In this document: one piece after another, positions 1 through 64,000 of the stretch
How the letters are laid out: each line of letters opens with the position of its first letter
Numbering within the stretch: position 1 is the first letter of the stretch
The notes under the pieces: model-generated
What the model was told of the DNA's origin: nothing
Database searches by the model: none
What the model saw: the letters and a program-made list of their open reading frames with translations, nothing else
Translations under genes and position numbers: made by a program
Origin: a virus
Lineage: Duplodnaviria > Heunggongvirae > Uroviricota > Caudoviricetes
Virus record (IMG/VR): IMGVR_UViG_3300022592_000245
Location: 1 to 64,000 of that record
Reading direction: 5' to 3' (one strand)
Length of the DNA stretch: 64,000 nt

Positions 1-478
1 GTTTGCAGCAATTCTTGCTATGTCATGCCTAATGACAGCATGTGACCCTGGTCCTGCTACTTCGACACAGATTGAACGTAAGAAGCAAGAAGAACTTAGC
101 CTCCAGGCAGTTACACAAGTTGGCATGCCAGCTATCGTAAACTTTGCTGAAAAGCGCATGATGAAAGACATTATGGAGTTGCGTGACAAGAACGTAGCTA
201 CTACAACTTATTTGGTTGGTATGAATAACCAATTGACTAAGGTATGTGATTCAGTCGGCTACGGATTGCCGTATGCTACTCAATATACTAACCCAAGTCG
301 TGTCGTGTATGATAGCGGTCACGGCAATGCTGTAATTCCGCAAGCTGATCCAAACGGGTTGTACAGCCCAGCAAGTGCTGACGGTACTTGGGTTCTGTGC
401 GTAGATCACAAAGATGGCAAGGCTAAGCCTGTGTACATCGAGCCACGTATTCTTGTTAGTCCATTTCCAATCCAATAA
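1..478 (+). CDS. 5'-partial CDS; hydrophobic signal-peptide-like N-terminus (…FAAILAMSCLMTAC), probably a secreted or lipoprotein product. The frame is open to the window start
   Basis: ORF 20..478 stays open upstream to nt 2 in the same frame. Hydrophobic segment followed by Cys near the N-terminus. No recognisable catalytic motifs. Confidence 0.4.
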   Translation, partial: FAAILAMSCLMTACDPGPATSTQIERKKQEELSLQAVTQVGMPAIVNFAEKRMMKDIMELRDKNVATTTYLVGMNNQLTKVCDSVGYGLPYATQYTNPSRVVYDSGHGNAVIPQADPNGLYSPASADGTWVLCVDHKDGKAKPVYIEPRILVSPFPIQ

Positions 479-488
479 AGGAACTTAA

Positions 489-1340
489 ATGTTTTCAATC
501 ATATTTTTCGTATTACTGGCAATTGTTGCCGCAGGAGCAATTATTGTATTGCTCGACCAAAAAGCACTAGGTATTTTAGCAGGTGTGCTGATCCTAGTAG
601 GTGGCATTACGTTTAGTTCGTTCACTGTTATTAGTGCGGGCCATACTGGTGTTATCGTTACGTTAGGTGAAGTGAATCCAAATGCACTAACCGAAGGTGT
701 TCATTTTGTGAATCCAATCAGCTCTGTAAAAGATGTTGATGTACGACTGCAAAAGGATCAACTGGCTGGTGCTAATGCATCAACTAAGGATCTGCAACAA
801 GTTCACACAGATATTGTTGTTCAGTATCGTTTGAACGCTGCAAAGGTTCCACAGATCTACAAAGAGTTCGGACTTAACGTAGATGAAAAGGTTCTTGGAC
901 CAGCTATTAACGAAGCGTTTAAATCGGTTACAGCTCACTACACAAGTGAAGAATTGATTACTAAGCGTCAGCAAGTTAGTGACGAAATTCAACAAATGTT
1001 GAAAGCTAAGGTTGCTCCGTTTGATATTGACGTAAGTGGTATTAGTTTGGTTAACTTTGGATTCAGTGCAGACTATCAGAAGGCTATTGAGCAGAAAGTT
1101 ATTTCTGTGCAACAAACTGCCAAAGCTGAACAAGACTTGCGTCGAATTGAAGTTGAAGCTAAATCACGCATTGCTCAAGCTGAAGGTGAAGCTAAGGCTA
1201 TTAGTATCCAAGCACAAGCTATTCAAAGCAACGGTGGTGCAAACTACGTACAGCTACAGTGGATTGAGAAGTGGGATGGTAAACTGCCAACTACTGTTCT
1301 TAATGGTAGCAACGGTATGATGTTAAACATGGGCAAGTAA
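489..1340 (+). CDS. SPFH/band-7 (prohibitin/HflC-like) membrane protein
   Basis: N-terminal TM helix (MFSIIFFVLLAIVAAGAIIVLL), then a band-7-like core. Ala/Glu/Gln-rich coiled-coil C-terminus (RRIEVEAKSRIAQAEGEAKAI), typical of SPFH proteins. Confidence 0.7.
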   Translation: MFSIIFFVLLAIVAAGAIIVLLDQKALGILAGVLILVGGITFSSFTVISAGHTGVIVTLGEVNPNALTEGVHFVNPISSVKDVDVRLQKDQLAGANASTKDLQQVHTDIVVQYRLNAAKVPQIYKEFGLNVDEKVLGPAINEAFKSVTAHYTSEELITKRQQVSDEIQQMLKAKVAPFDIDVSGISLVNFGFSADYQKAIEQKVISVQQTAKAEQDLRRIEVEAKSRIAQAEGEAKAISIQAQAIQSNGGANYVQLQWIEKWDGKLPTTVLNGSNGMMLNMGK

Positions 1341-1458
1341 CATGTGGCGCCGAATTATTTGGCAACCAACGGCAGGGTATTGGCTATTTTATGCAAGTGC
1401 CATTTACCTTGCCGTTGGAATGTATTCCACATTTGTTGAGAAATTTGCTCGATTTGAA

Positions 1459-1487
1459 TTGATTGAGTGTGCGTGGTTGTGTATAAT
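1459..1487 (+). promoter_or_regulatory. sigma70-like promoter TTGATT-17-TATAAT with TGn extended -10
   Basis: TTGATT at 1459-1464, 17-nt spacer, TGTGTATAAT at 1478-1487. Confidence 0.4.
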
Positions 1488-1545
1488 TGCTTTACCGTTA
1501 ATTTGTAATCCGCTGGCTCGCCGGCTTAATATGAAAGAGAATCAT

Positions 1546-1884
1546 ATGTTTGATATGTTCAAAAAGAAAAGTAACGTAGTTGCTTTTCCGGATATTCCGA
1601 AGACAGAAGTTAAAACTCCTTATACTCCTCCAGAGCCAGAAAAGCCTGTTACTACTTACTACCGTTTGGGTCTTACTAGCAATGGTCGTGTTAGTTTCCA
1701 AATGGGTTATAGTGAAATTACAATGAACGCTGGTGGTATTGATAATATGATCAAACAGTTAGAAGTGTTCCGTGATCAAGTATTGCAGTATGAAGACAAT
1801 GGTCCGGAAGATGATCCAGATGGTGGAGAGCCAGTACCAGTACCAGAACAAGAACTAGAAGTTAAAAGTAAAAAGGCAGCATAA
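1546..1884 (+). CDS. hypothetical protein, Pro/Glu-rich C-terminus. The start is uncertain. The ORF track begins at 1342, but that upstream portion contains a promoter-like element
   Basis: ORF 1342..1884. Internal ATGs at 1531 and 1546 lie downstream of the predicted promoter, preceded by aaagagaa. Confidence 0.35.
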   Translation: MFDMFKKKSNVVAFPDIPKTEVKTPYTPPEPEKPVTTYYRLGLTSNGRVSFQMGYSEITMNAGGIDNMIKQLEVFRDQVLQYEDNGPEDDPDGGEPVPVPEQELEVKSKKAA

Positions 1885-2049
1885 TGAATTTTTTAGATTG
1901 GTATAGAAATAATCAGACAGAAATTACTTGGTGGGTAATTGGCTGGTTGTGTTTTGCTACGTTTGATAATATAATACATGAACAATGGTTTTGGGCCACT
2001 GTTAACGCAGGGCTCATTTATTTAAATTTTAATTTTTGGAAACATCGCT
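1884..2049 (+). CDS. small Trp-rich membrane protein (54 aa), not in the ORF track
   Basis: ATG overlaps the upstream stop (taATGa). MNFLDWYRNNQTEITWWVIGWLCFATFDNIIHEQWFWATVNAGLIYLNFNFWKHR. The stop sits 1 nt before the clpP ATG at 2051. Confidence 0.3.
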
Positions 2050-2050
2050 A

Positions 2051-2671
2051 ATGACACGTTTAATCCCTACAGTTATTGAAACAGAAGCACGTGGAGAACG
2101 TGCATATGACATTTACAGTCGTTTACTTAAAGACCGTATTGTTATGCTTGACTCAGATGTTAACGAGCATACATCTAGTGTAATTGTAGCTCAACTACTA
2201 TTTTTAGAAAGCCAAGGCAATGAGGACATTACTTTTTTCATTAATAGTCCTGGCGGTTCTGTTACTGCGGGCTTGGCTATTTACGACACCATGCAATTTA
2301 TCAAGCCTGATGTAGCAACTTACGTACTAGGTCAAGCATGTTCAATGGGCTCGTTCTTAGCACAAGCAGGGCATCCCGGTAAGCGTTACGTATTGCCAGA
2401 GGCACGTACAATGATTCACCGCGTTAGTTCTGGCACACGTGGTACAAGCGGTAGCGTACACGTACAAGAACTAGAGTTTGAAGATGCAAAACGTGCCATT
2501 GAAGAGTCAATTCGCATTAATAAGCGTCTAACTGAGCTGTATGTTAAGCATAATACTGCGGGTAAAAAGTACGAAGAATTGTTTGAAACCATGAAGTTTG
2601 ATACATTCTTAAGCGCAGAAGAAGCTGTAGCCTACGGTTTAGCTGATAAAGTGATTGATAAACGCCCATAA
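2051..2671 (+). CDS. clpP: ATP-dependent Clp protease proteolytic subunit ClpP
   Basis: MTRLIPTVIETEARGERAYDIYSRLLKDRIV… Catalytic Ser context GQACSMGSFL, His context MIHRVSSG. Typical ClpP length. The track's 2036 start is a TTG; the ATG at 2051 gives the canonical N-terminus. Confidence 0.85.
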   Translation: MTRLIPTVIETEARGERAYDIYSRLLKDRIVMLDSDVNEHTSSVIVAQLLFLESQGNEDITFFINSPGGSVTAGLAIYDTMQFIKPDVATYVLGQACSMGSFLAQAGHPGKRYVLPEARTMIHRVSSGTRGTSGSVHVQELEFEDAKRAIEESIRINKRLTELYVKHNTAGKKYEELFETMKFDTFLSAEEAVAYGLADKVIDKRP

Positions 2672-2685
2672 AGTGCGTATATAAT
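2655..2685 (+). promoter_or_regulatory. sigma70-like promoter TTGATA-17-TATATAAT, followed by an inverted repeat (AGTACAC…GTGTACT)
   Basis: TTGATA at 2655-2660, 17-nt spacer, TATATA at 2678. The inverted repeat at 2684-2750 overlaps the RBS/start of the next gene. Confidence 0.4.
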
Positions 2686-2729
2686 AGTACACCCTGGGCT
2701 GCTATAAATAGTATGTCTAGGAGTGTACT

Positions 2730-3449
2730 ATGCCTTACTTCAATTGGGCTGAATTGGACCGCGATTCGTTGTACTCATACTTTTACTCTTTAAACAAGAG
2801 TATTGTGGGTAAATCATTGACTCCTAAAAAGATACAAAAACTTATAAGTTACCATGTTAAAGCATGGTTGCCTATTAAAGTTGTTAGTCATACTAATTCA
2901 GACAATAAGCGTGGATACGTCTACATGGGCGGAATGTATCATAGCGATTATGATAACAAGTATAAAACTGCTATTGAACTTAATCTGCACTATCATATTA
3001 GCGATACTACTCTAAAAATTACCGACTATCGTTGGAAACGTATGAGCTTACGTTTTGCTGACATTATGCTACACGAAATGATCCACATGCGACAGTTTCG
3101 TGCTAGAAATTTTAAATCAATTCCTGGATATCAAAGTACTGCTGAAATTACGGCAATTGCTCGTGAGCAAGAGTACTACGGTGACAGGGATGAAATGGGC
3201 GCATTTGCGTTCAATATTGCCTGCGAAATGATTGATCGTTTTGGCTACGATCCTACTACAATCAAACGCTATATGGATAGTGATGGTGCTAGAAGACACA
3301 AGAATAGTTGGTGGTACAACTATATGAAGTTTTTTGGTGGCGATCATAACCATAAAATCCTACGCAGAATGAAGCTCAAAATTATGCGTAATTTGGAAAA
3401 CGCCTACCTAGGCAAACCATTTAAAACCACTAACCACTTGACTTATTGA
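2730..3449 (+). CDS. HExxH zinc-metallopeptidase-like protein (SprT-like?)
   Basis: HEMIH motif (MLHEMIHMRQF). No other strong motifs. Confidence 0.35.
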   Translation: MPYFNWAELDRDSLYSYFYSLNKSIVGKSLTPKKIQKLISYHVKAWLPIKVVSHTNSDNKRGYVYMGGMYHSDYDNKYKTAIELNLHYHISDTTLKITDYRWKRMSLRFADIMLHEMIHMRQFRARNFKSIPGYQSTAEITAIAREQEYYGDRDEMGAFAFNIACEMIDRFGYDPTTIKRYMDSDGARRHKNSWWYNYMKFFGGDHNHKILRRMKLKIMRNLENAYLGKPFKTTNHLTY

Positions 3450-3466
3450 TAACTAGAGTGTATAAT
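3438..3466 (+). promoter_or_regulatory. consensus sigma70-like promoter TTGACT-17-TATAAT
   Basis: TTGACT at 3438-3443, 17-nt spacer, TATAAT at 3461-3466. The ligase start is at 3495. Confidence 0.5.
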
Positions 3467-3494
3467 ATACACTTAAACAGTTAAAGAGGTTAAG

Positions 3495-4816
3495 ATGAGC
3501 GATCCATGCTACAGCGTTATTTCTTCATTAGAAGATCACCCTTCGCGTTTGAATAAAGAAGCTATCATTTTGGCGCAAGCTGAAATGGGTAATAAAGAAT
3601 TCTTCGAAGGTTGTCGCCTTGCACTTGATCCAATGATTACTTTTGGACTAAAACAAATACCGGAGAAAACAAATGAAGATGGTCCTGGGCTACCTTGGGA
3701 TAGTTTTACTCTCGCTCTTACTGGTTTTGTCACTCGCAATGTCACCGGTAATACAGCGAGGACTATGATCGAAACAATGATGAACTCAGCTACTAAGCGT
3801 GAGTGGAATGGTTGGTATCGTCGTATCCTTATCAAAGACTTACGCTGCGGTGTAAGCGAAAAAACAATCAATAAAGTTGTGGAGAAGAAATATGCTGACT
3901 ATAGCATTCCTGTTTTCGGTTGTCAACTTGCTCACGATAGTGCAAACCATGAGTCTAAGGTTACAGGAAAAAAACTTATCGAAGTTAAACTTGATGGGGT
4001 TCGGGTTATCACTATTGTTCGCAGTGACGGCCGTGTCGATATGTTTAGTCGGAATGGTAAGGAGTTGGTAAACTTTCCACACATTGCAGAACAGATTAGT
4101 GCAGTAGTTAAACAAGACCCTCCACCTTACGACCTAGTGTTAGATGGTGAAGTAATGTCTAGCAGTTTCCAAGACTTAATGAAACAAGTACATCGTAAGA
4201 GCGATGTCCAAAGTGATGACGCCATTCTTAATTTGTTTGACGTTATTCCATTATCAAACTTTGAGGAAGGTGCTTGGGATAAAAAGCAATCGGATCGTAG
4301 CGACATGGTCTACTACTGGCACAAAAAGCATAAAGATACATTGCCTAATGTTGCAGTTGTTGGTCACGAACTTGTTGACTTAGATACTGACGAAGGTAAA
4401 ACTCGTTACAGAGAAATTAATGCCCAAGCTATTGCCGGCGGGTATGAAGGTATTATGCTTAAAGACCCGGAAGCACCCTACGAAGTTAAGCGTAGTGTAG
4501 CATGGCTCAAGTTGAAACCATTTATTGATGTTAGTTTAACCGTAGTAGTGTTGAAGAGGGTACTGGTAAAAATATCGGGCGACTTGGCGCATTTGTTTGT
4601 GAAGGTGTTGATGATGGGCGTACAATTCTTGTTAATGTGGGTAGCGGGTTTAGTGATGATCAGCGTGTGGCTTATTGGGCCAGCCGTGAAGATGCAGTTG
4701 GCAAAGTTGTCGAAGTTCGGGCTGATGCGATTACCCAAAATCAGGACGGTACTTATTCTTTACGTTTTCCACGATTTCTCCATTTTAGAGGCTTTAGCAA
4801 TGGCGAGAAAATTTGA
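3495..4816 (+). CDS. ATP-dependent DNA ligase. The adenylation domain is in frame 0. The OB-fold domain continues in the -1 frame after about 4548 (apparent frameshift)
   Basis: Motif I KLDGVRV (EVKLDGVRVITIV). Later WLKLKPFIDVSLTVV in frame 0. Frame 2 from 4550 reads VEEGTGKNIGRLGAFVCEGVDDGRTILVNVGSGFSDDQRVAYW…ITQNQDGTYSLRFPRFLHFRGFSNGEKI*, the classic ligase OB-fold C-terminus. Confidence 0.7.
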
Positions 4817-5048
4817 TATTAAAAGATCCATGCACAAGGATATGGTGTATGGATCTCTAATGGAACTTGTTAAGAATAGACAAGTTTGGCACGAAAGTAC
4901 AGTTAGTGTGGAATACAGCCACTTGACTGAAGACGGTAAGAATGCTATCATACATGTTGTTGAAGAATTGTTTCGAGGAATGCAAAACATTCAGCAACAA
5001 GAAATAAGAGAAGAAGCAAAGCAGCAGACCATGAATGCACTAAAATGA
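4800..5048 (+). CDS. hypothetical protein (82 aa). It is the tail of the track's 3495..5048 ORF, re-interpreted as a separate gene that starts at ATG 4800
   Basis: Frame-0 ORF continues after the ligase frameshift. MARKFDIKRSMHKDMVYGSLMELVKNRQ… Overlaps the ligase OB-domain stop by 17 nt. Confidence 0.35.
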   Translation: MARKFDIKRSMHKDMVYGSLMELVKNRQVWHESTVSVEYSHLTEDGKNAIIHVVEELFRGMQNIQQQEIREEAKQQTMNALK

Positions 5049-5290
5049 AGTACGTAAGATTAACTCTAATAGTTTGGGGAGCCCTCGCTACCTTTGTTGT
5101 TGTGTTAGGGTTAATGTCTAAACCAACTACCGAAACTCACGTGTTCTGTGCATATAACAGAGCATTTGTTGAGTTTGAAGAAAATGGTAAACGTTGGGGT
5201 ACTATTATGTTAGACTACCAAGGAAAACCTATACCGTGTACAGAAGATGATGTACGCGAACTACCAATTAATACAAAGGAAATTATATGA
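5045..5290 (+). CDS. small membrane protein
   Basis: TM helix LTLIVWGALATFVVVLGLM. ATGA overlap with the upstream gene. Confidence 0.4.
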   Translation: MKYVRLTLIVWGALATFVVVLGLMSKPTTETHVFCAYNRAFVEFEENGKRWGTIMLDYQGKPIPCTEDDVRELPINTKEII

Positions 5291-5658
5291 ACCCGTTTCG
5301 CGATCAAGAAAAATTTATGAAAGCATGTGGACAGACTGTTGATACATTTAATAAAGAACAATTTGCACTATACGTAAACTTGATTGAAGAAGAGTTTAAA
5401 GAACTCAAAGAAGCTATTAACAATAACGATCTTGTTGAAACACTAGATGCTTTAGAAGATATTTTAGTTGTTACTATCGGCGCTATTCATAGTGCAGGTA
5501 TGGATGGCGAAGGCGGTTGGAAAGAAGTTATGGGTACTAACTTTGCTAAAATCGATAAAGATACTGGACTTGTACGTAAACGTGAAGACGGTAAAGTTTT
5601 GAAACCAGTAGGTTGGGTTGCACCTAATCTAGAACCATTTGTGAAGAAGAATGTATAA
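5287..5658 (+). CDS. MazG-like nucleoside-triphosphate pyrophosphohydrolase (all-alpha NTP-PPase)
   Basis: Small acidic helical protein with EEEFKELKEA…ETLDALEDILVV, similar to MazG/HisE-type EExxE…D motifs. Confidence 0.45.
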   Translation: MNPFRDQEKFMKACGQTVDTFNKEQFALYVNLIEEEFKELKEAINNNDLVETLDALEDILVVTIGAIHSAGMDGEGGWKEVMGTNFAKIDKDTGLVRKREDGKVLKPVGWVAPNLEPFVKKNV

Positions 5659-5777
5659 AGTGAAATATTGGTTACTCGGATCATTGAAATCAAGGATGTT
5701 TGAAACACTAGACGAAGCAACACGATTTGCCGTTTATCAAGCACCATTTCAAAGTGTACACGAAATTTATAAAGTAT
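5649..5777 (+). CDS. small ORF (42 aa) not in the track, bridging two genes by start/stop overlaps
   Basis: MYKVKYWLLGSLKSRMFETLDEATRFAVYQAPFQSVHEIYKV. Its stop overlaps ATG 5776. Confidence 0.25.
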
Positions 5778-6351
5778 GAATATAGCACACTTGTTTCCAA
5801 CAATGGTAGGATCATTTGATTTTTCAAATGATCCTGAACTGCCAATACTGCTAGATATTATTAAAAAATATCCAACACAGGATCACATGTTGTTGAATGG
5901 CGGTGTAAGTAGTTATTATACCGAGACTAGAATTTTAAACGATCCTCGTATTGCAGGACTTCGTAGTCGAATTCAAGATAGCGTTAATCAGTATATTGAT
6001 TACTTAGGAGTTGCACCAGTTGAACTAGGAGTTAGTTGGTTTAACTTGCTCGGAGAAGGTAATCGAGTCAATCCACACCGTCATGAAATTAGTGTTGTTA
6101 GTGGTGCGTTCTATGTAGAAGCAGACGAAGGTAGTGTCGGCTTAACATTTAATTCACCTCTTGCTCCGTTGCGTATGTATGAATTTGTACAAAATGTTAA
6201 TGAACTTAACAATAATTTTTTTACAATGCCTTGTAAAACAGGATTACTATGCTTGTTTCCATCATGGTTAGAACATTTTACTAACATGAATGAAACAAAA
6301 AATAGAATCACGGTCAGTTTTAATACAACATATAGATTTGGAATAAGTTAA
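5776..6351 (+). CDS. putative 2OG-Fe(II) oxygenase-like protein (phage-associated family)
   Basis: Candidate HxD/E…H iron triad around NRVNPHRHEISVVSGAFYVEADEGS and …SWLEHF. Size and composition match the phage '2OG-Fe(II) oxygenase' family. Confidence 0.35.
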   Translation: MNIAHLFPTMVGSFDFSNDPELPILLDIIKKYPTQDHMLLNGGVSSYYTETRILNDPRIAGLRSRIQDSVNQYIDYLGVAPVELGVSWFNLLGEGNRVNPHRHEISVVSGAFYVEADEGSVGLTFNSPLAPLRMYEFVQNVNELNNNFFTMPCKTGLLCLFPSWLEHFTNMNETKNRITVSFNTTYRFGIS

Positions 6352-6353
6352 AA

Positions 6354-7187
6354 ATGCGTAATCATTATTGGACATGTAGTAAGTTTGCCGACTGGGTTCG
6401 TGGAATTCCAAAGGGCGAAGCTAAGACTAGCGAAGGTTGGGACAACTGGCACAAGCTCGCAGGACAGAGCAAAGTACGCTATTGGTTGGCTGAAGAAGGA
6501 TTAGACTATGCTCAAAAGATTGTTTTCTGGATTCCAGATACACTCCATTCCATTAAGTACTATATTAATAACCGTTGGGTTACTCGTACTCACGCTCTTA
6601 CTGCCCATCCTCGCGATATTAAACCTGGGACTTGGCACGATGTGGGAGGTCGCATTTTGCCTTGCCTATTTAATGAGCTACAGGATTTTGTGGAAGTGGA
6701 ACTCGCCTGGTGGCACATCGCCTGGGCAGACGAAGAAGAGCGAGCAAAATACAAAGTTCCATTCTGGGCAACAGGATGGTGGCGCTGGCGCACATGGCGT
6801 TGTCCGCAAGCTGGATTGGACAACCTCGAGTGGCAACGACAGCTTCGTTGGCAAGAAGACGAAGTCGGCCCTGACTCGGCTAACCTGGGAAAACTTACAC
6901 CACAGGCCGTTAAGGCACAAGAAATTCTTGATCTTTATACCTGGTGGACACAAACATATCGTAATCGTCCAGACCCTTACGAAGCAAGTGGTTGGAGTGC
7001 TTACTGTGCAGCAAGCCGTGAAGCTAACGGTGGCAAACTAGGGTGGGGGATTGATAAGAGTGCTGAACTCAAAAAGATGAGTAGCATTGCTATGAAGAAG
7101 CTACGCAAGATGGAAGCCGACTGCGAAAAAGAAGACGAAGCTATGATGATTCGTCTTATTAAAGTTCGACACGGACTATGGACATAG
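6354..7187 (+). CDS. hypothetical Trp/Arg-rich protein
   Basis: 277-aa ORF, W-rich (WATGWWRWRTWRCP). No recognised motif. Confidence 0.45.
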   Translation: MRNHYWTCSKFADWVRGIPKGEAKTSEGWDNWHKLAGQSKVRYWLAEEGLDYAQKIVFWIPDTLHSIKYYINNRWVTRTHALTAHPRDIKPGTWHDVGGRILPCLFNELQDFVEVELAWWHIAWADEEERAKYKVPFWATGWWRWRTWRCPQAGLDNLEWQRQLRWQEDEVGPDSANLGKLTPQAVKAQEILDLYTWWTQTYRNRPDPYEASGWSAYCAASREANGGKLGWGIDKSAELKKMSSIAMKKLRKMEADCEKEDEAMMIRLIKVRHGLWT

Positions 7188-7399
7188 ACGTAGTAATAGA
7201 CAGCGGACAGTACAGAGCCGAAGTATGGGAGCCAATGACTCCGGGTTGGGAATTTAGAGAACCATACCCGGAAGAAGTCTATATAGAAATAAATCAGTGG
7301 TGCATGGATACACTTAAATACCATGCTCGCACAGCATATCATATATTTGATTTTAAAAATCAAAAGGATTTAGAATGGTTTCTCTTAAGGTGGTCGTAG
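7178..7399 (+). CDS. hypothetical small acidic protein
   Basis: 73-aa ORF that overlaps both neighbours. Confidence 0.3.
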   Translation: MDIDVVIDSGQYRAEVWEPMTPGWEFREPYPEEVYIEINQWCMDTLKYHARTAYHIFDFKNQKDLEWFLLRWS

Positions 7400-8664
7400 A
7401 AAATATTAAACGTAGATATAAAAAATATTCTAATAATCGAGTAAAAATGGAATCTGGAACAATTTGCGCATTGCCGTGGGTACACTTAAACATTATACCT
7501 AGAGGCAAAGTATATCACTGCTGCATGACTACAAACTATAAAGAGTTTGCAGGGGATCTTACGACACAAACTCTTGAAGAAGTGTGGAACGGCGATCATA
7601 TGAAAAGTATTCGCAAGGATATGATTAGCGGTGTTGAACCAAAGGCTTGCAGTAAATGCTTTGAAGCAGAACGTAGTTCCGGTACTAGCACAAGAATACA
7701 CCACAACAAGTACTTTAGTAAAAAATTAGCAGAGATTCCTGTTATTACAGCGCCAGACGGACACGTCGACAATGTCGACTTAAAGTATTGGGATTTCCGT
7801 TTCAGTAACCTATGTAACTACAAGTGTCGCACTTGTGGTCCAGAATTTAGCAGTGCATGGATTCCAGATTCGGAAAAACTAGGTTGGGTATCTAACGACA
7901 AAAAAGTATTAGAGATTAATAGCGTAGACCAATCCACTAACGTAGACTTCTTAAAAAAATACGTAGGTACTGTTGAAAAGATTTACTTTGCTGGTGGGGA
8001 ACCGCTACTAATGGACGAGCATTGGCAAATTTTAGAAATGCTTGATCAAAGTCAGAGATATGACGTAGTGCTAACTTATAATTCAAATTTAAGTAAATTA
8101 ACATATCAAAATAAAAATGCCCTAGATTACTGGAAGAAATGGGGGAAGAAAGTTTGGTTATGGCCAAGCATTGATGACATTGACGATCGTGCCGAACTAA
8201 TACGCAGCGGTACTAATTGGAAAAATGTAGAAGCAAATTTAAAAGCAGTGTCGGCTTTAAATATTCATGTCCGACCAAGTATTACTGTAAGTTGCATGAA
8301 CGTTCATAGAATTCCTGTTATCTTAGATCGATTGATCGAGATCGGTGTTATTAAACAGGAAGAAGAAAACTGGACTAACTTTTCAATTAACGTTGTAGAA
8401 TACTCTCCTAGATATCATGTTAGTGCGCTAAAGGATGAAACAAGGGCTGCAATTAAGCAACAGCTAGAAGACTATATTCTAAGTTACGAAAAAAGATTTA
8501 ACGTAGATATCCGTCCTCAGTTTTTGCATTTGTTCTGGCATTTAGATAAACCATTTAATGCAGAGAACGCTCGACAATTTAAAGAAAATACTCTTCTATT
8601 AGATAAAATAAGAAACGAAGATACGTTAAAAACAATACCCGAAATAAAAGAGTTATTTGAATAA
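7375..8664 (+). CDS. radical SAM enzyme with an N-terminal SPASM-like Cys motif (unusual domain order)
   Basis: CxxxCxxC = CNYKCRTC. GGEPLL glycine-rich SAM motif. The N-terminal 90 aa (CALPWVHLNIIPRGKVYHCC…LEEVWNGDHMKSIRKD…KACSKC) resemble a SPASM/twitch auxiliary-cluster motif. Confidence 0.7.
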   Translation: MVSLKVVVENIKRRYKKYSNNRVKMESGTICALPWVHLNIIPRGKVYHCCMTTNYKEFAGDLTTQTLEEVWNGDHMKSIRKDMISGVEPKACSKCFEAERSSGTSTRIHHNKYFSKKLAEIPVITAPDGHVDNVDLKYWDFRFSNLCNYKCRTCGPEFSSAWIPDSEKLGWVSNDKKVLEINSVDQSTNVDFLKKYVGTVEKIYFAGGEPLLMDEHWQILEMLDQSQRYDVVLTYNSNLSKLTYQNKNALDYWKKWGKKVWLWPSIDDIDDRAELIRSGTNWKNVEANLKAVSALNIHVRPSITVSCMNVHRIPVILDRLIEIGVIKQEEENWTNFSINVVEYSPRYHVSALKDETRAAIKQQLEDYILSYEKRFNVDIRPQFLHLFWHLDKPFNAENARQFKENTLLLDKIRNEDTLKTIPEIKELFE

Positions 8665-9773
8665 TGGTACAATTTATAACAAAGCCTAAATCATCGTACG
8701 ACAATCCTGATGAAAAATTATCAAAATTTGCTTGCATGGTTCCATTTAAGCATATTGAAATTCATACACAGGGAAACGTCAGTGCATGTTGCCATACCTG
8801 GTTACCTGTGTGGGTAGGAAATTTACTTAAAGAATCTGCAGAGCAAGTTATAAACAACATTGATCGAAAAGCCATTCAAGACGGAATGCGTTGCGGGTCT
8901 TTTACTAAATGTAATGATCAATGTCCGCAATTAAATTCACTGTTAAATGATAACAAAGATTATTGGGACTTAGTACCGGTTGGCGATTTAGATAACAGAC
9001 TAAAAAAAGCAGCTATGCATGTTGGGTTTAGTTACGATGTAAGTTGTAATTTACAATGTCCTAGTTGCAGAAATAATCTCATTGTTTGGCGCCCAGATGA
9101 TCCAGACGATGCCAACGGGCAGATGATTAAACAGATCCATAACAATGTCAAAGACTTAATAAAAATTCTATTAACACAGCATCCTATAGTTAGTTTAGAT
9201 ATTACAGGTAGCGGTGATGCATTTGCTAGCCCGCTGTATTGGGATTACTTGCTAGAACTAGCTAGTCAACCTATACCTAGCAATCTTCGATTGACTCTTA
9301 AAACTAATGGTGTCATGATGACCGAAGAAAACTTGCTGGCTATTAAACCATTGTGGCCTATTATCACTTATATTGAAGTTAGTGTAGATGCTGCTACAGA
9401 AGACACTTATAAGATTGTTCGTAAGAATGGTAACTTTAAAAAATTAAGACGCAACCTTGATGTACTAGATCAACTAGTAAAGGAAGGTAATTTCCCTGCA
9501 ATGTCAAATTGGCAAACTAACTTTATTGTGCAAAGAGATAACTTCAGAGAACTTAAAGAGTTTGTTGTATGGCAATTAGAATTTAAATCAAAACCTAAAA
9601 TCTGGACTAACTTATTAGCCCAATGGTATCATATGTCCGATGAGCAATTTAATAAAATGGCAATCTGGCAAGACACACATCCTAGTAAATCTGAGCTAAT
9701 AGAAATCTTAAAAGATCCAGTTTTTAAAAGTTCACAATTAAAACTTGGAAATCTTACATCATTGATACCATGA
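8664..9773 (+). CDS. radical SAM enzyme, paralog of the 7375..8664 gene, with the same N-terminal SPASM-like motif
   Basis: CxxxCxxC = CNLQCPSC. N-terminal CMVPFKHIEIHTQGNVSACC…CGSFTKCNDQC parallels the upstream paralog. Confidence 0.7.
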   Translation: MVQFITKPKSSYDNPDEKLSKFACMVPFKHIEIHTQGNVSACCHTWLPVWVGNLLKESAEQVINNIDRKAIQDGMRCGSFTKCNDQCPQLNSLLNDNKDYWDLVPVGDLDNRLKKAAMHVGFSYDVSCNLQCPSCRNNLIVWRPDDPDDANGQMIKQIHNNVKDLIKILLTQHPIVSLDITGSGDAFASPLYWDYLLELASQPIPSNLRLTLKTNGVMMTEENLLAIKPLWPIITYIEVSVDAATEDTYKIVRKNGNFKKLRRNLDVLDQLVKEGNFPAMSNWQTNFIVQRDNFRELKEFVVWQLEFKSKPKIWTNLLAQWYHMSDEQFNKMAIWQDTHPSKSELIEILKDPVFKSSQLKLGNLTSLIP

Positions 9774-10780
9774 CATCCAAGCAAGTAATTTTTAAAATTA
9801 GATTTTTTGGAGGACTAGGTGATTGTTTAAAGATGCTTACAGAACAGACATCTTTATATCAACATTACCAAAAGAATGGATTACTTATATATTGGGTATA
9901 TTCTGATCCAAATATTGTAGAGTTTGTTTATGAGCGTTTTAGAGGATCAAAGATCCTCAATGGTGAATGGGCTTACATTCGAGACTATGATAAAGTTTCA
10001 GACTATAATACCGGACATACAACCACTGTATCGGGAGGTTACCCCGTACATCAAGCATTGTACGACTTGTTGATCCACTTTCCATTTTTTCAATTAGTCG
10101 ATCAAAACACGTTTGCAGTCACGGATGTTCCAGAACTTAATAATTATAGATGTAACAACTATCCATCGTTTTCCGAATCGAGTCAACTAAAAGGTTTATA
10201 TGAAAACGAGCAAGGTGGCTGGAAAATAGAATTAGAAGATGAATGGGTTCATAGTTTGTTAAGCGGTGCTGACTACACTTTTTGCGTACAGCTATCCGGT
10301 AGTAATTCAGCTAAAAAATATGATGCTGCAAACTATGTAAAACTTTTTAAACTAATTCTAGGAAGATATCCATCTTCTAAAATTCTTTTAATTGATAGAC
10401 CAAACTATATAGTTGATCCTACAATATTATTCGATGATCGGATAATTAATTTAGTAGGAAAGGCATCAATGATACAATGTGCTAGGATAATACAAGAAGT
10501 AGATTATCTTATAGCACCAGACTCATACTCTAAATATTTAAGAAAATGGGTCGACAAAAAACAGATAATATTGTGTGCTAAATTAGACTGTCACCCTGAT
10601 CCAAAAAAAATGTTAGAAGATGCGTTTAACATTGTAGGACTTTGTGACAACATACAAGTATCACTATTAGGAGTACAGTATCTTATGAATAACAGTAACA
10701 TCGTAGGTATGGTTTTAAAAATTGTAGACTCCATTAACGATATAAGCCCTGAAGAAATTTTTGATCGGATTAAACTATGA
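9770..10780 (+). CDS. glycosyltransferase family 9 (heptosyltransferase-like)
   Basis: GLGD motif near the N-terminus (FFGGLGDCLKML). C-terminal LVGKASMIQCARIIQEVDYLIAPDSYSKYL matches the GT9 G…sl.el.ali..adl.I..DSG..HL signature. Confidence 0.5.
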   Translation: MTSKQVIFKIRFFGGLGDCLKMLTEQTSLYQHYQKNGLLIYWVYSDPNIVEFVYERFRGSKILNGEWAYIRDYDKVSDYNTGHTTTVSGGYPVHQALYDLLIHFPFFQLVDQNTFAVTDVPELNNYRCNNYPSFSESSQLKGLYENEQGGWKIELEDEWVHSLLSGADYTFCVQLSGSNSAKKYDAANYVKLFKLILGRYPSSKILLIDRPNYIVDPTILFDDRIINLVGKASMIQCARIIQEVDYLIAPDSYSKYLRKWVDKKQIILCAKLDCHPDPKKMLEDAFNIVGLCDNIQVSLLGVQYLMNNSNIVGMVLKIVDSINDISPEEIFDRIKL

Positions 10781-12795
10781 GCAATACTAACAAAGACAGA
10801 GATCAAGTTATTCTAGATCATATATTAGAAAAAGATAAAATTAATCATGCCAATAGTCATTTAGGAAATGTTAATAAAACAAATCCAACATTTGAAATTT
10901 TTAATAGACCATGGGATGCTACTGACAAATACAGAGTTGCCATGGTTATGCTACCAGCATGGGGTATTTTATTTCCGCCATATAATCTAGCTAAACTTAC
11001 AGGTCTAATACGCCATTACGGATACAGTACAAAAACTTATGATTTAAACATCGAGTCGTTTCACGAGATTAAAAAAATAGTCAACGATGACTATTGGAGA
11101 GGTGAAAAATATTTCCTATGGGATCATAAAGAAAATTTTAATGAAAAAATTCTTCCTATTATAAAACCTCTACTTGATAGAGCAATTAATGAGATAGTTG
11201 AGTCCAATCCTAAAGTTATCGGGTTTAGTGTTTATAATACTAATATACATGCTGTTGAATATTTTATCAAAGAATTAAAATCTAGACTACCAGATGCATG
11301 TTACATTGCTGGCGGCCCCGAAACACTTACAGGATCTTCTATTTTTAATTTTCCGTTTAACTACTTTTTTGTAGGAGAAACTGAAGGAACACTAATAGAA
11401 CTATTAGAAAATTTACCTGAAACATATCCGATGGGTGAGAAGATCGGAACTACTGATAGCAAATTACAACTAGAAGCTTTACCATTTCCCGACTACTCTG
11501 ATTACAATTTAACAAGTTATCAACACCCTGACGGTGTAAGTATCGAAACATCAAGAGGATGTGTAGCAGAGTGCAGCTTTTGCGCCGAGACATATTTTTG
11601 GAAATATCGAAGCAGAACACCGGATCGGGTAATAGAAGAAATGGAACACCAAATTAATCAATATGGTGTTAAAAGATTTTGGTTTGTTGATAGTTTAGCA
11701 AACGGCAATATTAATAATTTTAAAAGACTGATAGATTTGGTCTTAGAAAAAAAACTTAAAATCTGGTGGAACAGCTATGTTCGATGTGATGGACGAATGG
11801 ATCGAGCGTTTATTCAAAAAATTAAAGATAGCGGTTGTACTTGTTTAAGCTACGGGGTCGAATCGGGAAGCCAAAAAGTACTTCTTGATATGCGTAAAAA
11901 AATTGAAATTTGGGAAATCGAAAACAATCTTCGTGACGGGGCAGAAGTTGGTTTGTTTAATCACGTGAATTGGATTGTTGGATTTCCAACAGAAGAACCT
12001 ATAGACTTTTTGCATAGTTTACAACTAATTGCCAATGCTAGAAAACACATCGGAGCCATTAGTCCAGGGTTCGGTGCCGGACCTGCTAAAGCAAGTCATA
12101 TGGACACCGATTGGAAAATTTATAAAATGGTTGGAGATCGGTTCCCAGGTGAACAGCCATTCTTAGGTGCATGGTACACTGAAGATTTTAAAAACACAGT
12201 GTTACACCGGTTTATAAGAATTAAACTGTTTCATAGTTGGTTAGATATTTTAGAAAGACATGCCGGTTCAGTTATATTGAATAGCCAAAAATATTCAAGC
12301 GTTGATACCTTTTATAAATTTTCAAGATCAGCTAATGCTCCAGAATATTGCAATTATGACCAATTTGTAAATTTAAACCAGTTTAATGATAATATGGGCA
12401 TTGCTAATGAGTATCTTGCAATAGCATATGCAGCATATTTGTATTTTGGCGAGATTAACCTGTCTATAAATTTTGATCCTGCTAAAGATTTGCCAGCGTT
12501 CGGGACATGGTTAGCAAATGACTATACTGCTTCTTTTAATATATCAATTAAAGCAGACGGATCTTATACATTAACGTTAGCACATAAATTTAATCATAGA
12601 GCATTAGACGAAAATAAAGCCAAAGTGATAGAATGGGAGAATACCATGTATGATAAATCTTTTGAAGAAACAATAGTTAAATCTGGAAATATCTCAGATT
12701 GGATTTCTGATCAAGTCCAAATTAAGGAAACTGTTCACGAAAAATATCGAAATAAGTCCAAAAAAGTTATTAAAATTGAAATCGATAACAGTTGA
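10777..12795 (+). CDS. B12-binding-domain radical SAM enzyme (class B rSAM, methyltransferase-like)
   Basis: N-terminal Rossmann-like cobalamin-binding region (VIGFSVYNTNIHAVEYFIKELKSR…IAGGPE). rSAM motif CVAECSFC (ETSRGCVAECSFCAETYFW). Confidence 0.75.
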   Translation: MSNTNKDRDQVILDHILEKDKINHANSHLGNVNKTNPTFEIFNRPWDATDKYRVAMVMLPAWGILFPPYNLAKLTGLIRHYGYSTKTYDLNIESFHEIKKIVNDDYWRGEKYFLWDHKENFNEKILPIIKPLLDRAINEIVESNPKVIGFSVYNTNIHAVEYFIKELKSRLPDACYIAGGPETLTGSSIFNFPFNYFFVGETEGTLIELLENLPETYPMGEKIGTTDSKLQLEALPFPDYSDYNLTSYQHPDGVSIETSRGCVAECSFCAETYFWKYRSRTPDRVIEEMEHQINQYGVKRFWFVDSLANGNINNFKRLIDLVLEKKLKIWWNSYVRCDGRMDRAFIQKIKDSGCTCLSYGVESGSQKVLLDMRKKIEIWEIENNLRDGAEVGLFNHVNWIVGFPTEEPIDFLHSLQLIANARKHIGAISPGFGAGPAKASHMDTDWKIYKMVGDRFPGEQPFLGAWYTEDFKNTVLHRFIRIKLFHSWLDILERHAGSVILNSQKYSSVDTFYKFSRSANAPEYCNYDQFVNLNQFNDNMGIANEYLAIAYAAYLYFGEINLSINFDPAKDLPAFGTWLANDYTASFNISIKADGSYTLTLAHKFNHRALDENKAKVIEWENTMYDKSFEETIVKSGNISDWISDQVQIKETVHEKYRNKSKKVIKIEIDNS

Positions 12796-12820
12796 CTTTT
12801 AACATTTCTTTTAGTATATT
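12792..12820 (+). promoter_or_regulatory. sigma70-like promoter TTGACT-17-TATATT
   Basis: TTGACT at 12792-12797, 17-nt spacer, TATATT at 12815-12820, upstream of the 12855 start. Confidence 0.45.
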
Positions 12821-12854
12821 ACATACATATTGTTTAACAATAGGAATAACATAA

Positions 12855-14054
12855 ATGGCTAAAACAGCAACTAAAACTAGAGTAACAAAGAAACAGGTTA
12901 TCGCGCATCGCACTCGTGCAGTAAAGGACACTAGTCCGAGTTGGGAAGGTTGTGAAACTTGGGACGGGGATCAGTTTCATCGATATTTTGTAAATGCAAT
13001 GACTTACTATCGTTTAGAGTCTGATATTAAAACTTACAAACCAGCAGTTGCTAAATGGATGGAATCAGTTGGCTGTACCAAAGCTGACATCACAGCGTTT
13101 AAAAAAGTTAAAGATAGCCGTGTTAACACTACAATGGGTGCTGTTGCTTGTTGTTTAAATCGAGGTATGCAGGCACAGCGTCCTGACTTCAACAAAGGGC
13201 GTGACACCGCGGCCTGGTTGAGAGAAGAGATTGTTAAGGTTATTGCAGAAGGCAAAAACGATATTGATCCAGACGAAGCTAAGGCAATCGAAGCAGCAAA
13301 GCCTGCTGTTTATACTCCTTCAATTCAAGAGCGTGTCAAAGAAGCTGCTTACAAAATGACTGATGAGATCGAAAACGCAATTGAAAGTTTTCAAACTGAT
13401 CCAGATGCATTTGACCCGAAAGCATTTAAGGTACTTAATTTACTTAAAGCCGTTGATGCAAAGGCAGCACACACTAGAATTATTAAAAGCTTCTACGAGC
13501 GTGATTTAGCTGAACTTGAAGAAGCAGCTACCAAGGACGCAGATGAGCAGCTTAAAGAAGCTTATAGCCACCTTAGTAAAGCTAATTTAAAGAAGATTAC
13601 GCAGTTCTATCAAGAAATTATGAGTGCTTGCGAAATGCTTGCACAAGAAGCTAAAGTTAATCGTGCTCCACGTAAAACAAAAGCAGTAAGTAAAGATAAG
13701 CTAGTTGCTAAACTCAAATACCTAAAAACTTTTGAGCCATTAAAACTAGTTAGCGTTAATCCAACAGATGTAATTGGTTCAAAAGAATTGTGGATTTATA
13801 ATACTAAAACACGTAAGCTCGGAAAGTATGTTGCCGCAGAGTTTCAAGACTTGGGCATTAAAGGTACTACAATCGTTGGATTTAACGAGCATACTAGTAT
13901 TCAGAAAACAATTCGTAAACCAGAAGAAAAGCTCAAAGAATTTAAAGCTGCGGGTAAAGTACAGCTACGTAAATTCTTAGAAGACATTAATGCAACCGAT
14001 ACTAAAATGAACGGACGCATTAACGAAGATACAATCCTGCTCAAAATAGCTTAA
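12855..14054 (+). CDS. hypothetical protein (399 aa), coiled-coil rich. Possibly scaffold or internal protein
   Basis: Long ORF with helical, K/E/A-rich composition. No catalytic motif. Confidence 0.45.
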   Translation: MAKTATKTRVTKKQVIAHRTRAVKDTSPSWEGCETWDGDQFHRYFVNAMTYYRLESDIKTYKPAVAKWMESVGCTKADITAFKKVKDSRVNTTMGAVACCLNRGMQAQRPDFNKGRDTAAWLREEIVKVIAEGKNDIDPDEAKAIEAAKPAVYTPSIQERVKEAAYKMTDEIENAIESFQTDPDAFDPKAFKVLNLLKAVDAKAAHTRIIKSFYERDLAELEEAATKDADEQLKEAYSHLSKANLKKITQFYQEIMSACEMLAQEAKVNRAPRKTKAVSKDKLVAKLKYLKTFEPLKLVSVNPTDVIGSKELWIYNTKTRKLGKYVAAEFQDLGIKGTTIVGFNEHTSIQKTIRKPEEKLKEFKAAGKVQLRKFLEDINATDTKMNGRINEDTILLKIA

Positions 14055-14073
14055 ATAGTCGGTTTTCAGGTAA

Positions 14074-14104
14074 CTCTCGTGCTAAGATAAATACAGCACG
14101 AGAG
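14074..14104 (+). terminator. 10-bp perfect stem hairpin (CTCTCGTGCT-11 nt-AGCACGAGAG), intergenic
   Basis: Perfect inverted repeat between the stop at 14054 and the start at 14112. No T-tract follows, so it may be a processing or regulatory hairpin rather than an intrinsic terminator. Confidence 0.35.
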
Positions 14105-14111
14105 ACCTATT

Positions 14112-15575
14112 ATGACCCAACTATTCACTATTCTAAACGATAAAATCGTAATTGACAAACTAGCCCTAACAACATTAGAAGGCGACGTAACTCATACTGG
14201 TAGTTTAACAACAGATACAATTACTGTTGATACACTTACTGTTAATAATCTAGTAACAAAACACAAAAACTCAACTGATGTAGGTAACTGGACTGCTAAC
14301 TTAGAAGCAGATATTACTGGCAAAGGATTGGATTGGACTTGGGGACAAGGTAGTTATAAATTCATTTACAGAGACGGTGGGCGTCTTTGGTCCAATGCTG
14401 ATATTGATTTAAGCACAGATAATTCTTATAAAATCGATAACGTTGCTGTACTAAGTGCCGGAGCATTAGGTTCTACAATTACAAAAAGTAATTTAAGACA
14501 AGTTGGCGCATTAAACAGTCTTACAGTGCTAGGTGAAGCAAGTCTAGGTCAGTTTGCTTTTTTTAGTAGTAACTTAGGACGTATTGGTATTAACACAGAA
14601 AGTCCTAATGGTTCTTTAGCTATTGTTGAAAATGATGTAGAGTTTATTGCTGGTAGTTCACGTGTAGGCAGTGCAGATGTTGGTACATACAGCAATGCCG
14701 ATCTTAATATTATTACAGACAACACTGCAAGAATTGTTGTTAAGAATAACGGAGATGTTGTCTTTGGCAACGAAGTAAGTAAAACTGCCAATGTTACTAT
14801 CTATGGAACCTTAAACGTTGAAACTATTATCTCAGATACACGAGTTGATCGTTATAACTCATTAGAGTTTAAATCAACCAAAGATTCTAACATTTACAAT
14901 AAAGGTTTAGAATGGACAGGTACCGGACCAACTAGACATTTAGTTATGGCTAGCAATCCAGATAGACTTTGGACTAGCGAATCTTTTGATTTGGACAATG
15001 GGCAATCATATTACATTGGAGGTAGTCCAGTTCTTTCTGCCACTGCACTAGGTGCAAATGTAGTTACATCTAGCTTAACTAAATTAGGAAATCTCGAATC
15101 ATTAACTGTTGTCGGTCCTGCAAACTTTACAAACGAATTAAATATCGACACAGCAAAATTCAAAACTGCTATTTTTAATGATCGTCTTAACAGTGTAAAT
15201 ATTGCTAGTACCGGAATAAGTTCTACTAGTAACATTTCTGTTCTAGTATCACAAGACGAAGTCTTTTACGCTGATGTTAATCAAGTTAACATTGGCAATA
15301 AAGATAATGTTCGTAGACCTGTTAAGGTTTATGGTCCATTGTCGATTGGGGTCAATAATCCTGACCCTAATTTTGATTTAACAGTCAAAGGCAATGTTAG
15401 TTTTGCTGATAAAAAGTTTATTACTGGTAATGTAGCACCTACACAAGGTACATTCAGTAAGGGCGATGTTTGTTGGAATAATCAGCCACAAAGCGGTAGC
15501 TATATTGGATGGGTATGTGTTACAGAAGGCGCACCCGGATTATGGTTACCATTTGGACTGATTACTTCACAATGA
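14112..15575 (+). CDS. virion structural protein, tail-fibre-like
   Basis: Ser/Thr/Asn/Gly-rich with short repeated beta-type segments (LSAGALGSTITKSNL… / LSATALGANVVTSSL…). Confidence 0.45.
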   Translation: MTQLFTILNDKIVIDKLALTTLEGDVTHTGSLTTDTITVDTLTVNNLVTKHKNSTDVGNWTANLEADITGKGLDWTWGQGSYKFIYRDGGRLWSNADIDLSTDNSYKIDNVAVLSAGALGSTITKSNLRQVGALNSLTVLGEASLGQFAFFSSNLGRIGINTESPNGSLAIVENDVEFIAGSSRVGSADVGTYSNADLNIITDNTARIVVKNNGDVVFGNEVSKTANVTIYGTLNVETIISDTRVDRYNSLEFKSTKDSNIYNKGLEWTGTGPTRHLVMASNPDRLWTSESFDLDNGQSYYIGGSPVLSATALGANVVTSSLTKLGNLESLTVVGPANFTNELNIDTAKFKTAIFNDRLNSVNIASTGISSTSNISVLVSQDEVFYADVNQVNIGNKDNVRRPVKVYGPLSIGVNNPDPNFDLTVKGNVSFADKKFITGNVAPTQGTFSKGDVCWNNQPQSGSYIGWVCVTEGAPGLWLPFGLITSQ

Positions 15576-15928
15576 ACTCACATATAAACAACTTTTTTGA
15601 ACATCATAATAGGCAAATTGAAAAACTTAACAACCAAAGACGATACTGGCTTTACGCAAGTTCTGTAGTTTCAATCGGAATTATTTTTTTAATTTTTGGT
15701 TGGGGGTGGATTGATCAGCTACATTCTGCACCACTATGGTGGGTAATTGCATCTTCGATGCTTATTATCTCAGCTAACTGGTGGTACTGGACTATGAAAG
15801 TTATTCGAATTATTTTAACACACCAACAAGCCGAATATCATTTACTACAAGGTATCCTAATTGAATTGAATGAATTTAAAAACGATATTAAGCCATTGGC
15901 AAATCGTAATGTTGACAAGTCTAAATAA
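15572..15928 (+). CDS. small integral membrane protein
   Basis: The track ORF starts at 15509, inside the upstream gene. ATG 15572 overlaps the upstream stop (ATGA). Two TM helices. Confidence 0.4.
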   Translation: MNSHINNFFEHHNRQIEKLNNQRRYWLYASSVVSIGIIFLIFGWGWIDQLHSAPLWWVIASSMLIISANWWYWTMKVIRIILTHQQAEYHLLQGILIELNEFKNDIKPLANRNVDKSK

Positions 15929-15939
15929 ATCTATATAAT
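15912..15939 (+). promoter_or_regulatory. sigma70-like promoter TTGACA-16-TATAAT
   Basis: TTGACA at 15912-15917, TATAAT at 15934-15939, upstream of the queD-like gene. Confidence 0.35.
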
Positions 15940-16029
15940 TACTATATTAAGGCATTATATAGGCAATAGAGGACTTTAGACGCTCATCCCTCGTTAAAAA
16001 TTCTGCGTGTCATCTATTAGGATATTAAG

Positions 16030-16578
16030 ATGACTTGGATAATTGATAAAACTTTTGAATTCTGTTATGGACACAGAGTTCATACACAAACACTAAATGG
16101 TGAATATGCAGCAGACTTAAAGTGTGCTTGCAGACATTTACACGGACACGAAGGCAAAATGCAGGTACATTTAACTGCGCCAACGTTAGACAATACAGGT
16201 ATGGTTACCGATTTTAGACATTTAGAATGGCTAAAGAAGTGGATCAACACTTATATTGACCATCAATTTATTATTGATAAAAACGATCCCCTATATGGAA
16301 AAATTATTGGGGATAGGGGCCTTGTTCCTGTTTATGTTCCAGATACTAATCACTGTGCTGGGTGGCATTTGGATCTATCGGGACTTGAAGCAAACACTCC
16401 AGAATATGAATATTTCGAAGGATTCATGGTTGTGGACTTTGTTCCAACAAGTGAAAAACTATCCGAATGGATGGCAGAACTTGTTGAAGCTAAAATGAAA
16501 AAGCTCAACGTACAAGTTGAAAGCATTGAATGGTGGGAAACTCCGAAGAGTCGTTCGGTGTTTTATACGGATAGATAA
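16030..16578 (+). CDS. queD: 6-pyruvoyl-tetrahydropterin synthase family (QueD-like 6-carboxy-tetrahydropterin synthase)
   Basis: CxxxHGH zinc motif (CRHLHGH). N-terminal FEFCYGHRVH. PTPS-like length. Confidence 0.7.
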   Translation: MTWIIDKTFEFCYGHRVHTQTLNGEYAADLKCACRHLHGHEGKMQVHLTAPTLDNTGMVTDFRHLEWLKKWINTYIDHQFIIDKNDPLYGKIIGDRGLVPVYVPDTNHCAGWHLDLSGLEANTPEYEYFEGFMVVDFVPTSEKLSEWMAELVEAKMKKLNVQVESIEWWETPKSRSVFYTDR

Positions 16579-16709
16579 TGATCGACAAAGATTGGTTAGA
16601 AAGAATTGTAATTGCTTACAAAGTATATCCTTACCCAAGTAAGGAAATAGAAGCATTTATCACTTGGTTATACAAGCAGTACGGTATAGTCCAAAATGAT
16701 AAAGAATAA
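16578..16709 (+). CDS. small ORF (43 aa), unannotated
   Basis: taATGa overlap with the queD stop. MIDKDWLERIVIAYKVYPYPSKEIEAFITWLYKQYGIVQNDKE. Confidence 0.25.
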   Translation: MIDKDWLERIVIAYKVYPYPSKEIEAFITWLYKQYGIVQNDKE

Positions 16710-16860
16710 GTATTGGAAACTTTGGGCTAAAGCATTAGGCGAAAAATCAGGCAAAACGGACGAGGAATCGGACCGTATTGCTTGCATTCGGACTGCAATT
16801 GTGTTAACATACGTTATAACAAATTTTTTTATAATCGCAGGCGTCATAAGGCATTGGTAA
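16696..16860 (+). CDS. small membrane ORF (54 aa), unannotated
   Basis: MIKNKYWKLWAKALGEKSGKTDEESDRIACIRTAIVLTYVITNFFIIAGVIRHW. Its stop overlaps the uvdE ATG (taATGg). Confidence 0.25.
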   Translation: MIKNKYWKLWAKALGEKSGKTDEESDRIACIRTAIVLTYVITNFFIIAGVIRHW

Positions 16861-17879
16861 TGGGCAAAATAGGTTTCGCATGTAAGTGGATTGACTTTCC
16901 TCATCAAACTGACGGCATTAAAGCCGACGATGATGCAAAACAATATAACACCGGCACTACGACGGTTGCTTGGTTAAATAGACAATCAAGAGATGTAGCG
17001 GAGCAAAAGTTATGGGACCTAATGGTAGGCAATATCGAAGCAACAAGAAAGCTGGTGGAACGTGTCAGCACACTTGATCCTGCTCTTCGGATGGTTAGGC
17101 TTAGCAGCGACATTCTGCCTGTTTATACTCACGAGTCTTTTGCTGATTATTGGCGCGAACCTTCTGTTATATCATACGCCGAAACCCACTTCAAGAGAGT
17201 GGGTGATATTGCTCGCGATAGCGGTGTTCGACTTAGTATGCATCCTGGGCAGTTTACAGTTTTGGCAAGTGATAACCCAGGCATTGTCCAGCGTTCGATA
17301 GAGGAGTTTGAGTATCATGCAGATATGGCACGGTGGATGGGCTACGGCAAATCCTTCCAAGATTTTAAGATTAACGTCCATATCTCAGGTAAACAAGGTC
17401 CCGAAGGTATCCGACGTGCGTATCAACGACTATCGCCCGAAGCCCGCAACTGTATTACAATTGAAAACGAAGAAAATAGCTGGGGTTTAGATGATTGCTT
17501 GTCTCTTATGGATTTGGTTCCTATCGTCCTTGATATTCATCACCACTGGATTCGGGAAGGTGTTTACATCCAACCAGACGACCCTGCGGTTAGAAAAGTT
17601 GTGGATAGCTGGCGCGGTATGCGTCCTACTTGCCACTATTCTGTCAGTCGTGAAGATGTACTTGTGGGCCATACACCCGATGTGGCACCAGATCATTCAG
17701 CCTTACTTTTAGAAGGCTACAAAAAGCAAAAGCTCAGAGCACACTCTGACTTTTATTGGAATAAGGAAGTTAATAATTGGGCAATAAGTTTTCTAAACCA
17801 GTTCGACATAATGTGCGAAAGCAAGGGCAAAAACCTCGCCAGCATGGAACTGTACAAAAGCTCTCTAGAGAGCAACTGA
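16860..17879 (+). CDS. uvdE: UV DNA damage endonuclease (UvdE/UVDE family)
   Basis: MGKIGFACKW start. RLSMHPGQFTVLASDNPGIVQRSIEEFEYHADMARWMG and NCITIENEENSWG match the UvsE/UVDE conserved blocks (RLSMHPGQY…, LALENDE). The track's 16782 start is upstream read-through. Confidence 0.7.
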   Translation: MGKIGFACKWIDFPHQTDGIKADDDAKQYNTGTTTVAWLNRQSRDVAEQKLWDLMVGNIEATRKLVERVSTLDPALRMVRLSSDILPVYTHESFADYWREPSVISYAETHFKRVGDIARDSGVRLSMHPGQFTVLASDNPGIVQRSIEEFEYHADMARWMGYGKSFQDFKINVHISGKQGPEGIRRAYQRLSPEARNCITIENEENSWGLDDCLSLMDLVPIVLDIHHHWIREGVYIQPDDPAVRKVVDSWRGMRPTCHYSVSREDVLVGHTPDVAPDHSALLLEGYKKQKLRAHSDFYWNKEVNNWAISFLNQFDIMCESKGKNLASMELYKSSLESN

Positions 17880-18001
17880 TATTTCGTATAGAGTCTTTGC
17901 GTGAAGAACTAGAGGAAAACCCTGAGTGGGATGAAAAGCGTAAACTAGATACGCAAAAAAAGATACAAGAATTTATTCAGCAGTTAGATAAATTCCATTA
18001 A
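17777..18001 (+). CDS. hypothetical basic protein (74 aa) overlapping the uvdE 3' end. Questionable
   Basis: ORF only. Overlaps uvdE by about 100 nt in another frame. Confidence 0.2.
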   Translation: MGNKFSKPVRHNVRKQGQKPRQHGTVQKLSREQLIFRIESLREELEENPEWDEKRKLDTQKKIQEFIQQLDKFH

Positions 18002-18029
18002 AAAGGGTCCTATGGACCCTTTTTTTATG
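17999..18029. terminator. bidirectional rho-independent terminator (AAAAGGGTCCTATGGACCCTTTTTTT)
   Basis: Perfect GC-rich palindrome flanked by an A-run and a T-run, between convergent genes (+ gene ends 18001, - gene ends 18025). Confidence 0.7.
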
Positions 18030-18264
18030 CTTTAGGCGCTTTAGGTGCCTTCGGCTTGCGAGGCTTGTAACTGCCTTGCTTTTTAGGTGCTCCTGCTTTT
18101 TTAGCTGGTGCTTTTTTAGGCTCAGCCGCTGGTGCAATAGATGCTACAACCGCTTCAGTAGCTTGTTCAGCAATAGGCGATACTGCTGGTGTTTCTACTT
18201 TGTACGGTACTTCTGGTGCTGCTTCTGGCTTTTTACCAAAAAAACTTTTAATAAATTTTAACAT
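18025..18264 (-). CDS. Lys/Ala/Pro-rich basic protein (histone H1/AlgP-like KAPKAPKA tail), putative DNA-binding
   Basis: …KKAPAKKAGAPKKQGSYKPRKPKAPKAPKA C-terminus. Confidence 0.45.
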   Translation of the reverse strand: MLKFIKSFFGKKPEAAPEVPYKVETPAVSPIAEQATEAVVASIAPAAEPKKAPAKKAGAPKKQGSYKPRKPKAPKAPKA

Positions 18265-18297
18265 AATGTTAATCTCCTATTGACTATTTATATGCGT

Positions 18298-18642
18298 TTA
18301 TAATTCGCCAATCGTCTTTAGACTGCTTACTGGCATATCCCAAACCTTACGAGCTTCAACTCCTTTGCTTTGTGCAAACTTTTTAGCATCGCAGTTACCG
18401 CAAACATGATATACGCTGTTATTTAAACGGTTGGGATCCATATTTCCTTTATCACGTTTAAATATTCCGTGGCAACAGTCACATTGAAATATTAAAACTG
18501 TTTTTTTACGCAAATATGCGTGTACAGTTCCGTATTTGCTCTTGCGATAATGAGCCTGCTGTGCGTATTCTTGTCCTAAGTACATAAGTGTATTTACATT
18601 AAGGTTATAAAAACATTCTGCTAAATATGATATCGAGGGCAA
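18298..18642 (-). CDS. zinc-ribbon protein (CDCCHG…CGNCD)
   Basis: Two Cys pairs. The start may be an internal Met (MYLGQEY…). Confidence 0.4.
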   Translation of the reverse strand: MPSISYLAECFYNLNVNTLMYLGQEYAQQAHYRKSKYGTVHAYLRKKTVLIFQCDCCHGIFKRDKGNMDPNRLNNSVYHVCGNCDAKKFAQSKGVEARKVWDMPVSSLKTIGEL

Positions 18643-18645
18643 AAC

Positions 18646-29272
<10,627 letters not shown>

Positions 29273-29273
<1 letters not shown>

Positions 29274-30154
29274 TGGCTAAGCAAGTAATCAATATCGGCC
29301 AAACGGCAAATGACAAAAGCGGTGATCCATTACGCACAGCGTTTGCCAAAGTTAATGCAAACTTTGAAGAGTTATATGCCGGTGCAGGCGGAGGAGGAGG
29401 TGGCACAAGTGTAACAGAAGGAACAATGCCGCCAACAAGTCCGGCCGCAGGAGATTTATGGTACGATACAGTTGGCGGTCGTATGTATGTCTATTACGAC
29501 TTAAACTGGGTTGACACTAATCCAGAATTAGGAGGGATACTTAATAGTCTAGAAAATGGTAATAAGATTGTTAGTTTAGGAACGGACGGAACTTTAACTG
29601 TTCCTAGTCCTACTACAAATATATTTACGTTATCGCTTTCTCCTGCACATTACGTATCTACTTTAGGTAAACCGTCACTAGTTTTATCTGGTACGCCTTG
29701 GGTTTTACATGGAGAATTCCAATATGCAGCCAATGGTGATTGTGAACTAATGCTTGATAATATTTGGCCTATTTTAAATAATCCAGGATATTCATCAGGT
29801 GATACATTTACATTTAGTTCGTCAATTCACGGTGTTGAAGGATATGCATTAACTATACAATTAAACAATGTAGTATTGCCGGGAGGCGCAGGATGGACTG
29901 CTAACGTAGCAGCAAGTCAGGCGCCTACATACCCAACGACTGTTAAATCGTTAGGGGCTATTAAATTCACTGCCGGCACTAGCAATGTAGTCATCGGCAC
30001 TGACGGTTCATTAACATTACCAGTAGGTGGAACAATTTCGTATGTTCCTACTACACCTAGTGACTGGGCGGGAACTGCTCCACTAACAATACAAGATGCA
30101 ATAGACAGGTTAGCTACAGTAGTTAAAGCCCTAAATAACGGCACTGGTGCCTAA
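29273..30154 (+). CDS. tail-fibre-like protein sharing the N-terminal anchor domain. Poly-Gly linker
   Basis: MAKQVINIGQTANDKSGDPLRTAFAKVNANFEELY, then GAGGGGGGTS. taATGg overlap with the upstream gene. Confidence 0.6.
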
Positions 30155-30184
30155 TAATAAATATAAGAACAAGGATAAAGAGCG

Positions 30185-32560
30185 ATGGCAATATTAAATT
30201 TTCCAAGCAATCCCCAACTGCATGATCAGTACACGGGTGACAATGGCACAACGTACATATTCGATGGCGTTAAATGGGTAGGTCACGCTGTGGCGCAGCC
30301 CGCAGGTACTAACTCAATCACAAACAATGGACATACAGTACAGGTAGATATCAACGGAAATTTAATAATTCCCACTGGTACACATATATTGTATCAAGAC
30401 GGTACATCGTTAGCGGGCGCACAGGGTCCGCAAGGTGTTAAGGGTGATACGGGTAACAGTGGTACAGTTGATGTCGGTATTACTACAACCGGAATTGCCG
30501 GAAGTAGCGCAGAAGTAGATAATGTTGGTACTGCAACTGCTGCAATATTTAATTTTACAATCCCTCGTGGTGACAAGGGAGATAGAGGATCTGCTGGTCT
30601 TAACGGACAAAATGGCTTGCCTGGTACTAACGGTCTCAACGGTGTCGGACAAAAAGGTGACACAGGCGACAAGGGTGATAAAGGTGACCAAGGTGTTTCA
30701 GTAACACTACAAGGTACAAAAGCAACAATCGCAGATTTACCAGCAGCACCAGTTAATCCAGCAGATTTTGCTGGCCACGGTTGGATCGTCACAACAGGCG
30801 ACGGCGACACACATTTAGATGGTAGCTTGTGGTTCTGGAACTTAACTGATCATGCATGGAACGATGTGGGACAGATTCAAGGTCCAACTGGCCTTAAAGG
30901 TGACAGAGGTGATCGCGGCCTTAAAGGCGATACAGGTACTAACGGACAAAATGGTTCCAACGGTCTAAATGGTTTAGATGGTCAAGGTGTACCTAACGGT
31001 GGAAGTGCTGGACAGATTCTAAGTAAAATAAGCAGTACTGATTTTGATACACACTGGGTAGCTAATGATAGATTATCTGCTGGTGTTGTGTCCGTAGTGT
31101 TAAATGGCGGTGATTCTAAACTACATATTCCGGGATATTTGTTATCACCATACGGTGGACTAAGAGAAAACACTGTTGATGGCGGTTTAAGCGTAGATTC
31201 GTTTAACCAGGCAAGTCTTGTACTTACCAGTAATGGTAGTTCTAACCAATGGATATTTGGAGCAAACGGTGTATTAAACTTGCCACACTCCGTTGACAGC
31301 ATTCATGATGCTATCATCGGTTCAACGTTTAACATTGATCTCAATGCTAACGGTAGCTTTTTCAAATTTAAATCAGACGGTTACTTACAGTTACCTAATG
31401 GCTCTACTATAGGTAGCAGCAATTCATTTGATGGCATTCCGATGACCACAGACCGTGGTACAATATTGTTTGGTAATAGCCCAACAATTGGACAGCCTGA
31501 TCATTTCCATATAGCGAAACAGGATCCAGGTAATCTTAACCTATTCTTAGGAGACGACTCTAACTTTGTAAAGCTACCAAGCTACGGTGGAGTTGAAATT
31601 ACATCTGAAGGTACTGTTCAATATACTTGGACATTTGGTACCGATGGTTCGTTAAGATTACCACAAGGTGCTCAACTGTTAGAAAAGACTTGGTCTACAA
31701 TAGTTACTGGTATTACAATAGGCTCAGAAACATTTGTAACATTTGCTGATACTGAATTTATGATGGTTGAAGAGGGACAGATTGTTATAGATGGCATTAC
31801 TGAAGGTACAACGGAAGCCAACGGCACTTGGTACTATCGAGCAAGTGACGGTAATCAATGCCAGTTGTTTGCAGATGAAAGTTACAGCTTTCCTGTAGAT
31901 AGCACATCATGGACAGCATATACCACTGGCGGTACTGTTACTCTAGTAACAGAACTAGAACTAACTTCGGGAACCAATGCTTGGAAGTTTAGCAGAGATG
32001 GTAGCACAACAGTTCCCAATGGCGGCAAAGTTATCTTTGGTGAGCAGAACGGCGGATCATTTATCGCAGCAGGAATGGGTTTCCACTTTAACAGTACTGA
32101 AGGTATTGCTTTAGATGCAGTCGATGTTCAAACAGATGCCGCACATCCTGTAACACGCACTTGGTATTTTGACCCAGTAGGCTCATTAACACTACCAAAC
32201 TATACTAAACAAGTTGATAGCGCAAACGTAACATGCAATACCGGAATGGATACAGTTATCTACACCGGCTCAAATAATATGCACACGTTTAAGCTATTGA
32301 TTAAAGTTGAAGGCTATGAAGTTCCAAACGAAGGTTGGGACACACAAAGTACAGAAATGATCATTGCTAAGAGTTTTAGAAACAACACAGTGGCCGCAAG
32401 TGCTTACGGTGTAGTGCATACTAGCACAGATCCATTAGCAACATTCTCGGCACGTTGGAATCCAACAATCAGCAGAGTAGAAGTGCTATGCCGCCCAACT
32501 AGTCTAACTTACGGAGTTGAAGTTAGAACATTCGCTACAGAAATCATTACATCAGATTAA
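30185..32560 (+). CDS. collagen-like (G-X-Y repeat) tail fibre protein
   Basis: GPQGVKGDTGNSG, GDKGDRGSAGLNGQNGLPGTNGLNGVGQKGDTGDKGDKGDQG, GPTGLKGDRGDRGLKGDTGTNGQNGSNGLNGLDGQG. Confidence 0.7.
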   Translation: MAILNFPSNPQLHDQYTGDNGTTYIFDGVKWVGHAVAQPAGTNSITNNGHTVQVDINGNLIIPTGTHILYQDGTSLAGAQGPQGVKGDTGNSGTVDVGITTTGIAGSSAEVDNVGTATAAIFNFTIPRGDKGDRGSAGLNGQNGLPGTNGLNGVGQKGDTGDKGDKGDQGVSVTLQGTKATIADLPAAPVNPADFAGHGWIVTTGDGDTHLDGSLWFWNLTDHAWNDVGQIQGPTGLKGDRGDRGLKGDTGTNGQNGSNGLNGLDGQGVPNGGSAGQILSKISSTDFDTHWVANDRLSAGVVSVVLNGGDSKLHIPGYLLSPYGGLRENTVDGGLSVDSFNQASLVLTSNGSSNQWIFGANGVLNLPHSVDSIHDAIIGSTFNIDLNANGSFFKFKSDGYLQLPNGSTIGSSNSFDGIPMTTDRGTILFGNSPTIGQPDHFHIAKQDPGNLNLFLGDDSNFVKLPSYGGVEITSEGTVQYTWTFGTDGSLRLPQGAQLLEKTWSTIVTGITIGSETFVTFADTEFMMVEEGQIVIDGITEGTTEANGTWYYRASDGNQCQLFADESYSFPVDSTSWTAYTTGGTVTLVTELELTSGTNAWKFSRDGSTTVPNGGKVIFGEQNGGSFIAAGMGFHFNSTEGIALDAVDVQTDAAHPVTRTWYFDPVGSLTLPNYTKQVDSANVTCNTGMDTVIYTGSNNMHTFKLLIKVEGYEVPNEGWDTQSTEMIIAKSFRNNTVAASAYGVVHTSTDPLATFSARWNPTISRVEVLCRPTSLTYGVEVRTFATEIITSD

Positions 32561-32573
32561 GGAATAAACAGAA

Positions 32574-35500
32574 ATGACAATGCAACCATTTAAGATTCAA
32601 AGCCCGACACTAAGCATAAACGGTGTTAACATCGATACCAGTGCTCAGGGCAAACTGGTTATTCCAGGTGTTACCCGTGCTGGTACCAGTGTAGCTATCG
32701 AAGTTAACGATACTGGCGACCAAACACACAGTTGGGGAGTAGGTGCCGATTATACACAACTTGTTATCATTGATGGATACCAGTTTGCGGTATTAAACGG
32801 CAATGTAGTAAGCCCAATAGTAGGATGGGAAGTGGCAACGTATGCGGCTAATGCTATTGATGGTGAAGGATACATTGACGGTATTAGCGTAGTAACAGGC
32901 GGTGCTGGTTATACTGGCGAAGCAGTTACTTACTCACAAACTATGTGGGCAACATACGCACCTATGTCTGACCCTATTGCTAACTTTGGTGCAGGGGCTT
33001 GGTTACAGATTCCATTTGCAGTACGTTGCGGCGCTGGCGAGATTCAAAGTGAATTTGGTAGCGGCAGTGGAAGTGGCCTAGTACAGAGATCAGTTAACTA
33101 CCCTTACGGTGAAAGTGGTGACACAGCCGGCACAATGGCTTTAGACCCAAGTGGCAACGTTTATGTTTGTACAGCAGATTGGGCCGATGCCGCACAAACA
33201 TTCGAAGTAGATACTGGGGAAGATTATCTAGCTGGCCAAGCCGCCGGCGACATTGTGTTTAGCATTCCACAATCTGTATACACTAACCTAGCAAGCATTA
33301 TTAATACACAAAATCCAGGCGATTGGACTATTACGTGTTCTCTAGATGATGCCGTTGGAACGTTTGCTGTCAATAGCATTAGTACCTGGAGCTTTAGCTC
33401 AGGTGATTTTAATGGACAACAAGGTTGGGCATTTAACGTTGGAACATTAGGCATCAACTACCCAACAATCAACGAATCTGTACCCGCTGGTACAACTATC
33501 ACTCTAAATTATACAGGCGTACAGCCTGCTATCTGGACACAGTCTAATCTTGGACGCTTATCTGTTGACAATCAAATCCTTACCAGCAGACCGGATCTTA
33601 TTGGTGGCGAAAGTGCTATAGGAGTGTTTAACAACAGTCTTGACATGTTTGTTCAAAGTAATCTAGATCACAGTTTTGCTGAAGTATGGCTACAGAATAG
33701 TGATACCAGTGCTCCAACTGCTAAAATCAATGTTAAGGCCGCAGGTCCAGACTATGGACCAGCAGGAGTACAGACTTGGCAGTTTGATGCTCAAGGTGGA
33801 CTAACATTCCCTGACAACACAGTACAGTCAACAGCCTACACTGGACAAAGTGGATCGAGTGCTGGCGAGCTTTATATATTTGTCAATGCTGATGGCACAG
33901 TCATTACATCAACGGATGGTATCACATGGGGACAACCTCAAGCAAGTGGTGTTCCTGGTTGTGGCAACGATTCAGGCCCGGGTACACAAGGCGGCATAGG
34001 TAAAGCAGAAGTACACGGCGGAGTTATTGTTTACACACGATCAGACATTGGCCTTGACACCATCACTCCACAAACAGGCATGTACTATTCAACTGTAATC
34101 GGCACAGCAACTCTGTGTGCTGGCACTGACTCATTCTTTGGTGACGATTTATTCTGGAATGAAGTACATTACTTTAACGCAACAGCACGTTGGGTAGCGG
34201 TTGGTTTTGCTCAAGGTACAACAATGTATCCAGTAGTGGCACACAGTTTGAACGGTATCAGTTGGACAGTGGTTCCGGCCAATAGTTCATTCTTATACGG
34301 TTACCTAGATGGCTATAGCGCACAGTTTACTGATGTTGTTTACAACGCTGTTTCAAGTCAGTATGTTATTTCCGCTATTCGCACAACACAAGGTCCAGCA
34401 TACGGTGGTATGTTTGTAACCAGCGACATCACAACTGCTATAGATGGCACTAACTGGGTTGATGTTAATATTAACGGTTGGCGTCTTGCCTATTTCCCAC
34501 AGGTTTTCTGGGGAGGCGAAACTGGCCTAGTATTTGTTGTCAATCAAAAGGATGATGGTACATTTGGCTTGTGGGAAGCTACTCCGACTTTTATTAACCC
34601 TACTAACTTGTTGGATCCGGGTAACTGGCAAGCAGAATACGGCTACGGCACTACTAACGGTTGGTTAGAAAGTGCGCTGTTTGATAACTTAGGCTATGTA
34701 CCTGACATCTCGGAGATTGCCTACAACAACAACGTGTTTATTGTTACCACAAGAGATGGACAAGTATTTGTACAACCTGATGCTCCAGCAACTTATGTAA
34801 CAATACCAAGCCCATATACAGCTAACATTAATGATATTGTTCGCAATGCTTCTGGCGATGGATTGCCAACAACTATTCACTTTACTGACATTACTGGTAA
34901 TGGACCAGCCGCAGACGGTGAGAAGATTGTTATCTCGGGAGTAACAAGCCATACAGAAAACAACAGTACTACTCAACAAAGTTACAACGGCACTTACTAT
35001 ATTAAGAACAATGGAGGTTCATACGAGCTATACCTAGATTCAGCATTAACTCAACCGTGGGATACCAGCACCTACTGGCCAGTCGATACTAATACTGGTA
35101 TATTGACTTGGAGTCACGGCGAGTGGCTAGATGCCGCGGGCGTTAGTGGCGACTTTGTGTTTGTGGGCAACGATGACGAACAAGTATTCCGTAGTGCTGA
35201 CTTTGGTTTAACTTGGACACAAGAACAAGATGTAACTGGTCGTTACTTTAATGACTTTGCTTACGGTACATTTGGCAGTGGCGGCGCATTAAACGAACTA
35301 GTAAACGGTGCTCATACTGTTGTACTAGATGCTGATGGCAACTTAAATCTTGAGGATGGCGCCCACTCAGGTCAATATGGTCGTATACAAAGCCTAAACG
35401 GTTATCCAACTCTAATGGCCTACGGTGGCGAAAGTGGCCACGGTGGTCCAGAACTAGACTGGATGGACAGCAATAACCCTACAGCAGATTTCTTTAGCAA

Positions 35501-38435
35501 CACAGCATTGCGTCATTCAATGTACTTAAACAACCAACAAGGGTTGTATATTGGCATGAACGAAAACCAAAAGTCGGGTGTATTCTCAGGCAACTGGAGC
35601 TTTAATACAGATGGCTCATTATCATTGCCACAAGAAAGTATTGTCGGCGGCTTTGTTAACCAAAGTGGTAATGGCAGTTGGAATGAATGGGCAACAGCCG
35701 GTGTTACAGGACCAAACGGTACTGTATATGTTGTAGGCGGCGAAAGCAATATAAATCAATCATTTGTTACAGCGGTAGATAAAACTGGTACTACGTTATG
35801 GAGAAAGAGTATCAACACAATAGATGTTGGTGACGGCTCTGGTAGTAACAATCCACAAGAGATGAACATCAAGTTTGATGTTGCTCATAATCTATTATAT
35901 GCTGGTTTTGACTTTGGTAACAGTACAGGTGTGTTTAGTTTAATACCTGCTACAGGTGTGGTAGATAGCTCTTGGGTTATTAAAGGCGGCACTGATGGTA
36001 ATCAAACTATCTCGCAAAAATCGTTTACTGTTGATGCTGTTGGTGATCCTATTATTGCTGGACACTCGTTCGGTGCTTACAATACCCGTAACGGCTTAAC
36101 TGCTACTAAAGGTACAGACGGCAACGGCTATGATTACATAAGTGTTGCCTTAAGCGATATCACTAGTGATGTTGCATCTATGAACAGCAACTGGGATGTT
36201 GACATTGACGGTACAGGCAACTGGTACGACTCAGACTTTAATACTTACTACGGCATTCCAGCAGTATACAACGGTACTCCGGGTGTGGGCGGTCTTCAGT
36301 TATCAACAGAAGGTACTGCGTACAGCGCAGGCGCAGTAACTGGCTACGACGGGTATGGTATAGACATAGATTCTAGCTTATGGACCGATCAAACTAAGTT
36401 AGGTAATGTACTAGCCCAGACTAACGGTGTACACTTTACAGTTGTGATTGGCAGTTTAACTCCAGGTGTTGATCAAACAGTATATACATTTAGTAGCGTT
36501 AGCGATTGGAGTGTGCCTACTGGTACAGTTTATCACATGGATGGTAACTGGACACTAGTATCCGGAACTGGTACAGTTACTACTTCTACTGACATTATGT
36601 CTATTACCTACGGTTCAGTAATGAAACTTAACCTGTATACATATATCAATCGTAGTAACGGTTTAATATATGATGATGGCGTTAATCTTTTTGATTATGG
36701 AACAAACTATCAAGCTGGCGACACACTGAAGATTCCTGGTAGTTTACTAGGTGGACGTGATGGTGGCTGGATCATGTCAGCTCAGCCTAACGGTACAAAC
36801 GTTAATGGGGACGTATTATTCTTTAGCATAGCGGCTTATCCAACATTGGGAACCGATATTCCAGCTGGTACATTGTTTAGATACCAAGGTGTAAACCATC
36901 TAAATCAAACAGTTGTATCAGTTGTGGACAACGGCGAGGGTGATTGGTTTGTAACTATCACTGGTGGATTATCATCATATGATACTGTAGACTTCTTTGC
37001 TGGTAACGACTATCAGTTTACATGGCAAGGTAGCTACATTTCAGAAGGCCAGTGGCTTCCAGCAGAAGCTGTACGTTTATCAGTGAATCAAACAATCACT
37101 GCACAGATTACATATAACGTAAGAAGTCCCGAAGGACAACAGGCGTTTGTATGGACTCCTAACTGGTCACATACTTACGGTTCAACAAACTATGATGAAT
37201 ACTTCAATGATGTAGCCTATGATGCGGTTAACGATCGAGTACTTGTTACTGGTTATTTCCAGCAAAACGGTAGTGATAGCGAACTTTTAGTCATGTCCCT
37301 GGACAATGCCAATAGCGGTGCTACTATATGGCAAAAGTTTGTCGGAGATAACAACATCGGTAACTATGGTTATAGTAGCAGTATTGATGTTGACAGTAGT
37401 GGCAACGTGTTTACCATTGGTACAAACGACAACGGCCAAGCAATGATTACCAAACAGAACGGTCTAGATGGTTCAATCACGTGGCAGTCTGTACAAACTG
37501 ATCACAACAACTGGAACTATGACCCACAAGGCCGAGTAGACGCAAATGGTGATGTTTATTTTGGCAGAGTATATTACGACAACCGTGTGAATCACTATGT
37601 ACTTGGCCTTACCAAACTCAACAGCGGCAATGGTACCTTAGCATGGTCAAGAAGAATCACTAACATTCAAGGCTACTGGATGTTTGATGGTTGGGATACA
37701 TTCCAACAGGCCATCAGCATTGGTGATGGACAGATACAATGGAGTGGATATGTAAGTGACATCAACAACGACTACAATGATGCCATTACTGTTAGCTTGC
37801 CACTAGACGGTAGCGGCATTGGTACATACGGACGTTGGATTGTAGAAGACGATACCAATACTGCTATACTGTCAGGTAACGATAGCTATCAGATAACTCC
37901 ACCGGTTCCATACGTGGCAACTGATGCTATTACATTCACACTATCCAGCCCAACTATCAACGTAAGTGATGTCAGTGCCGCTGTTATCACTAGAAATAAC
38001 ATCGAGTTGGGCGGTGGATCGATTGTATTTGCCGATGGTAGCGATATTACACAAGCTGGTATTAGTAGAGCACTGACAGATAAGGGTGATAACACTACCT
38101 ACTTGAACTTTGAACACAATGGCAAGTTTATCTACTTTAACGGTAATCAAGGCAGTTCAACCGTTCGTGTTCCGCAAAACAGCGACACCAAACTTCCGAT
38201 AGGATTTACAGTTAGCCTTGTAATAGACAACTTTGACGGTAGTAGTGTATATGTTAACACAAGTAACGATACCAGTAACGGGTTACATGTCAGTGCTGTG
38301 GGATTCAGTCAAACTTATAGCAATAATAACTGGTGGCGTCTTGGCAATGATGGAAACACTGGTATCTACACGCTAATGAAAGTTGATACCAATCGTTGGG
38401 TCCTAAGCGGTCCAAGCATACTAGACGACTATTAA
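32574..38435 (+). CDS. giant virion fibre/structural protein (1953 aa)
   Basis: Gly/Thr/Ser/Asn/Trp-rich beta-structure-like composition, in series with the other fibre genes. Confidence 0.65.
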   Translation: MTMQPFKIQSPTLSINGVNIDTSAQGKLVIPGVTRAGTSVAIEVNDTGDQTHSWGVGADYTQLVIIDGYQFAVLNGNVVSPIVGWEVATYAANAIDGEGYIDGISVVTGGAGYTGEAVTYSQTMWATYAPMSDPIANFGAGAWLQIPFAVRCGAGEIQSEFGSGSGSGLVQRSVNYPYGESGDTAGTMALDPSGNVYVCTADWADAAQTFEVDTGEDYLAGQAAGDIVFSIPQSVYTNLASIINTQNPGDWTITCSLDDAVGTFAVNSISTWSFSSGDFNGQQGWAFNVGTLGINYPTINESVPAGTTITLNYTGVQPAIWTQSNLGRLSVDNQILTSRPDLIGGESAIGVFNNSLDMFVQSNLDHSFAEVWLQNSDTSAPTAKINVKAAGPDYGPAGVQTWQFDAQGGLTFPDNTVQSTAYTGQSGSSAGELYIFVNADGTVITSTDGITWGQPQASGVPGCGNDSGPGTQGGIGKAEVHGGVIVYTRSDIGLDTITPQTGMYYSTVIGTATLCAGTDSFFGDDLFWNEVHYFNATARWVAVGFAQGTTMYPVVAHSLNGISWTVVPANSSFLYGYLDGYSAQFTDVVYNAVSSQYVISAIRTTQGPAYGGMFVTSDITTAIDGTNWVDVNINGWRLAYFPQVFWGGETGLVFVVNQKDDGTFGLWEATPTFINPTNLLDPGNWQAEYGYGTTNGWLESALFDNLGYVPDISEIAYNNNVFIVTTRDGQVFVQPDAPATYVTIPSPYTANINDIVRNASGDGLPTTIHFTDITGNGPAADGEKIVISGVTSHTENNSTTQQSYNGTYYIKNNGGSYELYLDSALTQPWDTSTYWPVDTNTGILTWSHGEWLDAAGVSGDFVFVGNDDEQVFRSADFGLTWTQEQDVTGRYFNDFAYGTFGSGGALNELVNGAHTVVLDADGNLNLEDGAHSGQYGRIQSLNGYPTLMAYGGESGHGGPELDWMDSNNPTADFFSNTALRHSMYLNNQQGLYIGMNENQKSGVFSGNWSFNTDGSLSLPQESIVGGFVNQSGNGSWNEWATAGVTGPNGTVYVVGGESNINQSFVTAVDKTGTTLWRKSINTIDVGDGSGSNNPQEMNIKFDVAHNLLYAGFDFGNSTGVFSLIPATGVVDSSWVIKGGTDGNQTISQKSFTVDAVGDPIIAGHSFGAYNTRNGLTATKGTDGNGYDYISVALSDITSDVASMNSNWDVDIDGTGNWYDSDFNTYYGIPAVYNGTPGVGGLQLSTEGTAYSAGAVTGYDGYGIDIDSSLWTDQTKLGNVLAQTNGVHFTVVIGSLTPGVDQTVYTFSSVSDWSVPTGTVYHMDGNWTLVSGTGTVTTSTDIMSITYGSVMKLNLYTYINRSNGLIYDDGVNLFDYGTNYQAGDTLKIPGSLLGGRDGGWIMSAQPNGTNVNGDVLFFSIAAYPTLGTDIPAGTLFRYQGVNHLNQTVVSVVDNGEGDWFVTITGGLSSYDTVDFFAGNDYQFTWQGSYISEGQWLPAEAVRLSVNQTITAQITYNVRSPEGQQAFVWTPNWSHTYGSTNYDEYFNDVAYDAVNDRVLVTGYFQQNGSDSELLVMSLDNANSGATIWQKFVGDNNIGNYGYSSSIDVDSSGNVFTIGTNDNGQAMITKQNGLDGSITWQSVQTDHNNWNYDPQGRVDANGDVYFGRVYYDNRVNHYVLGLTKLNSGNGTLAWSRRITNIQGYWMFDGWDTFQQAISIGDGQIQWSGYVSDINNDYNDAITVSLPLDGSGIGTYGRWIVEDDTNTAILSGNDSYQITPPVPYVATDAITFTLSSPTINVSDVSAAVITRNNIELGGGSIVFADGSDITQAGISRALTDKGDNTTYLNFEHNGKFIYFNGNQGSSTVRVPQNSDTKLPIGFTVSLVIDNFDGSSVYVNTSNDTSNGLHVSAVGFSQTYSNNNWWRLGNDGNTGIYTLMKVDTNRWVLSGPSILDDY

Positions 38436-38444
38436 GGATCCACA

Positions 38445-40679
38445 ATGAGTATTATACAAGGCGTTATAGCAAGTATGGGGGCAAGTGCTCCCCCTCCTCC
38501 TCCTCCATACTACGGTTCAATCTTTACACTTGAACCCGCGGTGTCAGCATTTAGTGGACAAATAGGTTGGTGGTCTTGGGGCGGATCGATTACGGCGCCA
38601 TCAGTGGTATCATCTAATCCACCAACACGTGATGCTTACACTTATCCAGACGGTGAAGCTGAGTATGTATACACATTTAACGGTACTGACAACTGGATGA
38701 TTAGTCCACAGTTGACCACTACCGGTGCGTGGCCCGATGGTAACATTACCGTCGACATGTGGTTTTATCCAACGTCATACGGGATAACATTACTTGCCGA
38801 ACTAGGTCAAAATACTGGACCAAATGTCGGGTACGACTATAACATGCTGGAAATCGACAGTAGCGGATACCTATTAGCAACAGTATTTCCAAGTGGGCAT
38901 ATAACAAGTCCAAACACAGTGACGCTCAACGCTTGGAATCATGTTTACTTTTTCCACGATGTACAAAATAGCTTACGATTAGAACTCAACGGCAACCTTG
39001 ATGGTTCCCATGCTGTTAACGGTACAGCATCTAGCGGCTACACACCCCCAGGTCAACGATACTTTGGTATCGGTGGTGGAGGTAACGGCACCAACATGGG
39101 CAATGTATCATACTTCCAAGGCAAGATTGGTACTGTATACATTTATGATACTGTAGCACAGTCTTCATACAACGCAACTAAGATTAAACATGCAGTACCT
39201 GAGTTGTTGCTAAATCTTGATGCAAGTAATCCAGCGAGTTATGCGGCACAGTATACAGTAACAGTTAGTGCTGTTACAGACAGCGGAACTAAGATACATA
39301 TCCCTACAGCATTTAGTGCCAACATTGGTAATCAAGTTACAGTGGGATATCCGTTCACTACACAATGGGGCGGTTATCACGGTACAGTGACAAACATAAG
39401 CACAGGTACTGGCTCTTTTGGGGCAGAGTGGATATTTACAGTTGACACTAACGTAGCCATTGGGTTTGCCGGTGGAGACAATATGACATTTGGAAGTGCA
39501 TCAACAACTACTTGGTACAACCTAGTATCAGGCGGACACGATGCTACATTTGATTCAGCACCAGCGTTCTACAGCACTGGTGTTAAGTCCATTGACTTTG
39601 CTGGTTACAACTTTGCCACTTTGCCAGCCGACATATGGTTTAATCAAGATTTGACCATTGTATCATGGGTCAAGGTCCACAGCTACGCTAACTGGGAACG
39701 TATTATAGATTTTGGTAACGGAGCAGGGGTTAATACTGTACTGCTAGCCGCAAGCGCCGGTGTCAGCGGAAACCCGGCATTGAGAACCGAAGGCACTCAG
39801 TTTACAGCCACTAACTATCAACTACCAGTTAACACGTGGGTACAGGTAGCGGGTAGAGTCAAAGCTGATGGTGGAGGCACTATATTTGTCAATGGCGATC
39901 AGATGATGAATTATTCAGGCATGGCTATACCTGTAAATACAACAAGAAGCAACTGTTACATTGGTAAGAGCAACTGGCCTGATGCCTTACTGAATGGCGA
40001 GATGGGTGAGATACAAATCTATCATAGTGCCTTAAGTGATGCTGTTATTACAGCAAACTATAATAGCACCCGATCTAAATATCTTCCCTCTAGTCTCAGT
40101 TTCTCACCAAGTAGCACATCATACCTAGGAGTACAGAATACGCAAAGCGATTGGGCGTTAGGTACAACTTGGACTATTGAGTGGTGGAGCAAAGCAACTA
40201 CCGCATCAGGCCCGGGTACTATCTTTACTGTGATGGGTCAAAATTTTGATGGTAACGGCATTGACGTATATTACCAAAACGGAAACTTAATCATCAACAA
40301 CGGCACAACACTAACTGCCGAACCTACTCCTGGATCATGGACACACGTTGCTTTAGTCAGTAACGGAACACAAACAATAGCGTATCTAAACGGTGGCGCA
40401 CAGTATGTCGGCGGTGCTTGGAATCTCAATAACTCTAGTAATGATCTAGTGATTGGAAAACGTGGGCCTGGAAACTTCCAGTACTTTAACGGCAACTTGG
40501 CTAACATTAGAATCAGTACTACAGCCAAATACACCGATACATTTACGCCATCTAAAACTTATGGTGTTGAATCAGATACTAAGTTGTTCTTAGGCGGTAC
40601 TACACCTCTAGTTGACGGTACTGGCAATCATCCTATAGACAATCAAGGCGCAGTGGTTAGTACGGACTTTCCAACTTAA
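38445..40679 (+). CDS. structural protein with a poly-Pro N-terminus and three concanavalin-A-like/LamG-like jelly-roll domains
   Basis: SAPPPPPPYYG. Three recurring blocks (NAWNHVYFFHD…LNGNLDG…GKIGTVYIYD; NTWVQVAGRVKADGGGTIFVNGD…GEIQIYHSAL; GSWTHVALVSNGTQTIAYLNGG…GNLANIRIS). Confidence 0.55.
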   Translation: MSIIQGVIASMGASAPPPPPPYYGSIFTLEPAVSAFSGQIGWWSWGGSITAPSVVSSNPPTRDAYTYPDGEAEYVYTFNGTDNWMISPQLTTTGAWPDGNITVDMWFYPTSYGITLLAELGQNTGPNVGYDYNMLEIDSSGYLLATVFPSGHITSPNTVTLNAWNHVYFFHDVQNSLRLELNGNLDGSHAVNGTASSGYTPPGQRYFGIGGGGNGTNMGNVSYFQGKIGTVYIYDTVAQSSYNATKIKHAVPELLLNLDASNPASYAAQYTVTVSAVTDSGTKIHIPTAFSANIGNQVTVGYPFTTQWGGYHGTVTNISTGTGSFGAEWIFTVDTNVAIGFAGGDNMTFGSASTTTWYNLVSGGHDATFDSAPAFYSTGVKSIDFAGYNFATLPADIWFNQDLTIVSWVKVHSYANWERIIDFGNGAGVNTVLLAASAGVSGNPALRTEGTQFTATNYQLPVNTWVQVAGRVKADGGGTIFVNGDQMMNYSGMAIPVNTTRSNCYIGKSNWPDALLNGEMGEIQIYHSALSDAVITANYNSTRSKYLPSSLSFSPSSTSYLGVQNTQSDWALGTTWTIEWWSKATTASGPGTIFTVMGQNFDGNGIDVYYQNGNLIINNGTTLTAEPTPGSWTHVALVSNGTQTIAYLNGGAQYVGGAWNLNNSSNDLVIGKRGPGNFQYFNGNLANIRISTTAKYTDTFTPSKTYGVESDTKLFLGGTTPLVDGTGNHPIDNQGAVVSTDFPT

Positions 40680-40696
40680 AACAACAAGGAGCGACA

Positions 40697-41446
40697 ATGC
40701 CACAAAATAACTATCAATGGAAAAGAGATAAAGCAGATCCGCGTGATCATGCTTTTGCTCCAAGACTAACAACATTACCTACAAGTGTAGACTTACGTGC
40801 TAACTGTTCAGCTATCGAAGACCAAGGTAACTTAGGTTCATGTACTGGCAATGCCATTGCTGGTATTGTAGAATATCTATGCCGCAAAGCAAAACGATCT
40901 ACTGATGTCAGCAGACTCTTTATCTATTATCAAGAACGTGTATTAGAAGGAACTGTTAACTATGATAACGGTGCTTACATCCGCGATGGTATTAAAGCTG
41001 TAAACAAGATTGGTGTGCCTACTGAAACATTATGGCCATACACTATTAATAGATTTGCCTATCGCCCTAGTCAAGCTGCATACATTAATGCTGCTACACG
41101 CAAGGCAGTTGGTTATCAAAAGTGTGCTAACTTTGCCGCAGTTAAAGCTGCCTTGGCACAAGGTTATCCCGTTGTAGTCGGGTTCGATGTGTATGAAAGT
41201 TTTGAATCAGATGCAGTTGCAGCTACTGGTCAAATGCCTTATCCTAACAAAGCAACTGAACAACTACTAGGCGGTCATGCCGTAGCACTAGTCGGTTATA
41301 ATGACTCTACTGGTAAGTTCATTGCCCGTAACTCGTGGGGTACAAGCTGGGGCGATCATGGCTACTTCTACATGCCATACCAGGTAATCCAAGACACCTC
41401 AATGAGCGATGACTTCTGGATCATTACAAGTATTACTAACCCCTAA
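40697..41446 (+). CDS. papain-family (C1) cysteine peptidase
   Basis: DQGNLGSCTGNAIAG (catalytic Cys context QGxCGSCWAF-like), GGHAVALVGYND (His), NSWGTSWGDHGYFYMPY (Asn/Trp block). Confidence 0.75.
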   Translation: MPQNNYQWKRDKADPRDHAFAPRLTTLPTSVDLRANCSAIEDQGNLGSCTGNAIAGIVEYLCRKAKRSTDVSRLFIYYQERVLEGTVNYDNGAYIRDGIKAVNKIGVPTETLWPYTINRFAYRPSQAAYINAATRKAVGYQKCANFAAVKAALAQGYPVVVGFDVYESFESDAVAATGQMPYPNKATEQLLGGHAVALVGYNDSTGKFIARNSWGTSWGDHGYFYMPYQVIQDTSMSDDFWIITSITNP

Positions 41447-42029
41447 TACCCTGTTCTTTTAGTTTAACACAAGTATCACACTTTTTGCAAGGTGTGATAT
41501 TTTTTTCTGTGTAGGTAGGATGTCTACATGACCAAAACTTATCTCGTAAGCTAGTTGGCAAGCTGTCATATATTTCACGTTTGTTTAGATTGAGCACAGG
41601 ATAGATTTTCTCCACTGGCGTAAACGCCTGGAGTATTTTATTAGCACGAACACGGCGTTCTTCCAGTGCATGGTTCCCATCATTGGCCTGCATACCCATT
41701 GCCACTTTTACAATGTTGGGATTAGCAAAGCACACATATCCAGCAAAGAAGTTCATAGTGTCTGAATCAAACATGTATTGTTTATTGTAAACAACTGTGC
41801 CTATTTCGCTTTCACTGTATTCAAACTCGAACTTGAGTTCCTTTAGTTCTTTAAGAGCAATATCTACAGCCAGTGCTTCTGCTCGGTGTCTATTTTCAAT
41901 ATTCTTGTTATGAACATGATGTATGTGAATACGATAGTCCTTGTATTCAGGATCTGTTAATAGTTTGTAAACCATACCCAGGCTATCTAGGCCGCCTGAG
42001 TACATGGCTAGGATTGTTTTTTGTTCCAT
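41436..42029 (-). CDS. queC: QueC-like PP-loop ATPase (7-cyano-7-deazaguanine synthase family)
   Basis: N-terminal SGGxDS PP-loop (AMYSGGLDSLGM). C-terminal Cys cluster CRHPT…CKKCDTC, as in QueC zinc sites. Confidence 0.65.
   Translation of the reverse strand: MEQKTILAMYSGGLDSLGMVYKLLTDPEYKDYRIHIHHVHNKNIENRHRAEALAVDIALKELKELKFEFEYSESEIGTVVYNKQYMFDSDTMNFFAGYVCFANPNIVKVAMGMQANDGNHALEERRVRANKILQAFTPVEKIYPVLNLNKREIYDSLPTSLRDKFWSCRHPTYTEKNITPCKKCDTCVKLKEQGIRG
41474..41507 (+). terminator. rho-independent terminator (TATCACAC-loop-GTGTGATA followed by T7), embedded in the 3' coding region of the convergent queC-like gene
   Basis: Inverted repeat plus T-run immediately after the peptidase stop. 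Confidence 0.5.
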
Positions 42030-42466
42030 ATATAAAATGTATAAACCTCGTTAATGGGATGTTCTTCTGGTTGTGGTGTTAGTTCGTGTGCTTTTGGAAA
42101 GTAACAGGCATATTTTGTGGGCCAATTAGGATTAAGAAATGCACGAGCTATAAATCTGTTACAGTTTGCCAATACAATGGGCAACAATCGATGGGTAAAC
42201 TCCATGCCAAATGCCAATGCTCCATCAACTATAATTGTGTCCCAATGCGTATCTAAGTTGAACCAGTCTTTGTTCTTAATCTTAGGATCTGCGTATTTGG
42301 GCTCTAAATCCCATGCTTCAGTTGCAAGTGGTAGCAACAGCCGAGTACTGCCTAGTAACAATACACGCCCGGTACAATAGCTTTCAAATACCGAATAATC
42401 AGCATCATCGGGTGCTGCTGGCCATTTCAAGCTAGTCCAGTATTCTTTATCTGCGTATATATCCAT
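42008..42466 (-). CDS. hypothetical protein, co-oriented with and overlapping the queC-like start
   Basis: 152-aa ORF. Weak resemblance to a methyltransferase motif I (VLLLGSTR) only. Confidence 0.35.
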   Translation of the reverse strand: MDIYADKEYWTSLKWPAAPDDADYSVFESYCTGRVLLLGSTRLLLPLATEAWDLEPKYADPKIKNKDWFNLDTHWDTIIVDGALAFGMEFTHRLLPIVLANCNRFIARAFLNPNWPTKYACYFPKAHELTPQPEEHPINEVYTFYIWNKKQS

Positions 42467-42516
42467 GTGATATTTATTACTTGCAAACTAGCTAAATATA
42501 CTAAAGAGAGCGTATT

Positions 42517-43119
42517 ATGACTATACAAACAATTAATTTAGGTAGCTATGCAAACGACGGTACCGGCGACGACTTGCGTACCGCGTTTACTAAAGTAAAT
42601 GCTAATTTTGCACTATTGCAAGCTGATGTAACCGGTGCTGTTAATCTAGGCACAGGTGCTGGCATTTTTGCTGATAAAAATTCTACAAACTTAGAATTCA
42701 AATCAATAACAAGTATAGACGGCAGCATTGCTGTAACAGAAAGTTCCGAAACTATTGATCTTGCAGCAACACCTAGCATTGTGTATGACACTAATCCACA
42801 ATTAGGTGGCGACTTAGATTTACAAGAACATCGAATTTATAACGGTGATGCACAAACAACTGTTTACGGATTTGACATTCCGATGGTTACTGCATTAGTT
42901 CAACTATTAGTAGAATCAAATCAAATCAATTTAGATTTTAATGGTGGACAAGAAGATATCAGTGGATTTAGTCTTACAACCGGAGATTTTATGAATGGTG
43001 ATCCGAGAGCTGCTAATAAGGATCCGTCAAACGCTAATTTAGATTTTAACGGTACAGGAAACATTAACTTTTTAGATTCAGCTTCAACAAAATTAGATAT
43101 TGATTTTGGCACATTTTAA
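42517..43119 (+). CDS. fibre-associated protein sharing the conserved N-terminal anchor domain
   Basis: MTIQTINLGSYANDGTGDDLRTAFTKVNANFALLQ. Confidence 0.55.
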   Translation: MTIQTINLGSYANDGTGDDLRTAFTKVNANFALLQADVTGAVNLGTGAGIFADKNSTNLEFKSITSIDGSIAVTESSETIDLAATPSIVYDTNPQLGGDLDLQEHRIYNGDAQTTVYGFDIPMVTALVQLLVESNQINLDFNGGQEDISGFSLTTGDFMNGDPRAANKDPSNANLDFNGTGNINFLDSASTKLDIDFGTF

Positions 43120-43131
43120 CAGAGAGTAGTA

Positions 43132-45504
43132 ATGGCGCTTAATGTTTGGACTCAACGCTCGGGGTACTCGTTTGGTTCGTTTCAAGAACGAACAATGTTC
43201 AACGAGCAACTACCTGTAACTAATGATAACGGAGTTACATATTCTATAATTTCAGGACATCTTCCTAACGGTTTAAGAATTAGCGATAATAATATTATTG
43301 GCACACCGTACGAAGTGCCTCGCAATACTACATTTACATTTTGTGTAAGAGCATCCCTAAACGGATCTATCTCAGACAGAACATTTACAATAGAAATTAT
43401 AAATGCAGACGGACCAGAATTTGTGACTTCTGCTGGGGAATTACCAATAGGTCCGTCTGAGCAATTATTTACATTAGACAGTACATATATCGATTTTCAA
43501 ATTGAAGTTACAGATTTAAATCTTAGTGCTACTCAACATTTAAGTTTTTTTATTTCCAAAGATGACGGCGAACTACCTCCGGGACTAGTGCTTACAACAG
43601 ACGGAAGAATTGTAGGATTTGTTCAACCTGCGTTAAGTATTAAACCAAGTGACGGGTCAGGAACATATGACGAAAGTATTTACGATGCCGTTGCATACGA
43701 CTTTGCGTTTAGACCCACAAACGGTTATGATAGTTATATTTACGATACAGTATTTTTTGATTACAATATTCCCTCAAACCCACCAAAAAAATTAAACCGT
43801 AACTACGAATTTAATGTAAGTGTTAGCGATGGAGATGTTGTTGTAAAAAGAAAATTTGATATATTTGTAGTAGGTGACGATTATTTCCGTGCCGACAATA
43901 CATACCTATCTGGAGTATTTACTGCTGACGTTACATACTTAAGAAAGCCGATATGGCTTACTGCCAGCTACCTAGGAACTTTTAGAGCTAATAACTATAT
44001 CACGATTCCAATTCAGACGTACGATACTGATAATATTATAAACTCCTTAGATTCATTAAATCCAGATCACACAGCAAGTGAATTGCCTCCAGGTATGGCA
44101 TTTGACGAAGAGACTTCGGAAATTTACGGGTTTGTTCCTTATCAACCTGCAATTACTAAAACATATAAGTTTACAATTACATCAACTAGATTTAGTGATA
44201 AATTAGAAACTGCATCGTCATCTCGCACATTTACTATTAATGTAATTGGAGAAATTGACAGTATTATCACATGGAGTACAGGTGCATATTTAGGAGGAAT
44301 TAATGCCAACTTTGTATCTACACTGAGCGTTAAAGCAGTTAGTTCTGTACCAGGTGCAACTGTATTATACTCACTAACTAGCGGATTATTACCTCCAGGA
44401 TTAAGTTTAGACCTCGACGGAGAAATTGTAGGCAAAGTTAATCAGTTTAGCGATTCAACACATTTTGGGTTAACAAGATTTTATGATACCGTTAACGGTG
44501 ATAAAATCATTACAACGTTTGACGGAAACACTACTACCATTGATAGAGTATATACCTTTACTGTAGAAGCTAGAGATCAGTACGGCATTAGTGCCATAAC
44601 TAGAGCATTTACTATTACAGTAGATACACCAAATACCATTACTTATAGTAATATTCGTGTAAAACCGTTCCTTAAAAACACCATCGATGCGTGGGCAACT
44701 GATAGTAAATCGCAACGAGATAGATTTAAAGAATTTATTAACGATACAAATATTTTTACACCAAGCAGTGTTTACCGTACAAACGATGCTAATTTTGGTT
44801 TGCAAACAGATTTATCTATGATTATCTACGCAGGAATAGAAACCACAGTTGCTGCCGCATATGTCGGCGCAATTGGATTAAATCATAAAAGAAAACGTTT
44901 CCAATTTGGCTCAATTAAAAAAGCAACTGCATACGTACCGGGAACAAAAAATGAAGTATACGAAGTTGTATACTTAGAAATGATTGACCCCTTAGAACCA
45001 AAAGGTAAGCGTTTACCAAATGTTATTAAACATTTAGGAACCGAAAATGTTAACCTTACAGTTGATAGCAATAACGCTTTTTGGAGTACAGCAATTAACG
45101 ATATGACTGTTGATAGCCAGTATTCATCAAGACCCGATCCTATTGTAACTGTTGACAGTCAGGGTTATTTTGCATCTAATCCTAATCCTAATACATATTT
45201 TCCTAGCAGCGTTACTAACTGGCAGGAAAGAATTAGTAGCATAGGCGCTACTGAAAGAAATTACCTTCCTCTTTGGATGCGTACTATACAACCAGGATCA
45301 AAATCCGAACTAGGATTCCAATTAGCTGTTCCGCTATGCTATTGCAAGGCCGGAACTGCCGACGACATTATTTTGAACATTAAGCATAGCGGGTTTGATT
45401 TTTCATTAATTGACTACACCGTTGACCGATACATAATTGATGCAGTCGAAGGTGCTACCGCTGATAAATATCTCGTATTTAGAAACGACAGGATTACAAT
45501 ATGA
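43132..45504 (+). CDS. structural protein with four or more Ig-like/dystroglycan-cadherin-like (LPPGL) repeats
   Basis: ISGHLPNGLRISDNNIIGTPYEV, ELPPGLVLTTDGRIVGFV, SELPPGMAFDEETSEIYGFVPY, SGLLPPGLSLDLDGEIVGKV. Confidence 0.55.
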   Translation: MALNVWTQRSGYSFGSFQERTMFNEQLPVTNDNGVTYSIISGHLPNGLRISDNNIIGTPYEVPRNTTFTFCVRASLNGSISDRTFTIEIINADGPEFVTSAGELPIGPSEQLFTLDSTYIDFQIEVTDLNLSATQHLSFFISKDDGELPPGLVLTTDGRIVGFVQPALSIKPSDGSGTYDESIYDAVAYDFAFRPTNGYDSYIYDTVFFDYNIPSNPPKKLNRNYEFNVSVSDGDVVVKRKFDIFVVGDDYFRADNTYLSGVFTADVTYLRKPIWLTASYLGTFRANNYITIPIQTYDTDNIINSLDSLNPDHTASELPPGMAFDEETSEIYGFVPYQPAITKTYKFTITSTRFSDKLETASSSRTFTINVIGEIDSIITWSTGAYLGGINANFVSTLSVKAVSSVPGATVLYSLTSGLLPPGLSLDLDGEIVGKVNQFSDSTHFGLTRFYDTVNGDKIITTFDGNTTTIDRVYTFTVEARDQYGISAITRAFTITVDTPNTITYSNIRVKPFLKNTIDAWATDSKSQRDRFKEFINDTNIFTPSSVYRTNDANFGLQTDLSMIIYAGIETTVAAAYVGAIGLNHKRKRFQFGSIKKATAYVPGTKNEVYEVVYLEMIDPLEPKGKRLPNVIKHLGTENVNLTVDSNNAFWSTAINDMTVDSQYSSRPDPIVTVDSQGYFASNPNPNTYFPSSVTNWQERISSIGATERNYLPLWMRTIQPGSKSELGFQLAVPLCYCKAGTADDIILNIKHSGFDFSLIDYTVDRYIIDAVEGATADKYLVFRNDRITI

Positions 45505-46070
45505 CCAGTAATATAAATTTCTCTGCTATTGACGAACAATACCCAATTGCTGGAAAAGACAACGATAGCCAAGGTTTCCGTGATAACTTTGGAATCATTA
45601 AAACAGCTCTAGGAGCAGCTAAATCGGAAATTACCGAATTACAATCTAATTCCTTATTAACGCAAAATTTAGTAAACGGTGATCCGGTTAATAACGACCT
45701 AAATGGCAGTTCAATTAATAACGGTTATTACAATAACTTCCACGGTGTATCTTATATTGCAACTGTTAACGGAACTGCGAGTATAAATGTAAGTACAGCT
45801 AGTATCTTTGTTTATACCCTTACTGGTAACACCACATTTACATTTACAGGTTGGCCTGCAAATACCTACTACTGTAAAGTAAAAGTTCACTTTGTAAGTA
45901 GCGATAGTACATCACACACTGCATCGCTATATTCCGCAGGCGGTGGAACTGTTCGTTTAGATGGACAATTTACTGGTTCAATACCAGGAAATGGAAAGCA
46001 CCAAATTATAGAAGCATGGTCATACAACGATGGTGCTACTGTATTTGTTAATTTTTTAGGTAGCTATTAA
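45501..46070 (+). CDS. hypothetical structural protein
   Basis: ORF with ATGA overlap. Thr/Ser/Asn/Gly-rich. Confidence 0.4.
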   Translation: MTSNINFSAIDEQYPIAGKDNDSQGFRDNFGIIKTALGAAKSEITELQSNSLLTQNLVNGDPVNNDLNGSSINNGYYNNFHGVSYIATVNGTASINVSTASIFVYTLTGNTTFTFTGWPANTYYCKVKVHFVSSDSTSHTASLYSAGGGTVRLDGQFTGSIPGNGKHQIIEAWSYNDGATVFVNFLGSY

Positions 46071-46300
46071 TGCACCCGTTAATTAATGATTTGACTTCGC
46101 TTAAAGACGGCGAACTAGAAAATAAAATTAGTGAACTAACTCGTAAGTATTTTTCTACTCATAATTTTGAACTACAGCAGCAAATTTCTATGGTTATCGA
46201 TACCTATAAAGAAGAATTGAGCAAACGTAGACAAGCTGAATACGAAAAATTGATGCAATCTCGCAATAAAGATCTTGACAAACTAATTAACGTCAACTAA
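46070..46300 (+). CDS. small coiled-coil protein
   Basis: 76-aa helical K/E-rich ORF. Confidence 0.35.
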   Translation: MHPLINDLTSLKDGELENKISELTRKYFSTHNFELQQQISMVIDTYKEELSKRRQAEYEKLMQSRNKDLDKLINVN

Positions 46301-46310
46301 ACTATAGGCT

Positions 46311-46805
46311 ATGCGCCTAGATCAATTTAGCAATCCCGTCTTTAACGAACAAGATATTTTTGAAGCCTTGTACAAAGGACATAACATCTCTGGCGAAATG
46401 TTTGTTGACAAAACTACATCAACTAAATCTCTCGAAAAAACAGCTGGGTTCAATTTCTGGTTACCGTTAGATAACTATGACTTATCCCTAAGTGACTACG
46501 ATGCCGCAATGCAAGCTGATTGGAACATGCCCGACGGCTATAAAAATATGGATATCGAGGAATGGCTTTATAGTCAAGGCGGTAATAATGTAAGAGTTCG
46601 TGAAGAATTAGACGCATTTAAAGAACGAAATATGCTAGACTTGCTACGTTGGCTTAAATATTTCGTAGATACTTGCGAAAAAGAAGGAATTGTATGGGGT
46701 GTAGGGCGCGGGTCAAGTGTAGCTAGCTATGTACTTTACTTGTTAGGCGTTCACAGCATAGATCCTATCAAATATAATTTAGACTGGCAGGAATTCCTGA
46801 GATAA
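46311..46805 (+). CDS. DnaE (Pol III alpha)-like fragment: a 164-aa ORF whose C-terminus matches the conserved palm-entry block of DnaE
   Basis: …FVDTCEKEGIVWGVGRGSSVASYVLYLLGVHSIDPIKYNLDWQEFLR* versus E. coli DnaE …[50 protein letters not shown]. Confidence 0.4.
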   Translation: MRLDQFSNPVFNEQDIFEALYKGHNISGEMFVDKTTSTKSLEKTAGFNFWLPLDNYDLSLSDYDAAMQADWNMPDGYKNMDIEEWLYSQGGNNVRVREELDAFKERNMLDLLRWLKYFVDTCEKEGIVWGVGRGSSVASYVLYLLGVHSIDPIKYNLDWQEFLR

Positions 46806-46831
46806 GTACTATTATAATCGAGGAGATTAAT

Positions 46832-47092
46832 ATGGCAATGAAAGAACAACAAAGACAAGTTTACCGCAGTATGCAGGGTAAAGAAGTAGATATGCATAAA
46901 CTTGTTATGCAAAACGAAATGACTGTTGCAGTGGGCAACGTAAAAGTTAATGCTCGCGGAGACGAACTAGGCCCAGGCGGACAAATTATCCGTAAGCGCG
47001 AAGAAGTTTTAGCTGCGGCTACTAATGCAGTACCTGCACAAAACAGTCAACGCAAAAACATCGACAATATGGACCCAGAAGGTAACGAATGA
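46832..47092 (+). CDS. hypothetical protein
   Basis: 86-aa ORF with a strong RBS (GAGGAG) upstream. Confidence 0.4.
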   Translation: MAMKEQQRQVYRSMQGKEVDMHKLVMQNEMTVAVGNVKVNARGDELGPGGQIIRKREEVLAAATNAVPAQNSQRKNIDNMDPEGNE

Positions 47093-47487
47093 GAGCACAA
47101 GCAAGTAAACTAAGGCCAATTCAATCTCATATCTTAGTTAGAGATATGAACTTTGCTGATCAACGAACGGCTAGTGGAATATATATCCCTAGCGATGACG
47201 GTAAGTCAGAGGGTGTTAAACCTCGTTGGGCTAGAGTATTTGCAATAGGTCCAGATCAAACCGAAGTTAAAGTCGGTGAATGGATCCTAGTAGAGCATGG
47301 TCGCTGGACACGAGGTTTAGAAGTAGAAGAAGACGACGGAACTAAGTTTACTATCTGGAGAGTTGATCCAAATGGCATCATGATGTCAGCAGATGAACGC
47401 CCAGCTGGTCCGGAGTTTGGACAATTTGTAAGTCCAGAACACGGTTCCGTTCATAACCCACAAGACTTTATTCAACCTAGACTGTAA
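47089..47487 (+). CDS. GroES/cpn10-like co-chaperonin
   Basis: LRPIQSHILVRDMNFADQRTASGIYIPS…VFAIGPD…VKVGEWILVE matches the cpn10 pattern (RPL.DRVLVK…T.sGI.lP…VvAvG.G…VkvGD.V). Confidence 0.55.
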   Translation: MRAQASKLRPIQSHILVRDMNFADQRTASGIYIPSDDGKSEGVKPRWARVFAIGPDQTEVKVGEWILVEHGRWTRGLEVEEDDGTKFTIWRVDPNGIMMSADERPAGPEFGQFVSPEHGSVHNPQDFIQPRL

Positions 47488-47495
47488 TTAGTCAT

Positions 47496-47545
47496 TTGAG
47501 TATCAGGGCACTTGACATGCCCTGTTCTCTCCTTTATACTACACA
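47496..47545 (+). promoter_or_regulatory. hairpin (CAGGGCA-cttgaca-TGCCCTG) with a T-rich tail. The loop is the -35 TTGACA of a TTGACA-17-TATACT promoter, so the element is a combined terminator and promoter
   Basis: Inverted repeat at 47502-47524. TTGACA at 47509-47514, 17-nt spacer, TATACT. AAGGAG RBS before ATG 47560. Confidence 0.45.
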
Positions 47546-47559
47546 AAAGGAGAAATCTT

Positions 47560-47793
47560 ATGAGCACATTTACAGAAGCAGTAGAAGATATTAAAAAAGC
47601 AAAAAGCGTTTTAGAAACACAGCCAACCGAAGTTGCTAAACATCCAGATCCAAAAAAACATCTATATATTAGCCTTGCTAAGAGCTTTATTAGAATTGTA
47701 GCAGGTGTTACGCTTGTAGTAGGATTTCCCGTATGGTGTGGTGTCGGACTTATCGCTGCCGAAGTACTTGGCATTTTTGAGGAACTAGTATGA
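47560..47793 (+). CDS. small membrane protein (77 aa)
   Basis: The track ORF 47512 start lies within the promoter. ATG 47560 has an AAGGAG RBS. TM helix IVAGVTLVVGFPVWCGVGLIAAEVLGIF. Confidence 0.45.
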   Translation: MSTFTEAVEDIKKAKSVLETQPTEVAKHPDPKKHLYISLAKSFIRIVAGVTLVVGFPVWCGVGLIAAEVLGIFEELV

Positions 47794-48704
47794 GAGAACT
47801 TTGGGTAGAAAAATATCGCCCTAAAACAATTGATGGTTACGTGTTTAGAGACGACCATCAAAAAAATCAAGTTAAACAATGGATTAAAGAAGGAACTATT
47901 CCGCATTTACTCTTTAGTGGCAATGCCGGAATTGGTAAAACTACCCTCGCTAAAATTCTATTCAATGAATTAGAAATTAACGATTTAGATATTTTAGAAA
48001 TTAACGCATCACGTACTAACTCCGTTGATGATGTTCGTGATAAAATTGTTAACTTTGTACAAATGATTCCATTTGGAGATTTTAAAGTAGTGTTGCTAGA
48101 CGAAGCAGATTACTTGTCGCAAAACGCTCAAGCAGCACTTCGTGGTGTTATGGAAGAATACCATACTACAGCAAGATTTATTCTAACTTGTAATTATCCA
48201 AACAAGATTATTCCAGCATTACACAGTCGATGTCAAGGATTTCACATTGCTAAGGTTGATCAAAACGAATTTACTGCCCGTGTTGCAGAAATTTTAATTA
48301 CTGAAGAAGTTGAATTTGGTATCGATACCTTAGATACCTTTGTTAAAGCAACATATCCAGACTTGCGTAAATGTATTAATATGGTTCAAATGAATAGTAT
48401 GGATGGTACCTTGCATACACCAGAAAGAGGTGATAGCGGAACTACTGACTATAAACTAGAAATGGTTGAGCTATTCAAGGCTGGAAAAATTAAAGAAGGT
48501 CGTAAACTAGTTTGCGCACAAGCTCGCCCAGAGGAGATGGAAGAAATCTATCGCTGGCTATACGATAACATTGAAATTTTTGGCGAAGAAACAAAGCAAG
48601 AAAAAGCTATTTTAATTATTAAAGAAGGTATTCGAGATCACGGACTAGTAATTGACGGTGAGATTAACCTTGCAGCAACTTTAGTTAAATTATCGTTTTT
48701 ATGA
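47790..48704 (+). CDS. sliding-clamp loader small subunit (RFC/gp44-like AAA+ ATPase)
   Basis: RFC box WVEKYRPKTIDGYV. Walker A GNAGIGKTT. Walker B VVLLDEAD. SRC-like …LTCN. Confidence 0.8.
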   Translation: MRELWVEKYRPKTIDGYVFRDDHQKNQVKQWIKEGTIPHLLFSGNAGIGKTTLAKILFNELEINDLDILEINASRTNSVDDVRDKIVNFVQMIPFGDFKVVLLDEADYLSQNAQAALRGVMEEYHTTARFILTCNYPNKIIPALHSRCQGFHIAKVDQNEFTARVAEILITEEVEFGIDTLDTFVKATYPDLRKCINMVQMNSMDGTLHTPERGDSGTTDYKLEMVELFKAGKIKEGRKLVCAQARPEEMEEIYRWLYDNIEIFGEETKQEKAILIIKEGIRDHGLVIDGEINLAATLVKLSFL

Positions 48705-49153
48705 AACAAAAGTTAAAACAAGCATATATGAAAACTGCGGAAACATTCGCAGAACTTAGTCATGCTCGTCGCTTACATGTTGGCGCTATTGTAGTTAAGG
48801 ATGATAGAATTATCTCTATCGGCTACAACGGTATGCCAGCAGGTTGGGACAACAACTGCGAGTTTGAAATCTACGAAGAAAACGGAGACGATGAACCTGA
48901 AGTTATCTTAAAAACTAGACCCGAGGTATTACATGCAGAAACTAACGCCATTGCGAAACTTGCTAGAAGTAACGAGTCTGGTCTCGATGGGGATCTATTT
49001 GTCACTCATGCTCCTTGCTTGGACTGTGCCAAACTTATCTACCAATCAGGTATTAAACGAGTATGGTATCGTACTGCTTATAGGGATAATGCCGGGGTGG
49101 ATTTCCTTAAGGCTTCGCAGGTCAGAGTTGAACAATTAGAAAAGGACGCATAA
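48701..49153 (+). CDS. dCMP (deoxycytidylate) deaminase
   Basis: Zinc-binding HAETNAI and PCLDCAKLI motifs. Confidence 0.8.
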   Translation: MKQKLKQAYMKTAETFAELSHARRLHVGAIVVKDDRIISIGYNGMPAGWDNNCEFEIYEENGDDEPEVILKTRPEVLHAETNAIAKLARSNESGLDGDLFVTHAPCLDCAKLIYQSGIKRVWYRTAYRDNAGVDFLKASQVRVEQLEKDA

Positions 49154-49170
49154 AGCGTCCTTTTTTGTTA
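49140..49170. terminator. rho-independent terminator (GGACGC-ataaa-GCGTCC + T6), bidirectional between convergent genes
   Basis: Hairpin plus T-run immediately after the dCMP deaminase stop and before the phoH stop. Confidence 0.6.
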
Positions 49171-49171
49171 G

Positions 49172-49891
49172 TTAGTTATCACCGTAAATTGCTAGGATCT
49201 CCTTGACAGCATCGTGTCGTTCAATGTCTTTAGCGTCAAACTGTACTATGTCAATGTGACGCATACCTGGCTTGTCTGCTAGCAGATTGCAGAAATTGAT
49301 CAAACCATTATCGTTTAATCTATCTGCTTGTGCTAAGTCCCCTGTTACAACCATCTTGCTACCTTCGCCTAGGCGAGTTAATAACATTTTCATTTGGTTT
49401 ACAGTAGTATTCTGACATTCGTCTGCAATGATGTACGCATTTTTAAACGTACGGCCTCGCATGTAGGCTAGCGGGCTTATTTCAATCACTCCTTCATCAA
49501 GCATTTTGTTGATGTCTTGTTGTTTATAATACTCAAGGAAGACGTCGAATATAGGGCGTGTCCATGGAGCCATTTTTTCATTAAGCGTACCTGGCAAAAA
49601 TCCTAGATCCTCATCTACGGAAACGGCGGGTCTTGTGACTACGATCTTGTCTACAATTCCTTCCTGGAATAACTTAATCCCGTGTTGCACCGCAAGCATT
49701 GTTTTACCCGTGCCAGCTGGCCCGATAGCGAAAACAATACTCTTGCTTTCATCGTTTAGCTTGCTTAGATATACTTTTTGGTTGGGATTTCGTGCGCTGA
49801 TTACGACACGTTGCTTCTTCTGCGGAAGATATGGTTCAAAATCAATTACTTTAACGTCTGATGTGAAGCGTTTTTTCACTCTTTTACTCAT
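49172..49891 (-). CDS. phoH: PhoH-like ATPase
   Basis: Walker A AIGPAGTGKTMLAV. PhoH-family length and conserved blocks (VVTGDLAQ…). Confidence 0.85.
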   Translation of the reverse strand: MSKRVKKRFTSDVKVIDFEPYLPQKKQRVVISARNPNQKVYLSKLNDESKSIVFAIGPAGTGKTMLAVQHGIKLFQEGIVDKIVVTRPAVSVDEDLGFLPGTLNEKMAPWTRPIFDVFLEYYKQQDINKMLDEGVIEISPLAYMRGRTFKNAYIIADECQNTTVNQMKMLLTRLGEGSKMVVTGDLAQADRLNDNGLINFCNLLADKPGMRHIDIVQFDAKDIERHDAVKEILAIYGDN

Positions 49892-50053
49892 CGTAGTTTT
49901 TCTCCTACTCTACATGAAAGCAGGACTTGTAGTGACCGCCTTTGATAACTACAGAGGTCCTACACTATTATTTACATAAATGAGTCCAAAAGTAATCTGA
50001 TATGGTATGATTTTAATCCAGCTAAATAAGAGTACAGAATTCCGGGAATTATC

Positions 50054-50632
50054 ATGCACGATATTTTAGACATTATACGCAACATTGACGACTTATACGA
50101 GAACAATACTAACTTGTCCGTACTAAAAGACTTTGAACGAGTATTAGACGAACTAGACGTTTACGTTTACGAGAACTGGGAAGAAGGCGAATTAGCCTAT
50201 GGCCCTAAAGTAGACCGTCATTGGATCACTGCTGGCTTTATGTGGGAAGAAAAGAAAATGCCTAATCCTATTGCTGCAAAGCGATTAATGGAACTAGGTT
50301 GCAAGGTTAACTATAAAAAGTCACATCTTGTAGAAGCTCGTCCTATTCGTCAACAAACAGATTTACGTCCAGGTACAAAGAAAGGCAAACTTGATCATAA
50401 GCCTATTTGGATTGTAGAAATTCAAATGCCAAAGAAAATTGCATTTGACATTTACAAAGGTTACATGGACAAACTTAAAAACGATTACATGGAGAATAAT
50501 GCTCCATCAAATGGAACTCCACTTCCAGCAGCACCGGGCGGAGCAGCACCAGCAGCACCAGGCGGAGCAGCACCAGCAGCACCAGCAGGCGCACCACCAG
50601 CAGCAGGAGCGGCACCAGCGCCGGCAGTTTAA
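50054..50632 (+). CDS. hypothetical protein with a C-terminal Pro/Ala/Gly tandem repeat
   Basis: …LPAAPGGAAPAAPGGAAPAAPAGAPPAAGAAPAPAV. The tandem repeat is visible at the nucleotide level. Confidence 0.45.
   Translation: MHDILDIIRNIDDLYENNTNLSVLKDFERVLDELDVYVYENWEEGELAYGPKVDRHWITAGFMWEEKKMPNPIAAKRLMELGCKVNYKKSHLVEARPIRQQTDLRPGTKKGKLDHKPIWIVEIQMPKKIAFDIYKGYMDKLKNDYMENNAPSNGTPLPAAPGGAAPAAPGGAAPAAPAGAPPAAGAAPAPAV
50520..50625 (+). repeat. tandem direct repeat (about 24-nt unit ccaggcggagcagcaccagcagca ×2 plus degenerate copies) encoding the PAAPGGAA repeat
   Basis: Direct repetition read by eye. Confidence 0.5.
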
Positions 50633-50633
50633 T

Positions 50634-51368
50634 ATGACAAAGATTAATGAAAGCCTTCGCGCTGATGACCTAAGACACTTTGTTAAAAGTGTTTTTGAAA
50701 TCGACAGCTACCAAAGTAAAATCGGCGATGATCAAGATATTGTCACTTTAAGTTTTACAGTCGACGGAGAAGATCCTGCATCAGACTTAGAACATTTTAT
50801 CGAAATGGGGTTTGATTATGTACTAGATGCCGATGTTAGTCCGGGCGAACTAGATGATGGCAAATATCGTGTTTACGTAGAACTAGAGCGCAATCGTCAT
50901 GTTGGTAAACAAATTAGAGAAATATTAGACGGAATTGAAAAATTAACAGGCGAAGATGACATGCGTTTTCGTTGGTTTAAAAGTTTTCGTAGTCAGGCTG
51001 CTACATTAGAAAATCTCGATGCAGCAATACCTGCTAACCCTAAAGACTACAAACTTGCAACTGAACAACACAGTTTAAATAATTTTAGTAATTTTTTTAG
51101 CAACAGTTATGCAGATGAATTAAATGTAGTTGGCGAGTCAATTAGTTTTAAAAGATTAAATGGCGATACTGTTAATTTTAATATTGTTGCAAGTGGACCA
51201 AAGAGTTATGTGTATGAAACCTTAACTGGCCCAATTATGTTAGAAAGTAAAGATGTAGCAGAGTCTATATTCCTTACAAAATATATTGGAAACTACAACA
51301 TTACTAAAGTAGGTAACACATTCGTATTTGAACGCAGCGGCTGGGCCGTGGCACTTGAAAGGAAATAA
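50634..51368 (+). CDS. hypothetical acidic protein
   Basis: The track ORF 50439..51368 begins in the upstream gene's repeat. ATG 50634 directly follows the upstream stop. Confidence 0.45.
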   Translation: MTKINESLRADDLRHFVKSVFEIDSYQSKIGDDQDIVTLSFTVDGEDPASDLEHFIEMGFDYVLDADVSPGELDDGKYRVYVELERNRHVGKQIREILDGIEKLTGEDDMRFRWFKSFRSQAATLENLDAAIPANPKDYKLATEQHSLNNFSNFFSNSYADELNVVGESISFKRLNGDTVNFNIVASGPKSYVYETLTGPIMLESKDVAESIFLTKYIGNYNITKVGNTFVFERSGWAVALERK

Positions 51369-51370
51369 TT

Positions 51371-52003
51371 ATGGCAGACGGATTTAATTTTGATTTTACA
51401 TTTGAAAAATTTAAAGCATGTGTTGGAAACCCACCAAATGCTGAACACTGGTACGAAGCATTGTGCGACGTACTTCCCGACTACGATATTAACACAGTAC
51501 CACGTGTAGCAGCTTTCTTAGCGCAAACTGCACATGAGTCAGGCGGATACCGTGCAATCAAAGAAAACTTAAATTACAAAGCAGAAAGTCTTTGCCGTGT
51601 ATGGCCAAGATATTTTCCAGATGCTGCTACTGCTCAACAATACGCACAGCAACCAGAGCGCATTGCTAACAGAGCATATGCTAATCGTATGGGCAATGGT
51701 CCAGAAGAATCTGGAGATGGATGGAAGTTCTGCGGACGTGGACTTATTCAGTTAACTGGTAAGGACAACTATTCACGTTACGCACAAGCAACTGAACAAA
51801 CATTAGACGAAGCTAGCGAACATTTAACAACTTTTGAAGGTTGCGTACAATCAGCGGCTTGGTTCTGGGAAGCTAACAACTTAAACCAATTTGCAGATAG
51901 CGGAGACATCCTAACAATGACTAAACGTATTAACGGTGGTACATTAGGATTAGAGGATCGTCAGCATCATTATCAAAACGCTATTCGAGTCCTAGGCGGT
52001 TAA
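51371..52003 (+). CDS. endolysin, glycoside hydrolase family 19 (chitinase-like lysozyme)
   Basis: AAFLAQTAHESGGY…ENLNY and GRGLIQLTGKDNY match GH19 catalytic blocks. Confidence 0.7.
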   Translation: MADGFNFDFTFEKFKACVGNPPNAEHWYEALCDVLPDYDINTVPRVAAFLAQTAHESGGYRAIKENLNYKAESLCRVWPRYFPDAATAQQYAQQPERIANRAYANRMGNGPEESGDGWKFCGRGLIQLTGKDNYSRYAQATEQTLDEASEHLTTFEGCVQSAAWFWEANNLNQFADSGDILTMTKRINGGTLGLEDRQHHYQNAIRVLGG

Positions 52004-52004
52004 C

Positions 52005-52475
52005 ATGCATCAGATTAGCTGGATGTTGAGCTTAATTCCAGATGCAGTATTAAACTGGGTTTATTGGGCAATTATTGCCGTAGGTCTTACAGGTGTATTT
52101 GCCGGCTGGTTTGGTAAATTCATCCCGTTTTACGGAAAATATGTACAATTTTTAAAACCAATAGGTATTGTATTGCTAGTGCTAGGTGTTTGGTTACGAG
52201 GCGGATACGATACCGAAATGGCTTGGCGAGCTAAGGTCGAAGAGGCAGAAGCTAAAGTTGCCAAGGCTGAAGAAGCTAGCAAGGATGCCAATACTAAATT
52301 AGCAGACGAGCGTAGCAAAAAATCTAAAGTTCGTACAGAATACATTACAACAGTTAAAGAGCGAATTGTTAAAGACACACAGATAATTGACTCGGAGTGT
52401 AAAGTTGCACCTGAAGCAATTAAAGATTTAAATGACGCTGCTATAAACCCTGCTAAAAAGGAGATTACAAAATGA
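52005..52475 (+). CDS. i-spanin-like (N-terminal TM plus periplasmic coiled coil)
   Basis: TM helices at the N-terminus. Charged helical C-terminus (EEAEAKVAKAEEASKDANTKLADERSKK). Position right after the endolysin. Confidence 0.45.
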   Translation: MHQISWMLSLIPDAVLNWVYWAIIAVGLTGVFAGWFGKFIPFYGKYVQFLKPIGIVLLVLGVWLRGGYDTEMAWRAKVEEAEAKVAKAEEASKDANTKLADERSKKSKVRTEYITTVKERIVKDTQIIDSECKVAPEAIKDLNDAAINPAKKEITK

Positions 52476-52735
52476 ATCGACTTTTAGCAATTATGTTAAT
52501 AGCAGTACTAGGGGGCTGCACTAGTGTCCCTGTAACAATGAAATTTCCCGATGTTCCGGCAGACATGCTAGAAGCTTGTCCTGATTTAAAACCTGTACCA
52601 GATACTACTAAATTGAGCGAAGTATTACCTGTTGTTGCAGACAATTATAAGCAATATTATGATTGTAAAGATAACACAGATAGCTGGATAGAATGGTACA
52701 AAACCCAAAAGAAGATATTCGACAGCGTGAAATAA
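52472..52735 (+). CDS. o-spanin-like outer-membrane lipoprotein
   Basis: Lipoprotein signal with lipobox LGGC (MNRLLAIMLIAVLGGCTS). ATGA overlap with the i-spanin. Confidence 0.5.
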   Translation: MNRLLAIMLIAVLGGCTSVPVTMKFPDVPADMLEACPDLKPVPDTTKLSEVLPVVADNYKQYYDCKDNTDSWIEWYKTQKKIFDSVK

Positions 52736-52768
52736 ATACGTATATAACAGCCAAAAAGGAGCGAACTA

Positions 52769-53332
52769 ATGGCACTTATAGATTCAGTTTTAAATTTAAT
52801 TAACAAACAACCAAAAGATCCGGATGCACTAAAGCCTCCAGTTGGATCGCGTAGTGAGCGTGAAGCTAAACTAAAAGACAAAGCAGGTATGGTTATTTCC
52901 ATATTTGCATTGTTACTAGCAGTTAACGCATGGTACGGTGGCAAATTATCTAGCATAGTATTAAACAATACACTAGGTGCTAACAACACGTGGGCGCAAT
53001 ATCAAGCTAAAGCAGGACGAGGCGTTAGCTACGAGATTGCATCTAAAACAACCAACGATCCAAAACTAAAAGCAGAATTCCTGGCGGAAAAAGAACGCAT
53101 GGATGCTGAGAAAAAAGAGATTGCTGAGCGAGCAAAAGCAATGGAACACGAGCGTGAGATTGCTAAAAAATCTAGTCCATGGATTGGTTATGCTTCAACA
53201 GCATATCAGTTAGCTATTGTTGTTCTATCAGCAAGTATTCTTGCAGTTAGCATGGCAATGTTCTGGGGTAGTTTTGTAGTGGCAGGTCTAGGACTAGTAT
53301 TAAGCCTTAACGGCTTATTCCTTTGGTTCTAA
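52769..53332 (+). CDS. membrane protein (possible holin or lysis regulator)
   Basis: Three or more TM segments. Adjacent to the lysis genes. Confidence 0.4.
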   Translation: MALIDSVLNLINKQPKDPDALKPPVGSRSEREAKLKDKAGMVISIFALLLAVNAWYGGKLSSIVLNNTLGANNTWAQYQAKAGRGVSYEIASKTTNDPKLKAEFLAEKERMDAEKKEIAERAKAMEHEREIAKKSSPWIGYASTAYQLAIVVLSASILAVSMAMFWGSFVVAGLGLVLSLNGLFLWF

Positions 53333-53358
53333 AGTAAGACAAACAGGAGCGAAATAAA

Positions 53359-54015
53359 ATGGCAGAAGAAAAAGATAGCGGCGGAGCCGAATGGATGCAA
53401 AAACTATGGCGTCCAGCAATGGGTTGGATGTACATGCTAATCTGTTTATTAGATATGGCAGTGTTTCCAGTCTTATGGTCATTGCTACAAGCAATGATGC
53501 ACATGCCAATTACACAATGGAATCCACTAACACTGCAAGGTGCCGGTTTATTCCACATTGCAATGGGTGCGGTATTAGGTATTAGTGCGTTTGGTCGTAC
53601 ACAAGAAAAACTAGCAGGAACAGCAGCTAATCCAACAGCAACAAGTCAAATAGTTACTAACAATCAAAACATGACTGGTAACGTAGCTGGTGGTTTTGGT
53701 AGCAACCAAGGCGGCGGAATGGGCGGGGGCTTTGGTGGTTCAACAGGCGGATTTGGAGGAGCAAGTAATGGCGGATTCGGTTCATCATCAGGCGGGGCTT
53801 CAGCATTTGGCGCACCTGCAGCAGGAGGCTTCGGCTCAACCAGCGGTGGTTTTGGGGCAACAACATCTCCAGCACCAGCAGCGGGTGGCTTTGGCGGAGG
53901 CGGGTTTGGAGGCGCACCTGCAACACCTTCGTTCGGAGGAGCAGCAACAGCAGCACCAGCAGTGACAGCAAGCGGTAAGAAAATAGTTCCTACCGATCCT
54001 GATCCTGTACTATAA
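53359..54015 (+). CDS. membrane protein with a Gly/Phe/Ser low-complexity (GGFG repeat) C-terminal domain
   Basis: N-terminal TM helices. Then GGFGSNQGGGMGGGFGGSTGGFGGASNGGFGSSSGG…GGFGGGGFGGAPA. Confidence 0.45.
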   Translation: MAEEKDSGGAEWMQKLWRPAMGWMYMLICLLDMAVFPVLWSLLQAMMHMPITQWNPLTLQGAGLFHIAMGAVLGISAFGRTQEKLAGTAANPTATSQIVTNNQNMTGNVAGGFGSNQGGGMGGGFGGSTGGFGGASNGGFGSSSGGASAFGAPAAGGFGSTSGGFGATTSPAPAAGGFGGGGFGGAPATPSFGGAATAAPAVTASGKKIVPTDPDPVL

Positions 54016-54025
54016 GGAAAACAAA

Positions 54026-54205
54026 ATGAAAAAATTATTAGCATTATTAATTGTAGGCATCTTTGCTAGCACAGCATACGCCGGTGGTGAATCAAAAAAG
54101 GTTTGCGAAACTAATCCAAAAACAAAAAAGGAAGTTTGCAAAACTATTAAAGTTCATAAGAAAGTAGAAGGCGACAAAGTACCAGACGCAGCTAAAAAGA
54201 AATAA
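54026..54205 (+). CDS. small secreted Lys-rich protein (59 aa) with a signal peptide, not in the track
   Basis: MKKLLALLIVGIFASTAYA|GGESKKVCETNPKTKKEVCKT…. Confidence 0.3.
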   Translation: MKKLLALLIVGIFASTAYAGGESKKVCETNPKTKKEVCKTIKVHKKVEGDKVPDAAKKK

Positions 54206-54215
54206 TTTTTAGCAC

Positions 54216-54244
54216 TTGACAGGTCCAATTAAATAGTGTACTAT
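54216..54244 (+). promoter_or_regulatory. consensus sigma70-like promoter TTGACA-17-TACTAT
   Basis: TTGACA at 54216-54221, 17-nt spacer, TACTAT at 54239-54244. This makes the track's ATG 54236 a non-start. Confidence 0.5.
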
Positions 54245-54269
54245 ACATTATTATTTGGACCTGTTCTTA

Positions 54270-55126
54270 TGACTGATTATTACAATATACTCGGTGTTAG
54301 CCCAAACGCTAGCCCAGACGAAATTAAAAAAGCCTACAGAAAATTGGCTAATCAGCATCACCCCGATAAAGGCGGCGATCAAGCCAAGTTTAAAGATATT
54401 AGCGTTGCATACGATACCTTAAGCGATGCTAACAAAAAAGCCGAATACGATCAAATGCGTATGGGCGGTGGTCGTCAACATCATTTTAATAGCGGCAATT
54501 TCCAAGACTTTGCAGATATTTTTGGCGGAGGGTTTGATCCCTTTGGATCAAGACCTGGCCCGTTCGGAGATATGTTTGGGAGAAGAATGCCTAAAAACAG
54601 AGATTTAAATATCCAGTGTCAGATTACTTTGCTCGATGCTTATCAAGGTAAGCAACTCGAAGCAAATTATACATTGCCAAGCGGTCGCCCACAGACTGTA
54701 ATTATAAATGTTCCACCAGGTGTAAGTCATGGCGAAACAATTCGATATAACGGGTTAGGCGATGACTCTGTTACAGGATTACCACGTGGTAATTTAAACG
54801 TTACAGTAATTGTAATGCCCGATCCATTGTTTACACGCAACGGTGACGACTTATACACTACAATCTTTATTAGCCCAATTGAAGCAATGATTGGTTGTCG
54901 TAAAAAAGTTAAATTTATTAATGGCTCTGAGAAGGAAATTGACATCAGACCCGGTATTGAAACTGGTGTAGAGTTTGCAAGTCCAGGACACGGCTTTGAT
55001 AATCCTCATACTGGCGGCAAAGGTAGATTTATTACTGTTATTAGTATAAGAACACCGAGCATTGTTGACCCGATTATTGTTCAAAAACTAAAAGACATTC
55101 AAGATGAAATTAGTAGTAAATCCTGA
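54270..55126 (+). CDS. DnaJ-like J-domain co-chaperone (no zinc-finger region)
   Basis: J domain DYYNILGVSPNASPDEIKKAYRKLANQHHPDKGG (HPD). DnaJ-like C-terminal beta domains. Confidence 0.7.
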
Positions 55127-55613
55127 TCCAATACTAAAACAGACAGCAGTCGAATGGGACTTTGCTGTAGATACTAACTCTGAAGAAGTAGAAGCTGAAA
55201 TGGTTTCTATTATGAAAACATTACACGGGCGTGGCTTAGCTGGCAATCAGGTTGGGCTTTTAAAGCGAGTATTCACAATACACCTCGATAACCATCCAGA
55301 ATTAAAAGAACCATTTGCAATGTTTAACCCAAAAGTTATTTCAGTAAATGGCGCTCACGAAGAAATGTTTGAAGAAGGATGTTTAAGTTTTCCAAATCTT
55401 TGGTTACAAGTTAAACGTCCAATGAGCATTACTTCAGAATACTTTGACAAAACTGGAAAATTGTGTATAATAGAACTAACTGGAATAGATGCCAGGTGCT
55501 TTTTACATGAGCTAGACCATTTAAATGGAACAGTTTTTACAGAAAAAGTTAGCCAAATGAAGCTATTACTAGCTCGCAAAAAACAAAGGAAAAATAATGG
55601 TAGAACCAAGTGA
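55104..55613 (+). CDS. def: peptide deformylase
   Basis: GLAGNQVG (motif 1), EGCLSFP (motif 2), HELDHLNG (motif 3, HExxH). Confidence 0.8.
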   Translation: MKLVVNPDPILKQTAVEWDFAVDTNSEEVEAEMVSIMKTLHGRGLAGNQVGLLKRVFTIHLDNHPELKEPFAMFNPKVISVNGAHEEMFEEGCLSFPNLWLQVKRPMSITSEYFDKTGKLCIIELTGIDARCFLHELDHLNGTVFTEKVSQMKLLLARKKQRKNNGRTK

Positions 55614-57879
55614 TAATTTACAAGCAGTATTCGAAAGTGCTATTGAAACTGCTAAAAAACTACACCACGAGTACTTAACAATAGAGCATTTGCTATTTGC
55701 TATGTTAGGGGAAGACTCGATGGCCGCTGCTATACGTGGCTACGGTTCTAATCCGTCTGATCTCAGACAAGCTCTTGCAGACTACTTACAAAATAAATGC
55801 GAAGAAATTACAGTTCCAGACGTTGTAGTTAAACCAAAAAAGACAAAAGCAATTGAACGTATTCTTAATCGTGCATTTACACAAGTTTTATTCAACGGTC
55901 GTCAAAAGATTGAACCGACAGATGTGTTTCTTGCTATGATGACAGAGAAACGCAGCTGGGCATTTTACTTTATTAGCCAAGCAAATATTGAAAAAGATAA
56001 GTTTGCTGACTATCTTAACCACAATGTCGAAGCCGAAGAAGGCGGAGAAGAAGAAAACCCACGTGGCGATAAAGCCCTTGCGCAATTTACAACTAACCTT
56101 AACGAAGCAGTTAAGAAAAACAAAATCGACCCTGTTATCGGTCGTGTGGACGAGCTAGAAAACATTGCGTTATCAATGGGCCGTCGTAGCAAGAACAACG
56201 TAATCCTTGTTGGTGATCCTGGTGTGGGAAAGACGGCAATAGCCGAAGGTCTTGCCTACAACATAGTTAAGGGCGCAGTTCCAGATTTCCTCAAGGATTA
56301 TACTGTATTCAACTTGGACATCAGTGCAATGTTGGCCGGTAGTAAATACCGCGGTGACTTTGAAGAACGATTCAAAGCAGTACTTAAAGGTTTAAGTAAA
56401 AAAGGTAAGACTGTGCTGTTCATCGACGAGGCCCACATGATCTCTGGCGCAGGATCTGCTAGCAACTCAGCTAACGATCTCGCTAATATGATGAAACCTG
56501 CTCTAAGCAAAGGCAACATTAAAGTTGTGGCCAGTACTACCTGGGAAGAATATCGTAAGCATTTTGAAAAGGATCGTGCATTGATGCGTCGTTTCCAACG
56601 CATTACAGTCGACGAGCCAACTACTGAAGTTACTTTACAGATTCTTAAAGGTATTAAGAAATATTATGAGCAACATCATAATGTTAAAATCAAAGACGAT
56701 GCACTAAACGCTGCTATCAAGCTGTCAGTTAAGTATCAGGCCGATAAGAAACTTCCAGATAAGGCTATTGACTTAATCGATCTAGCTTGCTCACGTTTTA
56801 ATTTGAAACTATCGGATGATCGCGTTGTAGGCGAAAACGAAATTCAATTCGAACTTAGTAAGATTGTTAACATTCCAGAAGAACAAGTTGCCGAAACAGA
56901 AAGTCAAAATCTTGCAACATTACAAGATAAGCTGTCAGCAGATGTGTTTGGACAGGATCTTGCTGTACAAGAAGTTGTTGACAAGATTATGGTTGCACAG
57001 GCTGGATTGAAACCTGAGAACAAGCCAATTGGTTCGTTTGTGTTCATGGGTCCAACTGGTTGTGGTAAGACTGAAACTGCTAAAGCATTGGCTAAGAATT
57101 TGGGTGTTAAATTGCTACGTTTTGATATGTCAGAGTATCAAGAGAAACATAGTATTTCTAAGCTAATTGGTAGCCCTCCGGGATACGTTGGCTTTGAAGA
57201 GAACGCTGGTTTGTTGATTACACAGGTTCAAGAGAATCCAAATGCTGTTTTGCTGTTTGATGAAGTTGAAAAGTCACATCCGGATGTATCAACTGTATTG
57301 TTGCAGATGATGGATAATGGTTTTATTACAGGATCAAATGGTAAACGTGCTGACTGTCGTCAACTTATCTTGATTTTAACTACTAATGCTGGTGCGCAGG
57401 CAGCAGAAAAGAATCAAATCGGATTCGGACAACAGGAAAAAGAATATAGCGACAAAGAGCTTAACAAATTCTTTACACCGGAGTTCCGTAATCGCTTAGA
57501 CGGTATTATTACCTTTAACAAGCTAGGCAAGGAAACAATGACTAAAGTTGTTAATAAATTCCTTGATGAAGTACGTGAGCAAGTTAAAGAGAAAGGTATT
57601 AAGATTAAAGCAGATAAAGATGCTATTACATGGCTTATCAATAAAGGCTTTGATCCTAAGATGGGTGCTCGTCCATTACATCGTGTTATCGACAAGGAAA
57701 TTAAACGTGATCTTGCTAAGATGATGTTGTTCGGTGATTTGAAGAGTGGTGGATGGTTAACTATTACTGTCGATAACGACAAGCTAGTGTTGGTTGCGAA
57801 ACCTAAAACACCAAAAGTACCATTGTTATCAATCGAAGGGTTAAATGATACTCTACAAGACAACCAATCGATTATTTAA
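55597..57879 (+). CDS. clpA: ClpA-type AAA+ unfoldase (two AAA modules, no ClpB middle domain)
   Basis: Clp_N-like N-terminus. Walker A VGDPGVGKTAIAEGLA and FMGPTGCGKTETAKALA. Confidence 0.85.
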   Translation: MVEPSDNLQAVFESAIETAKKLHHEYLTIEHLLFAMLGEDSMAAAIRGYGSNPSDLRQALADYLQNKCEEITVPDVVVKPKKTKAIERILNRAFTQVLFNGRQKIEPTDVFLAMMTEKRSWAFYFISQANIEKDKFADYLNHNVEAEEGGEEENPRGDKALAQFTTNLNEAVKKNKIDPVIGRVDELENIALSMGRRSKNNVILVGDPGVGKTAIAEGLAYNIVKGAVPDFLKDYTVFNLDISAMLAGSKYRGDFEERFKAVLKGLSKKGKTVLFIDEAHMISGAGSASNSANDLANMMKPALSKGNIKVVASTTWEEYRKHFEKDRALMRRFQRITVDEPTTEVTLQILKGIKKYYEQHHNVKIKDDALNAAIKLSVKYQADKKLPDKAIDLIDLACSRFNLKLSDDRVVGENEIQFELSKIVNIPEEQVAETESQNLATLQDKLSADVFGQDLAVQEVVDKIMVAQAGLKPENKPIGSFVFMGPTGCGKTETAKALAKNLGVKLLRFDMSEYQEKHSISKLIGSPPGYVGFEENAGLLITQVQENPNAVLLFDEVEKSHPDVSTVLLQMMDNGFITGSNGKRADCRQLILILTTNAGAQAAEKNQIGFGQQEKEYSDKELNKFFTPEFRNRLDGIITFNKLGKETMTKVVNKFLDEVREQVKEKGIKIKADKDAITWLINKGFDPKMGARPLHRVIDKEIKRDLAKMMLFGDLKSGGWLTITVDNDKLVLVAKPKTPKVPLLSIEGLNDTLQDNQSII

Positions 57880-58480
57880 AGGACAGTATCAGTATAAGAT
57901 AGTTCTAACTGTCCCTGGATCTAGTTTATTTAGATCCGGGGACATGGACGCCACTCTTAGACAATTGCAAAAGATTGACCTAAATAAAACTTCCGATTTA
58001 TTGTTCTATAGGGCAAACATCAAATCAAAAGATGATTTAGATTATACGTTTAAGCTGCAATCCACTATTAAAAAATTAGAAAGCAAACTGTGGCTTAGAG
58101 TTGAGAGTCCGTGGGTTAGTGTGTATACTAACGAAAAATCGGTGGTAAAATCTCTTACTAAACTAGACGAAAGTCGTGTAAAATACGTGTGCGCACCTCC
58201 GGAAGGTGGTACGCTAGTTAGTGGTACAGTTATTTTACCAAAGATTAATTTTGAGTATAAAGTAACATTAGGCAAAACTAATCACGAAAATAGTGCATTT
58301 ATTGAATGGGCTGAACAAAATAGCAAAGTCAAACTGACAAAAAGCTGCATAAATCATCTAACAAAAGACTCGAGTTGGGGTGGTTCTTATTTTTATATCA
58401 CCGGAGATAAGAATTTACTAGTGGCTAAAATGCATTTAGGCGGGTCTATTGGCAAGATAGAACGAGTAGTTAAAGCGTAG
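57845..58480 (+). CDS. hypothetical protein
   Basis: 211-aa ORF that overlaps the clpA end. Confidence 0.4.
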   Translation: MILYKTTNRLFKGQYQYKIVLTVPGSSLFRSGDMDATLRQLQKIDLNKTSDLLFYRANIKSKDDLDYTFKLQSTIKKLESKLWLRVESPWVSVYTNEKSVVKSLTKLDESRVKYVCAPPEGGTLVSGTVILPKINFEYKVTLGKTNHENSAFIEWAEQNSKVKLTKSCINHLTKDSSWGGSYFYITGDKNLLVAKMHLGGSIGKIERVVKA

Positions 58481-58523
58481 CTGTTTACGATAAATATAAG
58501 ATAACTCAAAAACGGATTAAACT

Positions 58524-58898
58524 ATGCGAATTAAAGATCTATTAGAAGGAACACAATTTAAACAAGACGACTGGGTCTCTGTTAATGACGATAAGTCACG
58601 TGAACCAAACTTTGACATTGCTGAAGATTTAGCGTTCTTCATGAATAATGATGACGATACATATCGCCGCCATACATATCCAGGAATTGTTAAGTGCATT
58701 AAACATCAAGAGCTAAAGAAAAAACTTAGCCCTGCAATCTTTGAAAAAGCAGTTAGAGAAAGCTACAAAAATTATATTAAAAAGTTTCCAATTCGTGAAT
58801 TACCAACTGAAATAGATGATAAAATTTGCAAGGAAACTTGTGATAAACTTCACGAAGAAATTTCTCAACATATCAGCGATGGAAAGTACAAGGACTAA
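58524..58898 (+). CDS. hypothetical protein with the shared N-terminal leader (MRIKDLLEGT)
   Basis: The leader motif recurs in four downstream genes. Confidence 0.5.
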   Translation: MRIKDLLEGTQFKQDDWVSVNDDKSREPNFDIAEDLAFFMNNDDDTYRRHTYPGIVKCIKHQELKKKLSPAIFEKAVRESYKNYIKKFPIRELPTEIDDKICKETCDKLHEEISQHISDGKYKD

Positions 58899-58900
58899 TT

Positions 58901-60055
58901 GTGTTAATAAGGGAACTATTCCTTACTGAGAGCGCAACTAAGCAGCCTGCTAAAAAGCTAGGGCGTACATTCAACCACCTAGAGGATCTTGTATTCTTCC
59001 ACGGAAGTCAAGGTACACTAGAAGCATTACAACATTTAAAAGAATTTGCTACTCCAGAAGGTTCTACTTCTATTCGCATGAAATGGGATGGCAGTCCTCA
59101 AGTATACTGGGGCCGTGAACGTGCTAATGGTCCGTTGATATTCACAAGTCATAACGGTTGGCTGAGAGGAGTGAAAACTTCTAGTGCTAAACAGTTATAC
59201 GAATTCATTGTTAATCAAAGCGGAAATACTAAGACTGTCGAGGAACTAGAATCACGAAAAGCATTTGCTAAAGAGTTCGCTAGTTTATATCCAGTGTTTG
59301 ATGCAGCTACGCCTAAAGACTTTGTAGGCTTTGTCTACGGAGACATTCTGTTTGCACAACCACAAAGCATTAACGAATCTGGAAACTATTCGTTTAGTCC
59401 TAATCCAAATACACAAACAACTTATCACGTTAAGCCTACAAGCAAGCTAGGACAGCGTATAAGCGCAGCAACGTCTATGGTAGTGGGTCATGCCTACTTT
59501 CCGCAGTTTGGCATGTTAGACGAAGCGCAAGAGCCCATTAAAGACTTCAGTAAGTTCAACAGAACAAGTAAACTAATTGTACAAGAACCAATTTACAATC
59601 AAGGTAGTATTAAAGTTAGCACACCTGAGTTGTTAGAAACTGAGCAATATGTTAAAACAAGAGCTAACAAGATTGATAAGTTTCTAGAAAGTACTTCTGG
59701 GCTGAGCGATCTTAAAGATATTATCTACAAGTTTGTTAATCAAACTGCAAAAGCAAAACAACTAGAATCAATTAGTACTCATAAGTTTTTTAATTGGTTG
59801 GCATCTAGTAAAGTTAGCCCAACTAAACAACAAAAAATTCATGCACTAAATGAACAGCATAATGCGTTAGACGATATTTTTACATTAGTCAAACGTATTC
59901 AAAATACGAAAGATAATATCATTGAGCAAATTGAAGAGCAACATTCTGCCGATATATGGGACACGCACGGTGAGGGTCGTGTACGCTATGCAGATAGCAA
60001 TAAACAATTTGGACACATTAAATTAGTACCTAGAAAGCGTTGGACTCCTAAATGA
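58901..60055 (+). CDS. hypothetical protein with the leader-like N-terminus (GTG start; VLIRELFLTE)
   Basis: 384-aa ORF. GTG at 58901. Confidence 0.45.
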   Translation: MLIRELFLTESATKQPAKKLGRTFNHLEDLVFFHGSQGTLEALQHLKEFATPEGSTSIRMKWDGSPQVYWGRERANGPLIFTSHNGWLRGVKTSSAKQLYEFIVNQSGNTKTVEELESRKAFAKEFASLYPVFDAATPKDFVGFVYGDILFAQPQSINESGNYSFSPNPNTQTTYHVKPTSKLGQRISAATSMVVGHAYFPQFGMLDEAQEPIKDFSKFNRTSKLIVQEPIYNQGSIKVSTPELLETEQYVKTRANKIDKFLESTSGLSDLKDIIYKFVNQTAKAKQLESISTHKFFNWLASSKVSPTKQQKIHALNEQHNALDDIFTLVKRIQNTKDNIIEQIEEQHSADIWDTHGEGRVRYADSNKQFGHIKLVPRKRWTPK

Positions 60056-60621
60056 AAATAAGCGATTTACTTAAAGAAACTACTGTAGGTATTTGCTTTG
60101 GCAGATTTAATCCTCCACATAGAGGACACGCTGCTGCTTGGAAAAACGCAAGCGAGTGTGATCATTGGGTTGTTGGTACTAACGAAAATACCCGAGATAG
60201 AAAAAATCCGTTACCATATGATGTAAAAGTAAAATGCATGGAAACTGTATATCCTAAAATTGAAGGGCACATAGTTCCAGAGCAGAGCGTGTTTACTCTG
60301 GCAACTACTGTTTATAAAACATATGGCGAAAATGTAGATTTAAAAGTATACACAGATGAAGATTGGCTTACAGAAAGTTTAATCAAGTATAACGGCAAAG
60401 AGTCCAAACACGGATACTATAAATTTAATAGTATTTCACAAGCGCCTACTCCTAGACTAAGCAGTGCTACAAGTTTACGTACAGCAGTATTAGAAGACAA
60501 TCGACAACAGTTTAGTGTTGCTGCTGGTATCTCCGACGATACCCCTATTAAAATAGAAGGTAAAACCGTCAAATTCTTCGATTTAGTTGCTAATTATTTG
60601 AAAGCATATCCCGTTAAGTAA
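60052..60621 (+). CDS. (H/T)xGH nucleotidyltransferase, NMN adenylyltransferase (NadM)-like, with the shared leader (MKISDLLKET)
   Basis: GICFGRFNPPHRGH, the nucleotidyltransferase-superfamily HxGH motif in archaeal/phage-NMNAT context. Confidence 0.5.
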   Translation: MKISDLLKETTVGICFGRFNPPHRGHAAAWKNASECDHWVVGTNENTRDRKNPLPYDVKVKCMETVYPKIEGHIVPEQSVFTLATTVYKTYGENVDLKVYTDEDWLTESLIKYNGKESKHGYYKFNSISQAPTPRLSSATSLRTAVLEDNRQQFSVAAGISDDTPIKIEGKTVKFFDLVANYLKAYPVK

Positions 60622-60633
60622 AATAAATACTTA

Positions 60634-60927
60634 ATGAGGCAATATAGAATTACGACTGAGCATTTAAATCAAACATCTGATGATGATTGTTATCTTGCAC
60701 CCGAAGATCCTATACACGAATTAAAAGCAATTACACAATTAGCAGGGCTTGGCGCTGATGCTAGATTGCACGAATTACGTGCAAATCAGGGCAGCAATAT
60801 AAGTGTAACTGGAGATAGCAAAGGCGACCTTATGCGTAAGCATAATATTAAATCAGGAACACCAGAATGGTTCCAGTTATGGTTTAGTTTACCTTACATG
60901 ACTGGAGAACCTCCTGTAGGAAAATAA
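60634..60927 (+). CDS. hypothetical protein
   Basis: 97-aa ORF. Confidence 0.35.
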   Translation: MRQYRITTEHLNQTSDDDCYLAPEDPIHELKAITQLAGLGADARLHELRANQGSNISVTGDSKGDLMRKHNIKSGTPEWFQLWFSLPYMTGEPPVGK

Positions 60928-60928
60928 A

Positions 60929-61309
60929 ATGAAAGTAAGAGATATTATAGCTGAGACAAAAGTTAGTGGACTTAAACAACATCACGAACGTGTCGGAAAA
61001 GGCGTAAGTCGTTCTCGTGACGTAGGTGGATACGATCGTGTATACCACTTAAACCGTATTGGAATGGCAATGGCAATGGCGGACGGTACTGATACAAAAG
61101 CAGTTGATAGCCCTTCAGAAACTTGGTTTGAAAAATATAACACATATCATCCTATGACTAAAGAGGAAGATAACATGATTAAGGCTGCTCATAAAACAGT
61201 ACCAACCGACGGTAAGGTTATTAGTTCGTTTGGCAAGAGTATGGAACCAACTGATACCAATATAAAGAGTCCAATTGCAAAGCCTAAAAAGAACAAATAC
61301 GGTGTTTAA
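60929..61309 (+). CDS. hypothetical protein with the shared leader (MKVRDIIAET)
   Basis: 126-aa ORF. Confidence 0.45.
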   Translation: MKVRDIIAETKVSGLKQHHERVGKGVSRSRDVGGYDRVYHLNRIGMAMAMADGTDTKAVDSPSETWFEKYNTYHPMTKEEDNMIKAAHKTVPTDGKVISSFGKSMEPTDTNIKSPIAKPKKNKYGV

Positions 61310-61311
61310 TT

Positions 61312-61572
61312 ATGAGAATCAGAGATATCATTGAAAGTGCAACAGGCGGTGCTACAAATACTGCTAGCGTAGGAACTTTAGTAAGCCCACAAGTTGCTCT
61401 AGGTAAAAAGAACATTGGTAAAAAGAGTTACACAGGAAGTCCTGGAAAATCAGGGACAAAGGCGCCTAAAGTACCTAAAGTTGTACAGCCTAAAAAATCA
61501 GACGGAACCGCAGTAAATGGACTCGATATTAAGGGTGCTAACTTATTCGGCGGCGGTGCTGTAAAACGATAA
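61312..61572 (+). CDS. hypothetical Gly/Lys-rich protein with the shared leader (MRIRDIIESAT)
   Basis: 86-aa ORF. Confidence 0.45.
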   Translation: MRIRDIIESATGGATNTASVGTLVSPQVALGKKNIGKKSYTGSPGKSGTKAPKVPKVVQPKKSDGTAVNGLDIKGANLFGGGAVKR

Positions 61573-61599
61573 ATACTAACAGAATACGGAGTTATTACT

Positions 61600-63000
61600 A
61601 TGCCAAAACAACTTAATGAATTTGCGTCAGAACAACCTGAACTAGGTAATGCTGCTGGCGCTGAACCAGCAAATGCAACACCAGACGGAGGTCATGACCA
61701 CGAAGGTGCAATGGCAAAGGCTGATTTATACAAACTAGCTAACTATAGCATGAAGCTATTCAAGCAAATTGACGATCAACAGCAATTAGAAGCTTGGGTA
61801 CAAGCAAAGATTACTAAAGCTGCTGACTATATTGCAAGTGTATATCACTATTTAGAATACGAAATGAAGTTTAGCGAATATGGTTCTAAACTAGAAAACA
61901 GTGATGTCTACAATGAAAGCGAAAAGCTAGAACTAAAGAATAAACTACAAGAAGCTCGTGAGATGCTTAAGACTCTTAAACTTCAACAAGCTGATAGACT
62001 TGATGAAGGCAAAAAGTCTAAGAAAGCAGATAAAGATTATGACGGCGATGGTAAAGTTGAATCTGGCAAGGATGAGTACTTAGGAAGTAAAATTGCTGCT
62101 GCTAAGAAAGCAGGCAAGATGGAAGAAAGCATGGGCGGCGGATACGAAGCATGTGAACACTGCGGTGGCACAGGACATGTAGAAACTCCATCTAAATCAT
62201 GGAGCCCAGAAGCTAAAGCTAAAGCTGCTGCTTACAATAAAAAGGCAAAAGCATACCACGCTGCTAGCAAACGCATCGATGCAAATAATAACGGCATTCC
62301 AGATGCTGAGGAAGGTTTAGATAAAAAAGAACCTGCTTCTAAAAAAAAGCCCGTAGCTAAGAAAGAAGAAGAATCTACAGAAGAAAGTCAAGGTTCTTCT
62401 AAGCACAGCTTTGGACAAGGCGTTTACGAAAACGAAGAAGTAAAAGGTGCTAAAAAGCCTAAGCAGCACAATAAAGAAATCAAGAATCGCGATGACGATT
62501 TAGACGAAGGCAAGGACGAAGGCAAGCCAGGTAAGAACTTTGCTAAGATTGCAAAGAAGGCTGCTAAAGAATACGGTTCTAAAGAAGCAGGCGAGCGTGT
62601 AGCAGGTGCCGTTAAAGCTAAGTTAGCTAAACAAGGTAAACTTGAAGAAGGTGTAATAGGCGACGTTGGACAAGCTGTTAGCAATTTTGCAGGCGATATG
62701 TTTAACACAGATGCTAGCTTAGAGCGTCGTAGTCCACAACTTCAAGCATTGATTGCAATGCGTAAAAAGTTTCCAGATGGATCACCAGAAGCAAAACAAT
62801 TAGATGCACGTATTCAAGCACAAAAAGATCGTGTTGCAACAGACGGCGGTGAAGTTGCAGGTCAAGGCGGAATGCCAAAACCAGTAGTTGATCCAGCAAC
62901 ATTTAAACAACAAAATCCTAACTTCAAATACGAAGAAAGCATTAACGAGTCTGCAGAACTAGCTCGTATGAAAGAATTTTTAACACGTTTGAACGGATAA
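61600..63000 (+). CDS. Lys/Glu/Ala-rich protein with a single CxxCxGxG motif (CEHCGGTGH). Possible internal virion or DNA-associated protein
   Basis: 466-aa ORF with highly charged low-complexity composition. Confidence 0.45.
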   Translation: MPKQLNEFASEQPELGNAAGAEPANATPDGGHDHEGAMAKADLYKLANYSMKLFKQIDDQQQLEAWVQAKITKAADYIASVYHYLEYEMKFSEYGSKLENSDVYNESEKLELKNKLQEAREMLKTLKLQQADRLDEGKKSKKADKDYDGDGKVESGKDEYLGSKIAAAKKAGKMEESMGGGYEACEHCGGTGHVETPSKSWSPEAKAKAAAYNKKAKAYHAASKRIDANNNGIPDAEEGLDKKEPASKKKPVAKKEEESTEESQGSSKHSFGQGVYENEEVKGAKKPKQHNKEIKNRDDDLDEGKDEGKPGKNFAKIAKKAAKEYGSKEAGERVAGAVKAKLAKQGKLEEGVIGDVGQAVSNFAGDMFNTDASLERRSPQLQALIAMRKKFPDGSPEAKQLDARIQAQKDRVATDGGEVAGQGGMPKPVVDPATFKQQNPNFKYEESINESAELARMKEFLTRLNG

Positions 63001-63004
63001 TAAT

Positions 63005-64000
63005 ATGGACATGAAGCGCATACTACAGGCGATGGACGGTGTTGCTGCAAAGCCTGTAGAAGGCGGCAACGACATGTCTAAATTTTTATCTATTATAGAT
63101 AAAAATAATGTTGAAGTATTAAACGAAGGTGCTAACCCACATAAAGTTTCATTGCCAGTTCAAATGGCAATGAATCATTATCAGGAACCAGTAGCTAAAG
63201 TTGCACCTACTACAAAGAAACCATCTTTATTAAAACAATACTTTGCAGAAGCAGAAAAACAACAAGAGCAAGAGCTTGCCGTTGAACAAGAGAAACTTAA
63301 AATGTATTCTCAAAAAATTGCTAAAAGAGTATTGGAAGCAAGACTTGCACCTGATCAAATTGCAAAACTACAAAAATTCAAACAACAAAATGCAAAACCT
63401 TTAGAGCCACAAAAGCCAGAAGGTGAGCCATTAAGCGCAGAAAAACAAGCAGAGATTGAGCAATGGGGTAATGATTTAAAATCATACTTTGATACCAGAA
63501 CTACTGTTGGCAAAAGAACACACCAAGCTCCGATAAAGCATGTTCAACAATCTGCACCTGCTCCTGAACCAGAAGAACGAAGTGTTGATGTTGACTCGTT
63601 ATCATTACCAGAACTACAAAATTTATTACAAAAAGTAAATTATTTAATTCGTGTAATGGAAGAAGTTGAAAAGTTATCTGTTCGTGCAGAAAAATTTCCA
63701 GGCGGGTTAACTCCTGGTCTTGCAGCAGATCTCGATATTAATGTACCTACTCCGACTAACGCAGAAGAATATGACGCTGCTATTGAAATTTGGAGTAAAA
63801 AATTAGAAAAATTAAAACAATTTATTGCTTTGAAAAAAGCTACTTGGGCTAAAAAGAAAACTCCTGTTTATGAAAACCAAGAGCAACAAGCTACTAGAGA
63901 CCCGCGTGTTATTCAACAAGAAATCAAAGCGGCAGAAAAAGAAGCGGCAAAAATTGATTACACTCTTGCAAAAGTAAGAGAAGTTACTAAAGAAATTAAG
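63005..64000 (+). CDS. 3'-partial CDS, helical K/E/Q-rich protein. It continues beyond the window
   Basis: ATG 63005 after a double stop (taataATGg). The frame is open to nt 64000. Confidence 0.45.
   Translation, partial: MDMKRILQAMDGVAAKPVEGGNDMSKFLSIIDKNNVEVLNEGANPHKVSLPVQMAMNHYQEPVAKVAPTTKKPSLLKQYFAEAEKQQEQELAVEQEKLKMYSQKIAKRVLEARLAPDQIAKLQKFKQQNAKPLEPQKPEGEPLSAEKQAEIEQWGNDLKSYFDTRTTVGKRTHQAPIKHVQQSAPAPEPEERSVDVDSLSLPELQNLLQKVNYLIRVMEEVEKLSVRAEKFPGGLTPGLAADLDINVPTPTNAEEYDAAIEIWSKKLEKLKQFIALKKATWAKKKTPVYENQEQQATRDPRVIQQEIKAAEKEAAKIDYTLAKVREVTKEIK

Follow-up and report, generated by a model that had tools for sequence, protein, structure and literature searches.

The ORF at 46311-46805 and its gene neighborhood

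The window, which is the whole 64-kb stretch of phage DNA that was analyzed, contains a 164-aa ORF (Table 1), referred to below as the N-unit, whose translation ends in GVGRGSSVASYVLYLLGVHSIDPIKYNLDWQEFLR followed by the stop codon. The sequence-only reading of this DNA had described the ORF as ending in a DnaE-like block, and several kinds of comparison agree with that description. The PF07733 (DNA_pol3_alpha) search that the reading had proposed gave a significant match in the Pfam scan (E=3.5e-12; 46.9 bits, gathering score 23.9), in which N-unit residues 94-163 aligned with profile positions 25-94 of 260. In a phmmer search of the PDB, Pol III alpha chains were the sole matches, and residues 80-163 corresponded to E. 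coli alpha 309-392. Likewise, hhalign aligned the N-unit family profile with E. coli DnaE (residues 93-164 to 322-393; E=7.7e-6, probability 84%), and the best Foldseek matches of the N-unit AF2 model were the E. coli and M. tuberculosis Pol III alpha subunits (probability 0.99-0.82). Among phage families, phrog_11127 was matched from end to end (residues 10-164 to profile positions 16-171 of 171; E=3.5e-37), and positions 367-429 of phrog_405, a 1190-aa phage DnaE, were also matched (E=5.5e-12). Residues 1-92 gave no DnaE alignment in the sequence-profile comparisons, and the tblastn match in GAP32-like phages (RaK2 group) was limited to residues 71-164. The Foldseek match to E. coli alpha has 140 aligned columns and may reach into residues 1-92.

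Table 1. Features of the N-unit and of neighboring genes in the window
Feature	Position	Strand	Basis
76-aa ORF directly upstream of the N-unit	46070..46300	+	Same-size ORF in the same place in a 70%-identity relative; weak phrog_15348 match
Probable N-terminal (NTP-binding) unit of a split minimal Pol III alpha-like nucleotidyltransferase	46311..46805	+	164 aa; member of phrog_11127
Residues 1-92, family-specific, faster-evolving N-terminal region	46311..46586	+	Family alignment; tblastn
DnaE-homologous segment, residues 93-164 (E. coli alpha 322-393: palm helices, Gly-Ser loop, and next helix, to the seam)	46587..46802	+	hhalign; phmmer/hmmsearch against PDB; phrog_405
Gly-Ser nucleotide-binding motif G132-R133-G134-S135 (E. 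coli G361-R362-G363-S364)	46704..46715	+	Codons; invariant in family alignments
TAA stop at the conserved seam, one codon past the E. coli L392 equivalent	46803..46805	+	Sequence; same column in relatives
Conserved small gene after the N-unit, phrog_14844	46832..47092	+	Also in PA5oct-like phages, GAP32, and XacN1
GroES/Cpn10-like (T4 gp31-like) co-chaperonin	47089..47487	+	PF00166 (E=7.8e-8); phrog_931; synteny
RFC/gp44-like clamp-loader AAA+ subunit, conserved downstream neighbor	47790..48704	+	PF00004, PF13177; synteny

The ORF stops directly after the DnaE block, as had been pointed out: R164 corresponds to E. coli N393, eight residues ahead of the catalytic D401, and no equivalent of D401, D403, or D555 lies within the polypeptide. 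The block quoted in the sequence-only reading, E. coli DnaE 357-392, had been placed at the PHP-to-palm junction. It lies instead within the palm, at the GRGS motif and the helix that leads into the first catalytic strand, with domain boundaries taken as in Lamers et al. (2006). In the AF2 monomer model of the N-unit, the GRGS loop (residues 131-136) has pLDDT <50, and the poorly ordered parts, this loop and the C-terminal helix, are those that would pack on the sheet of the partner protein described below.

The N-unit covers ~7% of DnaE and contains none of its catalytic residues. Apart from PF07733 positions 25-94, nothing of a Pol III alpha subunit was matched: PHP, thumb, fingers, beta-binding, and OB domains are missing, as is the size of ~1,000-1,200 aa, and the best NCBIfam DnaE equivalog score (42.9 bits) missed its cut-off (1,182) by >10-fold. 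These properties are what a decaying piece of a full-length dnaE taken from a host would show, and a relic of a Pol III alpha gene had been among the explanations first offered. That explanation is refuted by the conservation of the gene and is now next to impossible. The gene starts and stops at the same positions and keeps its length in 80 of 80 IMG/VR relatives, all of which end in [QR]EFLR, and the median dN/dS of the N-unit in this set is 0.19. Database searches returned 6,480 matches, the best 120 of which are all 163-169 aa, and the homologues of PA5oct, GAP32, and XacN1 end at the same alignment column. In addition, homologues of the same length number in the thousands, gene order is kept across very distant phages, and no DnaE debris was found in the 64-kb window or its 10-kb flanks. 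Thus, the ORF is a complete gene under purifying selection and not a relic.

Conservation extends far within phages. From the window phage to PA5oct, GAP32, and XacN1, the GRGS motif and 22 other columns are invariant, at overall identities of ~38% to PA5oct and 44% (over residues 71-164) to GAP32-like phages of the RaK2 group. No close relative of the N-unit was found in 185,579 bacterial and archaeal species genomes, and no near-identical DNA was found in the cultured-phage database.

The order N-unit, small ORF, GroES-like gene, clamp loader is common to the window, PA5oct, GAP32, and XacN1. The small phrog_14844 gene has no DnaE similarity and is read in a different frame from the N-unit. 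A family-B polymerase (888 aa; PF03104 and PF00136) is encoded ~20 kb downstream on the same contig, and contigs bearing the N-unit ORF reach 345 kb. The genome type fits group 2.2, the T4-like jumbo phages whose replication genes include an RFC-like clamp loader and a family-B polymerase.

A partner family that begins at the seam

A split "minimal" DNA polymerase III alpha has been described computationally in group 2.2 jumbo phages (Iyer, Anantharaman, Krishnan, Burroughs & Aravind 2021, Viruses 13:63; PMC7824862). Its N-terminal unit is phrog_11127, and its C-terminal unit (C-unit) is phrog_11778, a separate protein of ~190 aa that bears the catalytic aspartates and is encoded at 15145-15747 in Ettore/PA5oct. 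Searches returned 1,050 to ~8,000 C-unit homologues, and the best-scoring among the matches listed are mostly 185-200 aa. Invariant motifs of the family have equivalents in E. coli alpha: D-x-D-x-D, within P-D-x-D-x-D (P400-D401-D403-D405), and K-x-D (K553/D555) for the active site, and R-P (R639-P640) and K..H (K758/H760) in the fingers.

The C-unit matched phrog_405 at positions 579-679 (E=3e-7), collinear with the N-unit match at 367-429, and a DnaE profile at positions 508-642 (hhalign; E=7.5e-5). Four collinear segments, including PDIDIDF, aligned with Pol III alpha sequences of the PDB, for which the hmmsearch matches were weak (E=0.07-0.19). By sequence alone, the homology of the C-unit to cellular DnaE is weak, and the assignment draws on the PHROG and hhalign comparisons and on the fold. 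The AF2 model of the C-unit (pLDDT 88.6) matched Pol III alpha in all of its top 13 Foldseek hits, with probability up to 1.0.

The two families meet at a common point. N-unit L163-R164 corresponds to E. coli L392-N393, and C-unit M1-P2-D3 corresponds to M399-P400-D401; between them lie five residues, E. coli 394-398, that form a loop in DnaE. Both halves are thus homologous to Pol III alpha and exactly complementary at the seam. The "orphan" label that the sequence-only reading had given to the ORF is therefore wrong at the family level, where a cognate partner exists and co-occurs.

The same reading had included a split polymerase gene whose remainder lies elsewhere. The split is right in outline, but the causes named for it, an intron, an intein, or a homing endonuclease, found no support. 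A single DnaE-like gene recently interrupted in this way would be rejoined by RNA or protein splicing. The break does fall in the loop that precedes the catalytic strand, formally the kind of site at which inteins occur in other polymerases. In phage Ettore, annotation also places a homing-endonuclease gene a few kb away from the C-unit. However, neither half contains a Hint/intein domain, and the five-residue gap leaves no room for one, since the N-unit ends one residue past the L392 equivalent and the C-unit begins with M-P-D at M399. Each half has its own start and stop codons, and the two are independent genes 15-224 kb apart in complete genomes, which argues against an intron. The ORF that follows the N-unit is the unrelated conserved phrog_14844 gene, and the scanned ORFs directly flanking the N-unit have no HNH or GIY-YIG domain. 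Moreover, the split is common to PA5oct, the GAP32-like phages (RaK2 group), XacN1, Atu_ph07, and freshwater metagenomic lineages, and it is therefore ancient and stable. A recent split by a mobile element is thus very improbable.

Other Pol III alpha genes help to place this arrangement. In cyanobacteria, DnaE-n and DnaE-c are encoded by two distant genes as split-intein halves that are trans-spliced to full-length DnaE. The phage system likewise builds on two distant Pol III alpha genes, but the split site differs, and the phage halves have no intein sequence, so that covalent rejoining is not expected. The phrog_405-type phage DnaEs (Bacillus phage Riggi gp42, Streptomyces phage Urza gp53, and those of group 3.2 jumbo phages such as phage G) match both halves collinearly; unlike the split, minimal system of the window, which stands beside a family-B replicase, they are single genes of 1,026-1,161 aa and serve as the replicase of the phage. 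A split at the same seam was looked for in Riggi gp42 and Urza gp53, both of which proved to be full-length.

Co-occurrence of the two genes and the search for the C-unit of the window genome

Both halves are present in the same cultured phages, including all 11 PA5oct-like records, Phosso, Atu_ph07, XacN1, GAP32, Munch, 7t3, SE_PL, Vibrio phage 2.275.O, and others, and the host-genus counts of the two families in cultured phages are nearly identical. Both also occur on one 223-kb freshwater IMG/VR contig (L068 and L512). All cultured relatives that were checked encode the two on one strand, separated by 15-224 kb; in PA5oct, the two genes are at 187570-188022 and 143938-144537. Obligate partners would more usually share one operon than lie so far apart. 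The genes around both halves belong to replisome blocks: the clamp loader is next to the N-unit, and the C-unit is flanked by a UvsW-like helicase and primase/DnaB.

A C-unit HMM gave no hit to the window or to its 10-kb flanks, L169 on the downstream side and L172/L173 on the upstream side. Similarly, when the six-frame ORFs of the window were all searched with E. coli DnaE (phmmer --max), no DnaE piece besides the N-unit itself was recovered, and Pfam and PHROG scans of 30 other window ORFs detected none. No flanking gene is common to the C-unit loci and the window region, and in 80 IMG/VR relatives of the radical-SAM gene that lies upstream, neither half was found within 10 kb of that gene. 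The sequence-only reading had named a full replicative polymerase of another family, together with the absence of other DnaE pieces, as evidence against itself. The family-B polymerase is indeed present, but the absence of another piece holds within the 84 kb only, and the other piece is present in every relative checked.

A JGI metagenome scan with a concatenated N-unit and C-unit query returned relatives at ≤84% identity only. A profile search yielded P0348, a candidate for the C-unit of the window genome that comes from the same sample series. Its 100%-identity copies occur only on contigs for which no physical link to that genome was found, and a cluster look-up gave no accession that would connect the two. 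At least one other related jumbo phage (L065) is present in the same samples, so that the assignment of P0348 to the window genome is tentative. Other leads were set aside. The 399-aa ORF at 12855-14054 (phrog_11903), considered as a possible C-unit, lacks a DxD motif and resembles nothing in Pfam or the PDB; L197, which stems from the same JGI sample, differs from the window genome in GC content (31.5% vs 39%); and matching of N-unit and C-unit identities by eye, sample by sample, was too noisy to serve as evidence.

A probable two-subunit, reduced Pol III alpha-type nucleotidyltransferase

Both halves co-occur, and each is kept in its own conserved gene context. Taken with the shared seam, these results indicate that the ORF is probably the N-terminal subunit of a two-subunit, much reduced Pol III alpha-type nucleotidyltransferase of group 2.2 jumbo phages, with the C-family, Pol-beta type of fold. 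The N-unit would contribute the palm helices and the GRGS loop, which would grip the triphosphate of the incoming nucleotide as in DnaE, and the C-unit would contribute the first catalytic strand, the third carboxylate, and the conserved finger motifs. Neither half should be capable of catalysis by itself, and the two would join non-covalently across the seam. We infer that the halves form a heterodimer, that the heterodimer is catalytically active, and that it has a biological role in these phages. The assembled module would be without PHP, thumb, most of the fingers, the beta-clamp-binding region, the OB fold, and the tau-binding domain.

The comparison with bacterial DnaE (E. coli DnaE, PDB 2HNH and 5FKV; Taq, 2HPI) outlines what would be kept and what would be lost. 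The palm segment equivalent to E. coli 322-393, with its G-R-G-S, is homologous, and the C-unit keeps the order of the D-x-D...K-x-D catalytic residues and of the finger motifs R-P and K-S-H. By contrast, bacterial DnaE is one chain of ~1,160 aa with PHP, thumb, full fingers, and beta-binding, OB, and tau-binding domains, whereas the phage module consists of two chains (~356 aa) with none of these; short linkers stand in for the thumb (approximately E. coli 406-509) and for ~110 residues of the fingers (642-751). Nothing essential separates the N-unit and its genome from the system of Iyer et al.: they show the stand-alone NTP-binding half of ~165 aa with GRGS, no other Pol III domains, and the T4-like jumbo phage setting of family-B polymerase and RFC-like clamp loader, and the Mg2+/template-binding half would likewise come from a distant gene. 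The window copy differs in coming from an uncultured freshwater lineage and in that the C-unit is absent from the 84 kb read.

The sequence-only reading had also considered a domesticated fragment that acts alone. The N-unit would then function by itself or with partners other than the C-unit, and the co-occurrence of the two families would reflect shared ancestry; such a protein might serve the neighboring clamp loader or co-chaperonin as an adaptor or regulator, or it might be a decoy that interferes with the Pol III holoenzyme of the host. The conserved neighbors of the N-unit are the GroES-like gene and the clamp loader rather than the C-unit, which lies 15-224 kb away. The N-unit also evolves faster than the C-unit, with 37.7% against 44% identity to PA5oct and, for a relative with both halves on the same contig, 55% against 73%, and its first 92 residues are family-specific. 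However, conservation is strictest in the DnaE nucleotide-binding G-R-G-S-S and the helix that runs to the seam, for which there is no evident reason if the protein lacks an active site. The C-unit starts at the point where the N-unit stops and keeps every catalytic carboxylate invariant, and the host-genus counts of the two families nearly coincide. The low order of the GRGS loop and C-terminal helix in the monomer model likewise speaks against a fragment that acts alone. Such a role is not required by the data, and we consider it unlikely.

For the two-subunit enzyme, the most likely role would be accessory DNA synthesis or repair rather than that of the main replicase, because a family-B replicase and a clamp loader are already encoded by the phage. 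With thumb and most of the fingers missing, templated processive DNA synthesis is not assured. The module also lacks clamp-binding and exonuclease domains, and its fingers are truncated. It could alternatively be a minimal Pol-beta-fold nucleotidyltransferase that is not a conventional templated polymerase and that acts in short gap-filling, priming, or terminal transfer on possibly modified DNA, or makes a nucleotide product. In that case, activity might be gated by uniting subunits expressed from different replisome gene blocks. A further suggestion, made by Iyer et al. (2021; PMC7824862), is that the minimal split module may preserve the ancestral core behind cellular Pol III alpha. We regard these alternatives as possible, though doubtful.

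We found no biochemical or genetic data on members of either family in the searchable literature; the system was predicted computationally in 2021. PF07733 has been listed as a marker gene of a marine jumbo-phage cluster (PMC9123017), and the window adds a divergent freshwater member of the split system. The present analysis adds the exact seam, the conserved residues of both halves, and their distinct gene neighborhoods, from which constructs and mutants are easy to design. For annotation, neither the label "DNA polymerase III alpha subunit" nor dismissal as a fragment suits such ORFs. C-family polymerases are usually viewed as large, single-chain, bacteria-specific replicases. A two-chain version of ~356 aa, under purifying selection in thousands of T4-like jumbo phages that also have a family-B replicase, raises the question of the minimum size of a Pol III-type active site, and the further question of what role a second, bacterial-type polymerase core would have at a T4-type replication fork.

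The ORF as the probable N-terminal half of a split Pol III alpha-like polymerase

The sequence-only reading described the 164-aa ORF as an orphan DnaE-like fragment that stops immediately after a conserved block at the PHP-to-palm junction. The DnaE resemblance is real. Against a gathering score of 23.9, Pfam profile PF07733 gave the ORF 46.9 bits (E=3.5e-12), aa 94-163 corresponding to profile positions 25-94 of 260, and the only PDB sequences matched were Pol III alpha chains, with aa 80-163 aligned to E. coli alpha 309-392. A profile of its family paired aa 93-164 with E. coli 322-393 in hhalign (E=7.7e-6), and in Foldseek an AF2 model (pLDDT 77) matched the Pol III alpha proteins of E. coli and M. 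tuberculosis best. The block is part of the palm itself rather than of the PHP/palm junction: G132-R133-G134-S135 corresponds to E. coli G361-R362-G363-S364. The stop does follow directly: the C-terminal R164 is equivalent to N393, 8 residues short of the catalytic D401.

The ORF is no orphan. A dedicated phage family, phrog_11127 (171 positions), matches it end to end (E=3.5e-37), and 6,480 matches were found among 5.8 billion proteins; the best 120 of these are all 163-169 aa long, 65-77% identical to the ORF and located on contigs as long as 345 kb. A search of 185,579 species genomes of bacteria and archaea found no close relatives. Among cultured phages, tblastn detected short homologues in PA5oct-like Pseudomonas phages (38%), XacN1, Phosso, Atu_ph07 and the RaK2/GAP32/121Q group. 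The gene order of the ORF, a small ORF (phrog_14844), a GroES-like gene, another small ORF and an RFC-like clamp loader is kept in MIJ3/PA5oct, GAP32, XacN1 and the window. The homologues at all 80 IMG/VR loci examined begin with Met and finish with [QR]EFLR at the same stop codon, and median pairwise dN/dS, taken over pairs with unsaturated dS, is 0.19. These selection and conservation data contradict the proposal that the ORF is a relic of a Pol III alpha gene, which is excluded.

PF07733 is the single gene that sets apart a large cluster of marine jumbo phages (Weinheimer & Aylward 2022, PMC9123017), and 'group 2.2' jumbo phages encode a T4-type family-B polymerase and an RFC-like clamp loader (Iyer et al. 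2021, PMC7824862). We conclude that the ORF is the N-terminal unit (N-unit) of the split system of group 2.2 jumbo phages (Iyer et al. 2021, PMC7824862) and that it adds a divergent member to a family previously described by computational means.

The proposed C-terminal partner and the seam

The partner (C-unit) of Pseudomonas phage Ettore, which is not recognized by Pfam, belongs to phrog_11778 and also matches phrog_405, a 1190-position phage DnaE family, at 579-679 (E=3e-7). The N-unit matches phrog_405 at 367-429, and the halves are therefore collinear on this family. Profile-profile comparison aligned the C-unit with E. coli 508-642 (E=7.5e-5); the 7 best matches of its profile to PDB sequences were Pol III alpha chains, in 4 collinear segments, one of which pairs 'tDvDiDvadRd' with 'PDIDIDFDDRR' of M. 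tuberculosis DnaE1. All 13 of the top 13 Foldseek hits of its AF2 model (pLDDT 88.6) were Pol III alpha, with probability up to 1.0 and TM ~0.5. The invariant residues D-x-D-x-D, K-x-D, R-P and Y-x-F-K-x-x-H correspond to E. coli D401/D403/D405, K553/D555, R639-P640 and F756..K758..H760.

C-units of the freshwater clade start with M-P-D-I-D-I-D-F, equivalent to E. coli M399-P400-D401, so that residues 394-398 (PERVS) alone are unmatched in both halves. The split falls cleanly within the loop that joins the Gly-Ser helix to the first catalytic strand. Compared with E. coli DnaE, the split module has short linkers in place of the thumb and ~110 finger residues and lacks the PHP, beta-binding, OB and tau-binding domains.

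The C-unit occurs in 96 cultured-phage records. Tallied by host genus, the records of the C-unit and of the short N-unit nearly agree: each family has 34 from Escherichia, 8 from Salmonella and 8 from Erwinia, and each includes 11 PA5oct-like Pseudomonas phages. Whenever a genome appears in both sets of records, its two genes share a strand and are never neighbours. Likewise, a 223-kb freshwater contig (IMGVR_UViG_3300028392_000029) has its N-unit at 188.5-191 kb and its C-unit, on the same strand, at 17.2-18.7 kb. The surroundings of the C-unit are conserved, with a UvsW-like helicase on one side and primase/DnaB on the other. The N-unit has diverged more than the C-unit (37.7% versus 44% identity to PA5oct; 55% versus 73% to a freshwater relative with both genes on one contig), most of all in its first 92 residues. 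The earlier suggestion of a split polymerase with its remainder elsewhere holds for relatives, where the other half is at a distant locus. Its proposed cause, an intron, intein or homing endonuclease, is excluded: Hint domains are absent, the seam spans just five residues, each half has its own start and stop codons, and the split is ancient.

Features of the window and of related phages
Feature	Genome	Position or distance	Strand	Remarks
N-unit ORF	window	46311-46805	+	ATG to TAA, 164 aa, C-terminal end ...GVGRGSSVASYVLYLLGVHSIDPIKYNLDWQEFLR
Protein-quality-control genes	window	489-1340, 2036-2671, 47089-47487, 54236-55126, 55104-55613, 55597-57879
Giant ORFs and neighbours	window	18975-29273, 30185-32560, 32574-38435, 38445-40679, 40697-41446		3,432 aa and 1,953 aa; collagen-repeat, triple Laminin_G_3 (ConA-like lectin), papain-family C1 peptidase
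C-unit	Ettore (PA5oct-like)	15145-15747		200 aa, N-terminal start MAKVVTDVDIDV...
N-unit to C-unit	XacN1	~15 kb
N-unit to C-unit	Vibrio phage 2.275.O	~30 kb
N-unit to C-unit	GAP32, Munch, SE_PL	~33 kb
N-unit to C-unit	PA5oct, Ettore	~43 kb
N-unit to C-unit	Atu_ph07	~182 kb
N-unit to C-unit	Phosso	~224 kb

Replicase, candidate partner and other genes

No C-unit or further DnaE piece was found in the window or in 10 kb on either side. An 888-aa family-B polymerase (PF03104 and PF00136), the expected main replicase, lies downstream on the same contig (~66.5-69.2 kb in window coordinates). A profile built from freshwater C-units retrieved a 192-aa protein (P0348), present at exact identity on at least 24 contigs (longest, 345,679 bp) from the same sample series as the window's proteins (ENA BUCK21-1, ERZ2731xxxx; JGI 33000225xx); GC content is 0.38 at its locus and 0.39 in the window. 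P0348 is a candidate partner only, because no physical link between its contigs and the window was found and the samples also hold at least one other related jumbo phage (L065).

At the P0348 locus (L378, 12301-16623), primase and DnaB are separated by genes for a carbamoyltransferase (PF02543/PF16861) and for a 2OG-Fe(II) oxygenase, and two more oxygenase-like genes (2OG-FeII_Oxy_5, DUF6445) lie upstream of the C-unit; the products of all four could act on DNA bases. In 10 of 80 IMG/VR C-unit loci (e.g. L114, 1216-2257), a peptide deformylase gene immediately precedes that of the C-unit; no C-unit adjoins the window's deformylase (55104-55613). That gene belongs to an unusually full protein-quality-control set, with SPFH/Band-7, ClpP, a GroES-like co-chaperonin, DnaJ and a double-AAA+ ClpA/ClpB-like ATPase.

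A cluster at 5287-12795 encodes a MazG-like pyrophosphatase, a 2OG-Fe(II) oxygenase, two radical-SAM/SPASM proteins, a 336-aa protein and a B12-binding radical-SAM enzyme, and is a possible pathway for modifying peptides or nucleic acids; on the opposite strand, a further two radical-SAM genes are located upstream, just before the window (1-1467 of the upstream stretch L172). Some 8 kb before the window begins, L172 also carries a translation-initiation-factor-like gene of 72 aa (2529-2747; eIF-1A/IF1, PF01176). The giant ORFs and flanking proteins are presumably virion fibre or decoration proteins. Within the plus-strand block are two minus-strand genes (41436-42029 and 42008-42466); the former has a weak QueC-like (7-cyano-7-deazaguanine synthase) match that, with QueD and GTP cyclohydrolase genes in PA5oct-like relatives, hints at deazaguanine DNA modification. 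A 192-aa ORF (50054-50632) with a Pro/Ala/Gly-rich low-complexity C-terminal tail (PAAPGGAAPAAP...) shares ~190 nt with another long ORF that is read in a different frame (50439-51368, start approximate).

Predicted assembly and role

In Pol-beta-fold nucleotidyltransferases, a single active site combines a Gly-Ser loop with acidic residues on the neighbouring sheet (Iyer et al. 2021, PMC7824862). Here the N-unit would bring the Gly-Ser loop and the C-unit the carboxylates, and because these sit on separate proteins, activity would need assembly across the seam. Assembly is favoured by the agreement of three observations: disorder of the N-unit monomer model precisely at 131-136 and 154-164, strict conservation of the GRGS motif and seam helix, and co-occurrence of the families. 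Less probably, the N-unit acts alone as an adaptor or decoy, a reading that leaves unexplained why its nucleotide-binding motif is the most conserved part.

Two further families, phrog_13169 (463 positions) and phrog_7513 (461), match the GRGS-to-seam segment of the N-unit at their extreme C-termini (341-409 and 388-439), suggesting that in other phage lineages a PHP-plus-N-palm protein may end at this same seam; the two phage DnaE genes checked, of Riggi and Urza, are full-length. The searchable literature yielded no experiments on any member of the N-unit or C-unit family. The assembled module would more probably serve an accessory purpose than carry out bulk replication, because it lacks the thumb, most of the fingers and any clamp-binding domain and coexists with a family-B replicase; it might act in repair, in gap-filling or in some specialised step at the replication fork. 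The split minimal Pol III alpha is an unusual predicted enzyme, one already described in the literature.

What the first reader, a model, noticed from the sequence alone, without database searches (positions are those of the whole stretch)
58524..61572. Five consecutive genes share a roughly 10-aa N-terminal leader (M-[KR]-[IV]-[KRS]-[DE]-[LI]-[LIF]-x-E-[TS])
The N-termini are MRIKDLLEGT, (V/M)LIRELFLTE, MKISDLLKET, MKVRDIIAET and MRIRDIIESAT. Downstream of the leader the proteins are unrelated to one another. One is a (H/T)xGH nucleotidyltransferase. Two are small Gly/Lys-rich proteins. The leader ends in (L/I)-x-E, which is the cleavage specificity of T4-type prohead protease. This resembles the capsid-targeting sequences of T4 internal proteins. 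The cassette may therefore encode capsid-packaged, proteolytically matured proteins ejected into the host, possibly including an NAD-metabolism enzyme. An alternative reading is a shared translational or regulatory element.
Basis: seen in the sequence. Interest (0 to 1): 0.75.

Follow-up and report, generated by a model that had tools for sequence, protein, structure and literature searches.

The report
T4-style capsid-targeting leaders on phage cargo genes
Five otherwise unrelated genes of an uncultured giant phage start with the same roughly nine-residue tag, which closely matches the signal phage T4 uses to load proteins into its head for injection, so this is very probably a cassette of packaged, injected proteins that can be recognised from sequence alone.

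Summary
Five genes (starts 58524, 58901 [GTG], 60052, 60929, 61312) begin with M-[KR]-[ILV]-x-[DE]-[LI]-[LIF]-(x)-E. No other start codon in any of the six frames of the 64-kb window matches. The genes are not strictly consecutive: a leaderless 97-aa gene (60634-60927) lies inside the cassette.

The tag is conserved at the protein level, not the RNA level. In 80 related metagenomic loci it heads about 60 unrelated protein families.

A scoring matrix built only from this clade was run on the whole T4 genome. Among 1,326 ORF candidates it ranks IPIII, IPII, gp24 and IPI at positions 3, 4, 5 and 7 (P about 1e-9). These are T4's experimentally defined capsid-targeted, gp21-cleaved proteins.

A T4-type late-promoter core (ATAAATA) precedes the cassette, as it precedes tail-fibre genes in the window. 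Homologues of the NMNAT-like cargo carry a similar decapeptide (MKSFLQFLKE) in cyanophages and were found in purified virions.

Best reading: a T4-type capsid-targeting sequence that ends in an (L/I/F)-x-E prohead-protease site.

Not shown: the protease gene in this same genome, actual packaging, and actual cleavage. I file this as a new member of a known kind.

The parts
58490..58496 (+). ATAAATA, the core of a T4-type late promoter, 34 nt upstream of the first leader gene
   Evidence: The motif is depleted in the window (10 copies against 25.8 expected). All 8 plus-strand copies lie 11-37 nt upstream of gene starts, including the tail-fibre-like genes at 14112 and 30185. It is conserved upstream of the MRIxELLEG gene in relatives and precedes portal and core genes in related head modules.
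58524..58898 (+). Cargo gene 1: 124 aa, acidic (pI 5.8), function unknown. Leader MRIKDLLE|G occupies 58524-58547.
   Evidence: PSSM 20.4 bits. 29 of 35 family members in relatives carry the leader. No Pfam or PHROG hit.
58901..60055 (+). Cargo gene 2: 384 aa, DUF6267, ligase-like nucleotidyltransferase with a KxDG motif (MKWDG). GTG start. Leader (V/M)LIRELFLTE|S occupies 58901-58930.
60052..60621 (+). Cargo gene 3: 189 aa, HxGH (PPHRGH) nucleotidyltransferase, NMNAT/cytidylyltransferase-like. Leader MKISDLLKE|T occupies 60052-60078.
   Evidence: PF01467 1.1e-4; phrog_395 7.8e-16; phrog_3462 (NMNAT) 3e-4. NadR 1lw7, E = 0.016. Rak2-like homologues start MKETCVL with no leader. The cyanophage S-SCSM1 homologue is a virion protein starting MKSFLQFLKE. 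In L009/L010 the gene is fused to DUF6267, and the junction keeps ...K-DLTE-S.
60634..60927 (+). Conserved 97-aa gene inside the cassette that lacks the leader (MRQYRITTEH)
   Evidence: PSSM 0.5 bits. Conserved and leaderless in relatives. An ATAAATA lies only 11 nt upstream, at 60623. Its role is unknown.
60929..61309 (+). Cargo gene 4: 126 aa, basic (pI 9.5). Leader MKVRDIIAE|T occupies 60929-60955.
   Evidence: PSSM 17.3 bits. All 13 family members carry the leader. No family hit.
61312..61572 (+). Cargo gene 5: 86 aa, Gly/Lys-rich, pI 10.5, resembling an internal protein. Leader MRIRDIIE|S occupies 61312-61335.
   Evidence: PSSM 23.6 bits. Composition. All 5 family members carry the leader.
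61569..61575 (+). Second ATAAATA late-promoter-like core, 31 nt upstream of the next gene
61600..63000 (+). 466-aa protein of the same conserved block. It has no leader and is low-complexity and K/E-rich. Context only, membership uncertain.
   Evidence: PSSM -14.6. Syntenic in relatives and preceded there by ATAAATA.
63005..64000 (+). Start of the next block gene (about 414 aa; the window ends inside it), which carries a different shared N-terminus, MDMKRILQAMDG. Context only.
   Evidence: Translation. The MD[MLI][KR]xIL..[LM]D N-terminus is shared with the following 607-aa PG_binding_1 protein and is conserved in relatives.

Best explanation
The 8-10 N-terminal residues, M-[KR]-[ILV]-x-[DE]-[LI]-[LIF]-(x)-E, are a T4-type capsid-targeting sequence.

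Proposed mechanism, by analogy with T4 (inferred, not shown):
1. The cassette is transcribed late, together with virion genes.
2. The short amphipathic leader (hydrophobic residues at positions 3, 6 and 7) binds the scaffolding core of the assembling prohead, so that whatever protein is attached to it becomes enclosed.
3. A T4 gp21-type (Peptidase_S77) prohead protease then cuts after the Glu of the terminal [LIF]-x-E. This releases mature proteins that lie in the packed DNA and enter the host with it.

The cargo in this window comprises a ligase-like nucleotidyltransferase (DUF6267), an NMNAT-like HxGH nucleotidyltransferase, an acidic 124-aa protein, and two small basic proteins that resemble T4 internal proteins.

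What is shown: the motif, its specificity, its protein-level conservation across about 60 cargo families, its quantitative equivalence to T4's CTS, the late-promoter context, and virion presence of cyanophage homologues of one cargo.

What is inferred: binding to the core, cleavage, ejection, and the presence of the protease in this genome.
For: (a) Specificity. There are 5 hits and no others in six frames of 64 kb. In 80 related loci, 197 of 941 unique N-termini pass a threshold that 21 of 4,215 internal Met-12-mers pass. By regex there are 189 hits on the coding strand and 0 on the other.

(b) Cargo diversity. 66 of 341 protein families in these loci have a leader-bearing member, and in 60 of them at least half of the members do. 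They include NT5C, a GH19 lysozyme-like domain carrying a leader plus a basic extension, DUF6321 and NTases. Many have a K/R-rich stretch just after the leader.

(c) Equivalence with the T4 CTS. The clade PSSM ranks ipIII 3rd, ipII 4th, gp24 5th and ipI 7th among 1,326 T4 ATG-ORF candidates. The hypergeometric P is 1.4e-9 for 4 of the 5 known short-propeptide proteins falling in the top 7. The T4 CTS sequences were read from the genome. T4 biology comes from PMC9026906, PMC5694885 and PMC3012670.

(d) Protein-level selection. Information content is 2.0 and 1.3 bits at codon position 2 of residues 6 and 7, 0.3-0.6 bits at third positions, and at most 0.6 bits upstream. All Leu, Ile and Phe codons are used.

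(e) The leader is an add-on. Rak2-like NTases lack it. DUF6267 residues 1-21 have pLDDT below 50. In the DUF6267-NTase fusion only one leader remains, and an LTE site is kept at the junction.

(f) Late-promoter core ATAAATA.

(g) Virion proteomics. The NMNAT-like homologue was detected in virions of S-SCSM1, S-CBWM1, S-SZBM1 and S-CREM2 (PMC9602691, PMC9146016, PMC10665884). It starts MKSFLQFLKE in S-SCSM1 and MKNFFQFLSE in the homologue of SynMITS9220M01.

(h) The lineage has T4-type heads. The DNA polymerase is closest to Phosso, Atu_ph07 and Rak2-like phages. Phosso, PA5oct and the Rak2-like phages all encode the PF03420 protease. Environmental head modules carry Portal_T4, Peptidase_S77 and Gp23, plus a roughly 75-aa core protein with a leader-like N-terminus.
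Against: - No prohead protease, portal or capsid gene lies in the window, in the 10 kb on either side of it, or in the 80 related loci. I could not tie a PF03420 gene to the same contig.
- There is no proteomic or N-terminal data for this phage.
- The closest cultured relatives, Atu_ph07 and Phosso, have the syntenic ClpA-to-DNA-polymerase block without the cassette, so no cultured phage is available in which to test it.
- The residue after the presumed cleavage Glu is not consistently small across the clade.
- On T4 the PSSM also ranks uvsY and vs.6 first and second, and neither is known to be packaged. The motif alone is therefore not fully specific.
- The cassette sits next to replication and proteostasis genes rather than in the head module.
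Confidence: 0.72

Rival explanations
1. The leader is a recognition tag for the phage's own proteostasis machinery, either a degron or a chaperone-binding site. That machinery is the ClpA-like unfoldase, ClpP, DnaJ and peptide deformylase encoded just upstream. On this reading the tag controls the stability or folding of a set of phage proteins and does not send them into the capsid.
For: The ClpA-like gene (55597-57879), DnaJ and PDF lie immediately upstream, and a bona fide ClpP is at 2036-2671. ClpA-type unfoldases are known to read terminal tags (general knowledge).
Against: Atu_ph07 and Phosso have the same DnaJ and ClpA genes in synteny but no leader cassette. The leader instead matches T4's CTS, and T4 has no ClpA. 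The cassette has its own late-promoter motif. Cyanophage homologues carrying the tag are found in virions.
Confidence: 0.08
2. The leader does act in head assembly but is not removed. It serves as a permanent anchor to the core or shell, or marks proteins for some other late assembly compartment. The (L/I)-x-E ending would then be coincidental.
For: Cleavage is inferred only from the motif. The residue after the Glu varies across the clade. [quoted passage not shown] In T4, an Asp at CTS position 10 blocks processing but not targeting (PMC9026906).
Against: A Glu at position 8 or 9, preceded by L/I/F two residues earlier, is the best-conserved feature after the hydrophobic pair. An LTE site is retained at the junction of the DUF6267-NTase fusion, where the rest of the second leader has been lost.
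Confidence: 0.1
3. The similarity reflects a shared nucleotide-level element at the 5' end of the genes, such as a translation enhancer, an RNA structure or a recombination site, and is not a peptide signal.
For: AAA/AGA-rich second codons and A-rich starts are common in well-translated genes (general knowledge).
Against: The five window leaders share only 12-18 of 27 nucleotides. Across 215 distinct contexts the information lies in codon positions 1 and 2. Hydrophobic positions use all Leu, Ile and Phe codons, third positions carry 0.3-0.6 bits, and upstream DNA shows only a weak Shine-Dalgarno signal.
Confidence: 0.03
4. The leader is a chance or generic N-terminal helix, or a relic of 5'-end duplication, with no function of its own.
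For: Short amphipathic N-termini are common. T4 uvsY and vs.6 also score high.
Against: Enrichment at true N-termini is about 40-fold over internal Met sites, across about 60 unrelated families and dozens of diverged phages. The motif is absent from the other roughly 59 genes of the window. It is lost or gained as a unit relative to homologues.
Confidence: 0.05

Closest known systems
Capsid targeting sequences (CTS) of phage T4 internal proteins IPI, IPII, IPIII, Alt and gp24 (Mullaney & Black 1996; reviewed in PMC9026906, PMC3012670, PMC5694885)
   Same: - A short N-terminal tag (10-19 aa in T4, 8-10 aa here) on otherwise unrelated proteins, many of them small and basic.
- The same residue pattern: T4 has MKTYQEFIAE and MKTFKEF...; this clade has M[KR][ILA]x[ED][LIF][FLI]xE and MKTFKELFES.
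- Both end in an (L/I)-x-E site of the gp21 type.
- Hydrophobic residues are spaced i, i+3, i+4.
- Genes are clustered in variable cassettes.
- The clade PSSM recovers the T4 CTS proteins.
   Different: - The acidic-hydrophobic core usually sits one residue closer to the Met here.
- The host phage is a jumbo phage of about 345 kb, related to Phosso, Atu_ph07 and Rak2-like phages rather than to the T-even phages.
- The cargo repertoire is much larger (about 60 families) and includes enzymes: ligase-like, NMNAT-like, NT5C and GH19.
- Packaging, cleavage and the protease gene are not demonstrated for this phage.
NMNAT-like 'cytidylyltransferase' virion proteins of T4-like cyanophages (S-SCSM1 ORF91, S-SZBM1_140, S-CREM2 ORF154, S-CBWM1)
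   Same: The catalytic domain is homologous to window gene 3 (phmmer E = 1.4e-13). The N-terminal decapeptide is MKSFLQFLKE in S-SCSM1 (MKNFFQFLSE in the SynMITS9220M01 homologue), ends in L-x-E and passes the clade PSSM. The proteins were detected by MS in purified virions.
   Different: The cyanophage proteins are about 360-410 aa, with a roughly 100-aa low-complexity linker and a C-terminal extension. The publications did not note a targeting leader and left open the possibility of contamination. In cyanophages only one or two genes per genome seem to carry the tag, whereas here there is a cassette.
Long propeptides of phiKZ/SPN3US-type giant-phage head and ejection proteins (cleavage motif S/A/G-x-E)
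   Same: N-terminal propeptides are thought to target proteins into the prohead and are removed by a gp21-related protease that cuts after Glu (PMC5694885).
   Different: Those propeptides are mostly 79 residues or longer (four exceed 100), have no shared leader sequence, and have a small residue at P3 (S/A/G). Here the leader is 8-10 residues, is shared, and has L/I/F at P3.
Phage P1 Dar (defence against restriction) head-internal proteins with N-terminal packaging signals (PMC9024508)
   Same: Anti-defence cargo is loaded into the capsid through N-terminal determinants and is injected with the DNA.
   Different: P1 has an unrelated sequence and an ordered, protein-dependent incorporation hierarchy. 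There is no shared decapeptide and no T4-type protease consensus. This comparison rests on literature only and was not tested here.

Membership tests
T4-type capsid targeting sequence (CTS) | A short (about 10-20 aa) peptide at the extreme N-terminus, shared by proteins that are otherwise unrelated | tested here: met
   Five window genes share residues 1-9. Their bodies show no similarity (best E = 0.25). About 60 cargo families in relatives carry the tag.
T4-type capsid targeting sequence (CTS) | Sequence resemblance to the experimentally defined T4 CTS (MKTYQEFIAE / MKTFKEF...), with hydrophobic residues at the targeting positions | tested here: met
   The clade-only PSSM ranks ipIII, ipII, gp24 and ipI at 3, 4, 5 and 7 of 1,326 T4 ORF candidates, P = 1.4e-9. 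Conserved positions 3, 6, 7 and 9 correspond to T4 positions 4, 7, 8 and 10.
T4-type capsid targeting sequence (CTS) | The leader ends in a prohead-protease site, (L/I)-x-E followed by the cut | tested here: met
   The window leaders contain LLE, LTE, LKE, IAE and IIE. In the clade, Glu is the commonest residue at positions 8 and 9, preceded by L/I/F. This is a sequence-level test only. Cleavage itself was not tested.
T4-type capsid targeting sequence (CTS) | The same genome encodes a gp21-type (Peptidase_S77, PF03420) prohead protease | tested here: inconclusive
   The protease is not in the window, its flanks or the 80 related loci. It is present in the nearest cultured relatives (Phosso, Rak2-like phages, PA5oct) and in environmental head modules of the same supergroup. 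I could not link it to this contig.
T4-type capsid targeting sequence (CTS) | Tagged proteins are present inside mature virions and lack the leader | not testable with these tools
   Support is indirect only: the cyanophage homologue of gene 3 is found in virion proteomes. No peptide-level N-terminal data are held.
T4-type capsid targeting sequence (CTS) | The leader alone is sufficient to package a foreign protein | not testable with these tools
   This needs an experiment. The natural DUF6267-NTase fusion, which has a single leader, and the GH19 domain, which has acquired a leader, are consistent with portability.
T4-type capsid targeting sequence (CTS) | Expression at the time of head assembly (late promoter) | tested here: met
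   ATAAATA lies 34 nt upstream of gene 1. The same motif precedes tail-fibre genes in the window and portal and core genes in related head modules. Promoter activity itself is inferred.
phiKZ/SPN3US-type giant-phage propeptides | Long propeptides (mostly 79 to more than 100 aa) cleaved at S/A/G-x-E | tested here: not met
   The leader is 8-10 aa and P3 is L/I/F, never S/A/G, in the five window genes.
Sec/Tat signal peptides | A positively charged n-region followed by a hydrophobic h-region of 7-15 residues | tested here: not met
   There are only two or three hydrophobic residues, flanked by acidic ones, and no h-region.
ATP-dependent ligase / covalent nucleotidyltransferase superfamily (for cargo gene 2, DUF6267) | A KxDG adenylation motif and the adenylyltransferase fold | tested here: inconclusive
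NMN/NaMN adenylyltransferase (for cargo gene 3) | (H/T)xGH Rossmann-type nucleotidyltransferase with specific similarity to NMNAT | tested here: inconclusive
   HRGH is present. PF01467 just passes its cut-off (22.9 against 21). The NMNAT PHROG scores 3e-4 and NadR 1lw7 scores E = 0.016. Substrate specificity cannot be assigned.

The most novel reading that the evidence does not exclude
The T4 capsid-targeting decapeptide may not be a peculiarity of the T-even phages. It may be an ancient 'packaging code' that can be read from sequence and is shared across the whole T4 superfamily: T-evens, cyanomyoviruses and Rak2/Phosso-like jumbo phages. In this uncultured jumbo clade it has expanded into hypervariable cassettes that load about 60 different cargo families into the head. 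Among these is a coupled ligase-like plus NMNAT-like enzyme pair. That pair would be delivered with the DNA as a pre-made first-minute countermeasure, for example against NAD+-depleting or nucleic-acid-nicking defences. If this is right, the injected proteome of uncultured phages could be predicted from metagenomes with a simple N-terminal profile.
Probability: 0.45. Interest if true: 0.75.

Novelty: new member of a known kind. Interest (0 to 1): 0.62.

Why it matters
Proteins injected together with phage DNA act before any phage gene is expressed. They are often anti-defence weapons, as T4 IPI is against GmrSD and Alt is against the host RNA polymerase. They are normally found only by virion proteomics of cultured phages.

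If this leader is a true CTS, it offers three things:
- a sequence-only way to list the injected proteins of a large, widespread clade of uncultured jumbo phages of about 345 kb, and probably of cyanomyoviruses;
- an explanation for why NMNAT-like enzymes keep turning up in cyanophage virions;
- a list of about 60 candidate ejected proteins, including a ligase-like enzyme, an NMNAT-like enzyme, a deoxynucleotidase and a lysozyme-like domain.

It would also offer new natural targeting tags for engineering protein delivery by phage capsids.

Tried and rejected
(1) Nucleotide search of the cassette against 50,697 phage records found no match.

(2) I looked for a prohead protease in the window, in L001, in the 10 kb upstream and in the 80 related loci, using phmmer with T4 gp20, gp21, gp22, gp23, gp67 and gp68. 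Nothing was found. The window's ClpP (2036-2671) is a canonical ClpP that fits the ClpA-like gene, not a gp21-type enzyme.

(3) I tried to tie a PF03420 protease to the same contig.
- IMG/VR loci retrieved with a protease alignment share no contig with the DUF6267 loci.
- Two searches of the protein database listed no protease cluster whose longest contig is 345,198 bp, the value for the window's DUF6267 protein.
- Lookups of the two best candidates, P0312 and P0281, led to other phages.
- Walking along the contig is blocked, because only window proteins can be looked up.

(4) One gene shared between a DUF6267 locus (L050) and protease loci turned out to be a mobile membrane-desaturase-like gene, not synteny.

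(5) Atu_ph07 and Phosso were checked as possible cultured carriers of the cassette. Neither has it.

(7) Sigma-70 promoter and terminator scans of 54-64 kb were at background level.

(8) The supplement of the S-SCSM1 paper holds no peptide-level data that could show a processed N-terminus.

(9) My first single-linkage clustering of cargo merged unrelated families through fusion proteins. I replaced it with coverage-filtered clustering.

Full report
**What is there.** The region 58524-61572 holds six tightly packed plus-strand genes. Five of them begin with MRIKDLLEGT, (V/M)LIRELFLTE, MKISDLLKET, MKVRDIIAET and MRIRDIIESAT. The gene at 60634-60927 (MRQYRITTEH) does not, so the five are clustered but not strictly consecutive. 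A permissive regex for the leader was applied at every ATG/GTG/TTG in all six frames of the 64-kb window. It matches only these five starts. Without the leader the five proteins show no similarity to each other (best E = 0.25).

The five cargo proteins are:
- Gene 2 is DUF6267 (PF19782, E = 1.5e-18).
- Gene 3 is an HxGH nucleotidyltransferase (PF01467; phage 'cytidyltransferase' PHROGs; weak NMNAT and NadR similarity).
- Gene 1 (124 aa) is acidic.
- The 126-aa protein has pI 9.5.
- The 86-aa protein has pI 10.5 and is 16% Gly and 17% Lys+Arg.

**Genomic setting.** The window comes from an uncultured jumbo myovirus. The identical DUF6267 protein occurs on contigs of up to 345,198 bp. The DNA polymerase is closest to Sinorhizobium phage Phosso (50%), Agrobacterium phage Atu_ph07 (46%) and Rak2-like phages (44%). 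The window also encodes:
- T4-type replication proteins and giant tail-fibre-like proteins;
- radical-SAM enzymes and QueC/QueD;
- a canonical ClpP, a ClpA-like ATPase, DnaJ and peptide deformylase.

The cassette lies between the ClpA-like gene and the DsbA-like and DNA polymerase genes. Atu_ph07 and Phosso have this same block in synteny but without leader-bearing genes.

**The leader is a clade-wide, protein-level signal.**
- A search with DUF6267 returned 80 related IMG/VR loci at 46-78% identity. In them the regex hits 189 starts on the coding strand and none on the other strand.
- I built a position-specific matrix iteratively from the clade's N-termini. 197 of 941 unique N-terminal 12-mers pass its threshold, against 21 of 4,215 internal Met-started 12-mers.
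- The consensus is M-[KR]-[LIA]-[RKN]-[ED]-[LIF]-[FLI]-x-E.
- In the window only the five genes pass, at 17-24 bits. The next best gene scores 3.7.
- With coverage-filtered clustering, 66 of 341 protein families in these loci contain leader-bearing members, and in 60 of them at least half of the members do.
- Cargo with recognisable domains includes NT5C deoxynucleotidase, a GH19 lysozyme-like domain that has acquired a leader plus a basic extension, DUF6321 and several NTase variants.
- Many cargo proteins have a Lys/Arg-rich stretch right after the leader.
- Across 215 distinct nucleotide contexts, information content sits in codon positions 1 and 2 (2.0 bits at the second base of residue 6). 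Third positions carry 0.3-0.6 bits, all Leu, Ile and Phe codons are used, and upstream DNA shows only a weak Shine-Dalgarno signal. The five window leaders share 12-18 of 27 nucleotides. This rules out an RNA-level element as the main explanation.

**The leader is an add-on.**
- Rak2-like homologues of the nucleotidyltransferase start MKETCVL..., directly at the first strand of the fold, without the seven extra residues.
- In an AlphaFold model of DUF6267 (mean pLDDT 85), residues 1-21 are disordered.
- In L009/L010 the DUF6267 and NTase genes are fused. Only the first leader remains, and the junction reads ...WTPK-DLTE-SVGICYG. It has lost 'MKIS' but kept an L-T-E site.

**Equivalence with the T4 capsid-targeting sequence.** T4 internal proteins carry 10-19-residue N-terminal propeptides. 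The first 10 residues of IPIII are sufficient for encapsidation. Residues 4 and 7 matter for targeting and residues 8 and 10 for processing by gp21. Alt is cut at ITE-6 (PMC9026906, PMC5694885, PMC3012670). Read from the T4 genome, the sequences are MKTYQEFIAE (IPII and IPIII) and MKTFKEFTST...ITE (IPI).

I assembled the whole T4 genome. I then scored all 1,326 ATG-started ORF candidates in six frames with the matrix built only from the jumbo-phage clade, allowing a one-residue gap. The results were:
- ipIII, ipII, gp24 and ipI rank 3, 4, 5 and 7. The gp24 propeptide is MAKINELLRE.
- gp2 ranks 8 and 61.1 (MKTFKEFIKE) ranks 6.
- Four of the five known short-propeptide proteins fall in the top seven, P = 1.4e-9. 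IPII and IPIII share one CTS, so the effective count is slightly lower.
- The top two, vs.6 and uvsY, are probably false positives.

Some relatives carry MKTFKELFES, nearly identical to the start of IPI. The clade's conserved positions 3, 6, 7 and 9 map with a one-residue shift onto T4's positions 4, 7, 8 and 10.

**Timing.** ATAAATA, the core of the T4 late promoter TATAAATA, is depleted in the window (10 copies against 25.8 expected). Yet all eight plus-strand copies lie 11-37 nt upstream of gene starts. Those starts include tail-fibre-like genes (14112, 30185), the first cassette gene (58524) and the gene after the cassette (61600). The motif is conserved upstream of the first cassette gene in relatives. 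In related head modules it precedes portal, core and fibre genes.

**Experimental support from homologues.** The cyanophage homologue of gene 3, annotated NMNAT or cytidylyltransferase, was detected by mass spectrometry in purified virions of S-SCSM1, S-CBWM1, S-SZBM1 and S-CREM2. The authors wondered whether it is carried by the virion (PMC9602691, PMC9146016, PMC10665884). The S-SCSM1 protein starts MKSFLQFLKE|AAESG, and the homologue in SynMITS9220M01 starts MKNFFQFLSE|AQS. Both are CTS-like decapeptides ending in L-x-E, and both pass the clade matrix. In the first 99 kb of S-SCSM1 the top-scoring true gene starts are the prohead protease itself, this NMNAT, and a small gene (MKTFKQFMSE) that lies between virion-protein genes. 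I found no paper that connects a CTS with cyanophages or jumbo phages.

**The protease.** T4 gp21 homologues (PF03420) occur in about 2,600 phage records. These include the Rak2-like phages, PA5oct, SCTP-2 and Phosso, which is the closest cultured relative by DNA polymerase. Environmental head modules of this supergroup have the gene order portal, a roughly 75-aa protein, a roughly 260-aa protein, Peptidase_S77, scaffold, Gp23. The roughly 75-aa protein sits at the position of T4 gp67 and has a leader-like N-terminus such as MKLFEMF... or MILNELY....

I could not place such a module on the same contig as the window. The presence of the protease in this genome is therefore an inference from phylogeny, although a strong one.

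**Verdict.** I put it at about 0.7.

The rivals are weaker:
- A ClpA/ClpP or chaperone tag is contradicted by relatives that have ClpA but no cassette.
- Targeting without cleavage cannot be excluded.
- An RNA-level element is contradicted by the codon analysis.
- Chance is contradicted by the enrichment statistics.

This is a new member of a known kind of system, in a distant and uncultured lineage, with an unusually rich cargo set. Its practical value is as a sequence-only predictor of injected proteins.

Noticed in passing
window 2036-2671, 54236-55126, 55104-55613, 55597-57879, 489-1340: The phage carries a proteostasis set: a canonical ClpP (PF00574, E = 5.5e-62), DnaJ, peptide deformylase, a ClpA-like double-AAA+ unfoldase with a Clp_N domain, and an SPFH/Band-7 protein. 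DnaJ and ClpA are syntenic in Atu_ph07, and ClpA in Phosso. A perfect sigma-70 consensus (TTGACA-16-TATAAT) lies at 55444-55471, just upstream of the ClpA start.
   Followed up: partly
window 63005-64000 and L001:14208-16031: The two genes after the cassette share a different conserved N-terminus, MD[MLI][KR]xIL..[LM]D (MDMKRILQAMDG and MDIRSLITKMDS). One is about 414 aa and the other is a 607-aa PG_binding_1 protein. The motif is conserved across relatives and may be a second class of N-terminal signal.
   Followed up: partly
window 60634-60927: A conserved leaderless 97-aa gene sits inside the cassette. An ATAAATA lies only 11 nt from its ATG. Shorter homologues in relatives share the motif GSNIS(V/I)TG. 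Its role is unknown.
   Followed up: no
T4 genome NC_000866: 63919(-), 19130(-), 76885(-): The clade-derived leader matrix also scores three T4 proteins highly: vs.6 (MKAYQILEGTHKG), gp61.1 (MKTFKEFIKED, 54 aa) and the DNA-end protector gp2 (MAIFQIINES). gp61.1 has a near-perfect CTS and might be an unrecognised packaged protein.
   Followed up: no
L183 (S-SCSM1 NC_070962.1) 44215-44535 and 52706-53356: Cyanophage S-SCSM1 gp030 (106 aa, MKTFKQFMSE) lies between virion-protein genes and has a start like that of T4 IPI. The prohead protease gp040 itself starts MKLIREEIEK, which also resembles the leader.
   Followed up: no
L092-L171, L184-L203 (about 220-260 nt downstream of the portal gene, e.g. 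L097:8771-9001): In environmental T4-type head modules of jumbo phages, the roughly 75-aa protein between the portal and the protease, at the position of T4 gp67, has a leader-like N-terminus (MKLFEMF, MILNELY, MNLFEVFEE). In some of these phages a 903-aa GH19 protein lies just upstream of the portal gene.
   Followed up: partly
window 7375-12795, 16030-16578, 41436-42029(-): There is a cluster of three radical-SAM/SPASM genes plus a B12-binding radical-SAM gene, together with QueD-like and QueC-like genes. This suggests DNA or peptide modification chemistry.
   Followed up: no
window 18975-29273 and 32574-38435: Two giant ORFs of 3,432 aa and 1,953 aa. The first matches tail-fibre and virion-structural PHROGs. 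Several fibre-like genes share a conserved N-terminal roughly 40-aa module, MAKQ(I/V)I(D/N)IG..NDGTGD.
   Followed up: no
L012:14287-15351: In one relative a GH19 lysozyme-like domain carries the leader plus a basic extension (MRIHEVILENFADGKKPGRKG...). The window's own GH19 protein (51371-52003) is short and leaderless. This looks like an endolysin domain recruited as packaged cargo.
   Followed up: partly
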